From Bacillota bacterium (GTDB lineage: Bacteria; Bacillota; Dethiobacteria; DTU022; UBA8154), in assembly GCA_030656575.1 (NCBI GenBank), contig JAUSPO010000047.1, positions 3,030-67,029 on the forward strand: a DNA stretch of 64,000 nucleotides. Reading direction: 5' to 3'. This document shows, one piece after another, positions 1-64,000 of the stretch (positions are counted from its first letter, which is position 1; each line of letters starts with the position of its first letter). The notes under the pieces are model-generated. The model was not told the origin of the DNA and did not search any database. It worked only from the letters and a program-made list of their open reading frames with translations. The position numbers and the translations under genes were made by a program.

Positions 1-125
1 ATGATTCATAATCCAGGTAAAGAAATGGCAATTTTTCGACGAGTATCATACTATGCATTATCTAACAAATATACTATAATAATGTTAAAAGAACAATGTG
101 GAAGTCGTAAAAGGAGGCAGGATAA

Positions 126-377
126 ATGGTCCGGATGAGCGATTTAAGAGATCGTGATGTTATCAACGTGAATGACGGAAAAAGGCTGGGAGTAATAATA
201 GATATTGATATGGACATAGAAAATGGAAGAGTAAAGGCTATTGTTTTACCAGGATCAGGCGGCTTTATGGGTGTAATCGGCAGAAAAAACGACCTGGTGA
301 TCCCTTGGGAAAAGATTGTGAAGATCGGTGTAGACACAATCCTTGTAGATTATACCGTTGAAATGGAAAATGCATAG
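126..377 (+). CDS. ylmC: YlmC/YmxH-family (PRC-barrel) sporulation protein
   Basis: 83-aa ORF with the motifs DGKRLGVIIDIDMD..GRVKAIVLP..LVIPWEKIVKIG typical of the YlmC/YmxH family. An AAAGGAGG Shine-Dalgarno sequence lies 7 nt upstream. Position upstream of nrdR matches the dcw-cluster tail. Confidence 0.6.
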   Translation: MVRMSDLRDRDVINVNDGKRLGVIIDIDMDIENGRVKAIVLPGSGGFMGVIGRKNDLVIPWEKIVKIGVDTILVDYTVEMENA

Positions 378-449
378 GGTGGACATACTTTTCTGCTTAT
401 AATATAATGAAAATGTTCCTGCAAGAAGGTAAAACAGGAGGGAACCGAG

Positions 450-917
450 ATGATTAGATGCCCTTATTGTGGTAAATATGATAATAAAGTTGTTGATGAG
501 AGGCTATTTGATGATGGGGAATCTATTCGCAGGCGTAGAGCATGTTCACAGTGCAATAAAAATTTCACCACTTTTGAAAAAGTGGATGAAATTCCTCTTT
601 TTGTTTTAAAAAAAGATGCCCGAAAGCAGTTTTTTGATAGGAATAAAATTTTGGAGGGATTGATCCGGTCAGGCGAGAAAGGTCCGATTTCCATGCAAAC
701 TTATCAAAACATTGTGGATGAACTTGAGAGAGAATTGCGGTCAGCGGACGATCATGAGATAACATCAGATTTGATTGGAATGAAGATTCTTGAAAAACTT
801 TTACCCATCGATGAAGTTGCATATGTTCGTTATGCTTCAGTTTTTTACCGTTACAGAGATATAGAAGATTTTAAAAAGGTTCTTGAAAAAGTTATTTCTT
901 TACGCAATAAAGGTTAA
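450..917 (+). CDS. nrdR: transcriptional repressor NrdR (Zn-ribbon + ATP-cone)
   Basis: N-terminal CPYCG..CSQC zinc ribbon followed by an ATP-cone. 155 aa. Directly upstream of an RNR-like gene. Confidence 0.9.
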   Translation: MIRCPYCGKYDNKVVDERLFDDGESIRRRRACSQCNKNFTTFEKVDEIPLFVLKKDARKQFFDRNKILEGLIRSGEKGPISMQTYQNIVDELERELRSADDHEITSDLIGMKILEKLLPIDEVAYVRYASVFYRYRDIEDFKKVLEKVISLRNKG

Positions 918-944
918 TATTGATCAGAAAGGAATGGTTATTAT

Positions 945-2789
945 TTGGATGTTTTCCCTTTGCAAGAAATCAGAAAAAGAGACGGAAGAATACTTCTATT
1001 TGATGCAGAAAAAATTACTCAGGCAATTTTTAAAGCAGCTAAAGCTGTTGGAGGGGAGAACTACTCACTAGCCCGGGATTTGACAAAAGATGTTATTAAT
1101 CATTTGCATGGGCTGAAATTGTCAGGATTGATTCCTACAGTGGAAGAGACTCAGGATGCAGTGGAAAAGGTTCTCATAGAAAAAGGACATGCCAGGACAG
1201 CTAAGGCCTATATTTTATACCGGGCAAAAAGGACTCGTATCAGAGATGCAAAGTCAGAACTAATGGACGTAGTAAAAGATATCCTGCTTGATGCAAATAT
1301 TCATGAAGAAAAAGAGAATAAGTATTCACCTCTGGAAAAAATGCACCAGATAGCCCTGGCGGCCAGTCAAAAATATTATCTTGATAACTTACTCCCACCA
1401 GAAATAGCGAATGCTCATCAAGGGGGGAGTTTTCAAATACAAAGTTTGGGTTATTACAGTAAAACGGTAGATTCTTTGCAAATAGAATTGTTACCTTTAC
1501 TTAAAAATGGATACGGAAGTGGGGAAAAAACTCCTCCTTCGGATCTCCTTACAGGGCTTTTACGAGCTGCATCTATAGTTCAAAAAAGTCGGAATGACAT
1601 CTATGGTGAACAGTCTTTCCCCTTTTTTGATACAGTTATTGCAGAAATGATGAGCGGTTTTAAAAGTAAGCCGCGTCAAGAGGAACTTTCTGAAGGCTTG
1701 GGGGAATTTATCTCTTACTTGAAGGAGCTCCCCTCTTTGAGATGCAGCCTGCAGGTGGGACTTGATACAACAGAAGACGGGAGAAAGATAACGAAGAATT
1801 TACTTCGCGAATTTTTGAAAAAAAAGAACGGGAACAACTCCATCCGGATTATTTTTCCCCTGAAAAAGGAGATAAATTTTTCAAAGGGAGATCCAAATTA
1901 TGATTTATACAGGCTGGCCCTTCAATCAGCTATTCGCACCGGAAATCCTTCATTTTTTTTCCTTGATACATCCTACAATACTTCCCTTGGGGCGGATATC
2001 TGTTATTTCAGCAATGGATTAAGAATAGCTGGAAACAGACAGGGCCCCTCCGGCGGGAAAAAAAGAGGGAACATTGCTTCTTTAACAATAAACCTGCCGA
2101 GGTTGGCTTTATCCGCTTTGGACGAAGAACTCTTTTTTGTGGAATTGGACCGTCTGTTAAGGTTAAGTGTGCGGCAGCTGCTGCACCGTTTTGAAGTATT
2201 GAGTTTACTGAAGTGCAGGGATTTACCCTTTTTAATGGGTGAAAAGCTTTACATGGGTAGTGAAAACCTCTCGCCTCATGATAGTATTAAAGAGTCACTC
2301 AAAAACGGTATCATTTCCCTGGGGTTTACCGGGCTGCCGGAGGCTGCCCGTTTCCTGGCCGCCGCAGAGCAAAAAGGAGAAAAGGAACACGGCTATCTGC
2401 CGTTAGCCTTAAAAATTGTGCGTCACATGTCAAAGAGGGTTAAATCTTTTGCTGATGAGTATGACATGAATATAGAACTTTTCGGTGCTGTAAGCAGCGA
2501 CAAATTAGAAGCCCTGGTGGAAAAAGACCGTAAAGATTTCGGGCAGGTCAAAGGTGTTACAGATAAGGATTTTTATAGTTCATCATTTATTCTATTTCAG
2601 GAAGATGAAGGTTTGGACAATAAAATTGTGGTGGAGGGTGAAATACATAAACATTGTACGGCAGGTTATTTAAGTAAAATGCTTTTAATTCCTGGAATTG
2701 ATATGGATGGAGCCGAAGATATCATGCAAAAAATGGCTAAAAGCCATATCGGTCATGTTTCCATCAGCACGTTCTATGAAGGTGGATGA
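945..2789 (+). CDS. ATP-cone-containing ribonucleotide-reductase-like protein (class III NrdD-like, atypical)
   Basis: N-terminal ATP-cone (KRDGRILLFDAEKITQAIFKA). An internal GKKRGNIASLTINLPRLAL segment resembles the NrdD GRxNxGVVTINLPRIAL motif (recalled from memory). The C-terminus has TAGYL where the glycyl-radical RxCGYL motif would be. Only 4 Cys in total and no CxxC...CxxC Zn site. No nrdG-like gene is adjacent. Confidence 0.45.
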   Translation: MDVFPLQEIRKRDGRILLFDAEKITQAIFKAAKAVGGENYSLARDLTKDVINHLHGLKLSGLIPTVEETQDAVEKVLIEKGHARTAKAYILYRAKRTRIRDAKSELMDVVKDILLDANIHEEKENKYSPLEKMHQIALAASQKYYLDNLLPPEIANAHQGGSFQIQSLGYYSKTVDSLQIELLPLLKNGYGSGEKTPPSDLLTGLLRAASIVQKSRNDIYGEQSFPFFDTVIAEMMSGFKSKPRQEELSEGLGEFISYLKELPSLRCSLQVGLDTTEDGRKITKNLLREFLKKKNGNNSIRIIFPLKKEINFSKGDPNYDLYRLALQSAIRTGNPSFFFLDTSYNTSLGADICYFSNGLRIAGNRQGPSGGKKRGNIASLTINLPRLALSALDEELFFVELDRLLRLSVRQLLHRFEVLSLLKCRDLPFLMGEKLYMGSENLSPHDSIKESLKNGIISLGFTGLPEAARFLAAAEQKGEKEHGYLPLALKIVRHMSKRVKSFADEYDMNIELFGAVSSDKLEALVEKDRKDFGQVKGVTDKDFYSSSFILFQEDEGLDNKIVVEGEIHKHCTAGYLSKMLLIPGIDMDGAEDIMQKMAKSHIGHVSISTFYEGG

Positions 2790-3622
2790 TGAAAATTAAT
2801 ACAATGGTAATAGCTGAAGCGGGTGGGATAACATATTTCTCTCTACCCTGTTGGGAAAAATGGGGCTTTTTAAAACATGGTTTTTCTTCCCGTAATGGGG
2901 GGGTAAGCAAGGGGCCTTTTGTTTCCCTTAACCTGGGTTTTCGGGGAGGTGACAGGTCTGAAGCGATACATGAGAATCGGAGAAGATTTTTGGGATTATG
3001 GGGTAAAAAAGAGGAAGATCTCATTTGCGGCGAACAGGTGCATGGGACAGAGGTTTTTCTGGTTAATGAGTCCTTTGCACGTGAAGCTAATGGTCAGATA
3101 CCTTCTACGGATGCACTCGTAACAGCTCAGCCTGGTATGCTGCTGGGGGCTTTTTCTGCGGACTGTCTCCTTGCGTTTTTTGTGGAACCTTCAGTGCCGG
3201 CGATAGGCCTCGCCCATGCAGGATGGCGGGGCACCTGTATGGGCATTTTCGATCGTGTAGTGAATGCTATGTGTTTGAACTTTGGAGCCAGGACGGATTC
3301 AATTGAGGTTTTACTTGCTCCTTCCATAGGAGCATGTTGTTATGAAGTGGGCAAAGAGGTCCTTGATATATTATCTGCTTCCCCTTGGAGAGAGGAAATA
3401 GTTCTCTGTCCAGGGACAAGACCGGGACATCCTTTTATGGATTTGCAGGAAACAAACTTTAATATTCTTTGTAAGGCTGGGATTAGGGCTGAAAATATTT
3501 TTAGAAGTGATTACTGCACCCACTGCAACCAGCACCTTTTTTACTCCTACAGGCGGGAGGGCGGAGGCCCGACAGGAAGTCAGATGGGTATAATCTTTTT
3601 GAACCAGGGTGGCAGTAAATGA
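2786..3622 (+). CDS. pgeF: peptidoglycan editing factor PgeF / YfiH-YlmD (DUF152, purine nucleoside phosphorylase-like)
   Basis: DUF152-family motifs (HGTEV..., SADCLL..., His/Cys residues). Start overlaps the upstream stop (ATGA). Occupies the classic ylmD position. Confidence 0.8.
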   Translation: MMKINTMVIAEAGGITYFSLPCWEKWGFLKHGFSSRNGGVSKGPFVSLNLGFRGGDRSEAIHENRRRFLGLWGKKEEDLICGEQVHGTEVFLVNESFAREANGQIPSTDALVTAQPGMLLGAFSADCLLAFFVEPSVPAIGLAHAGWRGTCMGIFDRVVNAMCLNFGARTDSIEVLLAPSIGACCYEVGKEVLDILSASPWREEIVLCPGTRPGHPFMDLQETNFNILCKAGIRAENIFRSDYCTHCNQHLFYSYRREGGGPTGSQMGIIFLNQGGSK

Positions 3623-4734
3623 GCAGGAAGAAGCAGGAAAAAAAGGGACATCTGAAAGTTATTGAAGGCAGTGGACTGGGAGCGGGCAGGGAGACAGAGT
3701 GGTATAAAAAAAATCCTACTTACCTTCTTTTGTTCTTACTGGCGTTTTTTCTGTTGGCTCAAATCCTGATTGGCTGGGTCTGGGGAACAGTTAATCAAAA
3801 AGTTATCGCTACAGTTTCGGCGAGTAAAGAAGTTGTTAATATGACTTCTTCTACATGGGGATTAATTACTTTTGACGAGGAAGTAATTCTTGCTCCATGC
3901 CCCGGGTTTGTATATTATCATGTAGAAGAGGGTGTAAGAGTTCCTGTAGGCAAAGAACTGGCAGCAATTATGGATTTTCCCCTGGATGAGGATGAAAAGG
4001 AAGCCGAAGAAAAGGGAGTTATGGAATATTATGAAGAAATTAAAAGATGGTTTCTTCATGGTGACAGAGGTATGGATTACTCCCCTTTTTTTCATCGGAA
4101 TGAAGAGACGGTAGTGGCTGCTCCTTTAGCAGGATTAGTTAACCTGCAGATCGATGGTTTCGAAAAGTATGGTCCGACCTCCGGTTTCCCATATTTGACT
4201 GAAGATGAATATCAGGAAAAAAAATTCTCTGAAAAGCGGCTGGAGTCCGGCGAGAAAGTTTACCGCTACATGCCCCTTTTAAGAATTATGAACAATTATT
4301 ACTGGTATTACAGTACTGTGCTTTCAGCTGAACAGGGAGAATTATTGGCCGATAAATCAACTGTAAATCTTTATTTTTCATTTGCGCCTGAAACGCCTGT
4401 CTGGGGAGAAAGGGTGGAAGTGAGAGAAAGAGAAAGCAATGGGGACGTTGAGATTACATGGAGAATAAATCGTTCACTTCCAGATTTTTATAGCCGGCGC
4501 TTAAGTAATGCAGATATTGTATATAAGGATATAGAAGGAATGCTCGTTCCGATAGATGCTGTCCTTGAAATAGATGGGAAAAAAGGTGTTTTCGTAGTAG
4601 ACAAAGGGCTGGTAAGCTTTCTGGAAGTTGTTATTGTGATGGAAAGAGAAAATAGTATCTTAGTTGAAAACCTTAATCCTGACCACAGGATTGTTCTAAA
4701 ACCGGAAAGCGTGAGGGAAGGGCAGCGTTTTTAA
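3619..4734 (+). CDS. hypothetical membrane-anchored protein with HlyD/biotin-lipoyl-like beta-hairpin
   Basis: Single N-terminal TM helix (LLLFLLAFFLLAQILIGWVW) followed by a soluble domain with a CPGFVYYHVEEGVRVPVGKELAAI lipoyl-like hairpin. Sits between pgeF and yggS. Function unknown. Confidence 0.35.
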   Translation: MSRKKQEKKGHLKVIEGSGLGAGRETEWYKKNPTYLLLFLLAFFLLAQILIGWVWGTVNQKVIATVSASKEVVNMTSSTWGLITFDEEVILAPCPGFVYYHVEEGVRVPVGKELAAIMDFPLDEDEKEAEEKGVMEYYEEIKRWFLHGDRGMDYSPFFHRNEETVVAAPLAGLVNLQIDGFEKYGPTSGFPYLTEDEYQEKKFSEKRLESGEKVYRYMPLLRIMNNYYWYYSTVLSAEQGELLADKSTVNLYFSFAPETPVWGERVEVRERESNGDVEITWRINRSLPDFYSRRLSNADIVYKDIEGMLVPIDAVLEIDGKKGVFVVDKGLVSFLEVVIVMERENSILVENLNPDHRIVLKPESVREGQRF

Positions 4735-4770
4735 GAGAAAAGATCAGAGTATTTAAAGGAGTGCCTGTTA

Positions 4771-5439
4771 TTGTTAAACAAAAACTTGGTATCGGTAAAA
4801 GAGCGCCTGAAAAGGGCAGCTTCAAAAAGAGGAGTCTCTGCTGAAGAGATTACGATGGTAGCGGTAAGCAAAACTGTCCCTGTTGAGGTGATTAATGAGG
4901 CGTGGAAGTTGGGTGTTGCTTCATTTGGGGAAAACAGGGTTCAGGATGCTGTACCCAAAATAGGTTCTCTGCCAGAGGAGATTAACTGGCATTTTATCGG
5001 ACATTTGCAAACCAACAAGGTTAAACAGGTTCTTCCCCTCTTTAAGCTTATTCATTCGCTGGACAGTGTTAAACTTGCCAGGGTAATACAAAAAGAAGGG
5101 GAAAACAACAGCCTTTCAGTAAACGTTCTCCTGCAGGTAAATATTGCTTTAGAAGAAAGCAAATATGGCTTCCGACAGGAAGAAGTTCGGGATGCCCTGG
5201 AAGAAATTGCATCCTATAAAAATTTAAGAGTACTGGGTTTAATGGGTATTGCTCCCTTTTTACCCGACCCGGAAGAGGTAAGGCCGTATTTTCGGCAGCT
5301 CCACCGGCTCTTCAAAGAGATATCTATTCCAGGGGTGGAGATGAAATACCTGTCCATGGGGATGAGTAATGATTTTGAGATTGCTGTGGAAGAAGGGGCA
5401 AACATGGTTCGCCTTGGCAGTGTTCTTTTTGGAGAATGA
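4771..5439 (+). CDS. yggS: PLP-homeostasis protein YggS/YlmE (alanine-racemase-fold)
   Basis: 222 aa with the VAVSKT (PLP lysine), GENRVQ and HFIGHLQTNK family signatures. TTG start. Confidence 0.85.
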   Translation: MLNKNLVSVKERLKRAASKRGVSAEEITMVAVSKTVPVEVINEAWKLGVASFGENRVQDAVPKIGSLPEEINWHFIGHLQTNKVKQVLPLFKLIHSLDSVKLARVIQKEGENNSLSVNVLLQVNIALEESKYGFRQEEVRDALEEIASYKNLRVLGLMGIAPFLPDPEEVRPYFRQLHRLFKEISIPGVEMKYLSMGMSNDFEIAVEEGANMVRLGSVLFGE

Positions 5440-5462
5440 ACTTGAATAACGGGAGGTGGAAT

Positions 5463-5900
5463 TTGGTGAATCTCTGGGAAAAGATTTTGAAAACTCTGGG
5501 CCTGCTTGAAGAAGGAGATGAAGAGTATGTGGAACGCGAACTCCCCAGGAAAACTGGTATAAAAGGGAAGGTTCTGGATTTTCGTCCTTCCGAGGCAGGT
5601 TACAGGTTAATCGTAAGCAATCCTCACAGTTTTTTGGAGTCAGAGGAAATCGGCGGTCATCTTAAAAACAAACGACCTATTGTTGTTAATCTGGAAGGGA
5701 TGGATTCCGAAGAGGCCAAAAGAACTGTTGACTTTTTAAGTGGGGTAATATTTGCTTTAAACGGCAGTTCCCAGAAAGTCAGTCACCAAATCTTTGTTTT
5801 TGTTCCTTCCGGAGTTACCTTAAACTCTGATTTACACAAAGGATTAAAAGAACGGGATTTACTTCTCAACGATACTGGTGAATACTTTAAAGATCAGTAA
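5463..5900 (+). CDS. sepF: cell division protein SepF (YlmF)
   Basis: C-terminal SepF domain (PIVVNLEGMDSEEAKRTVDFLSGVIFALNGS..IFVFVPSGV). The ORF track starts at 5436. A TTG at 5463 sits 5 nt after a GGGAGGTGG Shine-Dalgarno sequence, so I prefer it as the start. Confidence 0.75.
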   Translation: MVNLWEKILKTLGLLEEGDEEYVERELPRKTGIKGKVLDFRPSEAGYRLIVSNPHSFLESEEIGGHLKNKRPIVVNLEGMDSEEAKRTVDFLSGVIFALNGSSQKVSHQIFVFVPSGVTLNSDLHKGLKERDLLLNDTGEYFKDQ

Positions 5901-5926
5901 TCGTGACTGTGGGATGCGTTCCAATC

Positions 5927-6256
5927 TCACATCTCTTTAATATGGGTAATATTTTTTATGGTTACTGCTTTTCTCCCGTCTTTGCTTAAAAGGGTTATCT
6001 GTCCTGATAGTAGATTTATATTTTTTACTACTCCCTCAAGTGTTAGGAATTGCTCATCTGCGAATAATGTTACCTGGATCCCCAGTCCTAAATTTAGTGA
6101 TTGAATGATGGTCCGCTCAAAAAGTTCATACTGTTGTTCGTCCAAAATCGGAAAATCATAATTTTCCAGCTGTAATCTTTGGGCCCTCAGATGTTCACGG
6201 TGTTCCGGCAGCATCATACGGCTGCAGGCAAACTGGTTGTCTATCTTTTTTATCAT
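5927..6256 (-). CDS. YolD-like family protein
   Basis: 109-aa ORF on the - strand resembling the YolD-like (pfam08863) family; assigned from memory by size and sequence character. The only minus-strand gene in the ylm region. Confidence 0.45.
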   Translation of the reverse strand: MIKKIDNQFACSRMMLPEHREHLRAQRLQLENYDFPILDEQQYELFERTIIQSLNLGLGIQVTLFADEQFLTLEGVVKNINLLSGQITLLSKDGRKAVTIKNITHIKEM

Positions 6257-6446
6257 GGTTGCATCCTCCTTTCATGATTTTAATGGCAAATGTGTGTTCT
6301 ATATATTATACTGCCATCGAAGGGTAAATGACAAGTCTTTACACAGATGAAAAATTTACCAGTAAAAGTTTCAATCATTTGCATACTTTGATGCTGTTGC
6401 ATTCAGTAGACTTGACCATGGCATGAAGAATGTATAAACTATAAAT

Positions 6447-6591
6447 GTAACTACTCAGATAAAAGACAAGTGAAGCTTGGGGACGGTTCGAGCGTCACCG
6501 TAGCGTAGCGAAGGTCCGAAGGGAAGACGATGGAACCGTCCCCATGCTTTGCGTCCCGAGCGACTAAGTAACCTAATGGCTGAGTAGTTAC
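6447..6591. repeat. inverted-repeat-bounded structured element (12-bp outer IR GTAACTACTCAG/CTGAGTAGTTAC, 11-bp inner IR GGGGACGGTTC/GAACCGTCCCC) followed by tandem CAGGAGT heptamers
   Basis: Both inverted repeats are perfect and read directly from the sequence. A CAGGAGTCAGGAGTCAG tail sits at 6607..6623. The element is GC-rich relative to its flanks. Confidence 0.6.
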
Positions 6592-6646
6592 CTATAAATA
6601 AGTAATCAGGAGTCAGGAGTCAGAATACCTTACCTTAGATGAAAGG

Positions 6647-6934
6647 GTGAGCAATATCTTATTACGTAATATGGTCGAGGTTTTTTTTGATATTCTTCGT
6701 TTTTTAATTTTTGCACGTATCATCTTAAGTTTTTTTCCTGTTAATCCTCATGGAAATCCTACGTTTAAGAATGTTATACAGTATATTTACATGTTAACAG
6801 AACCTATTTTAGCTCCTTTCCGAAGCCTGATTCCTCCTTTAAGGATAGGTGGTGGAGGATACCTGGATTTGTCCCCTATCATCGCCGTAATCGTATTAAA
6901 TTTCGTGCGCCGTTTTGTGCTTGGTTTTCTTTAA
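6647..6934 (+). CDS. ylmG: YggT/YlmG family membrane protein
   Basis: 95-aa membrane protein matching the YggT family in sequence character. GTG start after a GAAAGGG Shine-Dalgarno sequence. Conserved position after sepF. Confidence 0.75.
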   Translation: MSNILLRNMVEVFFDILRFLIFARIILSFFPVNPHGNPTFKNVIQYIYMLTEPILAPFRSLIPPLRIGGGGYLDLSPIIAVIVLNFVRRFVLGFL

Positions 6935-7024
6935 TCGAACAGAGTCAACTGCAGGAATTATGAGTAGTATCGGCATTCTTCAGAACCTGCGCAAGCCTTC
7001 AAATGTTTTAGTTACAAAGAAAGA

Positions 7025-7831
7025 ATGGTGATTAAACTGAACAAGGGACAGATCCCCATAAATTACCCTCTTGCCACTGAAAAAAAGTGGGCAGCTTATT
7101 TTTGGTCCTTAATGGAGCATGCTGTGGAAAATAACTCAGAACAATGCAGTGCTTTTGTTGATCCCCGGCAGCAGGATATTGCCAGGGATTTATTTCCTCA
7201 TTTTACTGCTGTAAGCTGTTCTTTTTTTGGTGGATACCCTGAAGCAGAAAGGGTGAGATTGTGCGTCCGGCCTTTATCTCTGAGGGCTTCATCGGAAGGC
7301 GAAAGAATAAGCTGTCTGGCTCTTGATGGAGATTTTCCGGAAGGTATATTGACCCACCGTGATTTTTTGGGGACATTGTTGGGCCTTGGCATTAAGCGGG
7401 AAATGGTGGGAGATATCATTTACAGCGGGGGGAAACAAGCCTATGTTTTTCTGATAAAAGATATGGTTCCGTTTGTGAGAGATAACCTTAGAAAAACAGG
7501 CCGTTATACCTTAGAGGTTAGCGAGGTGGAGCTTGAATCACTGCCAATGGTTTTTGAACCCCGGCGTATTAAGGAAATTAAGGGGACAGTAGCTTCTATG
7601 AGACTTGATGCTGTTGCCGGTTTGGGTTTTAGCCTCTCCCGTTCAAAAATTACACCATTAATCAAGGGTGAACGGGTAAAGTTAAATCACCAATTCATAA
7701 ATCAGCCCTCAAAGACAGTAAAAGAGGGAGATCTCATCTCTCTGATCGGTAAAGGAAGAATTCAAGTCGTAAGCCAAATGGGGGAGAGCAAGAAAGGTAG
7801 GATGCACCTCTTGCTGCATAGGATGGTTTAG
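7025..7831 (+). CDS. ylmH: S4-domain RNA-binding protein YlmH
   Basis: 268 aa with a C-terminal S4-like domain. Conserved position between ylmG and divIVA. Confidence 0.7.
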   Translation: MVIKLNKGQIPINYPLATEKKWAAYFWSLMEHAVENNSEQCSAFVDPRQQDIARDLFPHFTAVSCSFFGGYPEAERVRLCVRPLSLRASSEGERISCLALDGDFPEGILTHRDFLGTLLGLGIKREMVGDIIYSGGKQAYVFLIKDMVPFVRDNLRKTGRYTLEVSEVELESLPMVFEPRRIKEIKGTVASMRLDAVAGLGFSLSRSKITPLIKGERVKLNHQFINQPSKTVKEGDLISLIGKGRIQVVSQMGESKKGRMHLLLHRMV

Positions 7832-8044
7832 GGCTGCTCCAGAACGTTCTCGTTAACCCCAGAATAACATAACAAATATCATTTTTCCCTAAAGCTTAAT
7901 GTTCACCTTTAGCTAACGAGTTTACGGCGGGTGTTACTTTCTGTATGAAAAATTTATTTAATAAGCAGGAAAATAAAGATAATTGTCGAAAATTTTACCT
8001 TATATATTATAAAAATTTAATCCCTTCGGAAAGGGGGAGAAATT

Positions 8045-8536
8045 ATGAGTATAACACCAATCGAAATCCAGAACAAAGAGTTTGAGAGAGCATTCCGTGG
8101 ATATAAGCAGGAAGAAGTGGATGAATTCTTGGATCGTGTATCCAAAGATTTTGAGATGGCTGTAAAAGAGAAGTTAAGCATGGAGGAAAAAAACCGGTCT
8201 TTGGAGGATAGGTTATCCCAGTATCAAAAATTGGAATCAACCCTTCACAATGCAATTATTGTGGCTCAGGAAACTGCTGAAGATGTTAAACGTAATGCCA
8301 ATAAGGAGGCAGAGCTAATCCGCAGGGAGGCTGAGAAAGAATCACAGAGAATTGTAGAAGAAGCTCGTTATAAATCCAGCCGTATCCTGGCTGAGCACGA
8401 AGAGATCTACAAGCAGGCCCAAATTTTTAAGCTTCGTTTCCGATCGCTTATTGAGGCACAACTTGCATCAATGGAACTTGAGGATTGGCTTCATGTAGAA
8501 AACGACGAAGAGCAGGAAGCAAGGGATATTGGTTAG
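8045..8536 (+). CDS. divIVA: cell division protein DivIVA
   Basis: N-terminal MSITPIEIQNKEFERAFRGYKQEEVDEFLDRV is the DivIVA lipid-binding domain. A coiled-coil follows. Confidence 0.9.
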   Translation: MSITPIEIQNKEFERAFRGYKQEEVDEFLDRVSKDFEMAVKEKLSMEEKNRSLEDRLSQYQKLESTLHNAIIVAQETAEDVKRNANKEAELIRREAEKESQRIVEEARYKSSRILAEHEEIYKQAQIFKLRFRSLIEAQLASMELEDWLHVENDEEQEARDIG

Positions 8537-8627
8537 GAATCCATGTCCTGCATCCGTATACATCCTTTTGTTTGACTATGGTTAAAATAAGTTTTATAAT
8601 AATTTAAAGTATTATAAATAAAAGCCA

Positions 8628-8910
8628 TGATCGGGAGAGTAGAGTGGTTTTTTTGCCTTTTAAGCGAGCCGGAAAGTGGTGGGAGACCGGTAAAGGCGGC
8701 CATATTGAAGATCACCCGGGAGTTCTTACTTTAAAAGCTCGTTAGTCTGTAATGTCTTAAATAAGTCATTCTTTCTGCGGCAAGTAGAAGTAAGCGTGAG
8801 ATTAGGCTGCGTTAAGCCGAAAGGGGTTATAGTTTAATTTCAGCTGTAACAACAAGGGTGGTACCGCGGGAAAATCTCGTCCCTGAGAGGCGAGATTTTA
8901 TTTTTTTTGT
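8628..8910 (+). promoter_or_regulatory. T-box riboswitch leader (Ile-specific) with intrinsic terminator
   Basis: Conserved T-box sequence AAGGGTGGTACCGCGG at 8854..8869. Terminator hairpin AAAATCTCGTCCC...GAGGCGAGATTTT plus a U-run at 8871..8909. A candidate AUC specifier lies in GAAGATCACC. Located upstream of ileS. Confidence 0.8.
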
Positions 8911-9008
8911 AAATAAAATATAAGGAGGTTAGAGCCTGGTTATTTATTTTATGGTGGGGGTCCTTGGAGAACTTAAGGTTTTGAGAGGATTGAACCAGGC
9001 GGTTGTTT

Positions 9009-11789
9009 ATGGATTACAGTACTACTTTAAATCTTCCAAAGACTGATTTTCCCATGAGAGCAGGGTTGCCGCAAAAGGAACCGGTGATACTTGAAAGATG
9101 GGAAAAGATGAATCTTTACCAGAAAATCAGGGAAAATAGAAAAGGAGCCCCGTCTTTTGTTCTTCACGATGGTCCACCTTATGCAAATGGCAATATCCAT
9201 ATGGGTACTGCTCTGAATAAGGTCCTAAAGGATATTGTTAACAAGTATAAATATATGAGGGGTTTTGATATACCATATGTTCCCGGATGGGATACCCATG
9301 GTCTTCCCATCGAACACCAGGTTATTAAGACAAAGAATATTAACAGGAATGAAGTGTCTCATCTGGAATTCAGGCGCATGTGCCGGGAATATGCCTTGAA
9401 TTTTCTTGATATTCAGAGGGAACAGTTTAAAAGGCTTGGTGTTGTGGCTGACTGGGATAATCCCTATATCACACTTGATCCTGCTTATGAAGCCAGCCAG
9501 ATAGGGGTATTCGGTCTTATGGCACAAAAAGGTTTTATCTATAAGGGATTAAAACCTGTTTACTGGTGTCCTGAATGTGAGACTGCCCTGGCGGAAGCAG
9601 AAATTGAATATGCCGAGCGTCGCTCTCCCTCCATATACGTAAAGTTTCCCGTAACAGATAATCTGGGAAAGTGGGATGAACAGTTTAGGCCTGCATATGT
9701 TCTTATCTGGACTACAACACCCTGGACAATTCCAGCCAACCTTGCTATCGCTTTGCATCCAAATCTTACTTATGTCCTTGTCAAAGTGGGAGAAGAGTAT
9801 TACCTTCTGGCTGAAGATCTCATGAAGGATGCATTTGGAATTATTGGGCTTAACCAGGGTGGCGAAGTTTGTAAGAAATTTAGAGGTGAGGAACTGGAAG
9901 GTATCATCTGCCGACACCCTCTTTATGAGCGTGAGTCCAGAGTCCTTCTTGCTGATTATGTTACTCTGGAGCAGGGAACAGGTTGTGTCCATACCGCTCC
10001 CGGTCATGGTCAGGAGGACTACGAAACAGGACTTCAGTACGACCTGCCTATTTATGCTCCTATGGACGGACGCGGTGTGTTTACTCCGGAAGCCGGTGAA
10101 TTTGCCGGTTTGCGTTACGATGAGGGCAACAAGGCGGTGACGGTTGCGCTGGAGAGGGAAAAGGTCCTTATGAATCTAACCTTTATCACACACCAGTATC
10201 CTCACTGCTGGCGCTGTAAAAAAGAAGTGATTTTTCGGGCTACTGAACAGTGGTTTGCTTCAATCCAGCTCTTTAGAGAAGATGCCTTAAAGGCAGTGAA
10301 AGAAGTAAATTGGATTCCCTCATGGGGGGAAGGGCGTATGAACAATATGATTGCTGATCGTCGTGACTGGTGTATTTCACGACAAAGGGTATGGGGCGTT
10401 CCGCTTCCCATCTTTTATTGCCTTGAATGTGGGGAACCTCTTTTAAGCGCTGAGAGTACAGCTGCTGTACAGGAATTATTTAAAAAAGAAGGTTCTGATG
10501 CCTGGTATAAGTATGAGGCGGATGAAATTTTAGGGGACCGGGCTGTATGTCCTTCCTGCGGCAAAGGAAGGTTTCGCAAAGAACAGGATATTATGGATGT
10601 CTGGTTTGATTCCGGTTCCAGTCATGAAGCTGTTCTCAATGCCAGAGAAGGTCTTTCCTGGCCTGCAGATCTCTACCTTGAGGGAAGTGACCAGTTTCGC
10701 GGTTGGTTCCAGTCTTCCCTGCTGACGGCCGTGGCCACAAATGGTAAACCTCCTTATCGTAATGTGTTAAGCCATGGATGGGTTGTAGACGGTGAGGGAA
10801 GGAAGATGTCCAAATCTCTTGGTAATGTTATTGCTCCGGATGATATCATTAAAAATTATGGCGCGGATGTTTTACGTCTCTGGGTGTTCAGTGCAGATTT
10901 TACCAGCGATATTCATCTTTCTAAGGATATATTGAAACAGCTTTCAGAAATTTATCGCAAAATACGTAATACCTGTAGATTTCTCCTGGGAAACTGTAAT
11001 GATTTTAGTCCTGAAGAAAACAGTGTTGACTATGAACATCTGGAAGAGATAGATCGCTGGGCGCTGCATCGTCTCTATAAATTAGTCCAAAAAACAACGA
11101 ACTCCTTTGAAAACTATGAATACCATCATATATTTCATGCTGTACATAACTTTGCCGTAGTGGATATGAGCAATTTTTATTTTGATATCATTAAAGACCG
11201 CCTTTATGTGCTGGATAAGGATTCTCCTTCCCGGAGAGCTGCTCAGACAGTTTTATCCAAGATACTTCAAACGCTTACACTTTTGATTTCTCCAGTCCTT
11301 TCTTTTACTGCGGAAGAAATCTGGTCTTATATTCCGTTTCAACAGGAAGAAAGCGTGATGTTGGCGTCATGGCCAGACTTATCGGCAGATTATGAGGATG
11401 GCGCTCTCGCCGGACGCTGGGATGTAATACTTCGCCTTCGGGAAGAAGTGAACCGGGTTCTTGAAACGGCCAGAAGAGAAAAAACAATAGGTTCTTCCCT
11501 TCAGGCTGCTGTTGATCTATATCCTGATGAGGAACTCTATAAGCAATTGGTGAGCTACAGTTCGTTTCTTCCAGCTTTGCTGATCGTTTCCTCCTGTCAA
11601 TTAAATAAACCTGACCTTAAAGCGGAAGGTGATTTTGTGGCGGCCGGGGAATTGGGGCTGAAGATTAAAGTTTCAAAAGCACCAGGAGAAAAATGCCAAC
11701 GTTGTTGGGTATATTCGCCCACTGTAGGTGAAAACAAAGAATATGAGATATGCTCCCGCTGTGGTGAGATACTCCAAAACATAAACTGA
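9009..11789 (+). CDS. ileS: isoleucine--tRNA ligase
   Basis: Class I aaRS with HMGH-type (PYANGNIHMGTAL) and KMSKS motifs and a C-terminal Zn-binding CxxC..CxxC. The ORF track starts at TTG 9003. An ATG at 9009 follows an AGGCGG Shine-Dalgarno sequence. Confidence 0.95.
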   Translation: MDYSTTLNLPKTDFPMRAGLPQKEPVILERWEKMNLYQKIRENRKGAPSFVLHDGPPYANGNIHMGTALNKVLKDIVNKYKYMRGFDIPYVPGWDTHGLPIEHQVIKTKNINRNEVSHLEFRRMCREYALNFLDIQREQFKRLGVVADWDNPYITLDPAYEASQIGVFGLMAQKGFIYKGLKPVYWCPECETALAEAEIEYAERRSPSIYVKFPVTDNLGKWDEQFRPAYVLIWTTTPWTIPANLAIALHPNLTYVLVKVGEEYYLLAEDLMKDAFGIIGLNQGGEVCKKFRGEELEGIICRHPLYERESRVLLADYVTLEQGTGCVHTAPGHGQEDYETGLQYDLPIYAPMDGRGVFTPEAGEFAGLRYDEGNKAVTVALEREKVLMNLTFITHQYPHCWRCKKEVIFRATEQWFASIQLFREDALKAVKEVNWIPSWGEGRMNNMIADRRDWCISRQRVWGVPLPIFYCLECGEPLLSAESTAAVQELFKKEGSDAWYKYEADEILGDRAVCPSCGKGRFRKEQDIMDVWFDSGSSHEAVLNAREGLSWPADLYLEGSDQFRGWFQSSLLTAVATNGKPPYRNVLSHGWVVDGEGRKMSKSLGNVIAPDDIIKNYGADVLRLWVFSADFTSDIHLSKDILKQLSEIYRKIRNTCRFLLGNCNDFSPEENSVDYEHLEEIDRWALHRLYKLVQKTTNSFENYEYHHIFHAVHNFAVVDMSNFYFDIIKDRLYVLDKDSPSRRAAQTVLSKILQTLTLLISPVLSFTAEEIWSYIPFQQEESVMLASWPDLSADYEDGALAGRWDVILRLREEVNRVLETARREKTIGSSLQAAVDLYPDEELYKQLVSYSSFLPALLIVSSCQLNKPDLKAEGDFVAAGELGLKIKVSKAPGEKCQRCWVYSPTVGENKEYEICSRCGEILQNIN

Positions 11790-11871
11790 TACTAATAACT
11801 ATACCCCTACGGGTCAGATTCTCATACTAACCTCTAATTTGGGGAAAATATAATGAACAGTCCCAAAAAAA

Positions 11872-12249
11872 ATGATTAACCGGCAAAGTCAAGTCAGTTC
11901 CAACTTTATGACAAAAGGGGGATTCAGCGATATTTGCCCTTTTGATGAATACAACGGCAATGAGACGGAAATAGAAAGTGAGCGCATACTCCTGAGGAAA
12001 GTTATGGAGTTGTCTCAGCAAATGGAAAAATTTAACCTGGCAGAGTATATGAACCATCTCAATAATCCCCGGCGATATTTAATGTTAAATTTTATGGGGG
12101 GTCTTTTCAGGGGTTTTGGGATAGCCTTGGGTATGACTATATTGGGGGCCATTGCCCTATATATTCTGCAGAGGCTCGTTGTGTTAAATCTGCCCATAAT
12201 CGGGGACTTTTTGGCCGATTTAATAAAGATAGTGCTCGCTTACCTCTAA
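11872..12249 (+). CDS. small membrane protein (DUF5665-like)
   Basis: 125 aa with a C-terminal pair of hydrophobic helices (LFRGFGIALGMTILGAIALYIL..). No other signal. Confidence 0.35.
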   Translation: MINRQSQVSSNFMTKGGFSDICPFDEYNGNETEIESERILLRKVMELSQQMEKFNLAEYMNHLNNPRRYLMLNFMGGLFRGFGIALGMTILGAIALYILQRLVVLNLPIIGDFLADLIKIVLAYL

Positions 12250-12325
12250 GCCGTTACGTGTTTTGCTGAATTTACTCCATCGTCAAGGGCTTTTCTCTAC
12301 CGGTTAATCTAATGGAGGTTTAAGT

Positions 12326-12997
12326 ATGTCGGAATTAAATTATTCGCATTATGCCCGTTTGCTTCAGGAAGAAAAAGACAGTATTTTAAATTTTATGGCA
12401 GAGGAGGGAATGGGGAAGCATATTTCATTTAAAGACAGTATTCAGGAACTTTCACTTATTGATAATCATCCTGCAGATACAGGTTCAGAGCTTTTTGAAC
12501 GATCGAAGGATTTATCTTTGCACGAAAAGCGATTAATGAATTTGCAGGATATTAACAGTGCGCTGGAACGGATAGCCGATGGTAGTTACGGACAATGCCT
12601 AAGCTGCGGCCGTGAAATTGAAAAAGAGCGGTTGGAGACTATACCTTCTTCAACATACTGTTTTAGCTGTAAGGTAAACCGGGAGAAACAGATCAGGGAG
12701 GAAGGCAGTGACCGGCCAGTGGAAGAACTTGTTCTTTATCCTCCTTTTAAACGCACTTTTTTGGATAACAAAGATTTTGTAGGCTTTGACGGAGAAGATG
12801 CCTGGCAGGCAGTGGCCCGTTACGGAACTGCTGATTCTCCCCAGGATGTTCCAGGAACCGTCCAAAATCCTGCTTATGTTGATTCCCAGGAAGACAGAGG
12901 AGCAGCCGATAGAATAGATAGGCTCGCTTCCACAAGGAACCGGAAAAAAACTATGGGGGAGGAAGAGGCAGATACAAAGAGGAGAAAAAATAACTGA
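12326..12997 (+). CDS. ylyA: DksA/TraR-family C4 zinc-finger protein (YlyA/YteA-like)
   Basis: A CLSCGREIEKERLETIPSSTYCFSC C4 zinc finger preceded by a coiled-coil. Same position (ileS - ylyA - lspA) as B. subtilis ylyA. Confidence 0.7.
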   Translation: MSELNYSHYARLLQEEKDSILNFMAEEGMGKHISFKDSIQELSLIDNHPADTGSELFERSKDLSLHEKRLMNLQDINSALERIADGSYGQCLSCGREIEKERLETIPSSTYCFSCKVNREKQIREEGSDRPVEELVLYPPFKRTFLDNKDFVGFDGEDAWQAVARYGTADSPQDVPGTVQNPAYVDSQEDRGAADRIDRLASTRNRKKTMGEEEADTKRRKNN

Positions 12998-13076
12998 TAC
13001 GATTATAGGAAAGATTAATTCAAGAATACAAACCGCCGGGAAAAGGTTTCGACTTTCAGATACCGCTTTTTTTCTT

Positions 13077-13520
13077 TTGGGTTTTCTTGTTTTTTTTGTT
13101 GATCAATTGAGCAAATACTGGGTGGTCCAAAGGTTTAGCCCTGGAGAGATGATAGATATAATACCCGGTTTTTTTCAGTTAACATACGTTCGTAATTATG
13201 GTGCAGCTTTCGGGATTTTACGCTACCATACTTCTATATTTATTGTAATATCATTATTTATGGTGTTTGTTGTTATCATCTTTGGACCGCGTTTTATTTC
13301 AACCCGCTACGTAATGCTGCGCTTTGCCATGGCATTATTACTGGGAGGCACCTTGGGTAACCTAAGTGACCGTATCGTAAGGGGCTATGTAGTGGATTTT
13401 TTTGATTTCCTTTTTTGGCCGGTTTTTAATATTTCTGATATTGCTATTGTACTGGGCATAGGGCTGGTCATTTTCAGTCTTTTACGTTCTGAATCACTTT
13501 TCCAGGATCACAAAAGGTAG
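13077..13520 (+). CDS. lspA: lipoprotein signal peptidase II
   Basis: Conserved NYGAAFG and FNISD motifs. Four TM segments. Confidence 0.9.
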   Translation: MGFLVFFVDQLSKYWVVQRFSPGEMIDIIPGFFQLTYVRNYGAAFGILRYHTSIFIVISLFMVFVVIIFGPRFISTRYVMLRFAMALLLGGTLGNLSDRIVRGYVVDFFDFLFWPVFNISDIAIVLGIGLVIFSLLRSESLFQDHKR

Positions 13521-13529
13521 GGAAAGTTA

Positions 13530-14997
<1,468 letters not shown>

Positions 14998-15008
14998 GGT
15001 CGTGGTGG

Positions 15009-16769
15009 TCACTGCTGTTTGATAGAATCAAGAATTTTCTTATGGGGTGTTACATAGATTGTTCTTTGTTTACTGTATGTAACCATGCCCGGCTTTGCGC
15101 CTGGTATACGGCGTACATTCTTAACAGGAGTATAATCTACGGGGACATTTGATGAATCTGCCCCACGACTAAAATAGGCTGCCAGATGGGCGGCTTCTTT
15201 TATTGTTTTTTCATGGGGGTTTTCCGATCTTACAATCACATGAGATCCGGGCATATCTTTCACATGAAACCAGAGGTCCGTTTTAATGGCAAAATGATGG
15301 ATGAGATAATCATTTTGCCTGTTATTGCGTCCAACAAAAATTTCTTCGCCCATGGAAGATATAAACTTACTGAGATTTGTTGAGCCAAATGAGGTATTTT
15401 TTTTGGTGCCATAATGTTTTTTTTCCACGGGCAGGTACCCGGTCTCAGCAAGCTCGTCCCTCACTTCACGAAGGGCCTGCAAATTTGATTGTTCCAGTGA
15501 GAAAAGAACAGTTTCAAGATAAGATATTTCATTTTGGGTCTGTTCCAGTTGTACTTTAATCATCTTTTCGCCCTGTTGTGCTTTGCGGTATTTTTTAAAG
15601 TAGCGCTGTGCATTTAAGGATGGAGATAATTGTGGGTCCAGGACTATTTTAACCTTCTCCCCGTGCTCACTGAAGACATTTTCCAGGAATATTTCACTTG
15701 ACTTTTCAGGTATTTGTTTTAAATTCATGAGGATTAGCTCCCCACACTGACGATAATAACCCGCTTCCCCTGTCTTCTCCAGCTCAGATAACTGGATTTT
15801 TTCTTTTTTCCTGAACTTTTTTAAAGCCTGTTCGCTGTTCCGGAAAAGGAAAGCTGACAAGTTCTCTTTTTCTTCTATTGTCTCCCTGTACTCATAAAAT
15901 TCATCCAGAAGGATGCTCACAGAATTAAATTTGCGTTTATGATTAGACGCAGTCTGCACAGTATTGATCACAGTATAATCAAGGGGTTTGCCCTCATGGT
16001 CATTAAGAAGTGTGGGTTCCCATTTTGATTCCTGGTAAGTTTGCAAAAAATCCTCCAGTTTCTTCCATAAAGGGAGCGATGCTTCCTCTGAGAGGAGTGG
16101 GGTTTGTGCTCTCCCGGCAATTTCCCTGGCTAAAAAAGGGCTTAACCCCTGTATATTCTCCAGGAGAAACTTGCTGGTAGGCTGCCCCTTAAGTCTCTCA
16201 ATTTCCTGATTAAAAAAATTGAAATTTAGTGCGTAGGGATGCAGTTTTTCCTGAGCGGGCGGCGGATGGTAGATGTGCCGGGGAAGAAGCGTTCTCATTC
16301 GATTTAACGAAGAAGATACAGGTTTTAAGGTGCCAAGGATAACCTGGTTACCTTCTTCGTCAGGGGTATCAAGGAGTAAAAGGTTGCTGTGCCGTCCCAT
16401 GATTTCTGCGGTAAGGGTTTTCTTCGCTTCTCTTCCACTTTCGTTTACAGCAGAAAAATGTAAAAAAAGAACCCTTTCCAGAGGAGGCTGTTCCAGAGAA
16501 ACAAGATACCCTCCGCTAAGATGCTTACGCAGCAGCATGCAGAAAGAAGGTGGGTTATCAGGATGGATGTAACGGCGGTTTGTAAAATTTATTCTTCCTT
16601 TATTTGTGTGAATTGAAAAGAAAAGAGGTCGTTTTTCTTCTCCTTTAAAATAGAAGATCATATCTGTGCTGTTTAACTGGTAAATTCGGCTGATCCTGTT
16701 CCCTGTTTTTATTAGTTTCTCTTCCAGTTCCTTTGAAACCGCGTTTAATACCAATGCATCAAAAGCCAT
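15009..16769 (-). CDS. rqcH: ribosome-associated quality control factor RqcH (NFACT / fibronectin-binding FbpA family)
   Basis: 586 aa on the - strand with NFACT-N (MAFDALVLNAV..), coiled-coil and NFACT-R domains. Confidence 0.85.
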   Translation of the reverse strand: MAFDALVLNAVSKELEEKLIKTGNRISRIYQLNSTDMIFYFKGEEKRPLFFSIHTNKGRINFTNRRYIHPDNPPSFCMLLRKHLSGGYLVSLEQPPLERVLFLHFSAVNESGREAKKTLTAEIMGRHSNLLLLDTPDEEGNQVILGTLKPVSSSLNRMRTLLPRHIYHPPPAQEKLHPYALNFNFFNQEIERLKGQPTSKFLLENIQGLSPFLAREIAGRAQTPLLSEEASLPLWKKLEDFLQTYQESKWEPTLLNDHEGKPLDYTVINTVQTASNHKRKFNSVSILLDEFYEYRETIEEKENLSAFLFRNSEQALKKFRKKEKIQLSELEKTGEAGYYRQCGELILMNLKQIPEKSSEIFLENVFSEHGEKVKIVLDPQLSPSLNAQRYFKKYRKAQQGEKMIKVQLEQTQNEISYLETVLFSLEQSNLQALREVRDELAETGYLPVEKKHYGTKKNTSFGSTNLSKFISSMGEEIFVGRNNRQNDYLIHHFAIKTDLWFHVKDMPGSHVIVRSENPHEKTIKEAAHLAAYFSRGADSSNVPVDYTPVKNVRRIPGAKPGMVTYSKQRTIYVTPHKKILDSIKQQ

Positions 16770-16958
16770 TTTTCCTCCTATTGGGGAGATTGTCTCCTAC
16801 CTTATTCTGGAAGACGATGAATTATCCCTATTCAGTATATCTGTTAAGAGCAGAAAAAACAAACATCTTTGTCACCCTTTTCCGGGCTGGTTCTTTTTTT
16901 TTGTTTGGGGGAATAAAAAAATAGTATGAGAATTCATCCATAGTTATTCTGTATAAGA

Positions 16959-17171
16959 GGTGGTGAGTCGCTGAAGCAGAGTCTCCAAGTTCAAGTGGCA
17001 GCTCTTAGCGGCTCAGCTCCGGCACTACGGCAGCTTCCCCGTGGGAACTCCCGTCCAGGTCGTCCACGGGTCTGCTGACGTCCTGTCAGCAGAGCTGCCT
17101 ACGTGCCTGCGCTTTGCCGAGAGCTTACAGCCTACTTGAACTAAGTCGTCTCTGCCACAGTGATCACCACC
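16959..17171 (-). repeat. GC-rich hairpin repeat, copy A (inverted orientation), termini GGTGGTGA...TCACCACC
   Basis: About 90% identical to the reverse complement of copy C at 30013..30227. Carries the CTGCTGACAGGACGTCAGCAG apical palindrome. About 58% GC in a roughly 40% GC genome. Confidence 0.75.
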
Positions 17172-17364
17172 TGGGCAGTAACGTAAGCGGTGGAAACATC
17201 TTTATAAAAATAGTTGTGTTCCGTAGGTTCATGTTAGTTAGTATGTCTTAACTTCGCTGCACAGGGTGTCAGTTTACGTTCTGCGCAATCTGTGGGAACA
17301 ATAGAGTATTATCCGTAACCGTCATTAAATAGTTTTGAACTTAGGGTCAAAGTTAGCAGAAGGG

Positions 17365-17618
17365 GGTGGTGAATGCTGTTGCCGGAATTAACTCTGTTTC
17401 TCCCGGCAAAAAAGCTCTTGGCGAAACGAAGGGCCGGAGGTGACCCTGCTGACAGGACGTCAGTAGGCCCGGCGACGACCTGGAGGGGAGTTCCGCCGGG
17501 GAAGTCATTTTTCAAGGTCTGGGGACACACCTCTTGCAGAGGAATGTCCCCTATGCCTGGAGTTGAGCCTTAGAGCTTTCCGCGAGAAACCGTTAATTCC
17601 GGCTCAGCATTCACCACC
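17365..17618 (+). repeat. GC-rich hairpin repeat, copy B (diverged, with about 60-nt insertion)
   Basis: Shares the termini, the CTGCTGACAGGACGTCAG core and the flanking GACGACCTGGAGGGGAGTTCC segment with copies A and C. Same orientation as C. Lies 160 nt upstream of the Ca-ATPase start. Confidence 0.7.
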
Positions 17619-17772
17619 TGGAGAACAAGAGCGTGGGGAATCATTTTCATATACTGTTGTGATTTGTAGGGACTTGGTGGTAATTATCAGGAGCCTGGAT
17701 CTTGATACAGTATATACAGACCAGTAGGATAGTGTATTTGACCGTACAAATGCTATGGATTGGTGGTGAATT

Positions 17773-20517
17773 ATGAAAAAATCAAGGTTATGGGCTATTT
17801 CACCGCTCAAGGAAGTTTATAACCATTTCAGGGTTGATCCGGGATATGGGATTAGTGAAACGGAAGCTCTTCAGCGATTAAAAAAATGGGGCACCAACAC
17901 AATCGAAGAGAAAAAAAGAAAAAGTGTTTTTGAAATTTTTCTTGATCAGTTCAGGGACTTTATGGTTTTAGTTCTCCTGGGAGCAACCTTGGTTTCCGGA
18001 TTGCTGCATGAGTACAGCGATGCCATAACTATTATTGTAATTGTGGTCTTAAACGCAGTCCTGGGCTTTATCCAGGAGTATAAGGCAGAACGTTCTTTTG
18101 AGGCGCTAAAAAGTCTTTCCGCACCCAGGGGTAAGGTGTTAAGGGAAGGGGGCCTAAAGGAGATTCCTGCTGAAGATGTTGTCCCTGGGGACGTAATTGA
18201 TGTCAGGGCAGGGGATCGTGTCTGTGCTGATATTCGTTTAATTCATACTGATGCTTTGATGGCAGATGAATCTCCACTTACAGGCGAATCGGTTGCTGTA
18301 GAAAAAGAAGACGCCACATTAAATTTTGTGCCTTCCTCTCCCGGAGACACTAAGAATATGGTATTTAGCGGAACTCTAATTATTAACGGGACAGGACGCG
18401 GTATTGCCGTTGCTACTGGTATGGAAACGGAAATGGGAAATATCGTTTCCCTCATTCAGGAGGTGGAAGTAAGTAGTACACCTCTGCAAAAAAGGCTGGC
18501 CAAACTGGGAAAGGTTCTGGTGCTAGCCTGTTTTGTTCTCTGCCTTTTTGTTGTGGTGATGGGTTTGTGGAGAGGTGAGGAATTATACAAGATGCTTATG
18601 GCGGGGATTTCACTGGCAGTGGCTGCCATTCCTGAAGGACTTCCTGCAATTGTTACCATATCTCTTGCGCTCGGAGTTCAGCGCATGGTCAAACGCAAAG
18701 CTATTGTTCGTCGTCTGCCTGCAGTAGAGACACTAGGTTGTGCTACGGTGATCTGTTCTGATAAAACTGGGACAATTACTCAAAATAAAATGACCGTAAA
18801 AAGTATCTATACAAACGGTGAATTCTGGAATGTAGAAGGAGAAGGTTATGAACTAAGCGGGATGTTTTACCAGGGGCATAAAAAAGTAGACGCTTCCGGA
18901 GAAGAGCATTTATCCAAAACGCTTCTTATTGGAGTCCTGTGCAATAATGCTCTTCTTGTCAAAAATGATCGGAGAATTACGCCTAAAAGTTTCGATAAGA
19001 GTGGAAAAGCAGAGGGAAATCCAACAGAGGCCGCCTTGTTAGTTTGTGCTGCAAAGGCCAATATTTGGAAGGAACAGCTTGAAGAAAGGTTTCCGAGGAT
19101 AAAAGAGTTTCCATTTAGTTCGGGAAGGAAGTGTATGTCGGTTCTCTGCCGTGAAGGGGAGAAGATTAACCTCTTTGTAAAGGGAGCCCCGGAACGCATT
19201 CTAAATATGTCTTCTTATATATTTGAAGACGGCAAAGTGAGGCCCCTGAGAGAGGAGCACCGTAAAAAAATTCTTAAACAGGTAGATATTTTGGCTGGCG
19301 GTGCATTAAGAACCCTGGCCGTGGCTTACAGGACAGTTCCCTCCAGTGCGTTGTCATCAGGTGCAGATGAACTTGAAAAAGAGCTTGTTTTTACGGGGTT
19401 CTTCGGTATGATCGATCCCCCCCGTCCTGCCGTTTTAAAAGCTATTAAAAGCTGTGATCGTGCCGGAATTCGTATTACTATGATTACTGGTGACCACAGA
19501 AATACGGCTGTGGCAATCGCCAGGCAAATCGGTATTCTTAAATCAGGCGGAGAAGTGATTACAGGCGATGAGCTTGATCGGTTAAACGAAAAAGAACTTT
19601 TCGGCAGAATAGAAAAACTATATGTCTTTGCCAGAGTCAGTCCCGAACATAAACTGCGTATTGTACGCTGCTTAAAAGCCAGGGGTCATATTGTGGCCAT
19701 GACTGGTGACGGCGTTAATGATGCGCCAGCTGTAAAAGAGGCCGATATAGGCATTGCCATGGGTTCAACAGGAACAGAAGTTACGAAAGAGGCGGCATCA
19801 CTAGTTTTGGCTGATGATAATTTTAAAACTATTGTAGCTGCAGTGGAAGAGGGTAGGGGTATTTACGATAACATCCGCAAGTTTATCAGGTTTCTCCTTG
19901 GTTGTAACCTTGGAGAAATTCTTACCATGTTTCTGGCTATGTTATGGGGGCTGCCTCTTCCTTTACGCCCTATACAGATTCTCTGGGTTAATTTGGTAAC
20001 TGATGGTCTTCCGGCTATGGCTCTAGGGGTGGATCCCACTGAAAAGGATGTAATGCAACGACCGCCCCGCTCTCCGTCAGAAGGTGTTTTTGGAAGGGGT
20101 TTATGGAAAAAAATTCTGACTAAGGGGTTTATTATTGGGGTTACCTCTGTTCTGGTCTTTGCTTTTGCTCTGATTACTTCATCCGAGCTTATTTATGCCC
20201 AGACGATGGCTCTTTCAACCTTGATTGTAACCCAGCTTCTACACGTTTTTGAATGTCGCTCCGAATATCTGAAAGTCTGGGAGGTTGGTTTCACACGTAA
20301 TCTTATGCTTGTTGGGGCTGTTGTTGTATCTTTCTTCCTCTTACTGTGTATTGTATATAATCCTTTCCTTCAGTCTGTATTCCAGACTTATCCTCTAAAG
20401 GGCAGTGATTGGATTATTATTTTTGGAGCTTCTTCCATAACATATGTATTGAGTTTCCTTTCTTGGTGTATTGGAAAAGCAATTTACAGGGAGACTGGTC
20501 AGATTATCTCTAAATAA
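17773..20517 (+). CDS. P-type (P2-type) Ca2+-transporting ATPase
   Basis: DKTGTIT phosphorylation motif, TGDGVNDAPA hinge, 10 predicted TM segments, 914 aa. Confidence 0.85.
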   Translation: MKKSRLWAISPLKEVYNHFRVDPGYGISETEALQRLKKWGTNTIEEKKRKSVFEIFLDQFRDFMVLVLLGATLVSGLLHEYSDAITIIVIVVLNAVLGFIQEYKAERSFEALKSLSAPRGKVLREGGLKEIPAEDVVPGDVIDVRAGDRVCADIRLIHTDALMADESPLTGESVAVEKEDATLNFVPSSPGDTKNMVFSGTLIINGTGRGIAVATGMETEMGNIVSLIQEVEVSSTPLQKRLAKLGKVLVLACFVLCLFVVVMGLWRGEELYKMLMAGISLAVAAIPEGLPAIVTISLALGVQRMVKRKAIVRRLPAVETLGCATVICSDKTGTITQNKMTVKSIYTNGEFWNVEGEGYELSGMFYQGHKKVDASGEEHLSKTLLIGVLCNNALLVKNDRRITPKSFDKSGKAEGNPTEAALLVCAAKANIWKEQLEERFPRIKEFPFSSGRKCMSVLCREGEKINLFVKGAPERILNMSSYIFEDGKVRPLREEHRKKILKQVDILAGGALRTLAVAYRTVPSSALSSGADELEKELVFTGFFGMIDPPRPAVLKAIKSCDRAGIRITMITGDHRNTAVAIARQIGILKSGGEVITGDELDRLNEKELFGRIEKLYVFARVSPEHKLRIVRCLKARGHIVAMTGDGVNDAPAVKEADIGIAMGSTGTEVTKEAASLVLADDNFKTIVAAVEEGRGIYDNIRKFIRFLLGCNLGEILTMFLAMLWGLPLPLRPIQILWVNLVTDGLPAMALGVDPTEKDVMQRPPRSPSEGVFGRGLWKKILTKGFIIGVTSVLVFAFALITSSELIYAQTMALSTLIVTQLLHVFECRSEYLKVWEVGFTRNLMLVGAVVVSFFLLLCIVYNPFLQSVFQTYPLKGSDWIIIFGASSITYVLSFLSWCIGKAIYRETGQIISK

Positions 20518-20635
20518 ATATAAATTCTTTAATATACCTTAAATTTAACCCAATGCACTCATTTATGCTTGATTATGCTTTTTTTTATGGTAAAATAGGG
20601 GTGGACAAAAAGCAAAGAGATAAAGGGGAATAACA

Positions 20636-21517
20636 TTGGCTAGAAGCATGACAGGATACGGCAGAGGAGAGAAGATTGAGAATGGTTATCGCTTTGTTGT
20701 AGAGGCAAAAGCTGTTAACCACCGACATTTTGATCTTCTGATCAGGGCCTCAAGAGATCTGCTGCCCCTTGAGGATATTATTAGGCGGATCATGCAGGAG
20801 AAAATTTCTAGGGGAAGGGTTGAAGTCTTTGTCAATCTGGAATCAACCCGGGAGAACAGAAAAGAAGTGGTCATTGATGAAGATTTGGCTGCATCTTATT
20901 TCCAGGCACTGGGCAAGCTGCGAAGTACTTTAAATCTGCCGGAAGGAGATCTGACTGCCATAGAGCTATCCCGCTTCCCGGAGATTTTTCATGTAGAGAA
21001 AACAACGATAGATTTGGATATTTTATCACCAGTATTAGAAGGAGCAGCAAAAAATGCTGTATCAGAGTTATTCCGCCATAGGGTGGAAGAGGGTTACAGG
21101 CTGGAACTTGACATTACGATGAGGTTAGACAACCTTAAACAGATTAATAAAAGAATTAAAGAAAAGGGTCCTCTTTTCCTTGATGAATACCAGAGAAAGC
21201 TGAGTTCCCGTTTGGATGAACTGCATAATGATAAAGAGTACGATAAACAGCGCTTTTTTATGGAGGTTGCTATTTACGCCGAGAGATGCAATATCGACGA
21301 AGAAATCGTTCGCATGGACAGCCATTTACAGGCTTTCGGCAAAGAACTTGTTAAGGATGAGGTTATGGGACGTAAGCTTGATTTTCTTCTGCAGGAGATG
21401 AACAGGGAGATCAATACTATTGCGTCTAAAAGCAGCGACCTGGAAATATCTCAACTGGTGGTGGAAGCAAAAAGCGAAATTGAAAAAATAAGGGAACAGG
21501 TACAAAATATTGAGTGA
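20636..21517 (+). CDS. yicC: YicC-family protein (stress-induced, endoribonuclease YicC/YloC)
   Basis: N-terminal MxxSMTGYGRGE signature, about 293 aa. TTG start 7 nt after an AAAGGGG Shine-Dalgarno sequence. Confidence 0.85.
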   Translation: MARSMTGYGRGEKIENGYRFVVEAKAVNHRHFDLLIRASRDLLPLEDIIRRIMQEKISRGRVEVFVNLESTRENRKEVVIDEDLAASYFQALGKLRSTLNLPEGDLTAIELSRFPEIFHVEKTTIDLDILSPVLEGAAKNAVSELFRHRVEEGYRLELDITMRLDNLKQINKRIKEKGPLFLDEYQRKLSSRLDELHNDKEYDKQRFFMEVAIYAERCNIDEEIVRMDSHLQAFGKELVKDEVMGRKLDFLLQEMNREINTIASKSSDLEISQLVVEAKSEIEKIREQVQNIE

Positions 21518-21657
21518 TAAAAGAGGTGAAAGCGTCTTGCGCAGAAAATCAATTGCTCAAAACTAATTTAATAAACATTTTTTAGTAACTCTTTTGCGAA
21601 AATATTACATTTGAACTTAGCCAAAAAACGAAAGGAGGCAGCGGTTCAACTCCCGGT

Positions 21658-21957
21658 TTGGAGTTTAATCGCACAATTCTAATGACTATTAAGCTAATTA
21701 ATATCGGGTTTGGCAATATTGTTTCAGCAAATCGTATTATTGCTATTGTTAGCCCTGAGTCCGCGCCTATTAAAAGAATAATCGGTGAAGCTAGAGACAG
21801 AGGTATGTTGGTGGATGCCACATATGGCAGGAGGACCCGCGCTGTTATTATTACTGATAGTGGGCATGTAATTCTATCCGCAGTACAGCCTGAGACAGTG
21901 AAACATCGTTTACAGAGCAAAGAGTCTGCAGTCGAAGAAAGTTCAAACAAGGTATAA
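21658..21957 (+). CDS. remA: extracellular matrix/biofilm regulator RemA (DUF370)
   Basis: [30 protein letters not shown] is the RemA/YlzA signature. The true start may be the ATG at 21682. Confidence 0.8.
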
Positions 21958-21979
21958 ACTTATATTTTTGGAGGAAGTT

Positions 21980-22633
21980 ATGGATAAGGGGTTATTACTT
22001 GTAATATCCGGACCTTCCGGTACGGGCAAGGGGACAGTATGTAAAAAGCTTTGTGAACAAAACCCCTCTTTGTATTATTCTATCTCAGCTACTTCCCGTC
22101 CTCCAAGGAGGGGTGAGAAAGATAACGTCAATTACTTCTTTCTGACGGAAGAACAATTTTTGGAACTCCGGGAAAAGGATGCTTTTCTTGAGTGGGCCAG
22201 AGTATATGATAATTATTATGGAACTCCTTCACAGAAGGTGCAGGAAAAGTTAAATAAAGGTTATGACGTTATTTTAGAGATAGATACGCAGGGGGCAAAA
22301 CAGGTTAAAAATATTGCAAAAGAGGCTGTATTTATTTTTTTATTGCCCCCTTCTATGGAAGATTTATGGTTACGCATTAAAGGGAGAGGAACGGATGGGC
22401 AGGAAGTGATAGAAAAACGATTTGCCGCTGCTCATCATGAATTACAGGAAATTGAGAATTACGATTATGTGGTAATCAACGATAATGTGTCTGAAGCAGT
22501 TTGTAAGATTGAGGCAATACTCTTAGCGGAGAAATGCAGTCTTATAAGAAACGAGGATGTATTGTCCAGGCTAGTAGAGGAAGGTGATAAAATTGATCTA
22601 TCCCTCCATCGACGGAATGTTAAAAAAGGTTGA
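21980..22633 (+). CDS. gmk: guanylate kinase
   Basis: P-loop GPSGTGKGT near the N-terminus. ATG follows a GGAGG Shine-Dalgarno sequence. The ORF track begins at TTG 21968. Confidence 0.9.
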   Translation: MDKGLLLVISGPSGTGKGTVCKKLCEQNPSLYYSISATSRPPRRGEKDNVNYFFLTEEQFLELREKDAFLEWARVYDNYYGTPSQKVQEKLNKGYDVILEIDTQGAKQVKNIAKEAVFIFLLPPSMEDLWLRIKGRGTDGQEVIEKRFAAAHHELQEIENYDYVVINDNVSEAVCKIEAILLAEKCSLIRNEDVLSRLVEEGDKIDLSLHRRNVKKG

Positions 22634-22799
22634 CAGCAGGTATTCCCTGGTAATAATGGTATCGAAAAGAGCTCGACAGCTTAGGGAAAAATATGCCGAC
22701 AGGGAAGAGGTAAATAAATATAAAGAGGTAACAACGGCACTGGAAGATGTCTCTTCCGGCAGGATCACCTATGAAAGAATTAAAGATGGTGTTAAGTAA
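22584..22799 (+). CDS. rpoZ: DNA-directed RNA polymerase subunit omega
   Basis: PSIDGMLKKVDSRYSLVIMVSKRARQL is the RpoZ signature. Start uncertain; it overlaps the gmk 3' end. Confidence 0.8.
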   Translation: MIKLIYPSIDGMLKKVDSRYSLVIMVSKRARQLREKYADREEVNKYKEVTTALEDVSSGRITYERIKDGVK

Positions 22800-22837
22800 G
22801 GGGCTTATGAAATACTGGATACAGTGAGTGTGGTAAT

Positions 22838-24040
22838 ATGCTAAAAAATAAACTGATATTATTGGGTATTACAGGAGGTATAGCATCTTATAAAAGTGCT
22901 GAGCTGGCCAGACTTCTTGTTAAAGAGGGCGCTAATGTTCAGGTTGTTATGACGAGGAATGCAGAGGCTTTTATCAGTCCTCTTACCATGAGGGCCCTTA
23001 CAGGCCACCCTGTCTACAACTCCCTGTTTGACCCGGCGCATGGGACGGCTACTGTGCATATAGATCTGGCGCGTGATCCCGATCTGGTACTGGTTGCCCC
23101 TGCAACGGCTAATATTTTAGGGAAGATGACTGCCGGCATCGCCGATGACCTTCTCTCCACAGTCTTAATGGCAGTAAAAACAACAAAATGTCCTGTTATT
23201 CTGGCACCGTCAATGAACACCGCTATGCTGCAAAATCCAGCGGTTAGAAATAATATAAATGTTTTACGCAAAAGAGGCTTTATTGTTGCCGATCCTCTTG
23301 AGGGTAATCTGGCATGCGGTGATGTTGGAAAGGGTCGTATGGTTGAACCTGCTGGTTTACTCGAACTGGTTAAAGAAGAGCTTGCAGCCCGTGAGGATTT
23401 GCAGGGGCTTACCTTTTTGATCACTGCCGGACCTACTCGGGAGTCCCTTGATCCAGCCCGCTTTTTTAGCAACTATTCCAGCGGACGTATGGGATACGCC
23501 CTTGCCAGGGCAGCACGGGAAAGGGGTGGACATGTTATTTTAATCAGCGGCCCAACTGTCCTTGAGCCGCCCTCTGGCGTTGATTTTTTCCCTGTCGTAT
23601 CTGCCCGTGAGATGTATGATATTGTTATGGAAAAACTAACTCTTGCCCATATTATTATTAAAACAGCTGCTGTTGCTGATTACAGGCCTGAAGAAACTTT
23701 TCCCCAAAAATTAAAAAAAGGCGACGACCTGATTCTTAAGCTTGTGCGTAATCCTGATATTTTAAAGGAAATAGGCACAAAGAAGGGAAAAATCTATTTG
23801 GTTGGTTTTGCAGCGGAAACAGAAAATATTTTGGATAATGCCCGTAAAAAAATGGAAGAAAAAAATCTGGATCTTATTGTAGCAAATGATCTTTGTCAGG
23901 AAGGTGCCGGTTTTAATCATGATACAAACATAGTCAGTTTGCTTTATAAAGACGGGAGCGTGGAAAGTCTTCCGCTTATGTCCAAAGATGAACTCTCTCA
24001 TCAGATCCTTGATCGCATCAAGAAATTTAGGAAAAAATAA
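22838..24040 (+). CDS. coaBC: bifunctional phosphopantothenoylcysteine decarboxylase / phosphopantothenate-cysteine ligase
   Basis: 400 aa with an N-terminal flavoprotein domain (ILLGITGGIASYK) and a C-terminal DFP ligase domain. Confidence 0.9.
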   Translation: MLKNKLILLGITGGIASYKSAELARLLVKEGANVQVVMTRNAEAFISPLTMRALTGHPVYNSLFDPAHGTATVHIDLARDPDLVLVAPATANILGKMTAGIADDLLSTVLMAVKTTKCPVILAPSMNTAMLQNPAVRNNINVLRKRGFIVADPLEGNLACGDVGKGRMVEPAGLLELVKEELAAREDLQGLTFLITAGPTRESLDPARFFSNYSSGRMGYALARAARERGGHVILISGPTVLEPPSGVDFFPVVSAREMYDIVMEKLTLAHIIIKTAAVADYRPEETFPQKLKKGDDLILKLVRNPDILKEIGTKKGKIYLVGFAAETENILDNARKKMEEKNLDLIVANDLCQEGAGFNHDTNIVSLLYKDGSVESLPLMSKDELSHQILDRIKKFRKK

Positions 24041-24104
24041 TACTGTCCCCTAAGGGAGGATGGGATTTTTGTTAATCCTGGTAGGTTCATCTATGATCCT
24101 GCCT

Positions 24105-24722
24105 TTAATTTTTTATGATCAATTGGATCAGCATGGGAGTTACCAGGATTTCTATGATAGCGGCAATGATCAGGAGGCTCAAAATCAAGGGTAGAAGTAA
24201 AAAAAACTCTTTCCAGACATATCTTAGACTCTCCCACCGTTTCTTTTGGGGAAGGGGGAAAACCAGATGAAAACCCATCTTCATTCCAAAAGCGGAACTT
24301 ATAAAAAAAGCAGGCAGCTCAAAAATTCCATGAGGAAGGATTCCCAATGACATAAAAGCAAGAAGGGGAATGTCTTCATTTACCAGGCCTGCAGCGATGC
24401 TTCCAAGTAATGCTCCGTTTGTGAATAAACCAATGAGTGGAACAATTCCCAGGAAAATACCCATCAGTATCATCTGCAGGGAAGCAAAAAGGTTATGAAG
24501 AAAAAGGCGCATGATACCTATCAGAGGGGGGGCTTCAAAAATTGACTGAGCCAGTTCATATAAAAGCTCCTGCTGGCTTTCTGTCAGTTCTGTAAGAAAG
24601 AATCTGCCGTCACCAAAAGCTAAAACAGAAGTAATAATTCCTAATATAAAGAATAGCAGTGCAAGAATAAACCAGTTTAGGTTTTGTATAAGAATGGCCG
24701 TTACTTTTTGTTTTAAAAACAT
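24105..24722 (-). CDS. SpoIIM-like (DUF95) polytopic membrane protein
   Basis: 205-aa polytopic membrane protein on the - strand with DUF95-like hydrophobic pattern (LFLHNLFASLQMILMGI...). Inserted between coaBC and priA. Confidence 0.45.
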   Translation of the reverse strand: MFLKQKVTAILIQNLNWFILALLFFILGIITSVLAFGDGRFFLTELTESQQELLYELAQSIFEAPPLIGIMRLFLHNLFASLQMILMGIFLGIVPLIGLFTNGALLGSIAAGLVNEDIPLLAFMSLGILPHGIFELPAFFISSAFGMKMGFHLVFPLPQKKRWESLRYVWKEFFLLLPLILSLLIIAAIIEILVTPMLIQLIIKN

Positions 24723-24827
24723 CTCTACTCCTTTTTATAAAAATATTTGTCTTTTCATAGTCTTTTTCATTATAATCTTTTTCGTTTTGAAAATAAACTT
24801 TTTTTTTATGACAGGGGTGCCCTAAGA

Positions 24828-27074
24828 TTGAAAGAAGACCTGTATGCGCAAGTAATTCTGGATCTGGTAAGTGATGCAGTGGACAAACCCTTTCAATATT
24901 TTATTCCTGAAGAATTGCGTGATCAGGTCGAAATCGGAACGCGTGTGTTGGTCCCATTTCGATCGAAGAAAATAAACGCCTATATCGTAGCGATGGACAG
25001 AGAACCAGTAGTGAAGAATACGAGGGAGATAATCAATGTAGTAGAAAATAATCCTATTTTATTACAAGAATTTGTTGAATTAAGCTATTGGGTTTCCAGG
25101 CGTTTCTTTAGCAGGTGGATAGAGGCTATACATCTTTGCCTTCCTCCCGGAGATGGAAGCTCAAAAACAAAATATGTTGATTATATTATGCCGTTGGTAC
25201 AGCCCAGGATAATGATAGAGGAAAGCGAAAATATTAAGAAAAAAGCCCTGCGTCAGGCATTAATACTGGAGCACCTGGCTGTGGCCGATGAAAAAGGCCT
25301 CAGCTGGGAGGAGCTTAAGAAAAAAACCGGGGCAGGTCGCCAGAGCTTATTATCTTTAAGAGAGAAGGGTTTCTTAAAGATTCAGCAGGTTCCTCACAAT
25401 CGGGTTTCCCTGGAAGAAAGTGCCTGCTGTGGTATTAATATGAATCTGAAGTTTTCTGTTCAGCAGCAAAAGGTATGGGAGGAAATTAAAAAAGGTTTTT
25501 CTTCTCCTGAAAAGCAGTTTTTATTGTATGGCATAACCGGAAGCGGTAAGACAGAACTATATTTACGCGCTGCTGAAGAAGTCTTGAAAGAGGGACGCAC
25601 TGCTTTGTTTCTTGTACCGGAAATCGCACTTACTCCCCAGATTGTGGAGCAATTCAGTGGGCGCTTTGCCGGTAAGTTTGCTTTATTACATAGCAGCCTT
25701 TCACAGGGGGAAAGATATGACCAGTGGTTGAAAGTAAAAAACGGGGAAGCCCTTGTGGTCCTTGGTGCCCGTTCATCTGTTTTTGCTCCTTTGAAAAATA
25801 TTGGACTTATTGTTATGGATGAAGAACATGAAAATACATACAAACAGGATGATTCCCCCCGGTATCATACCAGGGATGTTGCAAAATGGAGAGCCGCTTA
25901 TCACGATGCTGTATTATTGATGGGAAGTGCCACTCCTTCACTGGAAAGCTATTTGGAGACAAGAAACAAGAAGGTAAAGCTGCTGCAACTTACGGAGAGG
26001 CCTGGCGGGCGTCACCTTCCAAAAGTTCAGGTAGTGGATATGCGCAGGGAATTTAAAAACAGAAACAAGGGTATTTTTAGCCATACACTATGGAAAGCAA
26101 TTAATGAAACCCTTTCCCGGGATGAGCAGGTGATCCTTTTCCTTAACCGCCGCGGTTTTTCCAGCTTCCAGCTTTGTCGGCAGTGCGGCTGTGTTGTTCA
26201 GTGCCCATCCTGTTCTGTTTCTTTAACTTATCATTCTTTCCCTGAGCATCTTCAATGTCACTATTGCGGCTACAGAAGGACAACCTTTGATTCCTGCCCG
26301 AACTGTAAAAGCCTGTCTATCAGGAGCTTTGGCCTGGGGACTCAAAAAGTTGAAAAAGAAGTAAAAAGTATCTTTCCCACAGCTGGGGTAATTAGGATGG
26401 ATAGTGACGCACTGACTGGAAAAGGAGCTTATCTGAAAGTACTAAGTGCATTTAAGGAAAAAAAAGCTTCTATACTCATTGGAACGCAAATGGTTGCAAA
26501 GGGTTTTGATTTTCCAGGTGTTACTTTGGTAGGAGTTATCGCTGCCGATACCAGCTTACACCTGCCGGACTTTCGAGCAGGGGAAAGAACGTTTCAATTG
26601 TTGTCACAGGTAGCCGGCCGGGCAGGAAGAGGGGAACAGGAAGGAAGGGTTATCATCCAGACTTTTACTCCCTGGCATTACAGCATTAAGGCGGCAGCAT
26701 CTCATGATTACTTGAGTTTTATTGAAGAAGAATTAAATAGGAGAAAGCAGCTTTTGTATCCACCTTTTTCTGAAATACTTCTTTTTAACTGCAGCTCTCC
26801 TCATCAAAGTAAAGCAAAGGAATCTGCCGAAAAGTTCAAGTCCTTATTAATGGAGAGATTATTACCTTTGAATGTGAGCGCAGATGAAATACTTGGGCCT
26901 TCTCCAGCCCCCCTGGAGAAGGTTAAGGATCGTTTTCGTTATCATATTCTTTATAAGGGGGCCCACCTGGAAAGAAATTTTAAAGTGATACGGGAGTTGC
27001 TGCACACTTTTAGGAGAGAAATCAAGGGGGACGTGAGGGTCACAGTAGATTTTAATCCTTTGATGATGTTATAA
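24828..27074 (+). CDS. priA: primosomal protein N' (replication restart helicase PriA)
   Basis: Walker A GITGSGKTE, DEEH box, and Cys-rich Zn-binding region CRQCGCVVQCPSCS..CHYCG..CPNC. The ORF track starts at 24747. The N-terminal 27 codons are AT-rich and promoter-like. A TTG at 24828 follows an AGGGG Shine-Dalgarno sequence. Confidence 0.85.
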   Translation: MKEDLYAQVILDLVSDAVDKPFQYFIPEELRDQVEIGTRVLVPFRSKKINAYIVAMDREPVVKNTREIINVVENNPILLQEFVELSYWVSRRFFSRWIEAIHLCLPPGDGSSKTKYVDYIMPLVQPRIMIEESENIKKKALRQALILEHLAVADEKGLSWEELKKKTGAGRQSLLSLREKGFLKIQQVPHNRVSLEESACCGINMNLKFSVQQQKVWEEIKKGFSSPEKQFLLYGITGSGKTELYLRAAEEVLKEGRTALFLVPEIALTPQIVEQFSGRFAGKFALLHSSLSQGERYDQWLKVKNGEALVVLGARSSVFAPLKNIGLIVMDEEHENTYKQDDSPRYHTRDVAKWRAAYHDAVLLMGSATPSLESYLETRNKKVKLLQLTERPGGRHLPKVQVVDMRREFKNRNKGIFSHTLWKAINETLSRDEQVILFLNRRGFSSFQLCRQCGCVVQCPSCSVSLTYHSFPEHLQCHYCGYRRTTFDSCPNCKSLSIRSFGLGTQKVEKEVKSIFPTAGVIRMDSDALTGKGAYLKVLSAFKEKKASILIGTQMVAKGFDFPGVTLVGVIAADTSLHLPDFRAGERTFQLLSQVAGRAGRGEQEGRVIIQTFTPWHYSIKAAASHDYLSFIEEELNRRKQLLYPPFSEILLFNCSSPHQSKAKESAEKFKSLLMERLLPLNVSADEILGPSPAPLEKVKDRFRYHILYKGAHLERNFKVIRELLHTFRREIKGDVRVTVDFNPLMML

Positions 27075-27098
27075 TATTAACAACAAGGGGGGAAATAG

Positions 27099-27575
27099 AT
27101 GGCTTTGAGATACATCCGTAAAAAAATGGACCCTGTATTACGAAAAAAAACAGCTCCTGTTTCCAGATTTACACCTCAACTTTTGGATCTGTTGGACGAT
27201 ATGATCGAAACGATGTTTGAGGCCGAGGGCATAGGTCTGGCCGCACCTCAGGTAGGTATCTCCAAAAGTATTATTGTTGTACGAAATGAAGATAAGGTTC
27301 TGGAAATTATTAACCCTGAGATAATCAATGGCGAAGGTGAAGAACTGGATATTGAAGGGTGCCTGAGCTTTCCGGGTGTTTATGCAGAAGTGCCCCGGTT
27401 TAACCGCTTAGGGGTTAAGGGAATGAACAGGGCAGGAAAAAGTATTACAATCAATGCCCAGGGTTTAATGTCCAGGGTTTTGCAGCATGAGATTGATCAC
27501 CTTCATGGTATTGTATTGATCGATAAGGCTCTCAGGCTGCTTACCCAGGAGGAAATTAATAAAATGAATGAATGA
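27099..27575 (+). CDS. def: peptide deformylase
   Basis: GIGLAAPQ, EGCLS and HEIDH motifs. Confidence 0.9.
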   Translation: MALRYIRKKMDPVLRKKTAPVSRFTPQLLDLLDDMIETMFEAEGIGLAAPQVGISKSIIVVRNEDKVLEIINPEIINGEGEELDIEGCLSFPGVYAEVPRFNRLGVKGMNRAGKSITINAQGLMSRVLQHEIDHLHGIVLIDKALRLLTQEEINKMNE

Positions 27576-27680
27576 AAAACAGAAACTCAGGAGTCAGGAG
27601 TCAGGATGAGACAAAACGGCGAGAACGAAGATTTTGGAATTCGAAACAAAGCAATAAAAGGAATTAGTGAGGTTTTCATT

Positions 27681-28628
27681 GTGAATTTAAATGTCCTATT
27701 TTTGGGAACGCCAGAGTTTGCGCTTCCTTCTCTCAGAAAATTAATTACAGCCAACCTGTCATCACTTGCGGTCGTTACCAGGCCTGATCGTCCTGCCGGC
27801 AGGATGAAACAAAATACTCCAACACCCGTTAAAGTTGAAGCTCTAAAAAATAACCTGGACTTATTTCAACCGATCGACAGGGATGATTTATTAAATGTTT
27901 TAAGAGAAATTAAGCCCCAGGTTTTAATTAATGTGGCCTTTGGGATGTTTTTACCAAACGCAGTACTTGAGTTTCCTCCTTTGGGGTGTATTAACCTTCA
28001 CCCTTCCCTGCTTCCTGCTTACCGCGGGGCAGCGCCCATACAGAGGGCTGTGATGGCCGGAGAGGAATATACAGGAGTTACAGTGATGTACATGTCTTCC
28101 CGGATGGATGCGGGTGATATTATCCTACAGGAAAAAACAAGTATCGGATCAGAGGAAAATTTTGGCTCCCTTTATGACCGGCTTGCCGAACTTGGGGCAG
28201 CCCAGCTGCATAAAGCCCTGGGCCTTTTGAATGAAGGGAAAGCTCCCTGTATTTCTCAGGATGAGGAAAAGGTATCTTATGCGCCTGCTATCTCCAGAGA
28301 AGATGAAAAAATTGCCTGGGAGAAACCTGCTTCTGAGATATTTAATCTGGTCAGGGCTCTTAATCCTGCACCAGGAGCTTTTACCATATTCAGAAGTAAA
28401 AGATTGAAGATTTGGAGAGCTTCCGTTCAAAATATAAGGAATTTGCAGCCATGCTTAGTGCCCGAAACATCCGGGACAATCTGTTTTTTGCACAAAGACT
28501 GTATTGAAGTAACAACAGGCCGTGGAATGCTTAAAATCCTTGAACTTCAGCCGGAAGGGAAAAGGAGAATGAGTGCCCGGGACTTTTTAAAAGGCAATGA
28601 TTTGAAAGTGGGCGAAAAATTTGAATAA
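27681..28628 (+). CDS. fmt: methionyl-tRNA formyltransferase
   Basis: VLFLGTPEFA N-terminus, and HPSLLPAYRG catalytic motif. GTG at 27681 follows a GTGAGG Shine-Dalgarno sequence. The ORF track begins at ATG 27606, giving a 25-aa extension without Fmt similarity. Confidence 0.85.
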   Translation: MNLNVLFLGTPEFALPSLRKLITANLSSLAVVTRPDRPAGRMKQNTPTPVKVEALKNNLDLFQPIDRDDLLNVLREIKPQVLINVAFGMFLPNAVLEFPPLGCINLHPSLLPAYRGAAPIQRAVMAGEEYTGVTVMYMSSRMDAGDIILQEKTSIGSEENFGSLYDRLAELGAAQLHKALGLLNEGKAPCISQDEEKVSYAPAISREDEKIAWEKPASEIFNLVRALNPAPGAFTIFRSKRLKIWRASVQNIRNLQPCLVPETSGTICFLHKDCIEVTTGRGMLKILELQPEGKRRMSARDFLKGNDLKVGEKFE

Positions 28629-29409
28629 AATTCTACCAGATAATAATACAATTAAGAAGAGAACTTTTTTGGGTTTACTGCTGATAGCACTTTTATTTCT
28701 TTTCTTCCTGGCAGTGTATCTCCTGGTGTTTGTCAGGTATCCTTATGCGATCTATTCCCGGACATTTGCATTGGGGTTAACCATATCTGCTCTTATTTTG
28801 TCTTTCCTTTTTCTATGCGGCTTACTGGCCATAGTTTTTACAATTTTAAAAAAGCGCACCTTTATGCCTTTTAAATGGTTTATGGACAAAACACTGCTGC
28901 TGCTTTATCCCATTGTGCTGCAAATAGGACGATTTATGCACATTACCCAGGAAAAGATCCAGCGATCTTTTATAGAAGTTAATAACCAGCTTGTATCTGC
29001 ACGTTCTGTGGAAGTCAAGGCAAGTGAGCTTTTGCTGATTCTACCCCATTGCCTTCAGAACGACAGCTGCACATATAAAATTTCTCATGACGTAGAGAAC
29101 TGCCGGAGATGTGGGGATTGCCAGATGGCTGATATTCTCCAATTCACGTCTGAACGGGGGATTCGGGTTGTCGTTGCCACTGGGGGCACCCTTGCCAGGC
29201 GCGCTGTAGAAAGGCACCGCCCGCGGACTGTGGTTGCCGTGGCTTGTGAAAGGGATCTTTCAAGCGGGGTTCTTGATACTTTTCCTTTACCGGTTGTCGG
29301 TGTAATTAATGAGAGGCCGCAGGGGCCATGCTATAACACAAGGGTAGACTTAAAGAATCTGCAAGACGTCCTCGATCAATTATCCTTAAAACCAAAGGAG
29401 GTTACTTAA
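28621..29409 (+). CDS. DUF116-family membrane protein
   Basis: N-terminal TM helices and a C-terminal Cys cluster (CLQNDSC..CRRCGDC). Commonly encoded between fmt and rsmB in Clostridia; this placement is recalled knowledge. Confidence 0.55.
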   Translation: MNKILPDNNTIKKRTFLGLLLIALLFLFFLAVYLLVFVRYPYAIYSRTFALGLTISALILSFLFLCGLLAIVFTILKKRTFMPFKWFMDKTLLLLYPIVLQIGRFMHITQEKIQRSFIEVNNQLVSARSVEVKASELLLILPHCLQNDSCTYKISHDVENCRRCGDCQMADILQFTSERGIRVVVATGGTLARRAVERHRPRTVVAVACERDLSSGVLDTFPLPVVGVINERPQGPCYNTRVDLKNLQDVLDQLSLKPKEVT

Positions 29410-29413
29410 GAAT

Positions 29414-30011
29414 ATGGGTGGTTTGTGGTTTTTTGATACGGGGTTTATCATTTTCCTTATCCCTGCCATGTTTTTTGCCATGTATGCCCAGAATAGGGTG
29501 AAAAGCGCCTATGTGCGCTACAGTAGAATTCGTGGCAGTAACCTTGTTTCCGGATCGCAGGTAGCGAGATCGCTTCTTAATGATGCAGGATTGGAGCATA
29601 TCAAAGTTGTGCAGACGGATGGTCATTTGACAGACCATTACGATCCTCGTCAGAAAGTGGTCCGCCTGTCACCCCAGGTTTTTCGTGATAACTCCCTGGC
29701 TGCCATTGGCATAGCTGCCCATGAGGTTGGTCATGCCTTGCAGCATGACGACGGTTATGCTCCCCTTGGCATCCGTAATTCTATTGTTCCCCTGGCCAGC
29801 TTCGGCTCCAGGGCTGCTTTTCCCCTCTTCTTTATTGGCTTATGCCAGCAGGCGGGCCGTTGCCTTACTGGAAAGCGGGGCTTTCCTTCAGGGAGAGGAA
29901 CTGACAGGAGCAAAAAAGGTTCTTAATGCAGCAGCTTTAACTTACGTAGCCGCTTTGGCGGTTTCATTGGCTCACCTTTTTCGGATGCTGTTGTTAAGAG
30001 GAAGAGATTGA
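29414..30011 (+). pseudogene. zinc metallopeptidase (Zn_peptidase_2 / YugP-like) disrupted by a frameshifting internal deletion
   Basis: Frame 1 (29414..29926) encodes the N-terminal TM segment and the HEVGHALQH motif. The expected C-terminus (ASRRAVALLESGAFLQGEELTGAKKVLNAAALTYVAA) is encoded in a different frame (29721..30011). About 25 codons of the central TM region appear to be missing. Confidence 0.6.
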
Positions 30012-30012
30012 A

Positions 30013-30227
30013 GGTGGTGATCGCTGTTGGCAGAGACGACTTGGTTCAAGGAGGCCATAAGCTCTCGGCAAAGCGTAGGCACGAAGGTAACTCTGCTGAC
30101 AGGATGTCAGCAGGCCCGTGGACGACCTGGATGGGAGTTCCCACGGGGAAGTTGCCGTAGTGCCGGAGCTGAGCCGTTAAGAGCTGGCCACTTGAATTTG
30201 GAGACTCTGCTTCAGCGACTCACCACC
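30013..30227 (+). repeat. GC-rich hairpin repeat, copy C (reference orientation), termini GGTGGTGATCGCTG...CAGCGACTCACCACC
   Basis: 215-nt imperfect palindrome centred on CTGCTGACAGGATGTCAGCAG. It starts 1 nt after the disrupted metallopeptidase and ends 25 nt before the rsmB ATG. Confidence 0.75.
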
Positions 30228-30252
30228 CCATTACATAAGTAGGAGTGAGTAA

Positions 30253-31650
30253 ATGCCTTCTTCAAAAAAAAAGAACACTACTCTCCATTCTGAAGTTATA
30301 AATGCCAGGGAGGCAGCTGTCGGTGTTTTGCAGGAAGTGGAAGAAAAGGAAGCATATATAAATCTAATTTTGAATAGAACGATCTCAAAGCTCTCTCTTT
30401 CCAATACGGAGCGGTCTCTTTTAACGGAGCTTTCTTACGGCGTTATCTCACGTTTGAATACACTGGATTGGATATTATCTCTCTCTTTAAACCGTCCTCT
30501 TGAGAAAATGACAATACCTATTAGAAATATTTTAAGGATGGGAACCTATCAACTGATCTTTCTTGATCGTATTCCTGATTCTGCGGCTGTTGATGAATCG
30601 GTCAAACTGGCTTACCGTTTTGGACACAAAGGGGTTGCGGGCCTCGTTAATGCGGTATTAAGGAAGGTAATTGAGATAAAAGAAGATCTGCCGTGGCCCT
30701 TGAAGTCCGAGAGCCCTGATCTTTTTCTTTCATTACGTTATTCCTATCCCTTATGGATGGTTCAGAGGTGGATAGACAATTTCGGATTTGAGGAAGCTGA
30801 GGCATTTTGTTCTGCTGGTAATTTAGCGCCACCTTTAACGGTCAGGGCCAATACTCTGAGGATTTCAAGAAGTGAGCTGAAAAGAGTGCTGGCGTCAGAA
30901 GGTGTGGAGGCAGAGGATTGCGCTTATGCCCCCGAGGGGCTAAAGTTGAAGCTTTCCAATAAGCTTATTGAACTTGAAAGTTTTAGAGAAGGCCTTTTCC
31001 AGGTTCAGGGAGAGTCTTCCATGCTGGCGGCACCTTTATTAAATCCACAGCCGGGAGAAACTGTTCTTGATCTCTGCAGTGCTCCCGGTGGTAAGACTGT
31101 ACATTTGGGAATCTTAATGCAAAACCAGGGTGAAATTGCTGCCTGCGACCTGTACCCACACCGCCTCAGGCTTGTCCAGGATGCAGCCCGTCGCCAGGGA
31201 ATTCAGATAATTAATATAGAAAAAATAGATGGCCGTTCTATCCCTTCCCATAAAGATGGCACATTCCAACGTGTGCTTATTGATGTTCCATGTTCCGGAC
31301 TTGGAGTAATTCGGCGAAAAGGGGATCTTAAATGGAGAAGGCAGCCGCAAGATATCAAATCCCTATCACATCTCCAGATGGAACTGCTGCAGGGAGCTTT
31401 TAGGGCTCTTTCTCCAGGAGGGGTTTTGTTATACAGTGCATGCACAGTTGAACCGGAAGAAACTACTGATGTTATTGAAAAATTTTTGGAATCAGAACCA
31501 TCAGCACGGCCGGCCATGCTTTCCCCTCTTCTGCCTGAAGAACTAAAGCCTGAGGAGAAAAAAGAAGGTATGCTCTTTCTCTGGCCGCACAAGCAGAACC
31601 TTGACGGTTTTTTCCTGGCTAAAATCAGGAAAAAACCATCAGTGAATTAG
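30253..31650 (+). CDS. rsmB: 16S rRNA (cytosine967-C5)-methyltransferase RsmB/Sun
   Basis: N-terminal NusB-like domain and a C-terminal SAM methyltransferase domain (DLCSAPGGKT, catalytic Cys motifs). Confidence 0.9.
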   Translation: MPSSKKKNTTLHSEVINAREAAVGVLQEVEEKEAYINLILNRTISKLSLSNTERSLLTELSYGVISRLNTLDWILSLSLNRPLEKMTIPIRNILRMGTYQLIFLDRIPDSAAVDESVKLAYRFGHKGVAGLVNAVLRKVIEIKEDLPWPLKSESPDLFLSLRYSYPLWMVQRWIDNFGFEEAEAFCSAGNLAPPLTVRANTLRISRSELKRVLASEGVEAEDCAYAPEGLKLKLSNKLIELESFREGLFQVQGESSMLAAPLLNPQPGETVLDLCSAPGGKTVHLGILMQNQGEIAACDLYPHRLRLVQDAARRQGIQIINIEKIDGRSIPSHKDGTFQRVLIDVPCSGLGVIRRKGDLKWRRQPQDIKSLSHLQMELLQGAFRALSPGGVLLYSACTVEPEETTDVIEKFLESEPSARPAMLSPLLPEELKPEEKKEGMLFLWPHKQNLDGFFLAKIRKKPSVN

Positions 31651-31722
31651 TTAGTATAAGCTGAACATCGATGGGAATCCCACACACCTTAGCTTGATGT
31701 TACAAGGGTTTCATTGCTTTTT

Positions 31723-31755
31723 TCACCTGTTTTTGTTATACTAACAAAAACAGGT
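31723..31755. promoter_or_regulatory. 33-nt perfect palindrome immediately upstream of the prpC-prkC start
   Basis: CACCTGTTTTTGTTA-TAC-TAACAAAAACAGGTG, with perfect 15-bp arms. It ends about 20 nt before the prpC ATG (31778). Confidence 0.5.
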
Positions 31756-31777
31756 GGGAGATGCGAGGAGGAAGAAG

Positions 31778-32518
31778 ATGTTAAGGTTTGCTGCCCGTAC
31801 TCACCCAGGATTTATTCGTGAAAAAAACGAAGACCGTTTTTATGTTCCCACTGAAATCGGGCCATACATATTTGCTGTGGCAGACGGCATGGGTGGACAT
31901 GCCGCTGGAGAGGTAGCCAGTTCATTATCTGTAAAAACACTGGATACTAATATTTCTATGGTATCTGAAAAATTAAATCATTTTGATTTGACATATATGC
32001 AGAATTTTTTAGAGGATTGTATTCTTGAAGCTAATAAAAAAATTTTGGATGTTCAGGATGAACAACCAAACCTGAAGGGCATGGGCACTACTTTTACTGT
32101 GGCCTTTTTTTTAAATAACGAGCTGCTTGTAGGGCATATAGGTGACAGTCAGGCTTATATTTTTTATGAATCAGGATTTTCTCAAATCACAGAAGACCAT
32201 TCTCTGGTAACTGAATTGGTAAAAAGTGGGGAAATTAAACCGGAAGAGGTATATAATCATCCTCAGCGTCATCTACTCACCAGGGCATTAGGAACAGCCC
32301 CCCTATTAAAAACCGATTTTTACGTTAAACCGATACAATCGGGGAACTATGTACTGCTCTGCACTGATGGATTAACAACGATGCTCAGGCCTGCAGAAAT
32401 CCGGGAAATTATCATAAATGGCGCAGATCTGGAAACAACAGCCGATCAGCTACTGAAGAAAGCTAATGACCTTGGTGGTCCGGATAATATCACCTTCGTG
32501 TTAATTCATATTATTTGA
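31778..32518 (+). CDS. prpC: PP2C-family Ser/Thr protein phosphatase
   Basis: REKNEDRF and AVADGMGGH motifs. ATG at 31778 follows a GAGGAGGAAG Shine-Dalgarno sequence. The ORF track begins at GTG 31754. Confidence 0.85.
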   Translation: MLRFAARTHPGFIREKNEDRFYVPTEIGPYIFAVADGMGGHAAGEVASSLSVKTLDTNISMVSEKLNHFDLTYMQNFLEDCILEANKKILDVQDEQPNLKGMGTTFTVAFFLNNELLVGHIGDSQAYIFYESGFSQITEDHSLVTELVKSGEIKPEEVYNHPQRHLLTRALGTAPLLKTDFYVKPIQSGNYVLLCTDGLTTMLRPAEIREIIINGADLETTADQLLKKANDLGGPDNITFVLIHII

Positions 32519-32543
32519 AGTTAAAAAGGGTGAAGATATTATT

Positions 32544-34418
32544 ATGGAAAAGTGTGGAAAGACTTTAGGGAATCGTTATGAAATTATGGAAAAAATCGGC
32601 GAAGGCGGAATGGCCAGAGTTTACCGTGCAATAGATACAAAGTTAAACCGCCCTGTCGCTGTTAAAATACTTTATGAACAATTTGCCGGCGATCCTGATT
32701 TTTTGAGGCGTTTTAAGCAGGAGGCAAAGGCAGCGGCAAAACTGTCTCACCCTTCCATCGTGAACGTATATGATGAAGGTGAAGAAGAAAATATCCATTA
32801 TATTATTATGGAATATGTGGACGGGTATACTTTAAAAGATATCATTATTCGGGATGGTCCGCTGAAACCGGAAGAGGCGGTTCAGATAGTTTTACAAATA
32901 TGTGATGCTCTTGCTCATGCTCATAGTCAAAAAGTAATTCACCGTGATATAAAACCACAGAATATTATTATTAATTTTGAGGGTAGAGTTAAAGTAACTG
33001 ATTTTGGAATCGCCAGTGCAACTGTCGATGCAACAATCACATATGGTAAATCAATGATGGGTTCCGTCTACTATTCCTCGCCGGAACAGGCCAGAGGAAA
33101 TGCTGCTGATCAGAAATCCGATTTATATTCTCTTGGTGTTGTCCTTTATGAAATGATAACGGGTGAAGTTCCCTTTTCGGGAGAAAGCCCTGTATCCATT
33201 GCTTTGAAGCATATGCAGGAGGAAGCCGTTCCACCTGGGAAACTGGTTCCGGGGCTCTCTCACGCGTTAGACCTGATTGTGATAAGGGTTATGCGTAAAG
33301 ATCCAACCTTGCGATACGGTAGCGCAATAGAGTTTCGGGATGATTTAGAAGGATGGCTTAAAACCCGGGAAAACGGAAATTATCTTAGTAATTCCCTTTT
33401 AAAGAGGCTGCAGTCATATGAGTATCAAAGGGAAGATAATGACTATATCAGCGAGGTGCAGGGGAGAAAGATGAAAAAGAAGGGCTTTTCTTTGAAAAGG
33501 TTTTTGATTTTTGGTGCAGTCATGGCAGTTGTGTTACTGACTCTTGTAATTGGCTACAGATATATCAGCAACTTCCTGATAGTGCCGGAGGTCACTGTCC
33601 CTGATCTAGTTGGCTTAAGTATGGAAGAGGTGGAGAGGGAGCTAACTACTCTCGGTTTGGGTTATAAGGTAGTAAGAAGTGTTAATAGTGATACTATCCC
33701 GGCTGATTCTGTTGTCTCTCATGATCCTCCTCTGGAAAGGACCGTCAGGAAGGAAAGAGTTATTGAAATTGTGCTAAGCCTTGGCCCAAATTTAGCAGAA
33801 GTGCCTTATCTGATCGGTAGAACAGAACTGGAGGCACGCCTTATGTTGGATGATATCGGTTTAGATATAATTGTTTCCCCTGAATATAATGATGATGTAG
33901 CGCCCGGTTATGTTATCAGACAAGATCCTGGGAATGATTTTCGTTTAACAAGGGGAGAATCTGTTACTGTTTTTGTCAGCGAAGGTAAAAGACCCTTTTC
34001 TCTTCGTAATTTTAATGGATGGATACTTGAAGATGTAAAAGAATGGCTTAATCTTTATGGTCTTGTGATTCGAAATCTGGACGATGATTATTCCGAGGAA
34101 TTTGCTGAAGGGCAAATTATCTCACAGTATCCTGCTTCCGGTGACATGGTCCAGGCGGGTGATCCAGTCGATCTTATTGTCAGTAAAGGCAGGGAGCCGG
34201 GTACGTTTAAAACATATCCTATCGATGTATATCCCCAGGTACCTGTCGGCCAGGTTATTAAATTATATGTGGAAGATGAAGAAGGGACCAGAGTTGTGTT
34301 CGAAGGCGCATATCAGGGTAGCATAATCAGCACCTCGGGAGTTGGCTCTGGCAGGGTTGTGCTCATGGAACTGAGAAATACGGAATATCACATTATAGAT
34401 ACGAAGAGATTTCCATAA
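32544..34418 (+). CDS. prkC: Ser/Thr protein kinase PrkC with three PASTA domains
   Basis: Hanks kinase motifs (GEGGMARVY, HRDIKPQN, DFGIA), a single TM segment, and three extracellular PASTA repeats. Confidence 0.9.
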   Translation: MEKCGKTLGNRYEIMEKIGEGGMARVYRAIDTKLNRPVAVKILYEQFAGDPDFLRRFKQEAKAAAKLSHPSIVNVYDEGEEENIHYIIMEYVDGYTLKDIIIRDGPLKPEEAVQIVLQICDALAHAHSQKVIHRDIKPQNIIINFEGRVKVTDFGIASATVDATITYGKSMMGSVYYSSPEQARGNAADQKSDLYSLGVVLYEMITGEVPFSGESPVSIALKHMQEEAVPPGKLVPGLSHALDLIVIRVMRKDPTLRYGSAIEFRDDLEGWLKTRENGNYLSNSLLKRLQSYEYQREDNDYISEVQGRKMKKKGFSLKRFLIFGAVMAVVLLTLVIGYRYISNFLIVPEVTVPDLVGLSMEEVERELTTLGLGYKVVRSVNSDTIPADSVVSHDPPLERTVRKERVIEIVLSLGPNLAEVPYLIGRTELEARLMLDDIGLDIIVSPEYNDDVAPGYVIRQDPGNDFRLTRGESVTVFVSEGKRPFSLRNFNGWILEDVKEWLNLYGLVIRNLDDDYSEEFAEGQIISQYPASGDMVQAGDPVDLIVSKGREPGTFKTYPIDVYPQVPVGQVIKLYVEDEEGTRVVFEGAYQGSIISTSGVGSGRVVLMELRNTEYHIIDTKRFP

Positions 34419-34478
34419 AATAAGGATAGTAACCGGTCTCATGCCCGGACAAAAAGAGGAATAAAAAGAGGGGGAGTA

Positions 34479-35366
34479 TTGCTGCAAGGACGCTTAGTAA
34501 AGGCAAAGGGTGGTTTTTACTTTGTCCGGAGTCCCTTAGGTGAGGTAATTACCTGTCGGGCAAGGGGAAAATTCAAAGATATTGATGTTTCTCTGATGGT
34601 AGGTGATATTGTTGAGGCAGATCCTATTAAAAGAGTTATTGAAAAGGTCTATTCCAGGAAAAATTTTCTTTTAAGGCCTTCTGTGGCTAATGTTGACCAG
34701 GCTGTAATCTTTATGGCTGCGGCAAAACCCGATATGGACCTTGTTCTCTTAGACAGGATTTTGATTTCTGCTGAGGCTGCCATGCTTCATATTGTCATAT
34801 GTTTTAACAAAATTGATTTATTCGAAACGATGAATAAAGATAAAAAAGTAAAAATAGAAGAAGTAAAAAAAACACTCGAAGGTTGCGGTTACAGTGTCAT
34901 TTTTACAAGTGCAGTTACAGGAGAGGGCTTGGATGAATTTTATATTAAGTTGAAGGACAAGGTGAGTGTTTTTACAGGGCCTTCAGGAGTTGGGAAATCT
35001 ACCTTTATTAATAAACTTAAACCCGGCCTTGAGCTAGCATCCGCACCTGTGAGCATAAAGACTGAAAGAGGAAAACATACAACACGTCATGTGGAATTGA
35101 TAAAATTTGACGGAGATACCTTTTTAGTCGATACTCCGGGCTTTCAAAGGTTGGATTTGAAGGGTTTTTCTTCTCAGGAGCTTTCTTCTTTTTTTCCGGA
35201 AATATTGACTTATCGGGATTCCTGCCGTTTTAAAAGTTGTCTTCATAGTGCCGAGCCCCAGTGTGCTGTGAAAGAAGCTGTTCAAAAAGGGGAAATGGCG
35301 TTGTGGAGATATAATCATTACCTTACTTTTCTAAAAGAGGTTCAACAAATGGAGAAGATCTATTAA
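34479..35366 (+). CDS. rsgA: ribosome small-subunit biogenesis GTPase RsgA (CpgA)
   Basis: OB fold, circularly permuted GTPase (GPSGVGKST) and a C-terminal zinc finger (CRFKSCLHSAEPQC). Confidence 0.9.
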   Translation: MLQGRLVKAKGGFYFVRSPLGEVITCRARGKFKDIDVSLMVGDIVEADPIKRVIEKVYSRKNFLLRPSVANVDQAVIFMAAAKPDMDLVLLDRILISAEAAMLHIVICFNKIDLFETMNKDKKVKIEEVKKTLEGCGYSVIFTSAVTGEGLDEFYIKLKDKVSVFTGPSGVGKSTFINKLKPGLELASAPVSIKTERGKHTTRHVELIKFDGDTFLVDTPGFQRLDLKGFSSQELSSFFPEILTYRDSCRFKSCLHSAEPQCAVKEAVQKGEMALWRYNHYLTFLKEVQQMEKIY

Positions 35367-35383
35367 AGGGGGAATGGTAATAG

Positions 35384-36052
35384 ATGGTTAGGGTCGCACC
35401 CTCTATACTCTCAGCAGATTTTGGATGCCTTCTGGATGAAGTAAAACGTATGGAAGATGCCGGAGCGGACTGGCTTCATATAGATGTTATGGATGGTCAT
35501 TTTGTGCCAAATATTACGATGGGTCCTCTCGTAGTTAAGGCTCTGAGTGGACGGGTAAGTCTTTTTCTGGATGTTCATCTCATGGTTGAAAATCCCGGAG
35601 ATTTTTTAGGTGATTTTTACGAGGCAGGAGCTCAGATGCTTACTGTTCACGCTGAAGCATGCACTCACCTCCATAGAGTAGTCCAAAGTATAAAAGAGAT
35701 GGGCTGTAAGGTAGGTGTGGCTTTAAATCCTTCTACACCTCTGAATTGCCTTGAATATGTTCTGGATGAACTGGATCTTGTTTTAATTATGTCTGTTAAT
35801 CCCGGCTTTGGAGGGCAGGAATTCATTTATTCGGTTCTGCCAAAGATTAAAGCCCTTGCAGAGGAAAAAAGGAGAAGGGGTCTTTCTCTGGATATACAGG
35901 TTGATGGCGGTATTAATGAGCATACCTATGTTCATGTTCTGAAAGCAGGCGCAGAAGTTCTTGTGGCAGGTTCTGCTCTTTTTAAGGCCCCTGAACCATC
36001 TAAACTGATAACCGCTTTTAAACTGCTTCCTGTAAAGGAAAAGGATGTTTAA
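35384..36052 (+). CDS. rpe: ribulose-phosphate 3-epimerase
   Basis: APSILSADF, HIDVMDGHFVPN and MSVNPGFGGQ motifs. Confidence 0.9.
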   Translation: MVRVAPSILSADFGCLLDEVKRMEDAGADWLHIDVMDGHFVPNITMGPLVVKALSGRVSLFLDVHLMVENPGDFLGDFYEAGAQMLTVHAEACTHLHRVVQSIKEMGCKVGVALNPSTPLNCLEYVLDELDLVLIMSVNPGFGGQEFIYSVLPKIKALAEEKRRRGLSLDIQVDGGINEHTYVHVLKAGAEVLVAGSALFKAPEPSKLITAFKLLPVKEKDV

Positions 36053-36113
36053 GAAAAAAAATCTTTGTGATATAATTGAATCAAATTAGTTTTAAGAGGT
36101 GAGGAAAAGCCAG

Positions 36114-37277
36114 ATGGAATCAGACGAACGTTATATGTGGATGGCTCTTGACCTTGCCCGTCAGGGTTTCGGGAAAACTAACCCCAACCCAATGGTGGGA
36201 GCGGTTCTGGTTAAAAGCGGGGAGGTTGTTGGTACGGGCTTCCACAAAAAGGCAGGAGATTTGCATGCCGAAATCGTTGCGCTGAGGGAGGCAGGGGAAA
36301 AGGCCCGGGGGGCTGTATTATATACGAACCTCGAACCCTGCTCTCATCATGGTCGAACACCGCCGTGTGTGAATGCTATCATCCAGGCTGGGGTTCGAAA
36401 AGTAGTTGTAGCAGCTGTTGATCCCAACCCGTTGGTTTCCGGTAGTGGCATTCGTAAGCTTCAGGATGCAGGTATTAAAGTAAAAACAGGCGTTCTTGAA
36501 GATAAAGCCAAGCGCCTGAATGAGGTATTCTTTAAATATATAACATCAAAGATGCCTTTCGTCGTCGTTAAGACAGCGATGACACTTGATGGGAAGATAG
36601 CTACAAGAACGGGGAAATCACGCTGGATAAGCGGTGAAAAATCCCGTAAATTTGTTCACAGGCTGCGATCCATATCTGATGGAATCATGGTGGGGATTAA
36701 TACTGTCCTGCAGGATGATCCTCAGCTTACAGCCCGTTTAGAGGGCGAAAGTGATCATAACCCTGTACGCATTATCGTTGATAGTAAGGGCAGACTTCCT
36801 TTAGAATCCAGGATAGTGAAAACCGCCCCGGAGACGAAAACCATTCTGGCTGTTACAAATCTTGCGCCAACAGAAAAATTGGTTGCTTTACAATCTTGTG
36901 GAGTGGAGATTCTAGCTTTGCCCGCTAAAGAGGAGCAGGTTGATTTATGTAGGCTGATGTGGGCACTTGGAGAAAAAGAGATTAGTATACTCCTTGTAGA
37001 AGGAGGAGGAACCTTAAATTTTTCACTCCTAAAAGAACATCTCATCGATAAGATTTATTTCTTTATGGCTCCTTTTCTTTTTGGAGGAGGGAGTGCTCCC
37101 ACTCCAATGGAGGGGCATGGTATTGATGATATTAATGAGTCCTGGCTTGTTGAGGACATGGAAATGAAACAACTGGATAATGATATTTTAATTATTGGTT
37201 ACCCTGTGAGGAGGGAAGAAAGTGTTCACAGGGATAGTGGAAGAATTAGGGGAAATATTAGGTCGGCAGCACTATAA
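36114..37277 (+). CDS. ribD: bifunctional diaminohydroxyphosphoribosylaminopyrimidine deaminase / 5-amino-6-(5-phosphoribosylamino)uracil reductase
   Basis: CMP/dCMP deaminase Zn motif (HAEIVAL...PCSHHGRTPPC) and a C-terminal reductase domain. Its 3' end overlaps ribE by 56 nt. Confidence 0.9.
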   Translation: MESDERYMWMALDLARQGFGKTNPNPMVGAVLVKSGEVVGTGFHKKAGDLHAEIVALREAGEKARGAVLYTNLEPCSHHGRTPPCVNAIIQAGVRKVVVAAVDPNPLVSGSGIRKLQDAGIKVKTGVLEDKAKRLNEVFFKYITSKMPFVVVKTAMTLDGKIATRTGKSRWISGEKSRKFVHRLRSISDGIMVGINTVLQDDPQLTARLEGESDHNPVRIIVDSKGRLPLESRIVKTAPETKTILAVTNLAPTEKLVALQSCGVEILALPAKEEQVDLCRLMWALGEKEISILLVEGGGTLNFSLLKEHLIDKIYFFMAPFLFGGGSAPTPMEGHGIDDINESWLVEDMEMKQLDNDILIIGYPVRREESVHRDSGRIRGNIRSAAL

Positions 37278-37887
37278 GGACAGCATTGCCTTATTAATCA
37301 GGGGAATAAAAGTTATGGAGGATATTAAAGAAGGGGATAGTATTGCCGTTAATGGAGTCTGTCTGACGGTAGCAAAAATTTCCCCTGTTGCTTTCTATGC
37401 CGATGTAATGCCTGAAACTCTGCGCAAAACAAATTTGCATGAACTTAAGGCAGGGGAGAAGGTAAATTTAGAGAGGGCATTAACTATGGGAGGTCGTCTC
37501 GGCGGACACTTTGTAAGCGGCCACATAGACGGGACAGGAATTATTATTTCCGAAAAAAGGGAAGGTAACGCCCAGATCAAGATTATTAGTGCAGGGAACC
37601 AGGTTACACGTTATGTGTTGGAGAAAGGGTCCATTGCAATAGATGGTGTAAGCCTAACAGTAGTAAACGTAGATAAGGATAATTTCAGTGTTTCCCTTAT
37701 ACCCCATACAGCAAAATTAACTACCTTGGGGTATAAAAAACCCGGGGACAGGGTTAACCTTGAAGCTGATATGCTTGGAAAATATGTTGAAAAATTGTTA
37801 TTACAAAGGGATTCTTCCTCAACAGACGATTATCCGGAAAAAGATGGTATCACATCTAACCTTTTGAAAAAGCAGGGGTTTCTTTAG
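37222..37887 (+). CDS. ribE: riboflavin synthase alpha subunit
   Basis: MFTGIVEELG N-terminus with a duplicated lumazine-binding repeat. GTG start 7 nt after a GAGGAGGG Shine-Dalgarno sequence. Confidence 0.9.
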   Translation: MFTGIVEELGEILGRQHYKDSIALLIRGIKVMEDIKEGDSIAVNGVCLTVAKISPVAFYADVMPETLRKTNLHELKAGEKVNLERALTMGGRLGGHFVSGHIDGTGIIISEKREGNAQIKIISAGNQVTRYVLEKGSIAIDGVSLTVVNVDKDNFSVSLIPHTAKLTTLGYKKPGDRVNLEADMLGKYVEKLLLQRDSSSTDDYPEKDGITSNLLKKQGFL

Positions 37888-37929
37888 GCTAAAGTCGATT
37901 ATTTATAGCAGGTAGAAGGGGTGAAATAA

Positions 37930-39150
37930 TTGCACCGTTTTAATACAATTGAAGAGGCTGTTGAAGATTTTAAAAAAGGTAAAATGCTCGTTGTAGTAGA
38001 TGACGAAGACAGGGAAAATGAGGGAGACCTTGTCATGGCGGCGGAGATGGTCACACCGGAAGCAATTAATTTTATGGTCCGCTACGGTCGCGGCCTTGTT
38101 TGTGTTCCCCTATCGGCACAGCGTATTGACGAACTGGATTTGCCGCCTATGGTCTCTCACAGCACTGACAGCCGTGATACTGCTTTTACAATATCCGTCG
38201 ATGCCAAAGGTTCTACTACGGGTATATCAGCCTTTGAAAGGGCAATGACAGTAAAACAGCTGATTGACCCCAAAGCAGATTCCTCTGATTTCACGCGTCC
38301 GGGGCATATATTCCCTCTGAAGGCCAAAGAGGGTGGAGTCTTACGCAGGGCGGGTCATACGGAGGCAGTTGTCGATCTCGCTGAACTGGCTGGCCTTAAT
38401 CCGGCAGGGGTTATCTGTGAAATATTAAACGAAGATGGAACCATGGCGCGAGTGCCCCAGCTAATTGAATTTGCCAGGGAGCATGGGATAATGATCATCA
38501 CTATCGCCGACCTTATCCAGTATCGTATGAAGAAACAAAAGCTTGTATGGAGAGCTGCAGAGACTTTACTGCCTACAGCTTATGGGGATTTTAAGCTTAT
38601 TGTATATGATAACTCCGTTGATGATAAAGTTCATATGGCCATGGTCAAGGGGGAGATTGATAAAGATAAGCCCGTTTTGGTAAGGGTACATTCAGAATGT
38701 TTTACAGGTGATGTCTTAAATTCCTTGCGATGTGATTGCGGAATCCAGCTTTCCCAGGCTCTGAAGCAGATAAGTGAAGAAGGTATGGGTGCACTGGTTT
38801 ACATGCGCCAGGAAGGACGCGGGATTGGCCTGATAAATAAAATAAAAGCGTATCACCTGCAGGATTGTGGTAAAGATACTGTGGAAGCTAATGAGGAACT
38901 GGGTTTTGCTGCTGATCTTCGCGATTATGGCTTGGGTGCGCAGATATTGGTTGATTTGGGTGTAGGTAAGATGCGCCTTCTCACGAATAACCCCAGGAAA
39001 ATTAAGGGCCTGGAAGGTTATGGATTGACTGTTACGGAGCGTGTTCCCATAGAAGTTGTTCCAGGTGTTCATAACAAATATTATTTACAGACAAAAAAAG
39101 AAAAGCTGGGACATTTTTTAACCAATGAAAGTTGCATAAAACAGAGTTAA
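37930..39150 (+). CDS. ribBA: bifunctional 3,4-dihydroxy-2-butanone-4-phosphate synthase / GTP cyclohydrolase II
   Basis: DHBP synthase N-terminal half and a GTP cyclohydrolase II C-terminal half (CFTGD..CDCG zinc site). Confidence 0.9.
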
Positions 39151-39164
39151 AGGCGGTGCAGTTA

Positions 39165-39632
39165 ATGGTAAAGCAATTTGAAGGGCATCTTAACGCCGAA
39201 GGATTTCGTTTTGGTCTGGTTGTAAGCCGTTTTAATGAATTTATTTCCGGCAAACTTCTTTCCGGCGCCCTAGATGCTCTAAAAAGGCATGAGGCCCGGG
39301 AAGAAGATATGGAAATATTTTGGGTTCCTGGTGCTTTTGAAATTCCTCTTCTAGCTAAAAAAATGGCAAAGAGCAGCCGTTATGATGCAATTGTGTGCCT
39401 CGGTGCAGTAATCAGGGGTAACACTCCCCATTTTGATTTTGTTGCTTCCGAAGTGGCTAAGGGAATAGCCATGGTTGGACTGGAAAGTGAAATACCTGTG
39501 ATGTTTGGGATCATTACCAGCGATACACTTGAACAGGCTATCGAAAGAGCTGGCGCAAAAGCAGGAAACAAGGGATGGGACGCTGCCCTGGGGGCGATTG
39601 AAATGGTTAACCTCATGAAAGGGTTTGCCTGA
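39165..39632 (+). CDS. ribH: 6,7-dimethyl-8-ribityllumazine synthase
   Basis: [14 protein letters not shown] signature. An ATG at 39165 follows an AGGCGG Shine-Dalgarno sequence. The ORF track begins at 39132. Confidence 0.9.
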
Positions 39633-39651
39633 GAATCGGACAAGTTTTGAA

Positions 39652-39679
39652 GGAGCAGGTTTAAACCTGCTCCTTTTTG
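39652..39679 (+). terminator. intrinsic terminator of the rib operon
   Basis: GGAGCAGGT-TTAA-ACCTGCTCC hairpin followed by TTTTT. Confidence 0.8.
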
Positions 39680-39751
39680 ATAATAGGCCCGGTAAATGGT
39701 ATAATAAGGAAGCTCGAGAAGATATTTTATCAATTGGGGGGTACAAAAAAA

Positions 39752-42547
39752 ATGGAAAGAGGTAAAGGCGCAGACAAATTTTTAATTCTGGATGGTCACA
39801 GCCTGGCCTATCGGGCTTTTTTTGCCCTGCCCCTGGAACTGCAAACAAAAAAAGGCCTGCATACGAATGCAGTACTTGGTTTTACCAATATGCTGCTGCG
39901 CTTGATCAAAGATGAATCCCCGGATTATCTTTTAGTAACTTTTGATTACCCGGCACCTACATTTCGACATCACGCCTTTTCTGAGTATAAGGCCACAAGA
40001 GAAAAGACTCCCCTGGAAATGAAAGAACAAATGCCCTTGATTAAAGAGATTCTGGATGCTTTTCGTATTCCTGTTTATGAACTGGAGGGTTATGAAGCCG
40101 ATGACCTCATTGGTACTTTGGCAGCAGCTGGGGAACACTGTGGTCTGGATACATATATTGTGACTGCTGATGCCGATGCATACCAACTCCTTTCTCCAAA
40201 GATTAAGATTTTGATTACCAGAAAAGGTATAAGTCAGCTTGAAGAATTTAATCTGGAAAAGCTGCTTGATAAATATGGCCTCGATCCACTGCAGTGGATA
40301 GATTTTAAGGCTTTGAAAGGTGACAGCTCCGATAACATACCAGGCGTACCGGGAATCGGTGAGAAAAGAGCTTTACAGCTCTTGAAGGAGTACGGCTCTC
40401 TTCTCCGGGTAATTGAGTCTGTAAATAATATACCTGGTAAATTAGGAGAAAGTCTCTCTGCTTATTCTGAACAGGCTCTGCTAAGTAAGGAACTGGCAAC
40501 TATCAGGAAGGATGTCCCTATTGCTTTTCAGTTGGAAGACTCCCGTTATGAAACGCCTGATTGGGAATTGTTATATCAAATCTTCAAAAGGCTGGAGTTT
40601 AATAATCTTGCGGCAAAAATACCTGAATTGTCCGGTTTAAGGTCTAATGTTACATTATCAGTTTCTAAAAAACAGGAAGAATCAAAAGATATTTTTGAGC
40701 AGTCTTCTCTTTGGGATGAAGCAAGCAACAATGATTCATTTCAGAATGCTGTAAAAGATGATCAAAGAGGTGGGGGTTGGTATCAACACCTTGAGGATAT
40801 AAAAGATCTTGAGAAATTATGTAACGCTCTTTGTGAAGGTGAAGGTGGATTTTTTTCACTACTTGCAGTGGGAATCTCGTCCCGGGAGAATGATGCGGGC
40901 TTTTTTTTCTCACCAGGGGGGGATGATGTTTATTATATTCCTATGGACGGTTTAAAATTGCCTCTTCATGAAGTTCTTAGGGTTATGGGACCCATTTTTG
41001 AAAACCCATTAAATACTTTCATTACTCATGATTTAAAGCCTCTTGTAAAATATCTGGCTAAAAAAAATATTCATATTCGATCTGGATTATTTGATACCCT
41101 TTTGGCCGCTTATTTAATCGAACCGGATCGTCCGGCATACAACTTGTCTGTGTTATTTGAGGAATATCTTTGTTTGCAGGTCCCTGAGGAAGAAAAGGGT
41201 TTGGATGAAGAGGAAAAGAAAAAGCATACTTTCAGATTCTTCAGTTTTTGTGCCAGAAATATTTTTAATTTAAAAGGAGTTCTTTTGAAATGCCTGGAGG
41301 CGAGTGAGTTAAAGAAGCTTTTCTTTGAACTGGAATTACCTCTTGTTTTTGTTTTAGCGAAAATGGAATTAACAGGTATTCTGGTAAAGGAAGATGTTTT
41401 GGAAAAACTCGCTGTGCAGATGGATGATACCTTGTTATTACTGGAAAAAGAAATTATTGAACTGGCCGGAATGGATTTTAACCTAAACTCGCCCCGACAG
41501 TTAAGTTTTGTTCTTTTTGAGCAGCTTCAGCTTCCTGTTTTACGTCGTATTAAGACAGGTTTTTCAACGGATGCCCGGGTCTTGCAGGAGCTGTCCGCCA
41601 GTCATCCAATAGCTGCAAAAATTATTGAATACCGGACGATAAGCAAAATAAAAACAACTTATCTTGAAGGGCTGCGTTCCCTGATTAAACCCTCAACGGG
41701 TAAAATCCATACAACTTTTAATCAGGCTGTTACAGCAACTGGGAGGCTGAGCAGCAGGGATCCGAATTTGCAAAATATACCTATTAGGCTGGAAGAGGGC
41801 AGGCGTTTAAGATATGCCTTCAGGCCTTCATCAGAGGGGAACCTGCTCCTATCAGCTGATTATTCACAGGTTGAACTGAGAATAATGGCCCATCTTTCCG
41901 GAGATGCCAATTTAATTGATGCATTTAGTAAAAACCAGGATATTCATACACGTACTGCTGCTGAAGTGTTTAATGTTCCCCTTGAGGATGTAACTCCTTT
42001 TATGAGAAACGCTGCAAAGGCAGTAAATTTCGGCATTATATATGGTATTAGTGATTATGGCCTTTCTCAGGATCTTCATATTTCCAGAGCTGAGGCAAAA
42101 AAATATATTAATACCTATTTCGAGCATTATCCAGGTGTAAAAACATATATTCATGATTGTATTAAAATGGCCAGAGTTAAAGGATATGTAACTACTTTAA
42201 TGAATAGGAGACGCTGTCTGGCGGACATTAATCATTCTAATTTTACCCGCAGAAGTTTTGCTGAAAGAATGGCCCGTAATACGCCAATCCAGGGCTCTGC
42301 AGCGGATATAATTAAAGCAGCAATGCTTTCCATAGATAGATATCTGGATGAAAAGAAACTTCGGACTACTATGCTTCTCCAGGTTCATGATGAACTTATC
42401 TTTGATGTATTTCCAGAGGAACTGGATGAGGTTTCCTCAACGGTTAAAACTTTGATGGAGGGTGTCCTGCCTCTTTCTGTATTATTAAAAGTGGATTTAA
42501 AAGTAGGAACTGATTGGTATAATCTGTATCCCCTTGAAGGAGGCTAG
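39752..42547 (+). CDS. polA: DNA polymerase I
   Basis: 5'-3' exonuclease N-terminus (LILDGHSLAYRAFFA), a central 3'-5' exonuclease-like domain, and C-terminal polymerase motifs A/B/C (DYSQVELRI, RRxAKxxNFGIIYG, VHDEL). An ATG at 39752 follows a GGGGGG Shine-Dalgarno sequence. Confidence 0.9.
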   Translation: MERGKGADKFLILDGHSLAYRAFFALPLELQTKKGLHTNAVLGFTNMLLRLIKDESPDYLLVTFDYPAPTFRHHAFSEYKATREKTPLEMKEQMPLIKEILDAFRIPVYELEGYEADDLIGTLAAAGEHCGLDTYIVTADADAYQLLSPKIKILITRKGISQLEEFNLEKLLDKYGLDPLQWIDFKALKGDSSDNIPGVPGIGEKRALQLLKEYGSLLRVIESVNNIPGKLGESLSAYSEQALLSKELATIRKDVPIAFQLEDSRYETPDWELLYQIFKRLEFNNLAAKIPELSGLRSNVTLSVSKKQEESKDIFEQSSLWDEASNNDSFQNAVKDDQRGGGWYQHLEDIKDLEKLCNALCEGEGGFFSLLAVGISSRENDAGFFFSPGGDDVYYIPMDGLKLPLHEVLRVMGPIFENPLNTFITHDLKPLVKYLAKKNIHIRSGLFDTLLAAYLIEPDRPAYNLSVLFEEYLCLQVPEEEKGLDEEEKKKHTFRFFSFCARNIFNLKGVLLKCLEASELKKLFFELELPLVFVLAKMELTGILVKEDVLEKLAVQMDDTLLLLEKEIIELAGMDFNLNSPRQLSFVLFEQLQLPVLRRIKTGFSTDARVLQELSASHPIAAKIIEYRTISKIKTTYLEGLRSLIKPSTGKIHTTFNQAVTATGRLSSRDPNLQNIPIRLEEGRRLRYAFRPSSEGNLLLSADYSQVELRIMAHLSGDANLIDAFSKNQDIHTRTAAEVFNVPLEDVTPFMRNAAKAVNFGIIYGISDYGLSQDLHISRAEAKKYINTYFEHYPGVKTYIHDCIKMARVKGYVTTLMNRRRCLADINHSNFTRRSFAERMARNTPIQGSAADIIKAAMLSIDRYLDEKKLRTTMLLQVHDELIFDVFPEELDEVSSTVKTLMEGVLPLSVLLKVDLKVGTDWYNLYPLEGG

Positions 42548-42552
42548 ATTCC

Positions 42553-43374
42553 TTGCCCGAACTGCCAGAAGTGGAATGTATCGTAAGAGACCTGAGAGAG
42601 TGCCTTACAGGTAAATTAATCAAGAGCATAGATTTTTTGTTTTTTCAAATGCTAAGAGGCGCGAAGCCCGAGGATTTTCGCAGGCAAATTTGTGGAAAAA
42701 TTATTAGCCAGGTGAAAAGAAGAGGAAAGTATATCCTTATCTTTTTAAGCGGCGATACAGTTTTAGAGATACATTTACGTATGACTGGCCGCCTGCTTTT
42801 CCATTCTGTTCCAGTCAGTCCCGGTAAATATACAGGGGTAATATTTTATTTTGAAAACGGCGAGCAGCTACACTTTGAGGATATCCGAAAATTTGGGACT
42901 TTTACCCTCTATGAGAAAGGTGAACAATTGCGATCTTTTTTATTAGGTTCCGATCCTGTGGAAGATGAATTTTCTGAAGAATTGTTTTTGAAGATACTTG
43001 AAAAGAGACCTAATAGTATGATTAAATCTTTTCTTTTGGATCAAAGAAACATTGCAGGTTTGGGAAATATCTACACAGATGAGTCTCTCTTCATGGCAGG
43101 GATTCATCCGTCAAGGAAAGTAAACAACCTGAGCTCCGGGGAGAAGAAATATCTTTTCAATGCAGTTTGTCATACTTTAAAGGAAGGAATCTTGTTCAGA
43201 GGTACAAGTTTTTCCGATTACAGGGACCTCTGGGGGAATGAGGGCGAATTTCAGAAAAAACTAAAGGTCTACCAGAGGGGGGGAGAACCCTGTGTCCGAT
43301 GTAAGTGTCTTCTTGAGCGTATAGTTATTGCAGGCCGCGGCACATATATCTGTCCCAGCTGCCAGCCTCTCTGA
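42553..43374 (+). CDS. mutM: formamidopyrimidine-DNA glycosylase
   Basis: MPELPEVE N-terminus (catalytic Pro2 and Glu3), H2TH, and a C-terminal zinc finger CVRCKC...CPSC. Confidence 0.9.
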   Translation: MPELPEVECIVRDLRECLTGKLIKSIDFLFFQMLRGAKPEDFRRQICGKIISQVKRRGKYILIFLSGDTVLEIHLRMTGRLLFHSVPVSPGKYTGVIFYFENGEQLHFEDIRKFGTFTLYEKGEQLRSFLLGSDPVEDEFSEELFLKILEKRPNSMIKSFLLDQRNIAGLGNIYTDESLFMAGIHPSRKVNNLSSGEKKYLFNAVCHTLKEGILFRGTSFSDYRDLWGNEGEFQKKLKVYQRGGEPCVRCKCLLERIVIAGRGTYICPSCQPL

Positions 43375-43445
43375 ATTTTTATATACAGGCACCAAAAAAT
43401 AACTTTTAAATAGTTACCGTGATTTTAAACTTAGGCGATAACTTT

Positions 43446-43473
43446 CCCCGGGGATTAACCCGGGGTTTTTTTT
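43446..43473 (+). terminator. intrinsic terminator downstream of mutM
   Basis: CCCCGGGG-ATTAA-CCCGGGG hairpin followed by TTTTTTTT. Confidence 0.8.
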
Positions 43474-43570
43474 CACCTAATTTCCAAGCCTTTCATAACA
43501 TAGATTACGACCCTGAGATTTATTTTGAATTTGTTCAGGCTCTACCTAGTGTTAAGGGGGAATACATACG

Positions 43571-44278
43571 ATGTTGACAGGTGGAGTGCTCTTGTGGCTA
43601 TTTGGCCTCGCAAGCGAAGCGCCTCTTTTGACCGGAGATGCCAGCGCATCTTTGACATCTATACTTCTCGTTATCGCAGTAAGCCTTGACAGTATGGGTG
43701 TAGGAATCGCTTATGGGGTACGTGGTACCAGGATTACTGCTCTCTCAGTAATTATCATCGCCCTCTGTACAGCGGTTATGATGAGTATTTCTATGACAGC
43801 CGGTCAATTTATAGCAGAGTTACTCCCACTCTCAAGAACCGAAATGTTAGGAGGCCTCATCCTTATCTCCATTGGTTGCTGGCAGCTCCTTCAGGGCTGG
43901 CGCAATTACATGAATCATATGGGTATTAATGACTCCAGCCAGCCATTGCTGCGCCTGCGTATTCCTTTTTTGGGAGTTGTCATGCAGGTTATGAGAGATC
44001 CAAATCTGGCTGATGCCAATTGGTCCGGGACCATAGATCCGCGAGAATCTATTATCTTAGGGGGAGCACTGGGAATGGACGCTTTTGGAGCGGGATTCGG
44101 GGCGGCTATGTCCGGCTTTTCTCTCTGGGTTGTTCCGTTTGTTGCTGCTGCCTGTGTTGCTTTTGTTTTTATCGGTTTGTCTGTGGGATCCCATGTAATG
44201 AATAGTTGGTTAAAACAAAGGGGATTTGCACTGCCAGGGCTGCTCTTAATTTCCATTGGAATATGGCAGCTGCTCTAA
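43571..44278 (+). CDS. ytaF: sporulation membrane protein YtaF (MntP/DUF204-like)
   Basis: Duplicated VSLDSMGVGIAYG and GGALGMDAFGAGFGAAMSG repeats characteristic of YtaF. The true start may be the TTG at 43652. Confidence 0.65.
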   Translation: MLTGGVLLWLFGLASEAPLLTGDASASLTSILLVIAVSLDSMGVGIAYGVRGTRITALSVIIIALCTAVMMSISMTAGQFIAELLPLSRTEMLGGLILISIGCWQLLQGWRNYMNHMGINDSSQPLLRLRIPFLGVVMQVMRDPNLADANWSGTIDPRESIILGGALGMDAFGAGFGAAMSGFSLWVVPFVAAACVAFVFIGLSVGSHVMNSWLKQRGFALPGLLLISIGIWQLL

Positions 44279-44331
44279 CTTGTAAATGGATTGTTGATTT
44301 TGTTGAATATATTTAATATACTCTAAGATGA

Positions 44332-44994
44332 ATGAGACCAAAAAATAGGAAGAAGGTGGTTCCAGGATTGTTTAAGGTAGGATTAACAGGTGGAATTGCA
44401 TGCGGGAAATCTACAGTGGCCCGGATGCTGGTTAATAAGGGAGCTTTGTTAATAGATGCGGACCAATTAGCCAGAGAATTGGTTGAACAGGGCAAGCCAG
44501 CATGGGTGGAAATCGTCGACTGGTTAGGAGAGGATGTATTGTGTGAAGACGGCAGCCTGGATAGGTTGCGGGTTGCAGGGCTTGTATTTAAGAACGATCT
44601 GCATCTTCAAAAACTAAATGCTATTATTCATCCCCGTGTGAGCGGGCTTTTTATGGAAAGAAGTCATGAGCTTGAAGAAAGCTATTCTGACCGTATCCAG
44701 ATATGGGATATTCCACTTCTTTTTGAGGCTGGTTTCCAGGATATGGTTGATTTTATTATTGTGGTGGCCTGCAGTGAGGATATTCAGATAAAAAGGCTCA
44801 GAGATAGAGATGGAATGACCAGGGATGAAGCTATCTGCCGTATCCGCTCCCAGCTCGAACTGAAAAAAAAGATAAACTCAGCAGATTATGTTATTTATAA
44901 TGATGGTGCGGAGGGGATTTTGGAAGAACAGGTTAATTTACTGTGGAAAAAATTAAAAGATAGAAACTATACAGGAGTCAGGAGACAGAAGTAA
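44332..44994 (+). CDS. coaE: dephospho-CoA kinase
   Basis: P-loop GLTGGIACGKST. Start uncertain; a TTG at 44371 is possible. Confidence 0.85.
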   Translation: MRPKNRKKVVPGLFKVGLTGGIACGKSTVARMLVNKGALLIDADQLARELVEQGKPAWVEIVDWLGEDVLCEDGSLDRLRVAGLVFKNDLHLQKLNAIIHPRVSGLFMERSHELEESYSDRIQIWDIPLLFEAGFQDMVDFIIVVACSEDIQIKRLRDRDGMTRDEAICRIRSQLELKKKINSADYVIYNDGAEGILEEQVNLLWKKLKDRNYTGVRRQK

Positions 44995-45106
44995 GAATGA
45001 GAGAAAAGGCAGAACATTGGAAAAAAATTCTAGGGCATTCTGATTCTGAATGCCTGAATAGTAAGAGGTGCTTTAACTGTCTAAAGTAAAGATAGGGCAT
45101 AGGCTC

Positions 45107-45646
45107 TTGTATCTATTTATATTTTTATTGATGCTGTATTTATTTATTACCCAGGCCAATTACATAGGAAGATTCGTTTATCCATTTTCTTACAGGGAAG
45201 TTATCGTTGAAGAAGCTAAAAAAAATAACCTTGATCCCTTGCTCATAGCCGCTGTTGTCTGGGTGGAAAGCAGTTTTAATGACAATGCAGAATCAGCTAA
45301 AGGGGCCAGAGGGTTAATGCAGGTAATGCCTGAAACAGGATTATGGGCAGCTGAACAGATAGGTTTGGAGAACTTTTCAAAAGAAAATTTATTTGATCCT
45401 TATATTAATATTACCATTGGAACCTGGTATCTGGGTGATCTTTTTCGCCAGTTTGACGGCAATCCTTATGTTGCCCTTGCAGCTTATAACGGGGGGAGAG
45501 GGCATGTTAGGCGGTGGTTACAGGAAGGAATATGGGATGGCAGTAGGGAAAGCCTGACAAATATTCCTTTTCCTGAGACACGTTCTTTTGTAATAAAGGT
45601 GGAGCAGACCTACAAGCGTTATAATCAAATCTATAATACAGAGTAA
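45107..45646 (+). CDS. lytic transglycosylase (SLT domain) with N-terminal signal anchor
   Basis: SLT catalytic motif ...VESSFN...GARGLMQVMPETG... and AAYNGG. Confidence 0.8.
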   Translation: MYLFIFLLMLYLFITQANYIGRFVYPFSYREVIVEEAKKNNLDPLLIAAVVWVESSFNDNAESAKGARGLMQVMPETGLWAAEQIGLENFSKENLFDPYINITIGTWYLGDLFRQFDGNPYVALAAYNGGRGHVRRWLQEGIWDGSRESLTNIPFPETRSFVIKVEQTYKRYNQIYNTE

Positions 45647-45678
45647 ATATCATCTCACCTGCCATGGGTTTCCATAAC

Positions 45679-46179
45679 TTATAATTCCTTTTGTAATGCC
45701 ATAAAGTCTGCCCTGACAAAACCCAGGGATGTAAAATAGGGGATAAGTTTTGTGTCCTGCCAATTTACTAGCGTATATATAGTATTAATACCCATTTTTC
45801 TGAGCTGTTCTGAAAAAGTTTTCGCCATTTGCTTGCCTATACCCTTACCCTGAAATTTTGGGTCAACACCAAGTATTTCCATCCAACATGACTCTGCGCC
45901 CGATCCAAATTCACCTTCCTTGATATGCCCAAACATAAAACCACATAATTTGCCGTCAGCTTCTGCGGCTACCATCAGATTCTTGTCATTAAGGAAGAGA
46001 TGGATTGCAGCGTATCCTTTCTTGGCATCATTTATTTCAACCGTTGAGACTAATGCATCAGGTTTCGTAAAAAGTTCCAGTTTTTTGGTCCAGTACTCTT
46101 TCCTTTCCTGCCCCGTAATTTTCTTTTCAATTTCAATAATACAGTCTCGAGCTGTTGTCATCATTTCGCCTGCGGGCAT
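45679..46179 (-). CDS. GNAT-family N-acetyltransferase
   Basis: Acetyl-CoA binding motif QGKGIGKQMAKTF on the - strand. Confidence 0.7.
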   Translation of the reverse strand: MPAGEMMTTARDCIIEIEKKITGQERKEYWTKKLELFTKPDALVSTVEINDAKKGYAAIHLFLNDKNLMVAAEADGKLCGFMFGHIKEGEFGSGAESCWMEILGVDPKFQGKGIGKQMAKTFSEQLRKMGINTIYTLVNWQDTKLIPYFTSLGFVRADFMALQKEL

Positions 46180-46425
46180 TCAGAGCACTCCTTTAAGTTT
46201 ATTTGTTTGATAATACTACAGAAAATATAAGCTGTCCTTATTTAAGCATTTTGATAATTCTTAATAATTATTATAATTTGGGTGAAGTTTTCTGTCAAGT
46301 GAAAGTTTTGAATTAAAATTATAAGATAATATTCCCTATTAGTAAGGATATTAATTTTTACTGTTCATATGCTATAATAGATTACATTTAATCTTAAGAA
46401 AATTCAAGTAAAGGAAGTACTGCCG

Positions 46426-46695
46426 ATGAGCAATAAGAGGTCCCAAAAAAAAGGATGGTTTAAGACGATTACTTATATTGTTTTTTTTATTATTTTCCTG
46501 GTAGCAGGGGGTAATTTTTTCTTACCATTTGGAGGTATAGGTTTCCTTCTATGGATGATCTTAACTGTGATTGCTCTTATCCTTCTGATTAGCTGGCATG
46601 CAAAAAGTTCTTCCTACCAGTGTTTGGAATGTGGAAACACTTTTAGTATTTCTTTCTTTATGGAATTATCACAGGTAGCACTGCTACTCAGGTGA
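46426..46695 (+). CDS. hypothetical small membrane protein
   Basis: 89 aa with two TM helices and a C-terminal CLECGN half-ribbon. AT-rich flanks. Weak support. Confidence 0.3.
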   Translation: MSNKRSQKKGWFKTITYIVFFIIFLVAGGNFFLPFGGIGFLLWMILTVIALILLISWHAKSSSYQCLECGNTFSISFFMELSQVALLLR

Positions 46696-46837
46696 CACTG
46701 GGAGATTTAAATCAACCGGGTGTAATACTCGCTATGATCGGTCTTGCCATTATTGCTCATTTATACACTTCTTTTTCTAAAATGCGGACACAAAAAAGGG
46801 ACTGTTACAAACAGTCCCTTTAATATTTTCAAATATA

Positions 46838-47293
46838 TTAAGGTGAAGTTCTGATTAAAGCAATTTCATCACAGTTCGGGAATTTCGGACAGTTGACACA
46901 TTCCGTCCAGACTTTTTGAGGGAGATTTTCCTTGTCTATCCTTGAAAATCCACATTTTTCGAAAAATGCCGGTTGGTAAGTCAGTGTAAAAACTTTTTCC
47001 ACCCCAATTTCTTTACTCTCCAGGAGTAGCCTATCCACAAGGGCCAGTCCCAGTCCATTCTTAATATATTGGGGGTGGATTGCCAGGGAGCATATTTCAG
47101 ACATATCTTTCCACAAGATATGCAAACCTCCTACACCAATAATGAGGCCATCTTCTTCGATGATAGTATAGTCCCTGATTTTTTGATACAGGGAAGGTAT
47201 CGTTCTTGAAAGCATTAGCCCCTCCCCGGCGTAAGAATTAATTAAAGATGCCATCGTTTCTACATCCGACATTGTGGCTTTCCTAAAAAACAT
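46838..47293 (-). CDS. GNAT-family N-acetyltransferase (amino-acid N-acetyltransferase-like, C-terminal Cys cluster)
   Basis: GNAT core (ICSLAIHPQYIKNGLGLALV) plus a C-terminal CVNCPKFPNC on the - strand. Confidence 0.7.
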   Translation of the reverse strand: MFFRKATMSDVETMASLINSYAGEGLMLSRTIPSLYQKIRDYTIIEEDGLIIGVGGLHILWKDMSEICSLAIHPQYIKNGLGLALVDRLLLESKEIGVEKVFTLTYQPAFFEKCGFSRIDKENLPQKVWTECVNCPKFPNCDEIALIRTSP

Positions 47294-47469
47294 GAGTTTG
47301 AACCAACCACCTTTCTTTGAAAGTATTTTAACTTACTTTAGGATTGTTGAACAGTATTTTTTGCAAATTCTTCAGTCGTTTCTAAAACTATAGCGCGCTA
47401 AACATATAGAAAAAAATATGTTATTATAATGAGCGAGGCTTATAATCTACGTGAAAAGGAGGAAAAGTT

Positions 47470-48003
47470 ATGAGAGTTCTCATTCTCGTGGATGATTTCT
47501 ACGAAGAGATGGAAATGTGGTATCCTTATTACCGTTTATTGGAAGAGAGTATTGAGGTTATTATCGCTGCGCCGGGAGGTAAAAAAGAGTATCTGGGAAA
47601 AAATGGCTATCCTGTGAAAGCTGATACGGATACAACGCTCACTAAATCCAAAGATTTTCACGGGGTAATTATACCTGGAGGTTATGCTCCTGATAAGCTG
47701 CGGCGTTATCCTGAAATTTTACAATTTATACGGGAAATGAATGACGCCGGAAAGTTAATTGCATCTATCTGTCACGGTCCGTGGGTGCTAATATCAGCAG
47801 GAATTATGTCTGGGCGCCGGGCAACCTGTTTTTACTCTATAAAGGATGATCTTGTTAATGCTGGTGCCCTCTACCTGGATGAGGAAACAGTTGTGGATAA
47901 TAATATCATCACAGCCCGAGTCCCAAGTGACCTCCCATCTTTTTGCAGGGAGATAATTTCTTTTTTAAGGGCAATGGATTTGGACCATGGAACACCTCAT
48001 TGA
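47470..48003 (+). CDS. DJ-1/PfpI-family protease / glyoxalase
   Basis: Nucleophile elbow SICHGPWVL. 177 aa. Confidence 0.85.
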   Translation: MRVLILVDDFYEEMEMWYPYYRLLEESIEVIIAAPGGKKEYLGKNGYPVKADTDTTLTKSKDFHGVIIPGGYAPDKLRRYPEILQFIREMNDAGKLIASICHGPWVLISAGIMSGRRATCFYSIKDDLVNAGALYLDEETVVDNNIITARVPSDLPSFCREIISFLRAMDLDHGTPH

Positions 48004-48278
48004 ATATTTTAATGTTAGGATAGTATGGAGGCTTTTCATGTGGTACGGTTAACAAAATATTCCAAGAAAAGAAACTTTGCTCAAACTCCTAACCGGGTCC
48101 TAACCTAAAAGGAACTACTCAGTACTCAGAATAGACGGCGAAATCATTTGGAAAATAAACTCGGAATAAGTGAATTTATAAAAGAAATTTAAAAGCTGAG
48201 CAGTCTGTGAAGGATTTATATATTACAAAGAGAATGTACTGACTAAAAACTTTTTAGGGAAAGGGATGGGATGAAACT

Positions 48279-48722
48279 ATGTTAAAAATTCTGGTAACGA
48301 CCGATGGGTCAAAGCATTCTTTTCGAACAGTAAGCGAGGCTATAAGAATTACAAAACCTTTAAATGCAGAAGTAACTGTTCTTACTGTCGCACACGAAAT
48401 TCCCCTCTTCAATTATCATGCAGGCCTTGCTTCGGACCAAATGTTAATGCTGGAACAGAGCATGAAAGAAACGGCAGAAAATTCAGCAAAAGAAATTTTG
48501 AAAAAAACGGAAGCAGTTTTCCGGGAAAATGATATGGAGGTAAAAACAATCTACCTTCATGGTCATCCCGGGGAAGTAATCTGCCAGATTGCGGATAAGG
48601 GAGATTATGATCTTGTTATTATGGGAAGCAGAGGTTTAGGAGGTCTTAAAGAATTTATTCTGGGCAGCGTAAGCAACCATGTTGCTCACTGCAGCAAGAA
48701 ATCAATTCTAATAGTTAAATAA
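48279..48722 (+). CDS. universal stress protein (UspA family)
   Basis: KILVTTDGS start, and GSRGLGGLKEFILGSVSNHVAHCSKKSILIVK ATP-binding C-terminus. Confidence 0.85.
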   Translation: MLKILVTTDGSKHSFRTVSEAIRITKPLNAEVTVLTVAHEIPLFNYHAGLASDQMLMLEQSMKETAENSAKEILKKTEAVFRENDMEVKTIYLHGHPGEVICQIADKGDYDLVIMGSRGLGGLKEFILGSVSNHVAHCSKKSILIVK

Positions 48723-48916
48723 TTAATTTTTGAGTAGTCAGTAGTCAGGAAAAGGAGTCATAATGGAGAGAAACACGTATAGGGGTGAACGGGGCCAATA
48801 AATAATGAAAAGGCCAAAAAGACCTACTGCAGAAGCCAGCGTTACCGTTCTGGAAATACCCAGGCTTTCCGCCACCAAAGAGATGGAAAATACTTAACAC
48901 AGGAGTTATTGAAAAG

Positions 48917-49297
48917 ATGAATACACGGAGAGAACTGATTGCATCACCTTATTTAAAATTATTAGGGGTAATAATAGATGAAGCTAAATATCCACGTTCA
49001 AGGCTGCTTTTAGCCTGGAGAGAAAATTTAGTTAACCCAATGGGTACGCTCCATGGGGGGGTAATTGCTTCGCTTGTAGATGCTGCCATGGGCTGCGCTT
49101 TGTTAAGCAGCGAGGAAGTTAAAGGAATTGTTACAACAGAACTAAAAGTTAATTATTTTCGGGCGGTAACGAGCGGAATTGTTAAAGTGGAGGGAGAAGT
49201 AATTCACAGGCAGGGGTCAGTGGCATTTGGTCAGGCATATCTGTATTGTGAGGAAGATCTGGTGGCTCTGGGAAGCGCAACATACAAGCTTTATTAG
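48917..49297 (+). CDS. PaaI-family hotdog-fold acyl-CoA thioesterase
   Basis: TLHGGVIASLVDAAMG signature. 126 aa. Confidence 0.75.
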   Translation: MNTRRELIASPYLKLLGVIIDEAKYPRSRLLLAWRENLVNPMGTLHGGVIASLVDAAMGCALLSSEEVKGIVTTELKVNYFRAVTSGIVKVEGEVIHRQGSVAFGQAYLYCEEDLVALGSATYKLY

Positions 49298-49307
49298 TAT
49301 AATAATA

Positions 49308-49348
49308 GATCGTCTGGCAGCTGACTGGATGTCAGCTGCCAGACGATC
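49308..49348. terminator. 41-nt perfect palindrome (18-bp arms), probable bidirectional terminator between convergent genes
   Basis: GATCGTCTGGCAGCTGAC-TGGAT-GTCAGCTGCCAGACGATC. It lies between the 3' ends of the + strand thioesterase and the - strand acyl-CoA ligase. There is no U-tract. Confidence 0.5.
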
Positions 49349-49462
49349 TCCGCCTCTCACTATAGAAGCCATGGGGACGTTTCGTTTGGCGCTGGGAAGG
49401 TGATGAAAAAGTCACATGCTTCTTGCCAGCAAGTTTAGCAAACACTATGCTTCTTGCGGAAA

Positions 49463-51043
49463 TTAGCCTTCATTGGCGATTTCTTCCTGCAAGGTTCTTT
49501 TTTCTACTTTGCCCGTGAGAGTTAAAGGAAGAGACTTTCTAAAAACGAATTGTTCAGGAATTTTATATTCTGCAAGGTATTTTTCAAGAAAAGAGATTAC
49601 TTCTGATTGTTTAAGGTTGTTTACATCACTCGTGACGATATATGCTCTGCCCGTTTCTCCCAGAACTGGGTTGGGAACACCGCAAACAGCCGCCAGTTGG
49701 ATCTGGGGATGCCTCATTAATTTATTTTCAATTTCCAAAGGATAGACGGTATAGCCACCTGTAATAATCATGTCTTTCTTTCTACCGATCAATCTGAGGT
49801 AGCCGTCTTTATCTTTCATGCCCATATCCCCTGTATAGAACCATCCATCTTTATCAATTACTTTTTCGGTCTCAGCAGGTAATTCAAAATATTCCTTGAT
49901 TACGCCATCTCCTTTGATGGCTACTTCGCCTGTTTCGCCATCAGGAAGTTCAACCCGGTTTTCATCTACAATCTTGATAGAAAAACCTTTTGCCGGCTTT
50001 CCAACGGTTTCCATCAGTTTATCAGGATGGTCATCAGAGGAAGTGTATGTAACCAGGCCTGATGTTTCTGCCAGTCCATAAGCTGTCCTTACATTTCCTT
50101 TTCCGATAGTAAATAATTTCATCATCAAATCAGGTGGTGTCGGCGCACCAGCTACAGCACACATACGAATACTTGACAGATCATACTTGTTGAACTTTGA
50201 AACATTAAGCATCATCGTAAACATAGTGGGGACCTGCCCAAGGAAGGTAATCTTTTCTTTTGCGATTAATTCCAGAGCATCAACAGGATTAAAATGGTCC
50301 ATGATTACAACGGTAGCGCTTTTCATCAGAGCTGCAATAAACAATTCTGATGCTCCTCCGATATGACTGATATGCAGGTGAAGCAAAATCCTATCTTCAG
50401 AAGAGATCTCCCATACTCTTACTTCTTCACTAATTGTTGAAATAATATTTTTGTGGGTTAGAACGGCCCCTTTTGGTTTTCCTGTTGTTCCAGATGTGTA
50501 AATTACCAGTATCCCGTCATCGGGAGAAATCAGTTTTTTTCTTTCCTCCAGCCTTTCTTCTTTGATACCGTTATCATGATAAATCAGATCATCAAGTGTA
50601 TATGTTTTTCGAATAATTGGTTTTTTGTGCTGGGTATTATGAAGTACCAGGTATGGAATAATTCCCGGAAAAATATATTCCCTAATCATTTTTTGGAAAT
50701 TTTTCTGTCGGTGCTCGTCGATCATCACCAGAACTTTTGGCAGGGAATTGTTTAATATATAGGCTATTTCCGGTCCTTTGTAAAGAGGGTTTATACCAAC
50801 AACAACAGCTCCCACAAGGGATGATGCCATATAAGTATAAAGGTACTCGGGGCAGTTTGGCATTAACACGGCTATCCTGTCACCTTTTTTTACACCCATT
50901 TCCAGAAATGATTTAGCCAGGTTTTTTGCATTAGTCAGGAACTCCCCATAAGAGATCCGTTTTTCTTTGTAGACCATAGCTTCTTTATCTGGAAAAGATG
51001 ATGCTGCTTTTTCTAAATAATCAGACAGGAGTAATAAGTCCAT
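49463..51043 (-). CDS. long-chain-fatty-acid--CoA ligase (AMP-binding enzyme)
   Basis: AMP-binding motifs (YTSGTTGKPKG, GDMG..DGYL..GRKKD) on the - strand. 526 aa. Confidence 0.85.
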   Translation of the reverse strand: MDLLLLSDYLEKAASSFPDKEAMVYKEKRISYGEFLTNAKNLAKSFLEMGVKKGDRIAVLMPNCPEYLYTYMASSLVGAVVVGINPLYKGPEIAYILNNSLPKVLVMIDEHRQKNFQKMIREYIFPGIIPYLVLHNTQHKKPIIRKTYTLDDLIYHDNGIKEERLEERKKLISPDDGILVIYTSGTTGKPKGAVLTHKNIISTISEEVRVWEISSEDRILLHLHISHIGGASELFIAALMKSATVVIMDHFNPVDALELIAKEKITFLGQVPTMFTMMLNVSKFNKYDLSSIRMCAVAGAPTPPDLMMKLFTIGKGNVRTAYGLAETSGLVTYTSSDDHPDKLMETVGKPAKGFSIKIVDENRVELPDGETGEVAIKGDGVIKEYFELPAETEKVIDKDGWFYTGDMGMKDKDGYLRLIGRKKDMIITGGYTVYPLEIENKLMRHPQIQLAAVCGVPNPVLGETGRAYIVTSDVNNLKQSEVISFLEKYLAEYKIPEQFVFRKSLPLTLTGKVEKRTLQEEIANEG

Positions 51044-51268
51044 TGATTGCTGCCTCCTTTTCTTGGTCAGAACCAGTTCCTTTTTTGAAGGTTCTGCTAT
51101 TGTATGCTAATAGTATTATTATAATAGTAAATGTTTAAATTATCAATATTATTAAAAAATGATTTCTTAATTTTTTTACAATACATTTTTTTACAATGCA
51201 CCAGGATGTTGTTTTACCGGGCTGGCTGGGTTATAATAGTAAGCAGTTAAAAGTATTGAGGTGATAGT

Positions 51269-51667
51269 TTGAAATTAACATTTTACGATAAATTTTTCAT
51301 TGCACTGGTCCTAGCTGTAAGCCTGGTGGGATTTGTCTTAAATTTTAGTCTGGATGCAGGGATGGAACAAAAATATATTACCGTTCATGTTAATAACGAG
51401 TTTATTATGGAAGTTTCGTTTAACGATGAAACTGAACAGACGTTTACGTTTCCTTTTGGGGAAAACAAGGAACATACTGCCGTTCTTGAAATAAGCAAAG
51501 GAAGGGTTCGTATGCTCCATCTTCATCTCGATCTATGTCCCCGGGGGATTTGTGCCCATACAGGATGGATCAGTCGTAATTACCAGACCATTGTATGCGT
51601 CCCCAACCGTATAATCATCGCTTTTAGCGATAAAACACTGGACGGCGTTGACGGAGTCACTAAATAG
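51269..51667 (+). CDS. NusG-domain-II (DUF1312) membrane-anchored protein
   Basis: N-terminal TM helix. The HLHLDLCPRGICAHTGWI...IVCVPNRIII segment resembles the NusG_II fold. Confidence 0.45.
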   Translation: MKLTFYDKFFIALVLAVSLVGFVLNFSLDAGMEQKYITVHVNNEFIMEVSFNDETEQTFTFPFGENKEHTAVLEISKGRVRMLHLHLDLCPRGICAHTGWISRNYQTIVCVPNRIIIAFSDKTLDGVDGVTK

Positions 51668-51759
51668 TGGGGAGTCAGTTTGTATTGCTGAATAAACGTT
51701 AATTCTTGACAAAAAAGTTCTCCCTCATATATAATTAGGCGTAGTCTTGAAGGAGTGGT

Positions 51760-52284
51760 ATGATGAAGCTGTATATCCCTGTTCTTAAGAAGGAAGAGGG
51801 AAAGTTTTTTCACTACAGTGAGTCTTTAAGGCTTGAAATTAACGGTGGTGACGAGGATCCTGTCATGAATATTGATCTTCAGGTCGCCTATGTCCGACCC
51901 AACGTGCTCATCAAGGGAAACTGGCATGTGCAGTTCAAGGGAGAATGCAGCCGCTGCATGGAGCAGTCTTCTTTTATTATTAAAGATAGTTTTTATGAGG
52001 AATTTAACCAGTTATCCAGTGGAGAGGACTTACAAGATCATTATGTGCATGGGGATATAGGAGATGTTTGTGTTTTTAAAGGAGATACACTTGATTTAGG
52101 GGAATATTTTCGACAGTCATATTTTATGTCACAACCTTTAAAAATTTTGTGTAAAAGCGAGTGTAAGGGGCTTTGTCCTGTTTGCGGAATAAACAAAAAT
52201 AAAGGTGATTGTAATTGCAATGAAGGAAATATTGATCCTCGCTGGGCACTTTTGCAAAAAATTAAAGAAAAAACTTTGGAATAA
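51760..52284 (+). CDS. yceD: YceD/DUF177 family protein (23S rRNA accumulation protein)
   Basis: C-terminal CKGLCPVCGINKN..CNC motif. Conserved position upstream of rpmF. Confidence 0.8.
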   Translation: MMKLYIPVLKKEEGKFFHYSESLRLEINGGDEDPVMNIDLQVAYVRPNVLIKGNWHVQFKGECSRCMEQSSFIIKDSFYEEFNQLSSGEDLQDHYVHGDIGDVCVFKGDTLDLGEYFRQSYFMSQPLKILCKSECKGLCPVCGINKNKGDCNCNEGNIDPRWALLQKIKEKTLE

Positions 52285-52401
52285 TTACATGTTTTAAAAG
52301 GAATTTTATAGGTATTGAAGAATAATAAGTTATTCTTGAGTATATAGAAAAATTATGATTTAAGGGATAATAATTGGTAAACCAGAAGGAGGTGCTTTTA
52401 C

Positions 52402-52590
52402 ATGGCAGTACCAAAGAGAAAAACATCGAAAACAAGAAGAGATAAGCGGAGAGCTAACTGGAAGTTGACATTACCAGGATTTGCAAAATGTCCTAAATGC
52501 CATGAGGTTAAACTACCACATAGAATTTGCCCAAGCTGTGGATTTTACAAGGGTAAAGAAGTTATGAAGGGTAAAGAAGTTGTTAAATAA
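52402..52590 (+). CDS. rpmF: 50S ribosomal protein L32
   Basis: [19 protein letters not shown]-terminus. Zn-ribbon CPKC...CPSC. Confidence 0.95.
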
Positions 52591-52606
52591 GTGTTTCTTT
52601 AAAGAA

Positions 52607-52655
52607 CCTGGGTTATTCTTTTTGAGTATAACCCGGGATTTATTTTATTTTTAAC
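52607..52655 (+). terminator. intrinsic terminator downstream of rpmF
   Basis: CCTGGGTTAT...ATAACCCGGG hairpin followed by ATTTATTTTATTTTT. Confidence 0.7.
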
Positions 52656-52688
52656 GAATATTTAGTTTTTTAAAGGGGATGGATTATT

Positions 52689-53690
52689 GTGCTGCGTGTT
52701 GCAGTTGATGCCATGGGTGGTGATTATTCACCTTTCGAAATAGTAAAAGGGGTTATTTCTGCTGTAAACGGATCAGACGATTTGGAAATTTTACTTGTTG
52801 GCTCAGAAGAAGCCATTAAAAACAGTACTGACAGGGATTTAGATCCCAGACGTATAAAAATTATTAACGCAGAAGAAGTTATCGGTAATAATGAAGATCC
52901 TGGCCTAGCAATCCGTTCCAAAAAGAAATCATCTATGGTTACTGCCATGAGGTTAGTCCGTGAAGGAGAAGCGGATGCTGTAATTAGCGCCGGAAATACC
53001 GGAGCTTTGATGGCAGGAGGATTACTATTTCTCGATAGATTAAGCGGAATAAAGCGCCCTGCGTTGCTGTCAGTAATTCCCTCATTTGAAGGATCAGGGG
53101 TTGTTTTATTGGACATTGGCGCCAATATGGACGCAAAGCCTGAACATTTATTGCATTATGCATTAATGGGCAAAATTTATGCGAAGGAAGTGCTCGGCAG
53201 GGATAATCCCCGTGTTGCTCTTTTAAACGTTGGTATCGAAGAAAAAAAGGGGAATGCCCAGGTTAAAAATGCCTATCAATTGATTAAAGACCGTGTTACT
53301 AATTTCGTAGGTAACGTTGAGGCAAAAGAAATATTCCAAAATACCGCTGATGTATTGGTATGTGATGGTTTCGTGGGAAATGTAATGTTGAAAACTATCG
53401 AAGGGATGGCACGGGATATCTTTGCTTACCTGCGTCAGGAAATCAAAAAAGATCCAAAGGCTTATCATGCATCTGAGATGCTTAACCCGATTTTTGAAAA
53501 AATTCGCTCCAGCCTGGATGAATCAGAGTATGGGGGAGGATTGTTAATAGGCTTAAAAGGTGTTTGTTTCAAGTGCCATGGCGCATCTAAAGAAAAGGCT
53601 ATAACCCAGGCTCTATTAAAGCAGGTTTATCCTTTCTTAAAGAAAAATACCAATAAAAAAATTGAAGAAGCATTAAAGCAAAACACATAG
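52689..53690 (+). CDS. plsX: phosphate acyltransferase PlsX
   Basis: LRVAVDAMGGD N-terminus. Full-length PlsX family, 333 aa. Confidence 0.95.
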   Translation: MLRVAVDAMGGDYSPFEIVKGVISAVNGSDDLEILLVGSEEAIKNSTDRDLDPRRIKIINAEEVIGNNEDPGLAIRSKKKSSMVTAMRLVREGEADAVISAGNTGALMAGGLLFLDRLSGIKRPALLSVIPSFEGSGVVLLDIGANMDAKPEHLLHYALMGKIYAKEVLGRDNPRVALLNVGIEEKKGNAQVKNAYQLIKDRVTNFVGNVEAKEIFQNTADVLVCDGFVGNVMLKTIEGMARDIFAYLRQEIKKDPKAYHASEMLNPIFEKIRSSLDESEYGGGLLIGLKGVCFKCHGASKEKAITQALLKQVYPFLKKNTNKKIEEALKQNT

Positions 53691-53707
53691 CCGAAAGGAG
53701 ATAACCC

Positions 53708-54697
53708 ATGCATTCTGGGAAATCGGTTGGTATCGTTTCCACTGGAAAGGGCCTGCCTGTATGCCGGTTGACAAATTTAGAGCTGGAGGAAATTGTTGAT
53801 ACCAGCGATGAATGGATAATATCCAGGACGGGAATTAAAGAAAGGCGAATTATCAGTAACAGCGAAACAAATTCAGAGCTTTCTTTCATCGCTTCAAAAA
53901 TAGCCCTTGACAGAGCTAATTTGAAGCCTGAAGATCTTGATTTAATTATTGTTGCAACAGTAACTCCGGATATGCTCTTTCCTTCCACGGCCTGTCTAAT
54001 ACAGGCCAAATTGGAAGCATATAATGCTGCCGCATTTGATCTTGCAGCGGGTTGTACGGGATTTCTCTATGGACTGAGTGTGGGGGAACAATATATCAAA
54101 ACCGGGGCTGCAAAAAATGTGCTGCTGGTCGGGGTAGATACTCTTTCAACCATCGTCGACTGGCAGGACAGAAATACTTGTGTGTTATTTGGTGACGGAG
54201 CCGGAGCCGTAGTGCTGCAGGAAGTGGAAGAAAATCGTGGTTTGCTGTCCTGCAAGCTCTTTTCAGATGGCAATAAAGGAGATCTATTATGTGTTCCTGC
54301 AGGGGGTTCCCGTTTTCCCGCAACCCGGCAGACTGTGGAAAAAAAGATGCATTACATCAAGATGAATGGTCCTGAGGTTTTTAAATTTGCTGTCACAGTT
54401 ATGATCAATTCAACTTTAACGGTCCTGGAGATGTGTGGTAAGAAGCCTGCCGATTTGGATTACCTTGTGCCACACCAGGCAAATATTCGGATCATTAATG
54501 CCGCATCTAGAAAATTGGGATTGAAGCCGGAACAGGTTCTCGCCAATATCGACCGTTATGGCAATATGTCTTCAGCTTCTATTCCTGTGGTATTGGACGA
54601 AGCAGTTGAGGAAGGAAAAATTAAACGAGGTGACCTCATAGCATTAGTTTCTTTTGGTGCAGGTCTTACCTGGGGCGCAGCTGTTTTAAATTGGTAG
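53708..54697 (+). CDS. fabH: 3-oxoacyl-[ACP] synthase III
   Basis: Active-site Cys in AAGCTGFLYGL, His/Asn motifs (HQANIRI, NMSSASIP), and C-terminal GAGLTWGA. Confidence 0.9.
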   Translation: MHSGKSVGIVSTGKGLPVCRLTNLELEEIVDTSDEWIISRTGIKERRIISNSETNSELSFIASKIALDRANLKPEDLDLIIVATVTPDMLFPSTACLIQAKLEAYNAAAFDLAAGCTGFLYGLSVGEQYIKTGAAKNVLLVGVDTLSTIVDWQDRNTCVLFGDGAGAVVLQEVEENRGLLSCKLFSDGNKGDLLCVPAGGSRFPATRQTVEKKMHYIKMNGPEVFKFAVTVMINSTLTVLEMCGKKPADLDYLVPHQANIRIINAASRKLGLKPEQVLANIDRYGNMSSASIPVVLDEAVEEGKIKRGDLIALVSFGAGLTWGAAVLNW

Positions 54698-54701
54698 GTA
54701 G

Positions 54702-55646
54702 GTGATAAGTATGACGAAATGCGCTTTTCTTTTTCCAGGGCAGGGTGCACAGTACGTAGGAATGGGTAAGGATTTAGCTGACAGCTATAAGTGCGCCAGG
54801 GCTGTTTTTGAGGAAGCGGATGAAATCCTCGGCTTTAAATTAAGTAAAATTATTTTTGAAGGAACAAAAAATGATTTACAGAAAACAGAGATAACCCAAC
54901 CGGCAGTTCTAACAACTAGTTTAGCAGTTCTTTCAGTATTAAGGGAACAGGGAATTCATCCCCAGGCTGTGGCAGGCCTAAGTCTTGGAGAATATAGCGC
55001 CCTGGTCTGCGCAGGGGTTTTGACTTTCAGGGATGCGCTTCTCGTGGTTCAAAAAAGGTCTCAGTTTATGCAGGAGACGGTTTCCCTGGGACAGGGGGGC
55101 ATGGCTGCAATACTGGGCCTGAGCGGGGAAGAAGTCCAAAACTTATGCCGGCAGAGCTTAACTATTGGTCACGTTGAACCGGCAAATTACAATTGCCCCG
55201 GGCAGATCGTGATTGCGGGCTATCAAGATGCCCTTGAAGAGGTGTGCAGGTTGGCCAGGGAAAAGAAAGCCCGGGCTGTTATGCTTTCTGTAAGTGTTCC
55301 GTTTCATTCCATGCTTCTGCTGCCTGTTAAAGAGAAAATGTCATCATTATTAGAAAACATAAATTTCAGTAAACCTATCTTTTCCTTTGTGTCAAATATC
55401 TGTGCTGCTTACCTGTCTGAACCCGGCGAAATCAGGGAATCATTGGTGAAACAGGTTTACAGTCCTGTTTACTGGGATGATTCTGTGCGGCTTTTATTGA
55501 GGGATGGGTATGATCTTTTTATTGAAGTTGGACCGGGGCGTGTTCTGACAGGGTTTATGAAGAAGATAGATAAAGATACTCAAGCAATACATCTTGAAGA
55601 CAGATTAACGCTTGACAGGCTTTTAAAATTCCTGCAGGAGGTATAA
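54702..55646 (+). CDS. fabD: [ACP] S-malonyltransferase
   Basis: FPGQGAQY N-terminus and the active-site GLSLGEYSAL motif. Confidence 0.9.
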   Translation: MISMTKCAFLFPGQGAQYVGMGKDLADSYKCARAVFEEADEILGFKLSKIIFEGTKNDLQKTEITQPAVLTTSLAVLSVLREQGIHPQAVAGLSLGEYSALVCAGVLTFRDALLVVQKRSQFMQETVSLGQGGMAAILGLSGEEVQNLCRQSLTIGHVEPANYNCPGQIVIAGYQDALEEVCRLAREKKARAVMLSVSVPFHSMLLLPVKEKMSSLLENINFSKPIFSFVSNICAAYLSEPGEIRESLVKQVYSPVYWDDSVRLLLRDGYDLFIEVGPGRVLTGFMKKIDKDTQAIHLEDRLTLDRLLKFLQEV

Positions 55647-55648
55647 AA

Positions 55649-56392
55649 TTGACCTTAAAAGGGAAGGTGGCTATCGTAACTGGTGGATCCCGGGGTATTG
55701 GGAGGGAAATAGTCCTTGCTTTGGCTAAAGCCGGGGCAGCGGTGGTAATTAATTATCATGAGCAGTCTGATGCTGCTGAAGATACATTAAAAAAAGTTCA
55801 GGAATTAGGCAGTGAAGGGCTGATTTATAAGGCTGATGTAAAATACTTGCCTGAATGTGAAAAAATGGTTAAAGCCACCCTTGATCATTTCGGAGGAATT
55901 GATATACTAATAAATAACGCTGGAATACGCAGAGATAATATCTTGGCCTTAATGAAAGCGGAAGATTGGGATGTGGTCATGGACATTAATCTTAAAGGGG
56001 TTTTTAACTGCTGTAAGGCTGTTTTACGGCCCTTTTTAAAACAAAAAAGAGGAGGTAAAATAATAAATATTACTTCTATAGCCGGTGTGTTTGGGAATAG
56101 TGGTCAATCAAATTATGCTGCTGCGAAAGCGGGAGTAATTGCTTTTACTAAATCACTGGCCAAGGAGATTGGAAAGAGAGGAATTACAGTTAATTCTGTT
56201 GCTCCAGGTTTTATAGATACTGATATGACGGAAAGTCTTTCCCAGCAATATAAAGAGAATGTTGTTTCCCGTATTGCTTTGGAGAGATTCGGGAAGCCTG
56301 AAGAAGTTGCGGAAACAGTTCTTTTTTTGGCGGAGAAGGCTAATTATATAACAGGGTCAGTGATTTTGGTGGACGGAGGACTTTCGCTGTAA
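55649..56392 (+). CDS. fabG: 3-oxoacyl-[ACP] reductase
   Basis: SDR motifs [12 protein letters not shown] and YAAAKAG. Confidence 0.9.
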
Positions 56393-56423
56393 ATACTTGC
56401 AGGTTACATTGGATGGAGGTGAA

Positions 56424-56660
56424 ATGAAAGTGGATATCTTTGGAAAGATAAGATCGTTAATTTCCGAGCAGTTAGACATAGACGAAGAAAAAATTACATC
56501 AGAAACTACCTTTGAAGACATTGAGGCTGATTCGCTTGATGTTGTGGAGCTTGTTATGGCTCTGGAGGAAGAATTCGACCTGGAAATTGCTGATGAAGAG
56601 GTAGAAAAAATCAAAACAGTTGGCGATATTGTCCGTTACATAGAAAAGCATATTTCTTAA
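56424..56660 (+). CDS. acpP: acyl carrier protein
   Basis: [16 protein letters not shown] phosphopantetheine-attachment motif. ATG follows a GGATGGAGGTG Shine-Dalgarno sequence. The ORF track begins at 56397. Confidence 0.9.
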
Positions 56661-56673
56661 TAATAAATACTTA

Positions 56674-56699
56674 GAAGCCCTGCTTTTTTGCAGGGCTTC
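56674..56699 (+). promoter_or_regulatory. stable hairpin between acpP and fabF (no U-tract)
   Basis: GAAGCCCTGC-TTTTTT-GCAGGGCTTC, a 10-bp perfect stem. Not followed by a U-run, so more likely an attenuator or RNA processing site than a full terminator. Confidence 0.5.
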
Positions 56700-56736
56700 A
56701 GAAATGTTATAGATGTCATGTTTACGAGGTGAAGTT

Positions 56737-57987
56737 GTGAATAAAATAGTTGTTACAGGAATTGGCGCAGTTACACCTATCGGGATTGGTAACAAAGAAT
56801 ACTGGGAAAACCTTAAAAGGGGAACGAGTGGGGTTTCCGTAATTAATAAATTTAAGGATATTTTTCCCACGCATATTGCTGCAGTTATTGAAGACTTTGA
56901 ACCAACCGATTACATGGAAAAGAGAGATATCAAAAAAACTGATCGCTTTACGCAGCTTGCCCAGGCAGCTGCGCAAATAGCAATCGAAGATGCAGCTCTT
57001 AACATACAAAAAATGGATAAAGAAAAGATAGGTGTAATTATCGGTTCAGGCATAGGAGGAATTGATACTATCGAGGCACAGATCAAGATTCTTATTGAAA
57101 AAGGACCGAAGCGGGTGAGCCCATTTTTTATTCCAATGCTTATTGCGAATATGGCTTCCGGTTACATTTCCATAGTCCATGGAATTCAAGGCCCTATTTC
57201 CACAACTGTAACTGCCTGTGCCAGCGGCACTCATGCTATTGGTGAGGCTTTTCGCCTTTTGCAGAGAGGTGATGCGGATGTTATGATTGCGGGAGGGGCG
57301 GAAGCCGCTGTAAATTCTGTTGCATTTGCCGGTTTCTGTGCAGCCCGTGCTATGTCTACCTCTAATGATCAACCCCAAAAAGCTTCCAGACCCTTTGATT
57401 TGAAGAGGGATGGTTTCGTGATGGGAGAGGGCGCAGGAGTATTAATCCTGGAAACTTTAGAGCATGCTCTTGGCAGGAAAGCACCTATCTATGCAGAAAT
57501 TGTAGGTTATGGCATGTCCGGAGATGGCTATCACATAACTACCCCAGACCCTGAAGGACAAGGAGCATATCTTTGTATGCAGAGAGCTTTAAAAGATGCG
57601 GGAATCTTACCTGAGAGTGTAGATTATATTAACAGTCACGGCACTTCCACCGAGTATAATGACAAGATTGAAACTCTTGCCATTAAAAGGGTTTTTAAAG
57701 AACATGCTTATAAGGTTCCTGTCAGTTCTACCAAATCCATGATCGGCCACTTATTAGGTGCCGCAGGAGGCGTTGAAATGGTCGCCACCCTTTTAAGCAT
57801 GCGTTACAGTATTATTCCTCCAACGATTAATTATGAATTCGAGGATCCTGATTGTGATTTGAATTATGTGCCAAATAAGGCCTGTAATCAGGCAATAAAT
57901 GTGGCTATCTCCAATTCTTTTGGTTTCGGGGGTACAAATGCCTGTCTCGTGGTAAAAAAAAGTGACTTTGATGGGGGAGGGGTTTAA
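56737..57987 (+). CDS. fabF: 3-oxoacyl-[ACP] synthase II
   Basis: KAS II with active-site Cys (TACASGTHAIG), His-His (SHGTSTEYND, GHLLGAAG) and C-terminal GFGGTNA. GTG at 56737 follows an ACGAGGTGAAG Shine-Dalgarno sequence. Confidence 0.9.
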   Translation: MNKIVVTGIGAVTPIGIGNKEYWENLKRGTSGVSVINKFKDIFPTHIAAVIEDFEPTDYMEKRDIKKTDRFTQLAQAAAQIAIEDAALNIQKMDKEKIGVIIGSGIGGIDTIEAQIKILIEKGPKRVSPFFIPMLIANMASGYISIVHGIQGPISTTVTACASGTHAIGEAFRLLQRGDADVMIAGGAEAAVNSVAFAGFCAARAMSTSNDQPQKASRPFDLKRDGFVMGEGAGVLILETLEHALGRKAPIYAEIVGYGMSGDGYHITTPDPEGQGAYLCMQRALKDAGILPESVDYINSHGTSTEYNDKIETLAIKRVFKEHAYKVPVSSTKSMIGHLLGAAGGVEMVATLLSMRYSIIPPTINYEFEDPDCDLNYVPNKACNQAINVAISNSFGFGGTNACLVVKKSDFDGGGV

Positions 57988-57989
57988 CC

Positions 57990-58688
57990 ATATCCTATCT
58001 TGAAACTGCCGAGCTGCTAAAGTTTCTCAAGTGGCCTGCTAAGAAAATTGAACTTTATGATGAGGCTTTAACCCACTCATCCTACGCTTATGAAGCTGAA
58101 GGCATTAAAAACAACGAGCGGCTTGAATTTTTAGGAGATGCAGTTCTTGAACTTATTATTTCGGAATATTTTTTTAGAACGTTTCCTAATTATCCCGAGG
58201 GTAAATTGACGCTAATGCGTCACAATATTGTGAATGAAAAATCTTTGTCACAAATAGCGCAAAACTTAGACCTCGGTTCATATATCAAGTTGGGAAAAGG
58301 GGAATTCTTAAGCGGTGGATCAGAGAAACCCTCTTTGCTTAGTGACGGTCTGGAGGCACTGATCGGTGCCCTTTTTCTGGATTTGGGTTATAACGAAACA
58401 AGACCTTTAATTATTGACCTGTTTAAGCCGGTTCTGGATGCTGTAAAACAGGGGAATACACTCCTTCTGGATTATAAGACTATGTTACAGGAAATGTGCC
58501 AATCAAAACTGGGCATACTTCCTTCTTATTATATCATTGGCGAATCCGGCCCACCCCATAATAAAACTTTTGAGGCGGCAGTGAAGACAGAGAATAAAGT
58601 CATTGGCAGCGGCAAGGGAAAGAGTAAAAAAGAAGCAGAGCAGTCTGCCGCGAAAATGGCCTGGCAATCCCTGGAAAAATATAAATAG
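57990..58688 (+). CDS. rnc: ribonuclease III (5' boundary unresolved: no canonical start codon)
   Basis: The frame is open from the fabF stop. It contains ALTHSSY and the catalytic ERLEFLGDAVLE signature before the first ATG, GTG or TTG at 58206. A dsRBD lies at the C-terminus. See the rnc finding. Confidence 0.8.
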   Translation: MSYLETAELLKFLKWPAKKIELYDEALTHSSYAYEAEGIKNNERLEFLGDAVLELIISEYFFRTFPNYPEGKLTLMRHNIVNEKSLSQIAQNLDLGSYIKLGKGEFLSGGSEKPSLLSDGLEALIGALFLDLGYNETRPLIIDLFKPVLDAVKQGNTLLLDYKTMLQEMCQSKLGILPSYYIIGESGPPHNKTFEAAVKTENKVIGSGKGKSKKEAEQSAAKMAWQSLEKYK

Positions 58689-58733
58689 TTTTACAAATTA
58701 TTTTCTAAAAAGGGGAAAAGGGGGATTTACTTC

Positions 58734-58994
58734 ATGGAAGTACTCAAAGTATCTGCTCAGTCCAAGGCTAAATCGGTGGCAGGAGCGTTGGCAGCTGTAA
58801 TCAGGGAAAATGGTACAGCAGAACTTCAGGCTGTTGGAGCCGGAGCTGTCAATCAGGCGATTAAGGCTATTGCAATTGCACGAGGTTATGTGGCACCTAA
58901 CGGAATAAATCTGGTAGCCATCCCTGCTTTTGTAGAAATATTAATTGACAATGAAGAAAGGACAGCTATCAAATTCATTGTCGGACCCCGGTAA
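58734..58994 (+). CDS. spoVS: stage V sporulation protein S
   Basis: 86-aa sequence (MEVLKVSAQSKAKSVAGALAAVIRENGTAELQAVGAGAVNQAIKAIAIARGYVAPNGINLVAIPAFVEILID...) matches the SpoVS family as recalled from memory. Confidence 0.85.
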   Translation: MEVLKVSAQSKAKSVAGALAAVIRENGTAELQAVGAGAVNQAIKAIAIARGYVAPNGINLVAIPAFVEILIDNEERTAIKFIVGPR

Positions 58995-59082
58995 AAGCAT
59001 GATTCTCTAAGAACAAACACCGCCTGCTGTAAAGCAGGTTTGTTTGTTATGACCATGGGTCGTGACCGTAAAGGTGGTTAAA

Positions 59083-62000
59083 ATGTATCTAAAATCTCTT
59101 GAAATTACTGGATTTAAATCTTTTTCTGAAAAAGTTGTACTGGAATTGTCACCAGGTATCACAGCTGCTATAGGACCGAATGGCTGCGGCAAGAGCAATT
59201 TAGTGGATGCTATCCGCTGGGTTCTTGGTGAACAGAGCGCAAAGTTACTGCGCGGCACAAAGATGGATGACCTTATCTTTAATGGAACTACAAGGCGTAA
59301 GGCTGTTAACTTCGCTGAGGTTTCTTTAACCTTTGACAAGGCGGATCAATATCTGCCCGTAGATTATGAGGAGGTTGTCATTACCCGTAGGATGTACCGT
59401 TCAGGTGAAGGGGAATACTATATAAATAAAACTTCCTGCAGACTGAAGGATATTACAGAACTTTTCTATGATACGGGCATTGGAACGGAAACATATTCCC
59501 TCATAGGGCAGGGACGGGTAGAACAGCTTATTAATGCCAAGCCTGAAGATAACAGGGAGCTTTTTGAAGAAGCTGCAGAGATACATCGGTACAAGCAAAG
59601 GAAGAAAGAATCAAGATTGAGACTGGATGAAATGGACAGGAATCTTTTAAGGGTTGAAGATCTTCTTGCAGAATTGAAAATGCATCATGATACCCTTTCT
59701 GAAGAAGCTACCCGTGCGGGCAAATACAGGGATCTTTCCCATGAGCACAAAGAAATTGAAAAAAAGATTATCTTGAAGCGTTGGCGGGGGAGTAAACTTT
59801 TTGTGCAGAAAATGGAAAGTCAAAGGGAAAAAATAATAAGCAGCTTTCAGGAGAAAGAAAGTCAAGCTGTTATACTTAAAGACCGGGTAACCCAGGTTGA
59901 AGAGTTGGAAAAGCTGAAATTTGAAGAAAATGAGCAGCTTAAAAAAATTTATCAGGAAACAAAAGAACTGAAAGAACGAATGCAGGGCAGATTAAATTTA
60001 ATATTGGAACAAAAAAAGAATGCTATGGAAAAATATTCTCTTAAAGAAGAATCTTATGGAGAAGTGTGTGCACGGATTTCCGGACTTGAAAAAACGTTTA
60101 TAGAAAATGAAGAGGAATTAAAAAGCGTTCTGGATGAACTGACACAATTGGGGGGGAAAACCTCTGCTCTAAAGAATGACCTTAAGGACCTTCAGGGAGG
60201 AAAAAATCTTTCAAGTCTGGATTCGCTGAGACGGGAAAAATCTGAGAAAAAACTCCAAAGAGCAGCTTTGGAGCAGTCACTGGAATTAAATCGGATACGC
60301 TGCAGTGAACTGTTGGAAAGAATTAGTGAGTTTGAAGAGATGCAAAGATTGAAAATGAGAAATTTAGATACCATCCAGAAGACTGAAAATGAAGCTGCAG
60401 CTTCTCTGCAGCGATTGAAGATGAATAAATTTGTACGGGATAAAGAAAATACTTTATTAGAACATCGCCGTAAGGATCTCCATGAGCAAATAGAGACAAA
60501 AAGAAAAATTCTAGGCAGTTGGGAAAAGGAGATAGAGAAAAAACATGCCCGTTTAAAATATCTGAAGGAGAGCGAAGAGGGACTGAGCTTATATACAAGT
60601 GGTGTAAGATCGGTAATGAAAGCTTCCTTTCAAAACTCTGTTCTCAAAGGTATCCACGGAACATTTGCACACCTGATCAGCGTGCCACCTGAATTGGAAA
60701 AAGCTGTTGAGGTGGCGCTCGGGGCTAAAGTACAATTTCTTGTTACTGAAGATGACAGAGCAGCACAGAAAGCTATTGAGTATCTAAAGGTAAATAGGGC
60801 TGGAAAGGCTACTTTTTTACCTTTAAATCTATTAAAACCCCCAGTAAGAAGGGAATTTCCTCTTTCTGACGAGGAAGACTGTTTAGGGATTGCATCACAG
60901 ATGGTAGAAGCAGATGTAAAATACAGGAAGGCAGTCGAATATTTACTGGGTGCAGTGCTGATCTCTCGAAATTTAGAATCAGCACTCAGGCTTGCCCGTA
61001 AAAACAGGGGTTCTTGGAATATTGTCACTCTGGACGGAGAGATGGTTAGACCCGGAGGTGCTATTTCCGGGGGTTACCAACCGGATGAGCGTACAGGCTT
61101 TTTAGGGCGTAAAAGGGAAATAAAAGAATTAGATAGGGAAATTGTGGATGCTAAAAAGCAGTACAGGCAGGAAATTGAGGATATCACAGATTATGAAAAA
61201 CGTCTAGAGGAGATTGAAACTGCTATAAATGCTTTGGCGCTGCAGGAAAGACAATTTGAAAAAGAAAATGTAAAGCTGCATAATGATCTGGAACGAACAG
61301 CTTCAGAGCTGAAAAGAATCAGAAAAGAAATACAGGATATTGAACCGCAAAAAAGCAAGCTTCTTCTTAAATATAACGATCTTATAGATAACGAAGAAAA
61401 AGAAAGTAATGAATATACGTTGTTAGGAGAAAAACTTTCTAATATTAAAGTCGAGTTAGACAAAATGAGCCGTCTGGTGGAGGTTGAAGAAGAGAGCTGC
61501 AAGAGATTGGAAGAGGACTTGGTTGAGGTAAGAATCAGATTCTCAACACTCCAGGAAAAAGAGAGTTCGCTGCAGGAGATCATTCAAAAACAGGTCCAGG
61601 AAAAAGAAAGCCTTGAAATACTTGCCTCAGGGCTGTTAAAAGAAAAGGCCAGGCTGCTGGAAGAGTCCAGACATCTGAAAGATGAAGAAGGCAGGATCGA
61701 AGTTGAACTGGAAAAAGAGAGGGATGAACTGCAAAAATTTGAAGAACTCCTGCACGGGGTGGAAAAAGATCTAAATCATTTTACCGGTGAGAAATCAAAA
61801 TTATCTTTGACATTGCAGACAGAGCAAAAACAGCTGGAAAGGTATGAAAGAAAGCTCCAGACCTTAAATATTGAAATAATAAAATCTGAAGAGGCAGTTA
61901 AGTATCTGGAAGAACAGTTGCTTGAAAAATTTAAAATTATTCCGGAAAAAGTTCTGTCAGATGACTCTTCTGATTCTGAAGGCGAAGAGAAATTGCTGAA

Positions 62001-62640
62001 TGAGAAAAAAATCATTTTTGAGCAAATTTTAGCCATGGGGGAAGTTAACCTCAGTGCCATAGAAGAATATGAAAAGCTGCAAAAAAGGATTACTTTCCTC
62101 GAGGAGCAAAAAGAGGATTTGTTAAGTGGAGAAAAGGGAATGAGAAAAGTTTTAGCGGAGTTGGACCAGCATATGGAAAAACAATTTTTGGAGGCCATGC
62201 AGGTCATTGAAAAAAACTTTTTTGATATTTTTACAAGACTTTTTGGTGGTGGGCAGGCATTTTTGAAAATAACAGAGCCGGGGAATATTCTTGAATCAGG
62301 AATAGAGATTCATGCTCAGCCTCCGGGTAAAAAGTTACAAAATATCTCTCTGCTCTCAGGGGGAGAGAAAGCGTTAACGTCTATCAGTCTGCTTTTTGCA
62401 CTGCTGAAATACAAACCGGTACCTTTCTGTGTCCTGGACGAAATTGATTCATCGCTGGATGACAGTAACCTGGCCAGATTTGTGCGTTTCTTAAAGAAGT
62501 ATGCAGCCCAAACACAATTTATTGTAATTACCCACCGCAGGAAGACCATGGAGGAGGCTGATGTCCTCTATGGGGTAACAATGGAAGAACAAGGAGTATC
62601 GAAGGTTGTTTCTTTAAACCTGAACAAAAAAGCAGGGTGA
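59083..62640 (+). CDS. smc: chromosome segregation protein SMC
   Basis: N-terminal Walker A GPNGCGKSN, long coiled-coils, a hinge, and a C-terminal LSGGEKALTSISLLFAL signature with Walker B. ATG at 59083 follows an AAAGGTGG Shine-Dalgarno sequence. The ORF track begins at 59062. Confidence 0.95.
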   Translation: MYLKSLEITGFKSFSEKVVLELSPGITAAIGPNGCGKSNLVDAIRWVLGEQSAKLLRGTKMDDLIFNGTTRRKAVNFAEVSLTFDKADQYLPVDYEEVVITRRMYRSGEGEYYINKTSCRLKDITELFYDTGIGTETYSLIGQGRVEQLINAKPEDNRELFEEAAEIHRYKQRKKESRLRLDEMDRNLLRVEDLLAELKMHHDTLSEEATRAGKYRDLSHEHKEIEKKIILKRWRGSKLFVQKMESQREKIISSFQEKESQAVILKDRVTQVEELEKLKFEENEQLKKIYQETKELKERMQGRLNLILEQKKNAMEKYSLKEESYGEVCARISGLEKTFIENEEELKSVLDELTQLGGKTSALKNDLKDLQGGKNLSSLDSLRREKSEKKLQRAALEQSLELNRIRCSELLERISEFEEMQRLKMRNLDTIQKTENEAAASLQRLKMNKFVRDKENTLLEHRRKDLHEQIETKRKILGSWEKEIEKKHARLKYLKESEEGLSLYTSGVRSVMKASFQNSVLKGIHGTFAHLISVPPELEKAVEVALGAKVQFLVTEDDRAAQKAIEYLKVNRAGKATFLPLNLLKPPVRREFPLSDEEDCLGIASQMVEADVKYRKAVEYLLGAVLISRNLESALRLARKNRGSWNIVTLDGEMVRPGGAISGGYQPDERTGFLGRKREIKELDREIVDAKKQYRQEIEDITDYEKRLEEIETAINALALQERQFEKENVKLHNDLERTASELKRIRKEIQDIEPQKSKLLLKYNDLIDNEEKESNEYTLLGEKLSNIKVELDKMSRLVEVEEESCKRLEEDLVEVRIRFSTLQEKESSLQEIIQKQVQEKESLEILASGLLKEKARLLEESRHLKDEEGRIEVELEKERDELQKFEELLHGVEKDLNHFTGEKSKLSLTLQTEQKQLERYERKLQTLNIEIIKSEEAVKYLEEQLLEKFKIIPEKVLSDDSSDSEGEEKLLNEKKIIFEQILAMGEVNLSAIEEYEKLQKRITFLEEQKEDLLSGEKGMRKVLAELDQHMEKQFLEAMQVIEKNFFDIFTRLFGGGQAFLKITEPGNILESGIEIHAQPPGKKLQNISLLSGGEKALTSISLLFALLKYKPVPFCVLDEIDSSLDDSNLARFVRFLKKYAAQTQFIVITHRRKTMEEADVLYGVTMEEQGVSKVVSLNLNKKAG

Positions 62641-62649
62641 GATAAAAAT

Positions 62650-63555
62650 ATGTTAGAAAAGTTTAAAAAAGGACTAAGTAAGACCAGGGATGTATTTAAA
62701 AATCAATTTGACATCCTTTTTGGCGGCAGTGAAATTGACGATCTTTTTTTTGATGAACTGGAAGAAATTCTCGTCTCCGCTGATGTAGGCATGGAGACAA
62801 CAACTAAAATTATTCAATCTCTGGATAAGCGCTTACAGGCAAAAAAAATCAGGGAGCGTGCCGCTGCCAGGGAAGTTCTTAAAGAGTTGATGGTGGAACT
62901 CCTTGAAAAAGACCAAAAAACTTCTCTGGCCGCCGCACAAACTCCGCCAACTGTTTTTTTAATTTTAGGTGTTAACGGCGTGGGTAAAACCACTGCTATT
63001 GCAAAAATGGCATATCGCTTTTCACAGGAAGGGAAAAAGGTTTTGCTTGCTGCAGGTGACACATTTCGGGCTGCTGCAATAGATCAACTGGAAGAGTGGT
63101 CTGGATCTGTAGGCGCCGGCGTTATCAAGCACCACGAAGGAGGAGACCCTTCTGCAGTAATATTTGATGCCGTCAACGCTGCTGTTGCCCGGGGGGTTGA
63201 TATATTGATCTGCGATACTGCGGGAAGGCTGCATACCAAGGCAAACTTACTGGAGGAAATTAAAAAAATATCCAGGGTTATCCAAAAGTCTCTAGGGACC
63301 GAGCCTCATGAAACATTACTGGTTTTAGATGCCACTACAGGGCAAAATGGGATCTCGCAAGCTAAACTTTTTCAGGAAGTTGTACCCATATCCGGCCTGA
63401 TTTTGACTAAGCTGGATGGTACAGCCAGGGGAGGCATTGTCCTCGCTATCAAAGATATTACCGGAATACCCTTAAAACTTATCGGCGTGGGTGAGAAAAA
63501 GGAAGATATACAGATATTTGATGCCAGGGAATTTGTTGAAGCCCTTCTTGCCTAG
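62650..63555 (+). CDS. ftsY: signal recognition particle receptor FtsY (NG-domain only)
   Basis: GTPase motifs GVNGVGKTT, DTAGR and TKLDG. 301 aa. Confidence 0.9.
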   Translation: MLEKFKKGLSKTRDVFKNQFDILFGGSEIDDLFFDELEEILVSADVGMETTTKIIQSLDKRLQAKKIRERAAAREVLKELMVELLEKDQKTSLAAAQTPPTVFLILGVNGVGKTTAIAKMAYRFSQEGKKVLLAAGDTFRAAAIDQLEEWSGSVGAGVIKHHEGGDPSAVIFDAVNAAVARGVDILICDTAGRLHTKANLLEEIKKISRVIQKSLGTEPHETLLVLDATTGQNGISQAKLFQEVVPISGLILTKLDGTARGGIVLAIKDITGIPLKLIGVGEKKEDIQIFDAREFVEALLA

Positions 63556-63604
63556 ACGAAAAGATTGTAAAGGCTATTTACTTTACAGGAGAAATAGTGT
63601 ATAA

Positions 63605-63946
63605 ATGTTAGAGAAGATAAACAGGGTAAATTATTTATTTGATTTTTACGGGCTACTTTTGACAGATAAGCAGCAGAACGTTATTGAAATGTATTATGAA
63701 GATAACTTTTCTCTTGCTGAGGCAGCGGAGCATTTAAATATTACCAGACAGGCTGTTCACGATATTCTGTCCCGGGCAGTTTACGCCCTTGAAGATTGGG
63801 AAAAAAAGCTAAGACTTTATGAAATCTATTTACAGAGAAAAAAAGAGGGAGAAAAAATACTGGAACTTCTTTCTCATCAGCATCTCAAAGACGATGAAAT
63901 TAATAAGATCAAAGAAAAAGTGCAACGTTTTATGATCGATAATTAA
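63605..63946 (+). CDS. ylxM: putative DNA-binding protein YlxM (UPF0122) upstream of ffh
   Basis: LTDKQQNVIEMYYEDNFSLAEAAEHLNITRQAVHD is a sigma-70 region-4-like HTH. Conserved ftsY-ylxM-ffh arrangement. Confidence 0.8.
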   Translation: MLEKINRVNYLFDFYGLLLTDKQQNVIEMYYEDNFSLAEAAEHLNITRQAVHDILSRAVYALEDWEKKLRLYEIYLQRKKEGEKILELLSHQHLKDDEINKIKEKVQRFMIDN

Positions 63947-64000
63947 AAAAAGGGAGGTAGTCCCGGGGTCGACCGGGTAATAAACTTGCTGTTTAGTGGA

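Follow-up and report, generated by a model that had tools for sequence, protein, structure and literature searches.

In the 64,000-nt stretch of Bacillota DNA that we analysed (the window), rqcH and a calcium-pump ATPase gene diverge from a 1003-nt spacer (16770-17772) that holds two long palindromic copies of one sequence, A and B. Do these copies form a switch for the ATPase gene, or do they belong to something that spread independently of it? The first-pass annotation had inclined to the former, taking the ends of the element for mimics of a Shine-Dalgarno (SD) sequence and of the 3' end of 16S rRNA. In our judgement, A and B probably belong to a lineage-specific, non-coding and GC-rich repeat family, most likely selfish mobile DNA and not a built-in ATPase switch. 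On our best reading the family is previously undescribed and consists of mosaic, MITE/BIME-like hairpin repeats, here called rods; its carriers belong to a clade of uncultured Bacillota, probably Dethiobacteria.

The basic layout of the locus was as first annotated: A and B are oppositely oriented, lie 193 nt apart and form a 660-nt A-spacer-B unit (Table 1). Both are bounded by GGTGGTGA...TCACCACC, at 16959/17164-17171 in A and 17365/17611-17618 in B. This 8-mer (GGTGGTGA/TCACCACC) occurs nine times in the window against 1.45 expected, and six of the nine occurrences are element ends. The terminal sequences quoted at first needed correction: on the plus strand A begins GGTGGTGAGTC and terminates GTGATCACCACC (its ends are also given as GGTGGTGAGTC...GATCACCACC), B begins GGTGGTGAATGC and terminates GCATTCACCACC, and GGTGGTGATC is the start of C, a third copy. 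C is the reverse complement of A at about 93% identity and fills the gap between the stop codon of a Zn-peptidase gene (30009-30011) and the start of rsmB (30253). The 5' arm of A matches the reverse-complemented 3' arm of C at 98% identity, so the whole element is inverted between the two; for this pair, that disposes of a flip-flop of the tip only, in the style of parvovirus terminal hairpins. B is of a different subfamily from A. The central 93 nt of the two copies are 81% reverse-complementary, and B carries an extra stretch of 41 nt that includes a 31-nt hairpin (17521-17551). A coding reading was rejected, as the ORFs in B (17373-17573 plus, 17309-17530 minus) have no Pfam hit and the ATG is missing in A and C. 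No conserved ORF was found: neither A nor C contains the 66-aa ORF of B, which itself matched no Pfam family.

Table 1. Positions of the genes, rods and rod modules in the window.
Feature	Position	Strand	Remarks
rqcH	15009-16769	minus	NFACT domains
GGTTCTTTTTTTTT block	16889-16902	plus	in rqcH-ATPase spacer; conserved in all relatives
Tail-like fragment GAGAATTCATCCATAGTTATTCTGTATAAGA	16930-16958	plus	abuts left end of A; direct reading
Rod copy A	16959-17171	plus = 'model' orientation	213 nt; nhmmer 198 bits; MFE -122 kcal/mol, z -9.3
Apical core of A	17034-17092	plus	hairpin 1 CCCCGTGG[GAACTCCCGTCCAGGTCGT]CCACGGG; hairpin 2 CTGCTGAC[GTCCT]GTCAGCAG; three-way junction with rod
Linker + diverged 'tail' after A	17172-17250	plus	tail HMM E = 5e-9 at 17193-17245
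Rod copy B	17365-17618	plus coordinates; core inverted relative to A	254 nt; 184 bits; MFE -145 kcal/mol, z -9.1
Apical core of B	17446-17504	plus	hairpin 2 loop AGGAC; hairpin 1 tip CCUGGAGGGG
Extra hairpin module GGGGACACACCTCTTGCAGAGGAATGTCCCC	17521-17551	plus	in B; otherwise only in G (L006) and K1 (L019)
Linker + 'tail' after B, ...ATCATTTTCATATACTGTTGTGATTTGTAGGGACTTGGTGGTAATTATC	17619-17690	plus	tail HMM E = 4e-10 at 17638-17689
ATPase Shine-Dalgarno region GGTGGTGAAT	17762-17771	plus	= first 10 nt of B
P-type cation ATPase (calcium pump) gene	17773-20517	plus	ATG at 17773
Rod copy C	30013-30227	plus coordinates	215 nt; MFE -126 kcal/mol, z = -9.9

The earlier description of a discrete element whose ends pair held up well, as A, B and C each fold end to end. 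The constant module of the family is an imperfect palindrome of 213-274 nt. Its predicted single-strand fold is a 70-95-bp rod, closed by GGTGG.../...CCACC and capped by a three-way junction, where the rod meets a pair of small hairpins; their loops contain GGA on one strand and UCC on the other. Relative to shuffled sequence, the z-scores of all full copies lie between -6.4 and -9.9. On the GGA strand, here the S strand (B plus, C plus, A minus), hairpin 2 has AGGAC, AGGAU or AUGGAAG in its loop and hairpin 1 has GGAN at its tip; in C about 24 nt separate the two. GGA is invariant at the hairpin-1 tip in the nine copies that retain the tip (9/9), while the next base takes all four values; in the hairpin-2 loop it is found in 8/9 copies that retain the loop, the exception being the degenerate copy D1. 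In some copies (B, D2) the hairpin-1 tip is a perfect GGAGG or GGAGGUGA. The terminal inverted repeats are GGTGG(T/C)GA...TC(A/G)CCACC in A, B, C, D2, H, E and I, and the ends of F have diverged to GGTTGAT...CAACC.

The pairing of the two arms has been maintained by compensatory change. When six full copies were aligned by sequence alone with MAFFT, 83.9% of cells paired, compared with 34-44% for slid partners, and 33 of 76 pairs had changed on both sides, compared with 7-11 for slid partners; none of 500 shuffles reached the observed values. These counts come from a vote of the individual MFE structures, because RNAalifold on the plain MAFFT alignment recovered the tip alone. The stems beneath both tip loops covary, and identity between copies is higher in the core (63-95%) than in the arms (46-70%). 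Covariation of this kind is compatible with both ssDNA and RNA and does not tell them apart. Wobble cells gave no strand signal (23 G.T versus 15 A.C). The S strand folds better by 4.5-19 kcal/mol in all six full copies, which leaves room for an RNA function, although these are not six independent observations since the copies share ancestry.

Around this constant rod, optional modules come and go. One is the extra hairpin; the other, some 70-85 nt long, consists of a linker and a tail and has a small hairpin of its own. The tail after A is homologous to those after H, K2 and K3 in related genomes, and a copy of ATAGTT lies on either side of the unit made up of A and its linker. C is a rod alone, A, B, H, K2 and E combine rod, linker and tail, and K3 joins a 5' arm straight to a tail. 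Since the modules recur in different combinations, the family is a mosaic comparable to BIME and BOX elements.

Close relatives differ in the presence of rods. Our sample comprises about 14 copies in five assemblies; apart from A, B and C, complete or partial copies occur in four assemblies of related uncultured Bacillota, namely L004 (D1, D2, H), the 1-kb contig L006 (E, F, G), L017 (I, J) and L019 (K1-K3, with tails). Across the family, C included, rods lie at unrelated loci (Zn-peptidase/rsmB, ileS/DUF5665, downstream of rqcH, upstream of def), and their orientation relative to the flanking genes is mixed, with C facing one way and H and I the other. L007, L008 and L009, whose RsmB is 92% identical, have an empty site where C would be, and L008 derives from the same JGI sample as the element-bearing L006. 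L003 and L004 are 89% identical over 17.9 kb, with copies in L004 only. Between priA and def, L010 and the window have a spacer of 21-24 nt; at this site L019 has over 540 nt of element debris. The rqcH-ATPase spacer itself is 177-220 nt long and element-free in L003, L016, L017 and L018. This spacer contains a conserved T-run block, GGTTCTTTTTTTTT, which is native spacer sequence outside the element. A and B lie to the right of the block in the window and the L004 copies to its left, so that the two sets represent independent insertions. Rods are often clustered, and truncated halves are frequent, as are assembly breaks within rods, which form contig ends in L006, L017 and L019.

The junctions are less clear-cut. 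Only copy C provides a clean filled/empty pair, and there a 3-nt duplication, ATT, is possible but doubtful given neighbouring mismatches. At the other sites the filled and empty alleles differ by more than the rod, which makes the boundaries uncertain: A is flanked by ATAGTT or by the 11-nt ATAAAAATAGT depending on the boundary chosen, and the H and D sites are too diverged for a target duplication to be read. The candidate duplications are unlike in length and sequence and imperfect, and none is consistent.

Searches for known families and for other carriers returned little. Over the whole window, Rfam at the gathering score matched only T-box leaders elsewhere; at E <= 10 on 16700-17850 it gave only snoRNA and lncRNA noise, and on L004, L006 and L017 nothing relevant. 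In the window and the loci fetched from relatives, no transposase or other candidate mobilising gene was seen. Among GTDB representative genomes, the core motif GGAACTCCCNTCCAGGTCGTC matched only L001, a chance occurrence in Mycolicibacterium. Two patterns scanned against viral contigs found no match, and blastn was likewise negative for A in plasmids and for B in phages. A gapped pattern run on JGI metagenomes yielded one true match, L006; its match to L005 was set aside as a chance hit in high-GC coding sequence. Short Logan contigs of the source organism were rod-free. In the literature we found no description of Dethiobacter repeats and none of Firmicute MITEs with SD-like ends.

What, then, of the ATPase gene? 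In the reading offered at first, the SD-like 5' end and anti-SD-like 3' end are functional and control the ATPase through SD sequestration or a dsRNA cut by RNase III, or else direct insertion to SD sequences. The ends are indeed one mismatch from AAGGAGGTGA and UCACCUCCUU. An SD-like sequence does precede the ATPase gene, as GGTGGTGAAT, at 17762-17771 and not at 17763 as first placed; it matches the B terminus, unlike the GGGGAG or GGGAGGAG found at the same position in L003, L016, L017 and L018. The last 10 nt of B are complementary to it without a mismatch, and this 3' end, AUUCACCACC, pairs with it in the MFE structure when the 5' arm of B is absent. The proposed larger A-spacer-B structure is also feasible: the global MFE of plus-strand RNA 16940-17790, -371 kcal/mol, pairs A with B and is favoured by about 25 kcal/mol over the summed local folds (-346 kcal/mol). 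Set against this, the termini vary within the family. Copies in other genomes end in GGTGGCGAAGG or GGTTGATAAATG, so that only GGTGG is family-wide, and the host prefers GGAG-type SDs (GGAG upstream of 21 of 56 ORFs, GGTGG upstream of 4); mimicry as the point of the element is thus not supported. Nor is a dedicated ATPase regulator, as the element sits at unrelated loci in both orientations and is missing upstream of the ATPase in four relatives. As to targeting, the insertion of C directly behind a stop codon did not disturb the rsmB SD, and we see no sign of a preference for SDs. A complete rod, moreover, already has its 5' and 3' ends paired to each other, and local hairpins would be expected to form first during transcription. 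We regard functional ends of this kind as very improbable, and an effect of A or B on the ATPase, if present, would be incidental.

Other accounts keep the element mobile or functional in different ways. The rods could be DDE-type MITEs, whose GGTGG(T/C)GA duplex terminal inverted repeats would be bound by the transposase of a related full-length insertion sequence (IS) elsewhere in the genome. Transposition, whether by cut- or copy-and-paste, would leave a short duplication of the target, and the long rod would have arisen incidentally when two similar ends were fused. Conserved inverted termini, insertion in both orientations, the intergenic, truncated and presence-polymorphic copies, and the possible duplications of ATT at C and ATAGTT around A plus linker all accord with this account. 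We nevertheless consider it unlikely, as those duplications are imperfect and unlike one another, the most conserved part is the middle, at the tip of the hairpin, and not the ends, and compensatory change runs along the whole rod, which is not required for duplex-end binding; no parent IS was found either, and the GTDB-representative and JGI-metagenome pattern scans produced just one true extra locus. Alternatively, the rods may be a multiplied functional RNA module. The two GGA loops of the S strand, at their spacing in C, would then resemble an architecture for CsrA/RsmA dimers and an SD mimic, acting as a decoy for proteins or ribosomes or as a local translational regulator, while the UCC or CCUCC loops of the other strand would be anti-SD-like, as in C-rich sRNA loops. 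The near-constant GGA in both loops, the covarying stems beneath them, the perfect GGAGG or GGAGGUGA tips of B and D2 and the better-folding S strand agree with such a module, and C lies within an operon, where it is almost certainly co-transcribed in the S orientation. Yet H and I are antisense to S, the wobble counts show no strand preference, the strand asymmetry comes from copies of shared ancestry and does not count six times, and many copies are truncated or decayed in the manner of junk. Neither promoter nor terminator is associated with the rods: the sole plus-strand promoter-like match, at 17702-17730 downstream of B, is no better than chance, and an intrinsic-terminator reading fails as a T-run is absent after every rod. 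On balance an RNA module of this type seems quite unlikely. The palindromes might also be suspected of being chance sequences or errors of assembly, as the source is a metagenome-assembled genome (MAG) and rods often lie at contig ends. This is hardly credible for copies that occur in independent assemblies (NCBI, JGI, ENA/Logan) inside otherwise collinear loci, all with z-scores of -6 to -10 and with compensatory changes.

We therefore return to selfish mobile DNA as the preferred explanation. In some members of the clade, rods would have entered many intergenic sites and subsequently been lost in part, and two of these insertions would have expanded an ordinary rqcH-ATPase spacer of about 200 nt to its present 1 kb. 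Mobilisation would occur in trans, by an enzyme whose existence we purely infer. The form it recognises would be the folded single strand, ssDNA or possibly RNA, and not duplex terminal repeats, as suggested by compensatory pairing over the whole rod, tip loops that are the most conserved part and the lack of a consistent target-site duplication. Where neighbouring genes are affected, this would be a by-product of co-transcription and would not account for the existence of the element. A co-transcribed rod would be a very stable RNA and a likely RNase III substrate, and the 3' end of B could occlude the ATPase SD, again as a side effect.

A purely selfish element does not explain two observations: the GGA/UCC that stays invariant in the loops, and the 10 nt that the end of B shares with the ATPase SD. 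In a more far-reaching proposal, which we consider a long shot, the rod would be a mobile structured module whose conserved three-way-junction tip, with its two invariant GGA (or UCC) loops, is a putative ligand of a cellular factor. Candidate partners would be CsrA, the 30S subunit with its anti-SD, or a new hairpin-specific recombinase. The spread of rods would then rewire post-transcriptional control of the host operon, and the ATPase SD GGTGGTGAAT, which equals the B terminus, would be a ribosome-binding site derived from the element or matched to it, open to masking by the 3' end of B.

How do rods compare with known repeats? Correia/NEMIS elements of Neisseria, ERIC/IRU of enterobacteria, RUP of Streptococcus pneumoniae and bcr1 of the Bacillus cereus group are bacterial MITEs or hairpin-forming repeats. 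They resemble rods in being short, non-coding, multi-copy and intergenic, sometimes within operons, with inverted termini, a transcript hairpin, truncated copies and a presence that varies among close relatives. Rods differ in being about twice as long (213-274 nt) as most of them, in being paired over their full length with family-wide compensatory changes and a three-way-junction tip as the most conserved part, and in showing neither a consistent target duplication nor an identified parent IS. REP/BIME and REPIN-RAYT systems are palindromic extragenic hairpin repeats that occur singly, in inverted pairs, in clusters and in mosaics with short motifs, and the proposed mechanism of their movement is that a single-copy HUH/Y1 transposase acts on single-stranded hairpins and leaves no target duplication (PMC3116915, PMC3337134). 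A REPIN is two short REP sequences in inverted orientation that form a hairpin (PMC3337134). The likeness to rods extends to the palindromic extragenic hairpins, their single, paired and clustered occurrence and their mosaic make-up. The rod, however, is one continuous unit of about 215 nt with a conserved branched tip and not a doublet of short REPs, and a RAYT gene was not seen with rods in the window or the fetched loci. To our knowledge, REPINs have been described mainly in Proteobacteria.

BOX elements of Streptococcus pneumoniae are modular (boxA-boxB-boxC). Like them, the rod family is built of modules (rod, tail and an optional extra hairpin), is predicted to form a stable RNA structure and lies close to gene starts; its sequence is unrelated and its self-complementary module much longer. 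CsrB/RsmZ-type RNAs sequester CsrA; these sRNAs come from single-copy genes that have their own promoter and terminator, and they contain numerous GGA hairpins. In the predicted fold rods likewise present GGA in adjacent hairpin loops at a spacing compatible with a CsrA dimer, but a rod has two such loops, on a mobile element, and neither promoter nor terminator was found.

For this locus, rod insertions account for a spacer five times longer than those of the relatives, and gene-specific regulation should not be read into a repeat. Rods also break short-read assemblies, as the contig ends in L006, L017 and L019 illustrate, which is relevant to MAG quality in the clade. As a family they are of moderate interest: an unusually long hairpin repeat, with compensatory pairing over 70-95 bp and a conserved branched tip, in an uncultured lineage without described repeats. 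Should rods prove to be linked to a particular transposase, they would provide a Firmicute counterpart to the long-term association of repeat and host known from REPIN-RAYT. Should the GGA loops bind CsrA or ribosomes, they would be an example of mobile post-transcriptional control modules.

Copies A and B in the rqcH–ATPase spacer are a genuine, statistically robust repeat pair. The spacer contains two islands of 52–60% G+C, against a background of ~40%, and the window holds a third copy, C, of the same ~215–255-nt hairpin repeat, which we call a rod. All three are bracketed by the 8-mer GGTGGTGA and its complement, and this 8-mer is found at 9 places in the window where 1.45 would be expected. 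A and C are ~93% identical and lie in opposite orientation; B is a diverged relative (~76% column identity), oriented opposite to A, with an extra 41-nt stretch that includes a 31-nt hairpin. Upon re-checking, the coordinates in the first-pass annotation, its 193-nt gap between A and B and its 660-nt combined unit were correct; its terminal sequences needed small corrections of detail, and the Shine–Dalgarno sequence (SD) that it placed at 17763 for the ATPase gene starts at 17762. The window carries a conserved housekeeping region (T-box leader, ileS, rqcH, ATPase, priA, def, fmt, rsmB, polA and ftsY), and no transposase was found among the genes of its 64 kb. The closest named relatives of its RsmB are "Dethiobacteria bacterium" MAGs (70–74% identity). 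The T-box leader (8618–8887; Rfam RF00230, 104.9 bits) precedes ileS (9003–11789), an arrangement also seen at 18079–18337 of the related locus L004.

Features of the window and family copies (D1 to K3) at loci from related assemblies
Feature	Location	Strand or length	Remarks
NFACT/RqcH gene	15009–16769	minus strand	borders spacer
rqcH–ATPase spacer	16770–17772	1003 nt	divergent intergenic
Copy A	16959–17171
Diverged tail after A	17172–17250
Copy B	17365–17618
Diverged tail after B	17619–17690
P-type cation ATPase gene	17773–20517	plus strand	borders spacer
Copy C	30013–30227
D1, D2	L004 (GCA_020060185.1), rqcH–ATPase spacer		D1 decayed
H	L004, between ileS and DUF5665 gene
G, F, E	L006 (1-kb JGI contig)		G, 5′ half; F, long full copy; E, cut at contig end
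J, I	L017 (GCA_003444595.1), downstream of rqcH		J, 5′ half; I, cut copy
K1–K3	L019 (JGI 3300038436), upstream of def		three partial copies

An nhmmer profile of five full copies (A, B, C, D2 and F) found further copies in a few related assemblies only. Neither GTDB representative genomes nor viral contigs, plasmids or phages yielded a real family match when scanned, no Rfam family matched the rod, and L006 was the sole true match of a pattern scan of JGI metagenomes. The only match in GTDB representatives to a 20-specified-base motif of the core, the branched tip region of the rod, was L001 7042–7143 (Mycolicibacterium palauense), which was judged to be chance because its nhmmer E value is weak (3e-4 over 56 nt), no rod surrounds it and the DNA is high in GC. 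Three independent contigs assembled from short reads terminate within a rod or within the tail, an optional module beside it (L006 and L017 at position 1, L019 at positions 1–45). The repeat thus fragments assemblies of this clade, and it is probably under-represented in MAGs and collection scans.

The family has kept its structure and not its sequence. Minimum free energy (MFE) folding turns A, B and C each into a single extended rod that branches at its tip (−122, −145 and −126 kcal/mol; z = −9.3, −9.1 and −9.9), and the further full copies also fold well (z = −7.8, −7.2 and −6.4). Between subfamilies, the arms are 46–70% identical and the 58–62-nt core 63–95%. Pairs were counted on a sequence-only MAFFT alignment of six full copies, and a pair was admitted if two or more of the six separate MFE folds contained it. 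Standard pairs filled 83.9% of cells, versus 34–44% with the 3′ partners slid by 1–3 columns, and both sides had changed at 33 of 76 pairs, versus 7–11 in the slid controls; with the structure derived from the same six sequences, the percentage paired is inflated, which matters less for the surplus of double changes. None of 500 shuffles came up to the real alignment in pairing, double changes or covariation. At the tip, the rod forms a three-way junction with hairpin 1 (a 7–8-bp stem, an internal loop and a short tip) and hairpin 2 (8 bp and a pentaloop); covariation is seen in both stems (for example, CGTGG/CCACG, CGGCG/CGCCG and TGGCA/TGCCA).

Orthologous sites point to both gain and loss. 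The Zn-peptidase/rsmB junction is 19 nt, GAGATTAATATAAGTAGGAGTGAGTAAATG, in L007, L008 and L009 (RsmB 92% identical), whereas in the window, with C, it reads GAGATTGA[AGGTGGTGA...TCACCACC]CCATTACATAAGTAGGAGTGAGTAAATG. Comparison of the empty and filled junctions indicates that the inserted unit is the rod plus ~9 nt; the rsmB SD is intact beside C. L008, with its empty site, and the rod-bearing L006 come from one sample. Between L003 and L004, which are 89% identical over 17.9 kb, the rqcH–ATPase and ileS–DUF5665 spacers measure 204 and 107 nt in the rod-free L003 and 652 and 425 nt in L004, which has three rods; rod-free rqcH–ATPase spacers (177–220 nt) also occur in L016, L017 and L018. The window copies lie to the right of a conserved GGTTCTTTTTTTTT block and the L004 copies to its left, and thus the two lineages gained their pairs independently. 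The priA–def spacer is 21–24 nt in L010 and the window; in L019 it spans >540 nt and consists of rod and tail remnants. L002 (RqcH 86% identical) is without rod A and retains a homologue of the distal tail; its junction coincides with ATAAAAATAGT, an 11-nt repeat found on the flanks of A in the window. To judge from these sequences, a rod was more probably deleted here than never inserted.

Window 16860–16930 and the rqcH–ATPase spacers of L003, L004, L016, L017, L018 and L002 share a block, AAGCAAACATCTTT ... stem ... GGTTCTTTTTTTTT(G)...GGAATA(T/A), the rest of the spacers having diverged; lying upstream of the ATPase gene, it looks like a terminator- or attenuator-like stem-loop and T-run on the ATPase strand. 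A short tandem motif, GTGACTTTTGACCTTGGACTTTTGACCTTAGAC, downstream of the H tail (L004 14881–14905, minus strand) sits in inserted DNA beside H and is missing from the empty L003 site. Between SpoIIM and CoaBC, L004 has a ~430-nt AT-rich stretch (2640–3077) with two small called ORFs (41–42 aa) and no relation to the rod family; L003, 89% identical, lacks any counterpart, its two genes overlapping. Upstream of C, the Zn_peptidase_2 gene (29414–30011) consists of two overlapping frames, 29414–29926 (Pfam profile positions 2–137) and 29721–30011 (positions 166–216), and its orthologues in L007 and L008 are whole (236 aa); the split reflects a frameshift (pseudogene) or else a mistake in the MAG assembly.

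The copies are also modular. A tail of ~85 nt, TTTGCGGGACAYAATACGG...CATTTTCATCC...GTGACC-loop-GGTCGTGGYGGTTAG, follows the rod at two different loci (H and K2), and E, like A and B, is trailed by a diverged one; a tail HMM found no significant tail apart from rods, its three matches elsewhere having E ≥ 0.13. Read on the plus strand, A has the model orientation and B the opposite, S orientation, and each precedes a tail; with respect to the tail, the rod core therefore occurs both ways round. Rods may be inserted next to tails regardless of direction, or recombination between the arms may flip a rod. Only B, G and K1 have the additional hairpin GGGGACA...TGTCCCC. The independent 5′ halves G and J both end at hairpin 1, each with a full copy 15–45 nt beyond in the same orientation. 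In being modular and decayed, the family is reminiscent of BIME or BOX-type mosaics. We conclude that A and B belong to a new, narrow-range mosaic hairpin repeat family that behaves like non-autonomous mobile DNA. In the mechanism we prefer, a trans-acting enzyme would recognise the folded single strand of the rod, and mobilisation would proceed without target duplication.

The first-pass annotation had instead proposed that the termini mimic an SD and the anti-SD and that A and B may regulate the ATPase gene. The window termini, AAGGTGGTGA and TCACCACCT, do come within a single mismatch of the canonical SD and the 16S 3′ end, but only GGTGG is conserved family-wide, since D2, H and I end in GGTGGCGAAGG and F in GGTTGATAAATG. 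Upstream of 56 crude ORF calls, GGAG was found 21 times and GGTGG 4 times, and the remaining two GGTGGTGA sites of the window are Gly-Gly codons in coding sequence. The position of the ATPase SD is, by comparison with relatives, ancestral, as GGGGAG or GGGAGGAG stands there. In the window this SD, GGTGGTGAAT, equals the first 10 nt of B and is also similar to the tail-module end; in the predicted fold, the last 10 nt of B can mask it when the B 5′ arm is absent. The ATPase start region (17762–17776, TTGGTGGTGAATTAT) is very similar to the tail end after B (17675–17690, TTGGTGGTAATTAT), and in L019 one tail end lies 5 nt ahead of the def SD; a short stretch of tail may have given rise to the ATPase ribosome-binding site.

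The larger A:B structure that was also envisaged is, as a predicted duplex, thermodynamically favoured by ~25 kcal/mol on the plus strand. Any two palindromes in inverted arrangement would gain in this way, and the local hairpins should be the first to form as the RNA is made. The S strand (plus for B and C, minus for A) folds better than its complement by 4.5–19 kcal/mol in 6/6 full copies, which are not independent. Wobble versus A·C counts (23 versus 15) favour neither strand; the S strand is co-directional with the flanking genes in C, the reverse in H and I, and A, B, D1 and D2 lie in divergent spacers. Taken together, these data do not clearly point to a strand-specific RNA. No promoter call was better than chance. 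Comparative data lend no support to regulation of the ATPase gene by A and B; an incidental effect of rods on its expression is possible.

On the S strand, the hairpin-1 tip is GGAN in 9/9 copies retaining the tip (N = C, G, U, U, U, U, G, A, C), and the hairpin-2 loop is AGGAC, AGGAU, UAGGAU or AUGGAAG in eight of nine copies, the decayed D1 having GGG. The two GGA motifs are ~24 nt apart, and the predicted loop pair matches the dual-site geometry of CsrA sites. The same loops are also a putative SD mimic, and those on the opposite strand, UCC or CCUCC, are anti-SD-like. Equally, the tip loops could be what the mobilising enzyme recognises. The family would be of greater interest if its conserved GGA-loop tip has a cellular ligand.

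Follow-up and report, generated by a model that had tools for sequence, protein, structure and literature searches.

A hairpin repeat family of uncultured Dethiobacteria-like Bacillota whose fold is maintained by compensatory changes

Introduction

REPINs are REP doublets that form hairpins, are mobilized by tyrosine HUH enzymes (i.e., RAYT/TnpA-REP) and measure ~70–110 nt, with highly conserved REP 16-25-mers at their ends and a variable spacer at their center (PMC3116915). The repeat family described here, found in a 64-kb stretch of DNA that was analyzed as a whole (the window), is likewise non-coding, extragenic and multi-copy, forms a long single-strand hairpin kept by compensatory changes, occurs singly or in clusters and in both orientations, persists within one lineage, and lacks classical terminal inverted repeats and target duplications. 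In contrast to REPINs, however, its center is conserved while its ends vary, its rods are twice as long and carry a three-way tip and a 3' tail, and no RAYT gene was seen in the 64-kb window or in the short contigs of relatives.

Derivatives of IS200/IS605 are palindrome-associated and strand-specific, lack terminal inverted repeats and target duplications, and are recognized through hairpin structures, all of which recall the present family. The TTAC found here a few nucleotides 3' of the hairpin foot also gives a geometry that resembles an HUH cleavage site. IS200/IS605 derivatives have two separate short subterminal hairpins and insert 3' of a fixed 4-5-nt target, whereas the present copies have one 215-nt rod and no fixed target was seen; no TnpA/TnpB gene lies nearby, and the omega-RNA families of Rfam gave no match.

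The long palindromic MITE-like bacterial repeats include ERIC/IRU, Correia/NEMIS, RUP, BOX and bcr1. They share with the present family a non-coding, intergenic, imperfectly palindromic sequence of ~100–250 bp and strain-polymorphic insertion, and they are often co-transcribed into RNA hairpins. They keep their terminal repeats, usually with duplication of TA or a similar target, whereas here the termini are not kept, covariation is extensive, the branched tip is conserved, and no sequence similarity was found in any collection searched (species genomes, plasmids, phages). The single-strand origins (sso) of rolling-circle plasmids, like the minus-strand origins of phages, are strand- and orientation-specific ssDNA rods of 130–280 nt; their loop motifs are conserved, and their stems covary from one plasmid to another. 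They are single-copy parts of replicons beside rep genes, whereas the present copies are dispersed chromosomal insertions without replicon genes, and the plasmid search was empty. Among the RNAs of Rfam 15, 6S RNA, SRP RNA, CsrB/Rsm sponges and omega-RNAs are similarly rod-like and also have conserved internal loops. In the present family, both tip loops contain GGA motifs, and ACAGGAUGU resembles the CsrA SELEX consensus. The present element differs from these RNAs in being multi-copy and insertion-polymorphic and in having no promoter or terminator signals of its own.

Results

Three copies had been reported in the window by an earlier note on this DNA, and all three were found where it had placed them. 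Copy A (type 1), recovered by the repeat search, is a 213-nt rod on the minus strand (16959..17171; covariance-model score of 149 bits) that reads 5'-GGUGGUGAUCAC...GACUCACCACC-3' on that strand. Copy B (type 2; 17365..17618, plus strand; 118.6 bits) is a 254-nt rod in which the core is kept while the stems differ from those of A and C through compensatory changes, and copy C (type 1; 30013..30227, plus strand; 147 bits) is a 215-nt rod. The identity between A and the reverse complement of C, put at about 90% in the earlier note, was 92% over 159 nt and reached 98% in the terminal 41 nt. Copy B is indeed more diverged, with ~81–83% identity over a 93-94-nt core, but the insertion of roughly 60 nt that had been ascribed to it measures 41 nt in the alignment (254 nt in total vs 213–215 nt for A and C). 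Nested within this extra segment is a small hairpin, GGGGACACACCTC-TTGC-AGAGGAATGTCCCC (17521..17551, plus strand), a separate small repeat that is also found in copy L035c of a relative and, alone, at positions ~2171-2210 of contig L036. As previously noted, A, B and C have their termini in common (GGTGGTGA...TCACCACC), as well as the central CTGCTGACAGGAYGTCAG and GACGACCTGGANGGGAGTTCC; all of these are invariant among the three, and a 21-mer among these motifs occurs three times against 0.00 expected. The copies are GC-rich (60.1, 56.7, and 58.1% for A, B, and C, respectively, vs 41.7% for the window). The internal open reading frames are not conserved, each frame containing a stop in at least one copy, and no conserved open reading frame was found in the repeat family.

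Every window copy folds into the long hairpin that had been proposed, with folding energies of -124.5 to -142.9 kcal/mol and z of -9 to -11 (-124.5 kcal/mol and -9.1 for A), and in addition has a branched tip. About 70 base pairs join the 5' and 3' halves into a rod that ends in a three-way junction bearing two sequence-conserved hairpins (H1 and H2). The fold is maintained by compensatory changes, and one strand is favored. In an alignment of nine full copies, 92.6% of the cells are paired, and compensatory double changes are seen in 30 of the 72 base pairs, a count taken from nine related sequences that partly reflects their shared ancestry; shuffled controls gave 13.0±2.4 (0 of 500 reached 30) and slid controls 4–10. 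G·U pairs outnumber A·C mismatches 33 to 6 overall, and by 23 to 0 when the six closest copies are taken alone. In each of the nine copies the forward strand has the more stable fold, by 4–29 kcal/mol, and this strand difference is far greater under RNA parameters (-124.9 vs -106.0 kcal/mol) than under DNA parameters (-65.1 vs -59.1). The excess of G·U over A·C fits an RNA and a single-stranded DNA intermediate equally well.

Conservation peaks at the tip, where identity is 0.73–0.98, compared to 0.38–0.93 in the basal stem. The conserved tip includes a hairpin, CUGCUGAC-AGGAY-GUCAGCAG, and a segment, GACGACC.GGA.GGGAGUUC. Hairpin H1 (GCUGAC-AGGAC-GUCAGC in A; A 17074..17090, minus strand; B 17448-17464; C 30095-30111) corresponds to helix 8, which is 97.5% paired with six of its nine pairs invariant, and H2 holds the most conserved single-stranded or internal-loop segment, GACGACCUGGAUGGGAGUUCC (C 30121..30141, plus strand; A 17044-17064, minus strand; B 17474-17494, plus strand). 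The basal stem covaries, including the supposed terminal inverted repeats. Although these repeats are invariant in A, B and C, and 10 of the 12 copies agree over the terminal 8 nt, the family as a whole does not conserve them: the termini of L036 (GGTAGCGA/TCGCTACC) and L035b (GCAGATGG.../...CATCTGC) differ from them yet still base-pair.

Most copies are followed by a largely unpaired 3' tail of ~30 nt with TTAC and YAACT motifs. In copy A the tail is 31 nt long (TCTTATACAGAATAACTATGGATGAATTCTC; 16928..16958, minus strand), shares TTAY and YAACT with the tails of other copies, and is absent in the unoccupied relative L066. On its other side, A is preceded by GCCCA and, before that, GTTTCCACCGCTTACGTTACT (17172..17197, minus strand). 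A motif like this pre-rod sequence, GGTTYCACC..CAC, lies 5' of rods at the unlinked loci L023 and L036 and also stands alone at the rod-less site of L066, and may therefore be either a target-adjacent motif or a leader of the element.

Further copies are present outside the window: metagenome contigs from close relatives yielded nine more, and an unrelated contig another two. Covariance-model matches number 12 in all (98–149 bits), nine of them in L016, L018, L023, L025, L030, L035 and L036. Three copies lie where a contig stops, and the source genome's Logan contig is broken within C, as expected given that repeats break assemblies in this way. About 180 kb of loci from relatives with 68–74% identity contained no copy. 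A 20-base core motif had no match beyond one chance hit in 185,579 species genomes, plasmid and phage collections had no match, and nothing real was found in viral contigs. The Rfam/Infernal search suggested in the earlier note returned no Rfam 15 match, either at the gathering threshold or with E relaxed to 1–10. The family is previously undescribed and appears restricted to an uncultured lineage of Dethiobacteria-like Bacillota.

Presence/absence between close relatives was seen at two loci. Four assemblies (L003, L004, L005, and L067) of a relative with a 92%-identical RsmB lack precisely copy C, and in L003-L005 only 19 nt separate the stop of the Zn-peptidase gene from the start of rsmB. 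The empty site reads GAGATTAA|TATAAGTAGG and the filled site GAGATTGA|A[rod]CCATTAC|ATAAGTAGG, so that the extra DNA consists of an A residue, the rod and CCATTAC (223 nt; 30012..30234, plus strand, with bounds uncertain by a few nucleotides). Copies A and B are both missing from L066, which belongs to a cluster with 86% RqcH identity, and from the 68%-identical relative L038, while the start of L037, judged by eye, reads like a copy's 3' end plus tail at this locus, with a different junction. The history of the A/B locus is complicated, and the L066 site could stem from a deletion instead of having never been occupied, given that the "leader" motif stands alone there. The direction of gain or loss is read by parsimony, with a clean empty site at one locus only (rsmB). 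No clean target-site duplication was found at the rsmB site of C or at the A/B sites. The extra DNA does not have the same ends in both cases: copy C comprises one A residue, the rod and 7 nt, and copy A, if L066 is empty, comprises GCCCA, the rod and 31 nt; this would not be expected from a precise transposase.

The earlier note had placed the copies 25–160 nt upstream of plus-strand genes, which is correct for C (25 nt to rsmB) and B (154 nt to the Ca-ATPase gene). Copy A, on the minus strand, instead precedes a minus-strand rqcH-like gene (15009-16769) by 189 nt. Copies A and B are less than 200 nt apart; C, between the Zn-peptidase gene and rsmB, belongs to a different operon, 12.4 kb away from B. 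All three are oriented like the next gene. In relatives, the orientation of copies with respect to neighboring genes is mixed, with at least four copies convergent with or antisense to the adjacent gene, and the adjoining genes are unrelated housekeeping genes without a functional theme. The copies showed neither a promoter nor a terminator of the element's own, and their flanks are not conserved.

Discussion

The two readings offered in the earlier note, a MITE-like mobile hairpin or a structured RNA family, are each borne out in part: a multi-copy, insertion-polymorphic family whose fold is kept by covariation is supported, a strict MITE is not. Taking together the covariation, the strand preference, the presence/absence at orthologous sites and the empty searches for a transposase, an open reading frame, an Rfam family and matches in sequence collections, we tentatively favor a non-autonomous, lineage-restricted repeat element that spreads within genomes and is constrained as a folded single strand. 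Such an element resembles REPINs more than classical MITEs. A trans-acting factor would recognize the conserved tip and tail, and movement would proceed via a single-stranded intermediate, as with REP/REPIN and RAYT or the "peel-and-paste" of IS200/IS605, rather than by cut-and-paste, in which a DDE transposase acts on terminal inverted repeats. A copy that landed inside an operon, as C did, would merely be co-transcribed as a stable RNA hairpin. No transposase was found among the window open reading frames checked or beside any copy whose neighbors were examined, and no mobilizing enzyme was identified within the 64 kb of the source genome and the short contigs. Against this proposal, a factor bound at the tip, ~100 nt along each arm from the ends, would not obviously account for cleavage at the base of the rod.

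It is possible, but in our view unlikely, that the copies are functional structured RNAs (i.e., small RNA genes or cis-acting modules) whose three-way tip binds a host protein or RNA, with selection operating on the RNA and mobility or duplication being only the source of the copies. The strong covariation, the conserved purine-rich internal loops, the nearly invariant tip, the excess of G·U over A·C and the larger strand asymmetry with RNA parameters all suit such a function, as does the shared orientation of the three window copies with their next genes. Moreover, the invariant AGUU of H2 is complementary to AACU in most tails, and both are changed to AGCU in L018, although this pairing is weak because the match is only 4–5 nt. 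Functional RNAs would not, however, be expected to lack associated promoters, terminators and conserved flanks, a functional theme in the neighboring genes and any Rfam match even at E of 1–10, or to lie convergent with or antisense to adjacent genes as at least four copies in relatives do; that copies inserted in a 19-nt operon spacer and in a hotspot shared with others suggests a selfish element more than a functional one.

A classical MITE, that is, an internally deleted DDE-type IS moved via GGTGGTGA/TCACCACC with a short duplication such as TTAA or ATTRA, seems improbable. The size is typical, the copies are intergenic and without open reading frames, the terminal 8 nt are mostly uniform, and the TTAA of the rsmB empty site could match TTGA to the left and TTAC to the right of C. 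To read this as a duplication, two substitutions and one deletion nevertheless have to be assumed, and nothing comparable is repeated on either side of A, B, L023 or L016. The covarying termini of L036 and L035b, the central peak of conservation and the strong one-strand G·U bias, which is unexpected of a double-stranded substrate, also argue against a MITE, and no parent element or transposase was found.

The copies could instead have been spread as RNA, in the manner of a bacterial SINE analogue, with a reverse transcriptase that recognizes the tip, copies from the 3' tail and inserts the product, which predicts copies that agree in their 3' region but vary, or are cut short, at the 5' end. 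The conserved tip and tail motifs above a basal stem free to covary are in line with this prediction, as are the one-strand bias, the absence of terminal inverted repeats and of a fixed target-site duplication, the lack of the 5' pre-rod segment in C, and copy L035c, which is without its 5' half while its 3' half and tail are the same as in L035b. We know of no such RNA-mediated mechanism in bacteria apart from group II introns, and the prior is low for that reason. With no reverse transcriptase seen near any copy, with a 3' tail that is also shortened in C (7 vs ~31 nt), a loss that does not follow from target-primed reverse transcription, and with a lone 5'-truncated copy that could be a simple deletion, we regard this route as very improbable. 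A local duplication or assembly artefact without a dispersed family, as the proximity of A and B and the mere three copies in the window might suggest, is refuted by the covariance-model matches and the copies in relatives' contigs, which come from independent NCBI, JGI, ENA and Logan assemblies and lie beside unrelated genes, and by the location of C in another operon far from B.

In addition to the three copies, the window contains a solitary perfect hairpin with an 18-bp stem and the loop UGGAU between convergent genes (49308..49348, plus strand). Its top, GCUGAC-NGGAU-GUCAGC, equals the tip hairpin H1 (chance expectation 0.01). A mini-element related to the family and a protein-binding hairpin shared with it are both possible readings.

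Rod copies in the window

The earlier note had described three copies of a GC-rich hairpin repeat, here called rods, and it proved to be an accurate description of a real finding: copy A (16959-17171, minus strand), copy B (17365-17618, plus strand) and copy C (30013-30227, plus strand) were all found as placed. They span 213-254 nt and have a GC content of 57-60%, compared to 41.7% for the window, and their core 21-mer GACGACCTGGANGGGAGTTCC occurs three times in the window versus 0.00 times expected from shuffles. A and C, which represent type 1, are 92% identical across 159 nt when A is compared with the reverse complement of C, and 98% identical in the terminal 41 nt. The core of B, which represents type 2, is 93-94 nt long and 81-83% identical to the other window copies. 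Its extra internal segment, previously put at about 60 nt, is 41 nt long by alignment.

The extra segment of B (17521-17551, plus strand) is a small hairpin repeat in itself (GGGGACACACCTC..GAGGAATGTCCCC, prefixed by TTTTTCAAGGT), which is also found inside another rod at positions 638-668 of contig L035 and stands alone upstream of a gene in a relative (L036, ~2171-2210).

As had been expected, every window copy folds into one long helix, the tip of which is a three-way junction carrying two conserved hairpins (i.e., H1 and H2), while the basal stem with the termini lies at the opposite end. The fold energies of A, B and C range from -124.5 to -142.9 kcal/mol, which is 9-11 SD under those of shuffled sequences. 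No reading frame is open across all copies, in agreement with the earlier view that the ORFs inside them are not conserved.

The proposal that the copies precede plus-strand genes holds for B and C, which are followed by the Ca-ATPase gene after 154 nt and by rsmB after 25 nt, respectively, and fails for A, which lies 189 nt upstream of an rqcH-like gene with both on the minus strand. A and B form a head-to-head pair (16959-17618) 193 nt apart, in which the type-1 rod is on the minus and the type-2 rod on the plus strand. The same arrangement, with a distance of 169 nt, was found at a different locus in L035 (1-537). The idea of a composite A-spacer-B unit common to both loci was dropped, given that no similarity links the two spacers (z = 0). 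In a Logan assembly, the contig from this organism ends inside C, 54 nt upstream of rsmB, which is the usual outcome of a dispersed repeat in short-read assembly; rods disrupt short-read assemblies of these uncultured genomes. By its RsmB and RqcH homologues, the window belongs to an uncultured Bacillota lineage near MAGs labelled Dethiobacteria.

Presence and absence of rods at orthologous loci

At the rsmB locus, only 19 nt separate the Zn-peptidase stop from the rsmB start in three assemblies of a relative (RsmB identity 92%), and L067, the fourth assembly, is likewise without a copy. The window has 223 extra nt at this place, consisting of an A, the rod and CCATTAC, while the Shine-Dalgarno sequence and the start codon are intact. 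The empty site at rsmB, i.e., the orthologous place without a rod, is clean. The Zn-peptidase gene just upstream of C (29414-30011, plus strand) is intact in the relatives, where it encodes 236 aa. In the window, a gap of 5 nt within a G-run splits it into two overlapping frames of 170 and 96 aa, through either a true frameshift or a faulty assembly. Eight contigs with 70-74% RsmB identity (L006-L008, L068-L071 and L073) have a DUF6391 gene that separates the Zn-peptidase gene from rsmB and is missing in the window and its closest relatives.

The spacer between rqcH and the Ca-ATPase gene is 1003 nt long in the window, where it contains A and B, and no rod was found in the corresponding spacers of about 110-180 nt in L066, a contig of a cluster with 86%-identical RqcH, and of 204 nt in L038 from a 68%-identical relative. 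L037, which belongs to the same RqcH cluster as L066, opens with what appears by eye to be the 3' end of a copy and its tail (i.e., the stretch 3' of a rod), for which the covariance model gave no match; its junction at this locus differs from that of the window. The leader, i.e., the stretch 5' of the rod, contains the motif GGTTYCACC..CAC at A, and a similar motif precedes the rods at the unlinked loci L023 and L036. The motif is also present alone, without a rod, in L066, and it may be a relic, belong to the element or mark a preferred target. Because of this ambiguity, the difference at the site of A may reflect loss by deletion instead of gain by insertion. The leader was also considered as a dispersed repeat of its own, an idea that was dropped because the window contains no other copies of it.

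No convincing target-site duplication was found at the rsmB or the rqcH/Ca-ATPase locus: at the rsmB empty site, TTAA accommodates only an imperfect, forced TTGA/TTAC pair. No flanking repeat was detected around A, B or the rods of L023 and L016. The ends of the extra DNA also differ between copies, as C has a tail of 7 nt and A has a tail of 31 nt plus GCCCA on its 5' side. Most tails contain TTAC 4-9 nt and YAACT 10-20 nt past the rod.

Further copies and distribution

A scan of metagenome contigs with the tip hairpin yielded 28 loci, 7 of which carry genuine copies by blastn and a core covariance model of 129 positions, and the total number of copies counted is at least 14. Six of the seven contigs come from JGI metagenome 3300025516, as does the relative that shares 92% RsmB identity. 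The seventh, L018, is an unrelated, GC-richer contig of another metagenome with two tandem diverged rods (1087-1602) that are ~72% identical to C, have a period of 305 nt and adjoin an ABC ATPase gene; the family therefore extends past the lineage of the window. The genes beside the relatives' copies, namely fliD/flgN, an amidohydrolase gene with nrdD, dapB with ydcZ, ychF and an ABC ATPase gene, are unrelated housekeeping genes, and the orientation of the copies relative to them is mixed.

The other loci of the scan were chance matches in which only a hairpin of 21-25 nt aligned. Ten of them (L009-L011, L014, L017, L019, L026, L027, L029 and L032) share 25 nt that are 96% identical to H1 and its flanks, and at least four of these are labelled human gut. 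The covariance model finds the hairpin only, and this match was thus judged to be chance within one conserved gut sequence.

Loci of relatives with 68-74% protein identity, ~180 kb in all, contained no copy. The sole match in an exact scan for GACGACCTGGANGGGAGTTCC across 185,579 species-representative genomes was a chance match in Mycolicibacterium, and the source species is evidently absent from that set. Blastn against plasmid and phage collections returned no match, and two scans of viral contigs returned hairpin-only matches, whose "full-length" covariance-model scores of 24-26 bits were due to the hairpin alone. A pseudo-protein query of the concatenated six frames of copies C and B, designed to find mis-called ORFs inside other copies, gave nothing among 5.8 billion predicted proteins. 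Literature searches on repeats in Dethiobacteria and on the sample accessions returned nothing relevant. The rod family seems not to have been described before and to have a narrow distribution.

Conserved fold and conserved tip

The fold was analyzed with an alignment of nine full copies. RNAalifold predicted 73 pairs, 30 of which showed compensatory double changes. In the cleaned structure of 72 pairs, standard pairs occupy 92.6% of cells, and both sides have changed in 30 of the 72 pairs, compared to 13.0±2.4 in shuffled alignments, none of which reached 30 (0/500); slid controls, with partners moved by 1-3 columns, gave 4-10 double-change pairs. There are 33 G·U pairs versus 6 A·C mismatches over all copies and 23 versus 0 among the six closest, and the strand that reads GGUGGUGA...UCACCACC is more stable than its complement in nine of nine copies. 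The rods thus combine covariation above background with strand specificity, as expected of a conserved structured nucleic acid in general, and their one-stranded fold is under purifying selection. Purine-rich internal loops are also kept (e.g., GNA facing RGA and RA facing GA). The strand asymmetry is large under RNA parameters and smaller under DNA parameters, which does not by itself choose between RNA and ssDNA.

Conservation is concentrated at the tip, where H1 (CUGCUGAC-AGGAY-GUCAGCAG) and H2, which includes GACGACC.GGA.GGGAGUUC, are 73-98% identical among copies, while conservation is lowest in the basal stem (38-93%). This pattern is the reverse of that of a transposon, in which the transposase-bound ends are expected to be conserved. 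Most copies have the termini GGTGGTGA/TCACCACC, but other sequences that still pair take their place in L036 (GGTAGCGA.../...TCGCTACC) and L035b (GCAGATGG.../...CATCTGC). The terminal inverted repeats proposed earlier are therefore ends that pair, yet are not fixed in sequence.

In addition to the rods, the window contains a solitary perfect hairpin between convergent genes (49308-49348, plus strand), with an 18-bp stem and the loop TGGAT. Its top, GCTGAC-NGGAT-GTCAGC, is the same as H1, for which the chance expectation is 0.01. This suggests that the H1 hairpin is recognised as a module by itself. A pseudoknot between H2 and the tail was also considered; with 4-6 complementary bases and one possible covariation, it was too weak to claim.

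Nature of the rod family

The rods form a non-coding repeat family whose copies are dispersed, vary in presence between genomes and share a conserved tip. Clear insertion polymorphism in close relatives, unusually strong strand-specific covariation and the reversed conservation pattern together point to a folded single strand, be it ssDNA or RNA, as what is recognised. The element that fits best would be non-autonomous, with its folded single strand being recognised and copied, as was proposed for REPINs (PMC3116915). REPINs have two inverted, highly conserved REP ends and a less conserved spacer in which the hairpin is kept; the rods also have a hairpin with compensatory changes, but they conserve the centre and vary at the ends, which is the reverse of REPINs (PMC3116915). 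REPINs usually flank a cognate single-copy RAYT (Y1 HUH) gene; none was seen in 64 kb of the source genome and the short contigs. Copying as a folded single strand has been shown for IS200/IS605 elements. A non-autonomous element of this type would insert 3' of a fixed tetra- or pentanucleotide, without terminal repeats or target duplication, and would have subterminal hairpins at both ends. The copies show no terminal repeats or target duplication, and TTAC lies 4-9 nt past the rod in most tails; their left flanks (e.g., ending in TTGA or TACT at the rod) show no fixed target, and each copy has a single rod in place of two end hairpins. No transposase or HUH enzyme was found among the window ORFs checked, nor was a transposase found beside the relatives' copies.

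A functional RNA family is a serious rival and is compatible with copying as a folded single strand. The selected, strand-specific fold is consistent with it. Comparison with known RNAs returned nothing relevant, at E ≤ 10 for A, B and C and at E ≤ 1 for the relatives' copies in Rfam 15. The rods also differ from CsrB/RsmZ-type RNAs, which have many loop GGA motifs and their own promoter and terminator: the predicted fold places two GGA motifs in hairpin loops (AGGAY in H1 and UGGAU in H2) and one or two in internal loops, and simple scans linked no promoter or terminator to the copies.

It is improbable that the rods are a mobile structured RNA, in which the tip and tail would serve as an RNA-level recognition module for a reverse transcriptase, analogous to a SINE, or for an RNA-binding host protein such as CsrA, and which would have spread via, or been selected as, RNA. 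CsrA is a candidate reader given the ACAGGAUGU-like GGA sites in both tip loops. SINE-like spread is hinted at by the conservation of tip and tail and by one copy with a truncated 5' end, but C is truncated at its 3' end too, and no reverse transcriptase was found among the window ORFs checked.

A DDE-type MITE is less preferred than an element copied as a folded single strand, because the features that define MITEs were tested for and two are lacking: the rods are short, non-coding, multi-copy and polymorphic for insertion, with empty sites, as the earlier MITE-like reading held, but their terminal repeats are not conserved in sequence across copies and no target-site duplication of fixed length was found to flank them. 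No candidate for a parent IS element came from the window ORFs checked, the genes beside the relatives' copies or the six-frame query.

To our knowledge, persistent non-coding repeat families are few in bacterial genomes, and the means of spread is not established for most of them. The rod family is a compact and well-defined case for how REPIN-type hairpin elements are copied in those Gram-positive lineages for which no REP system has been described. Rods also put very stable hairpins within operons, and C, which ends 25 nt before rsmB, could change mRNA processing.

The Ca-ATPase gene has its native ribosome-binding region, GGTGGTGAAT, at 17762-17771 (plus strand), separated by 1 nt from the ATG. 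B starts with the same 10 nt, and GGTGGTGAAT is also present in L066, which has no rod. The rod ends GGUGGUGAUC and GAUCACCACC are also similar to an optimal Shine-Dalgarno sequence and to the 16S rRNA 3' end. These likenesses may be relevant to targeting or translation.

The only gathering-level Rfam match in the window was an unrelated T-box leader (8618-8887, plus strand; RF00230, 104.9 bits) upstream of the ORF at 9003-11789. This ORF is presumably ileS, judging from synteny with L038, which has a class-I tRNA synthetase gene at the same place.
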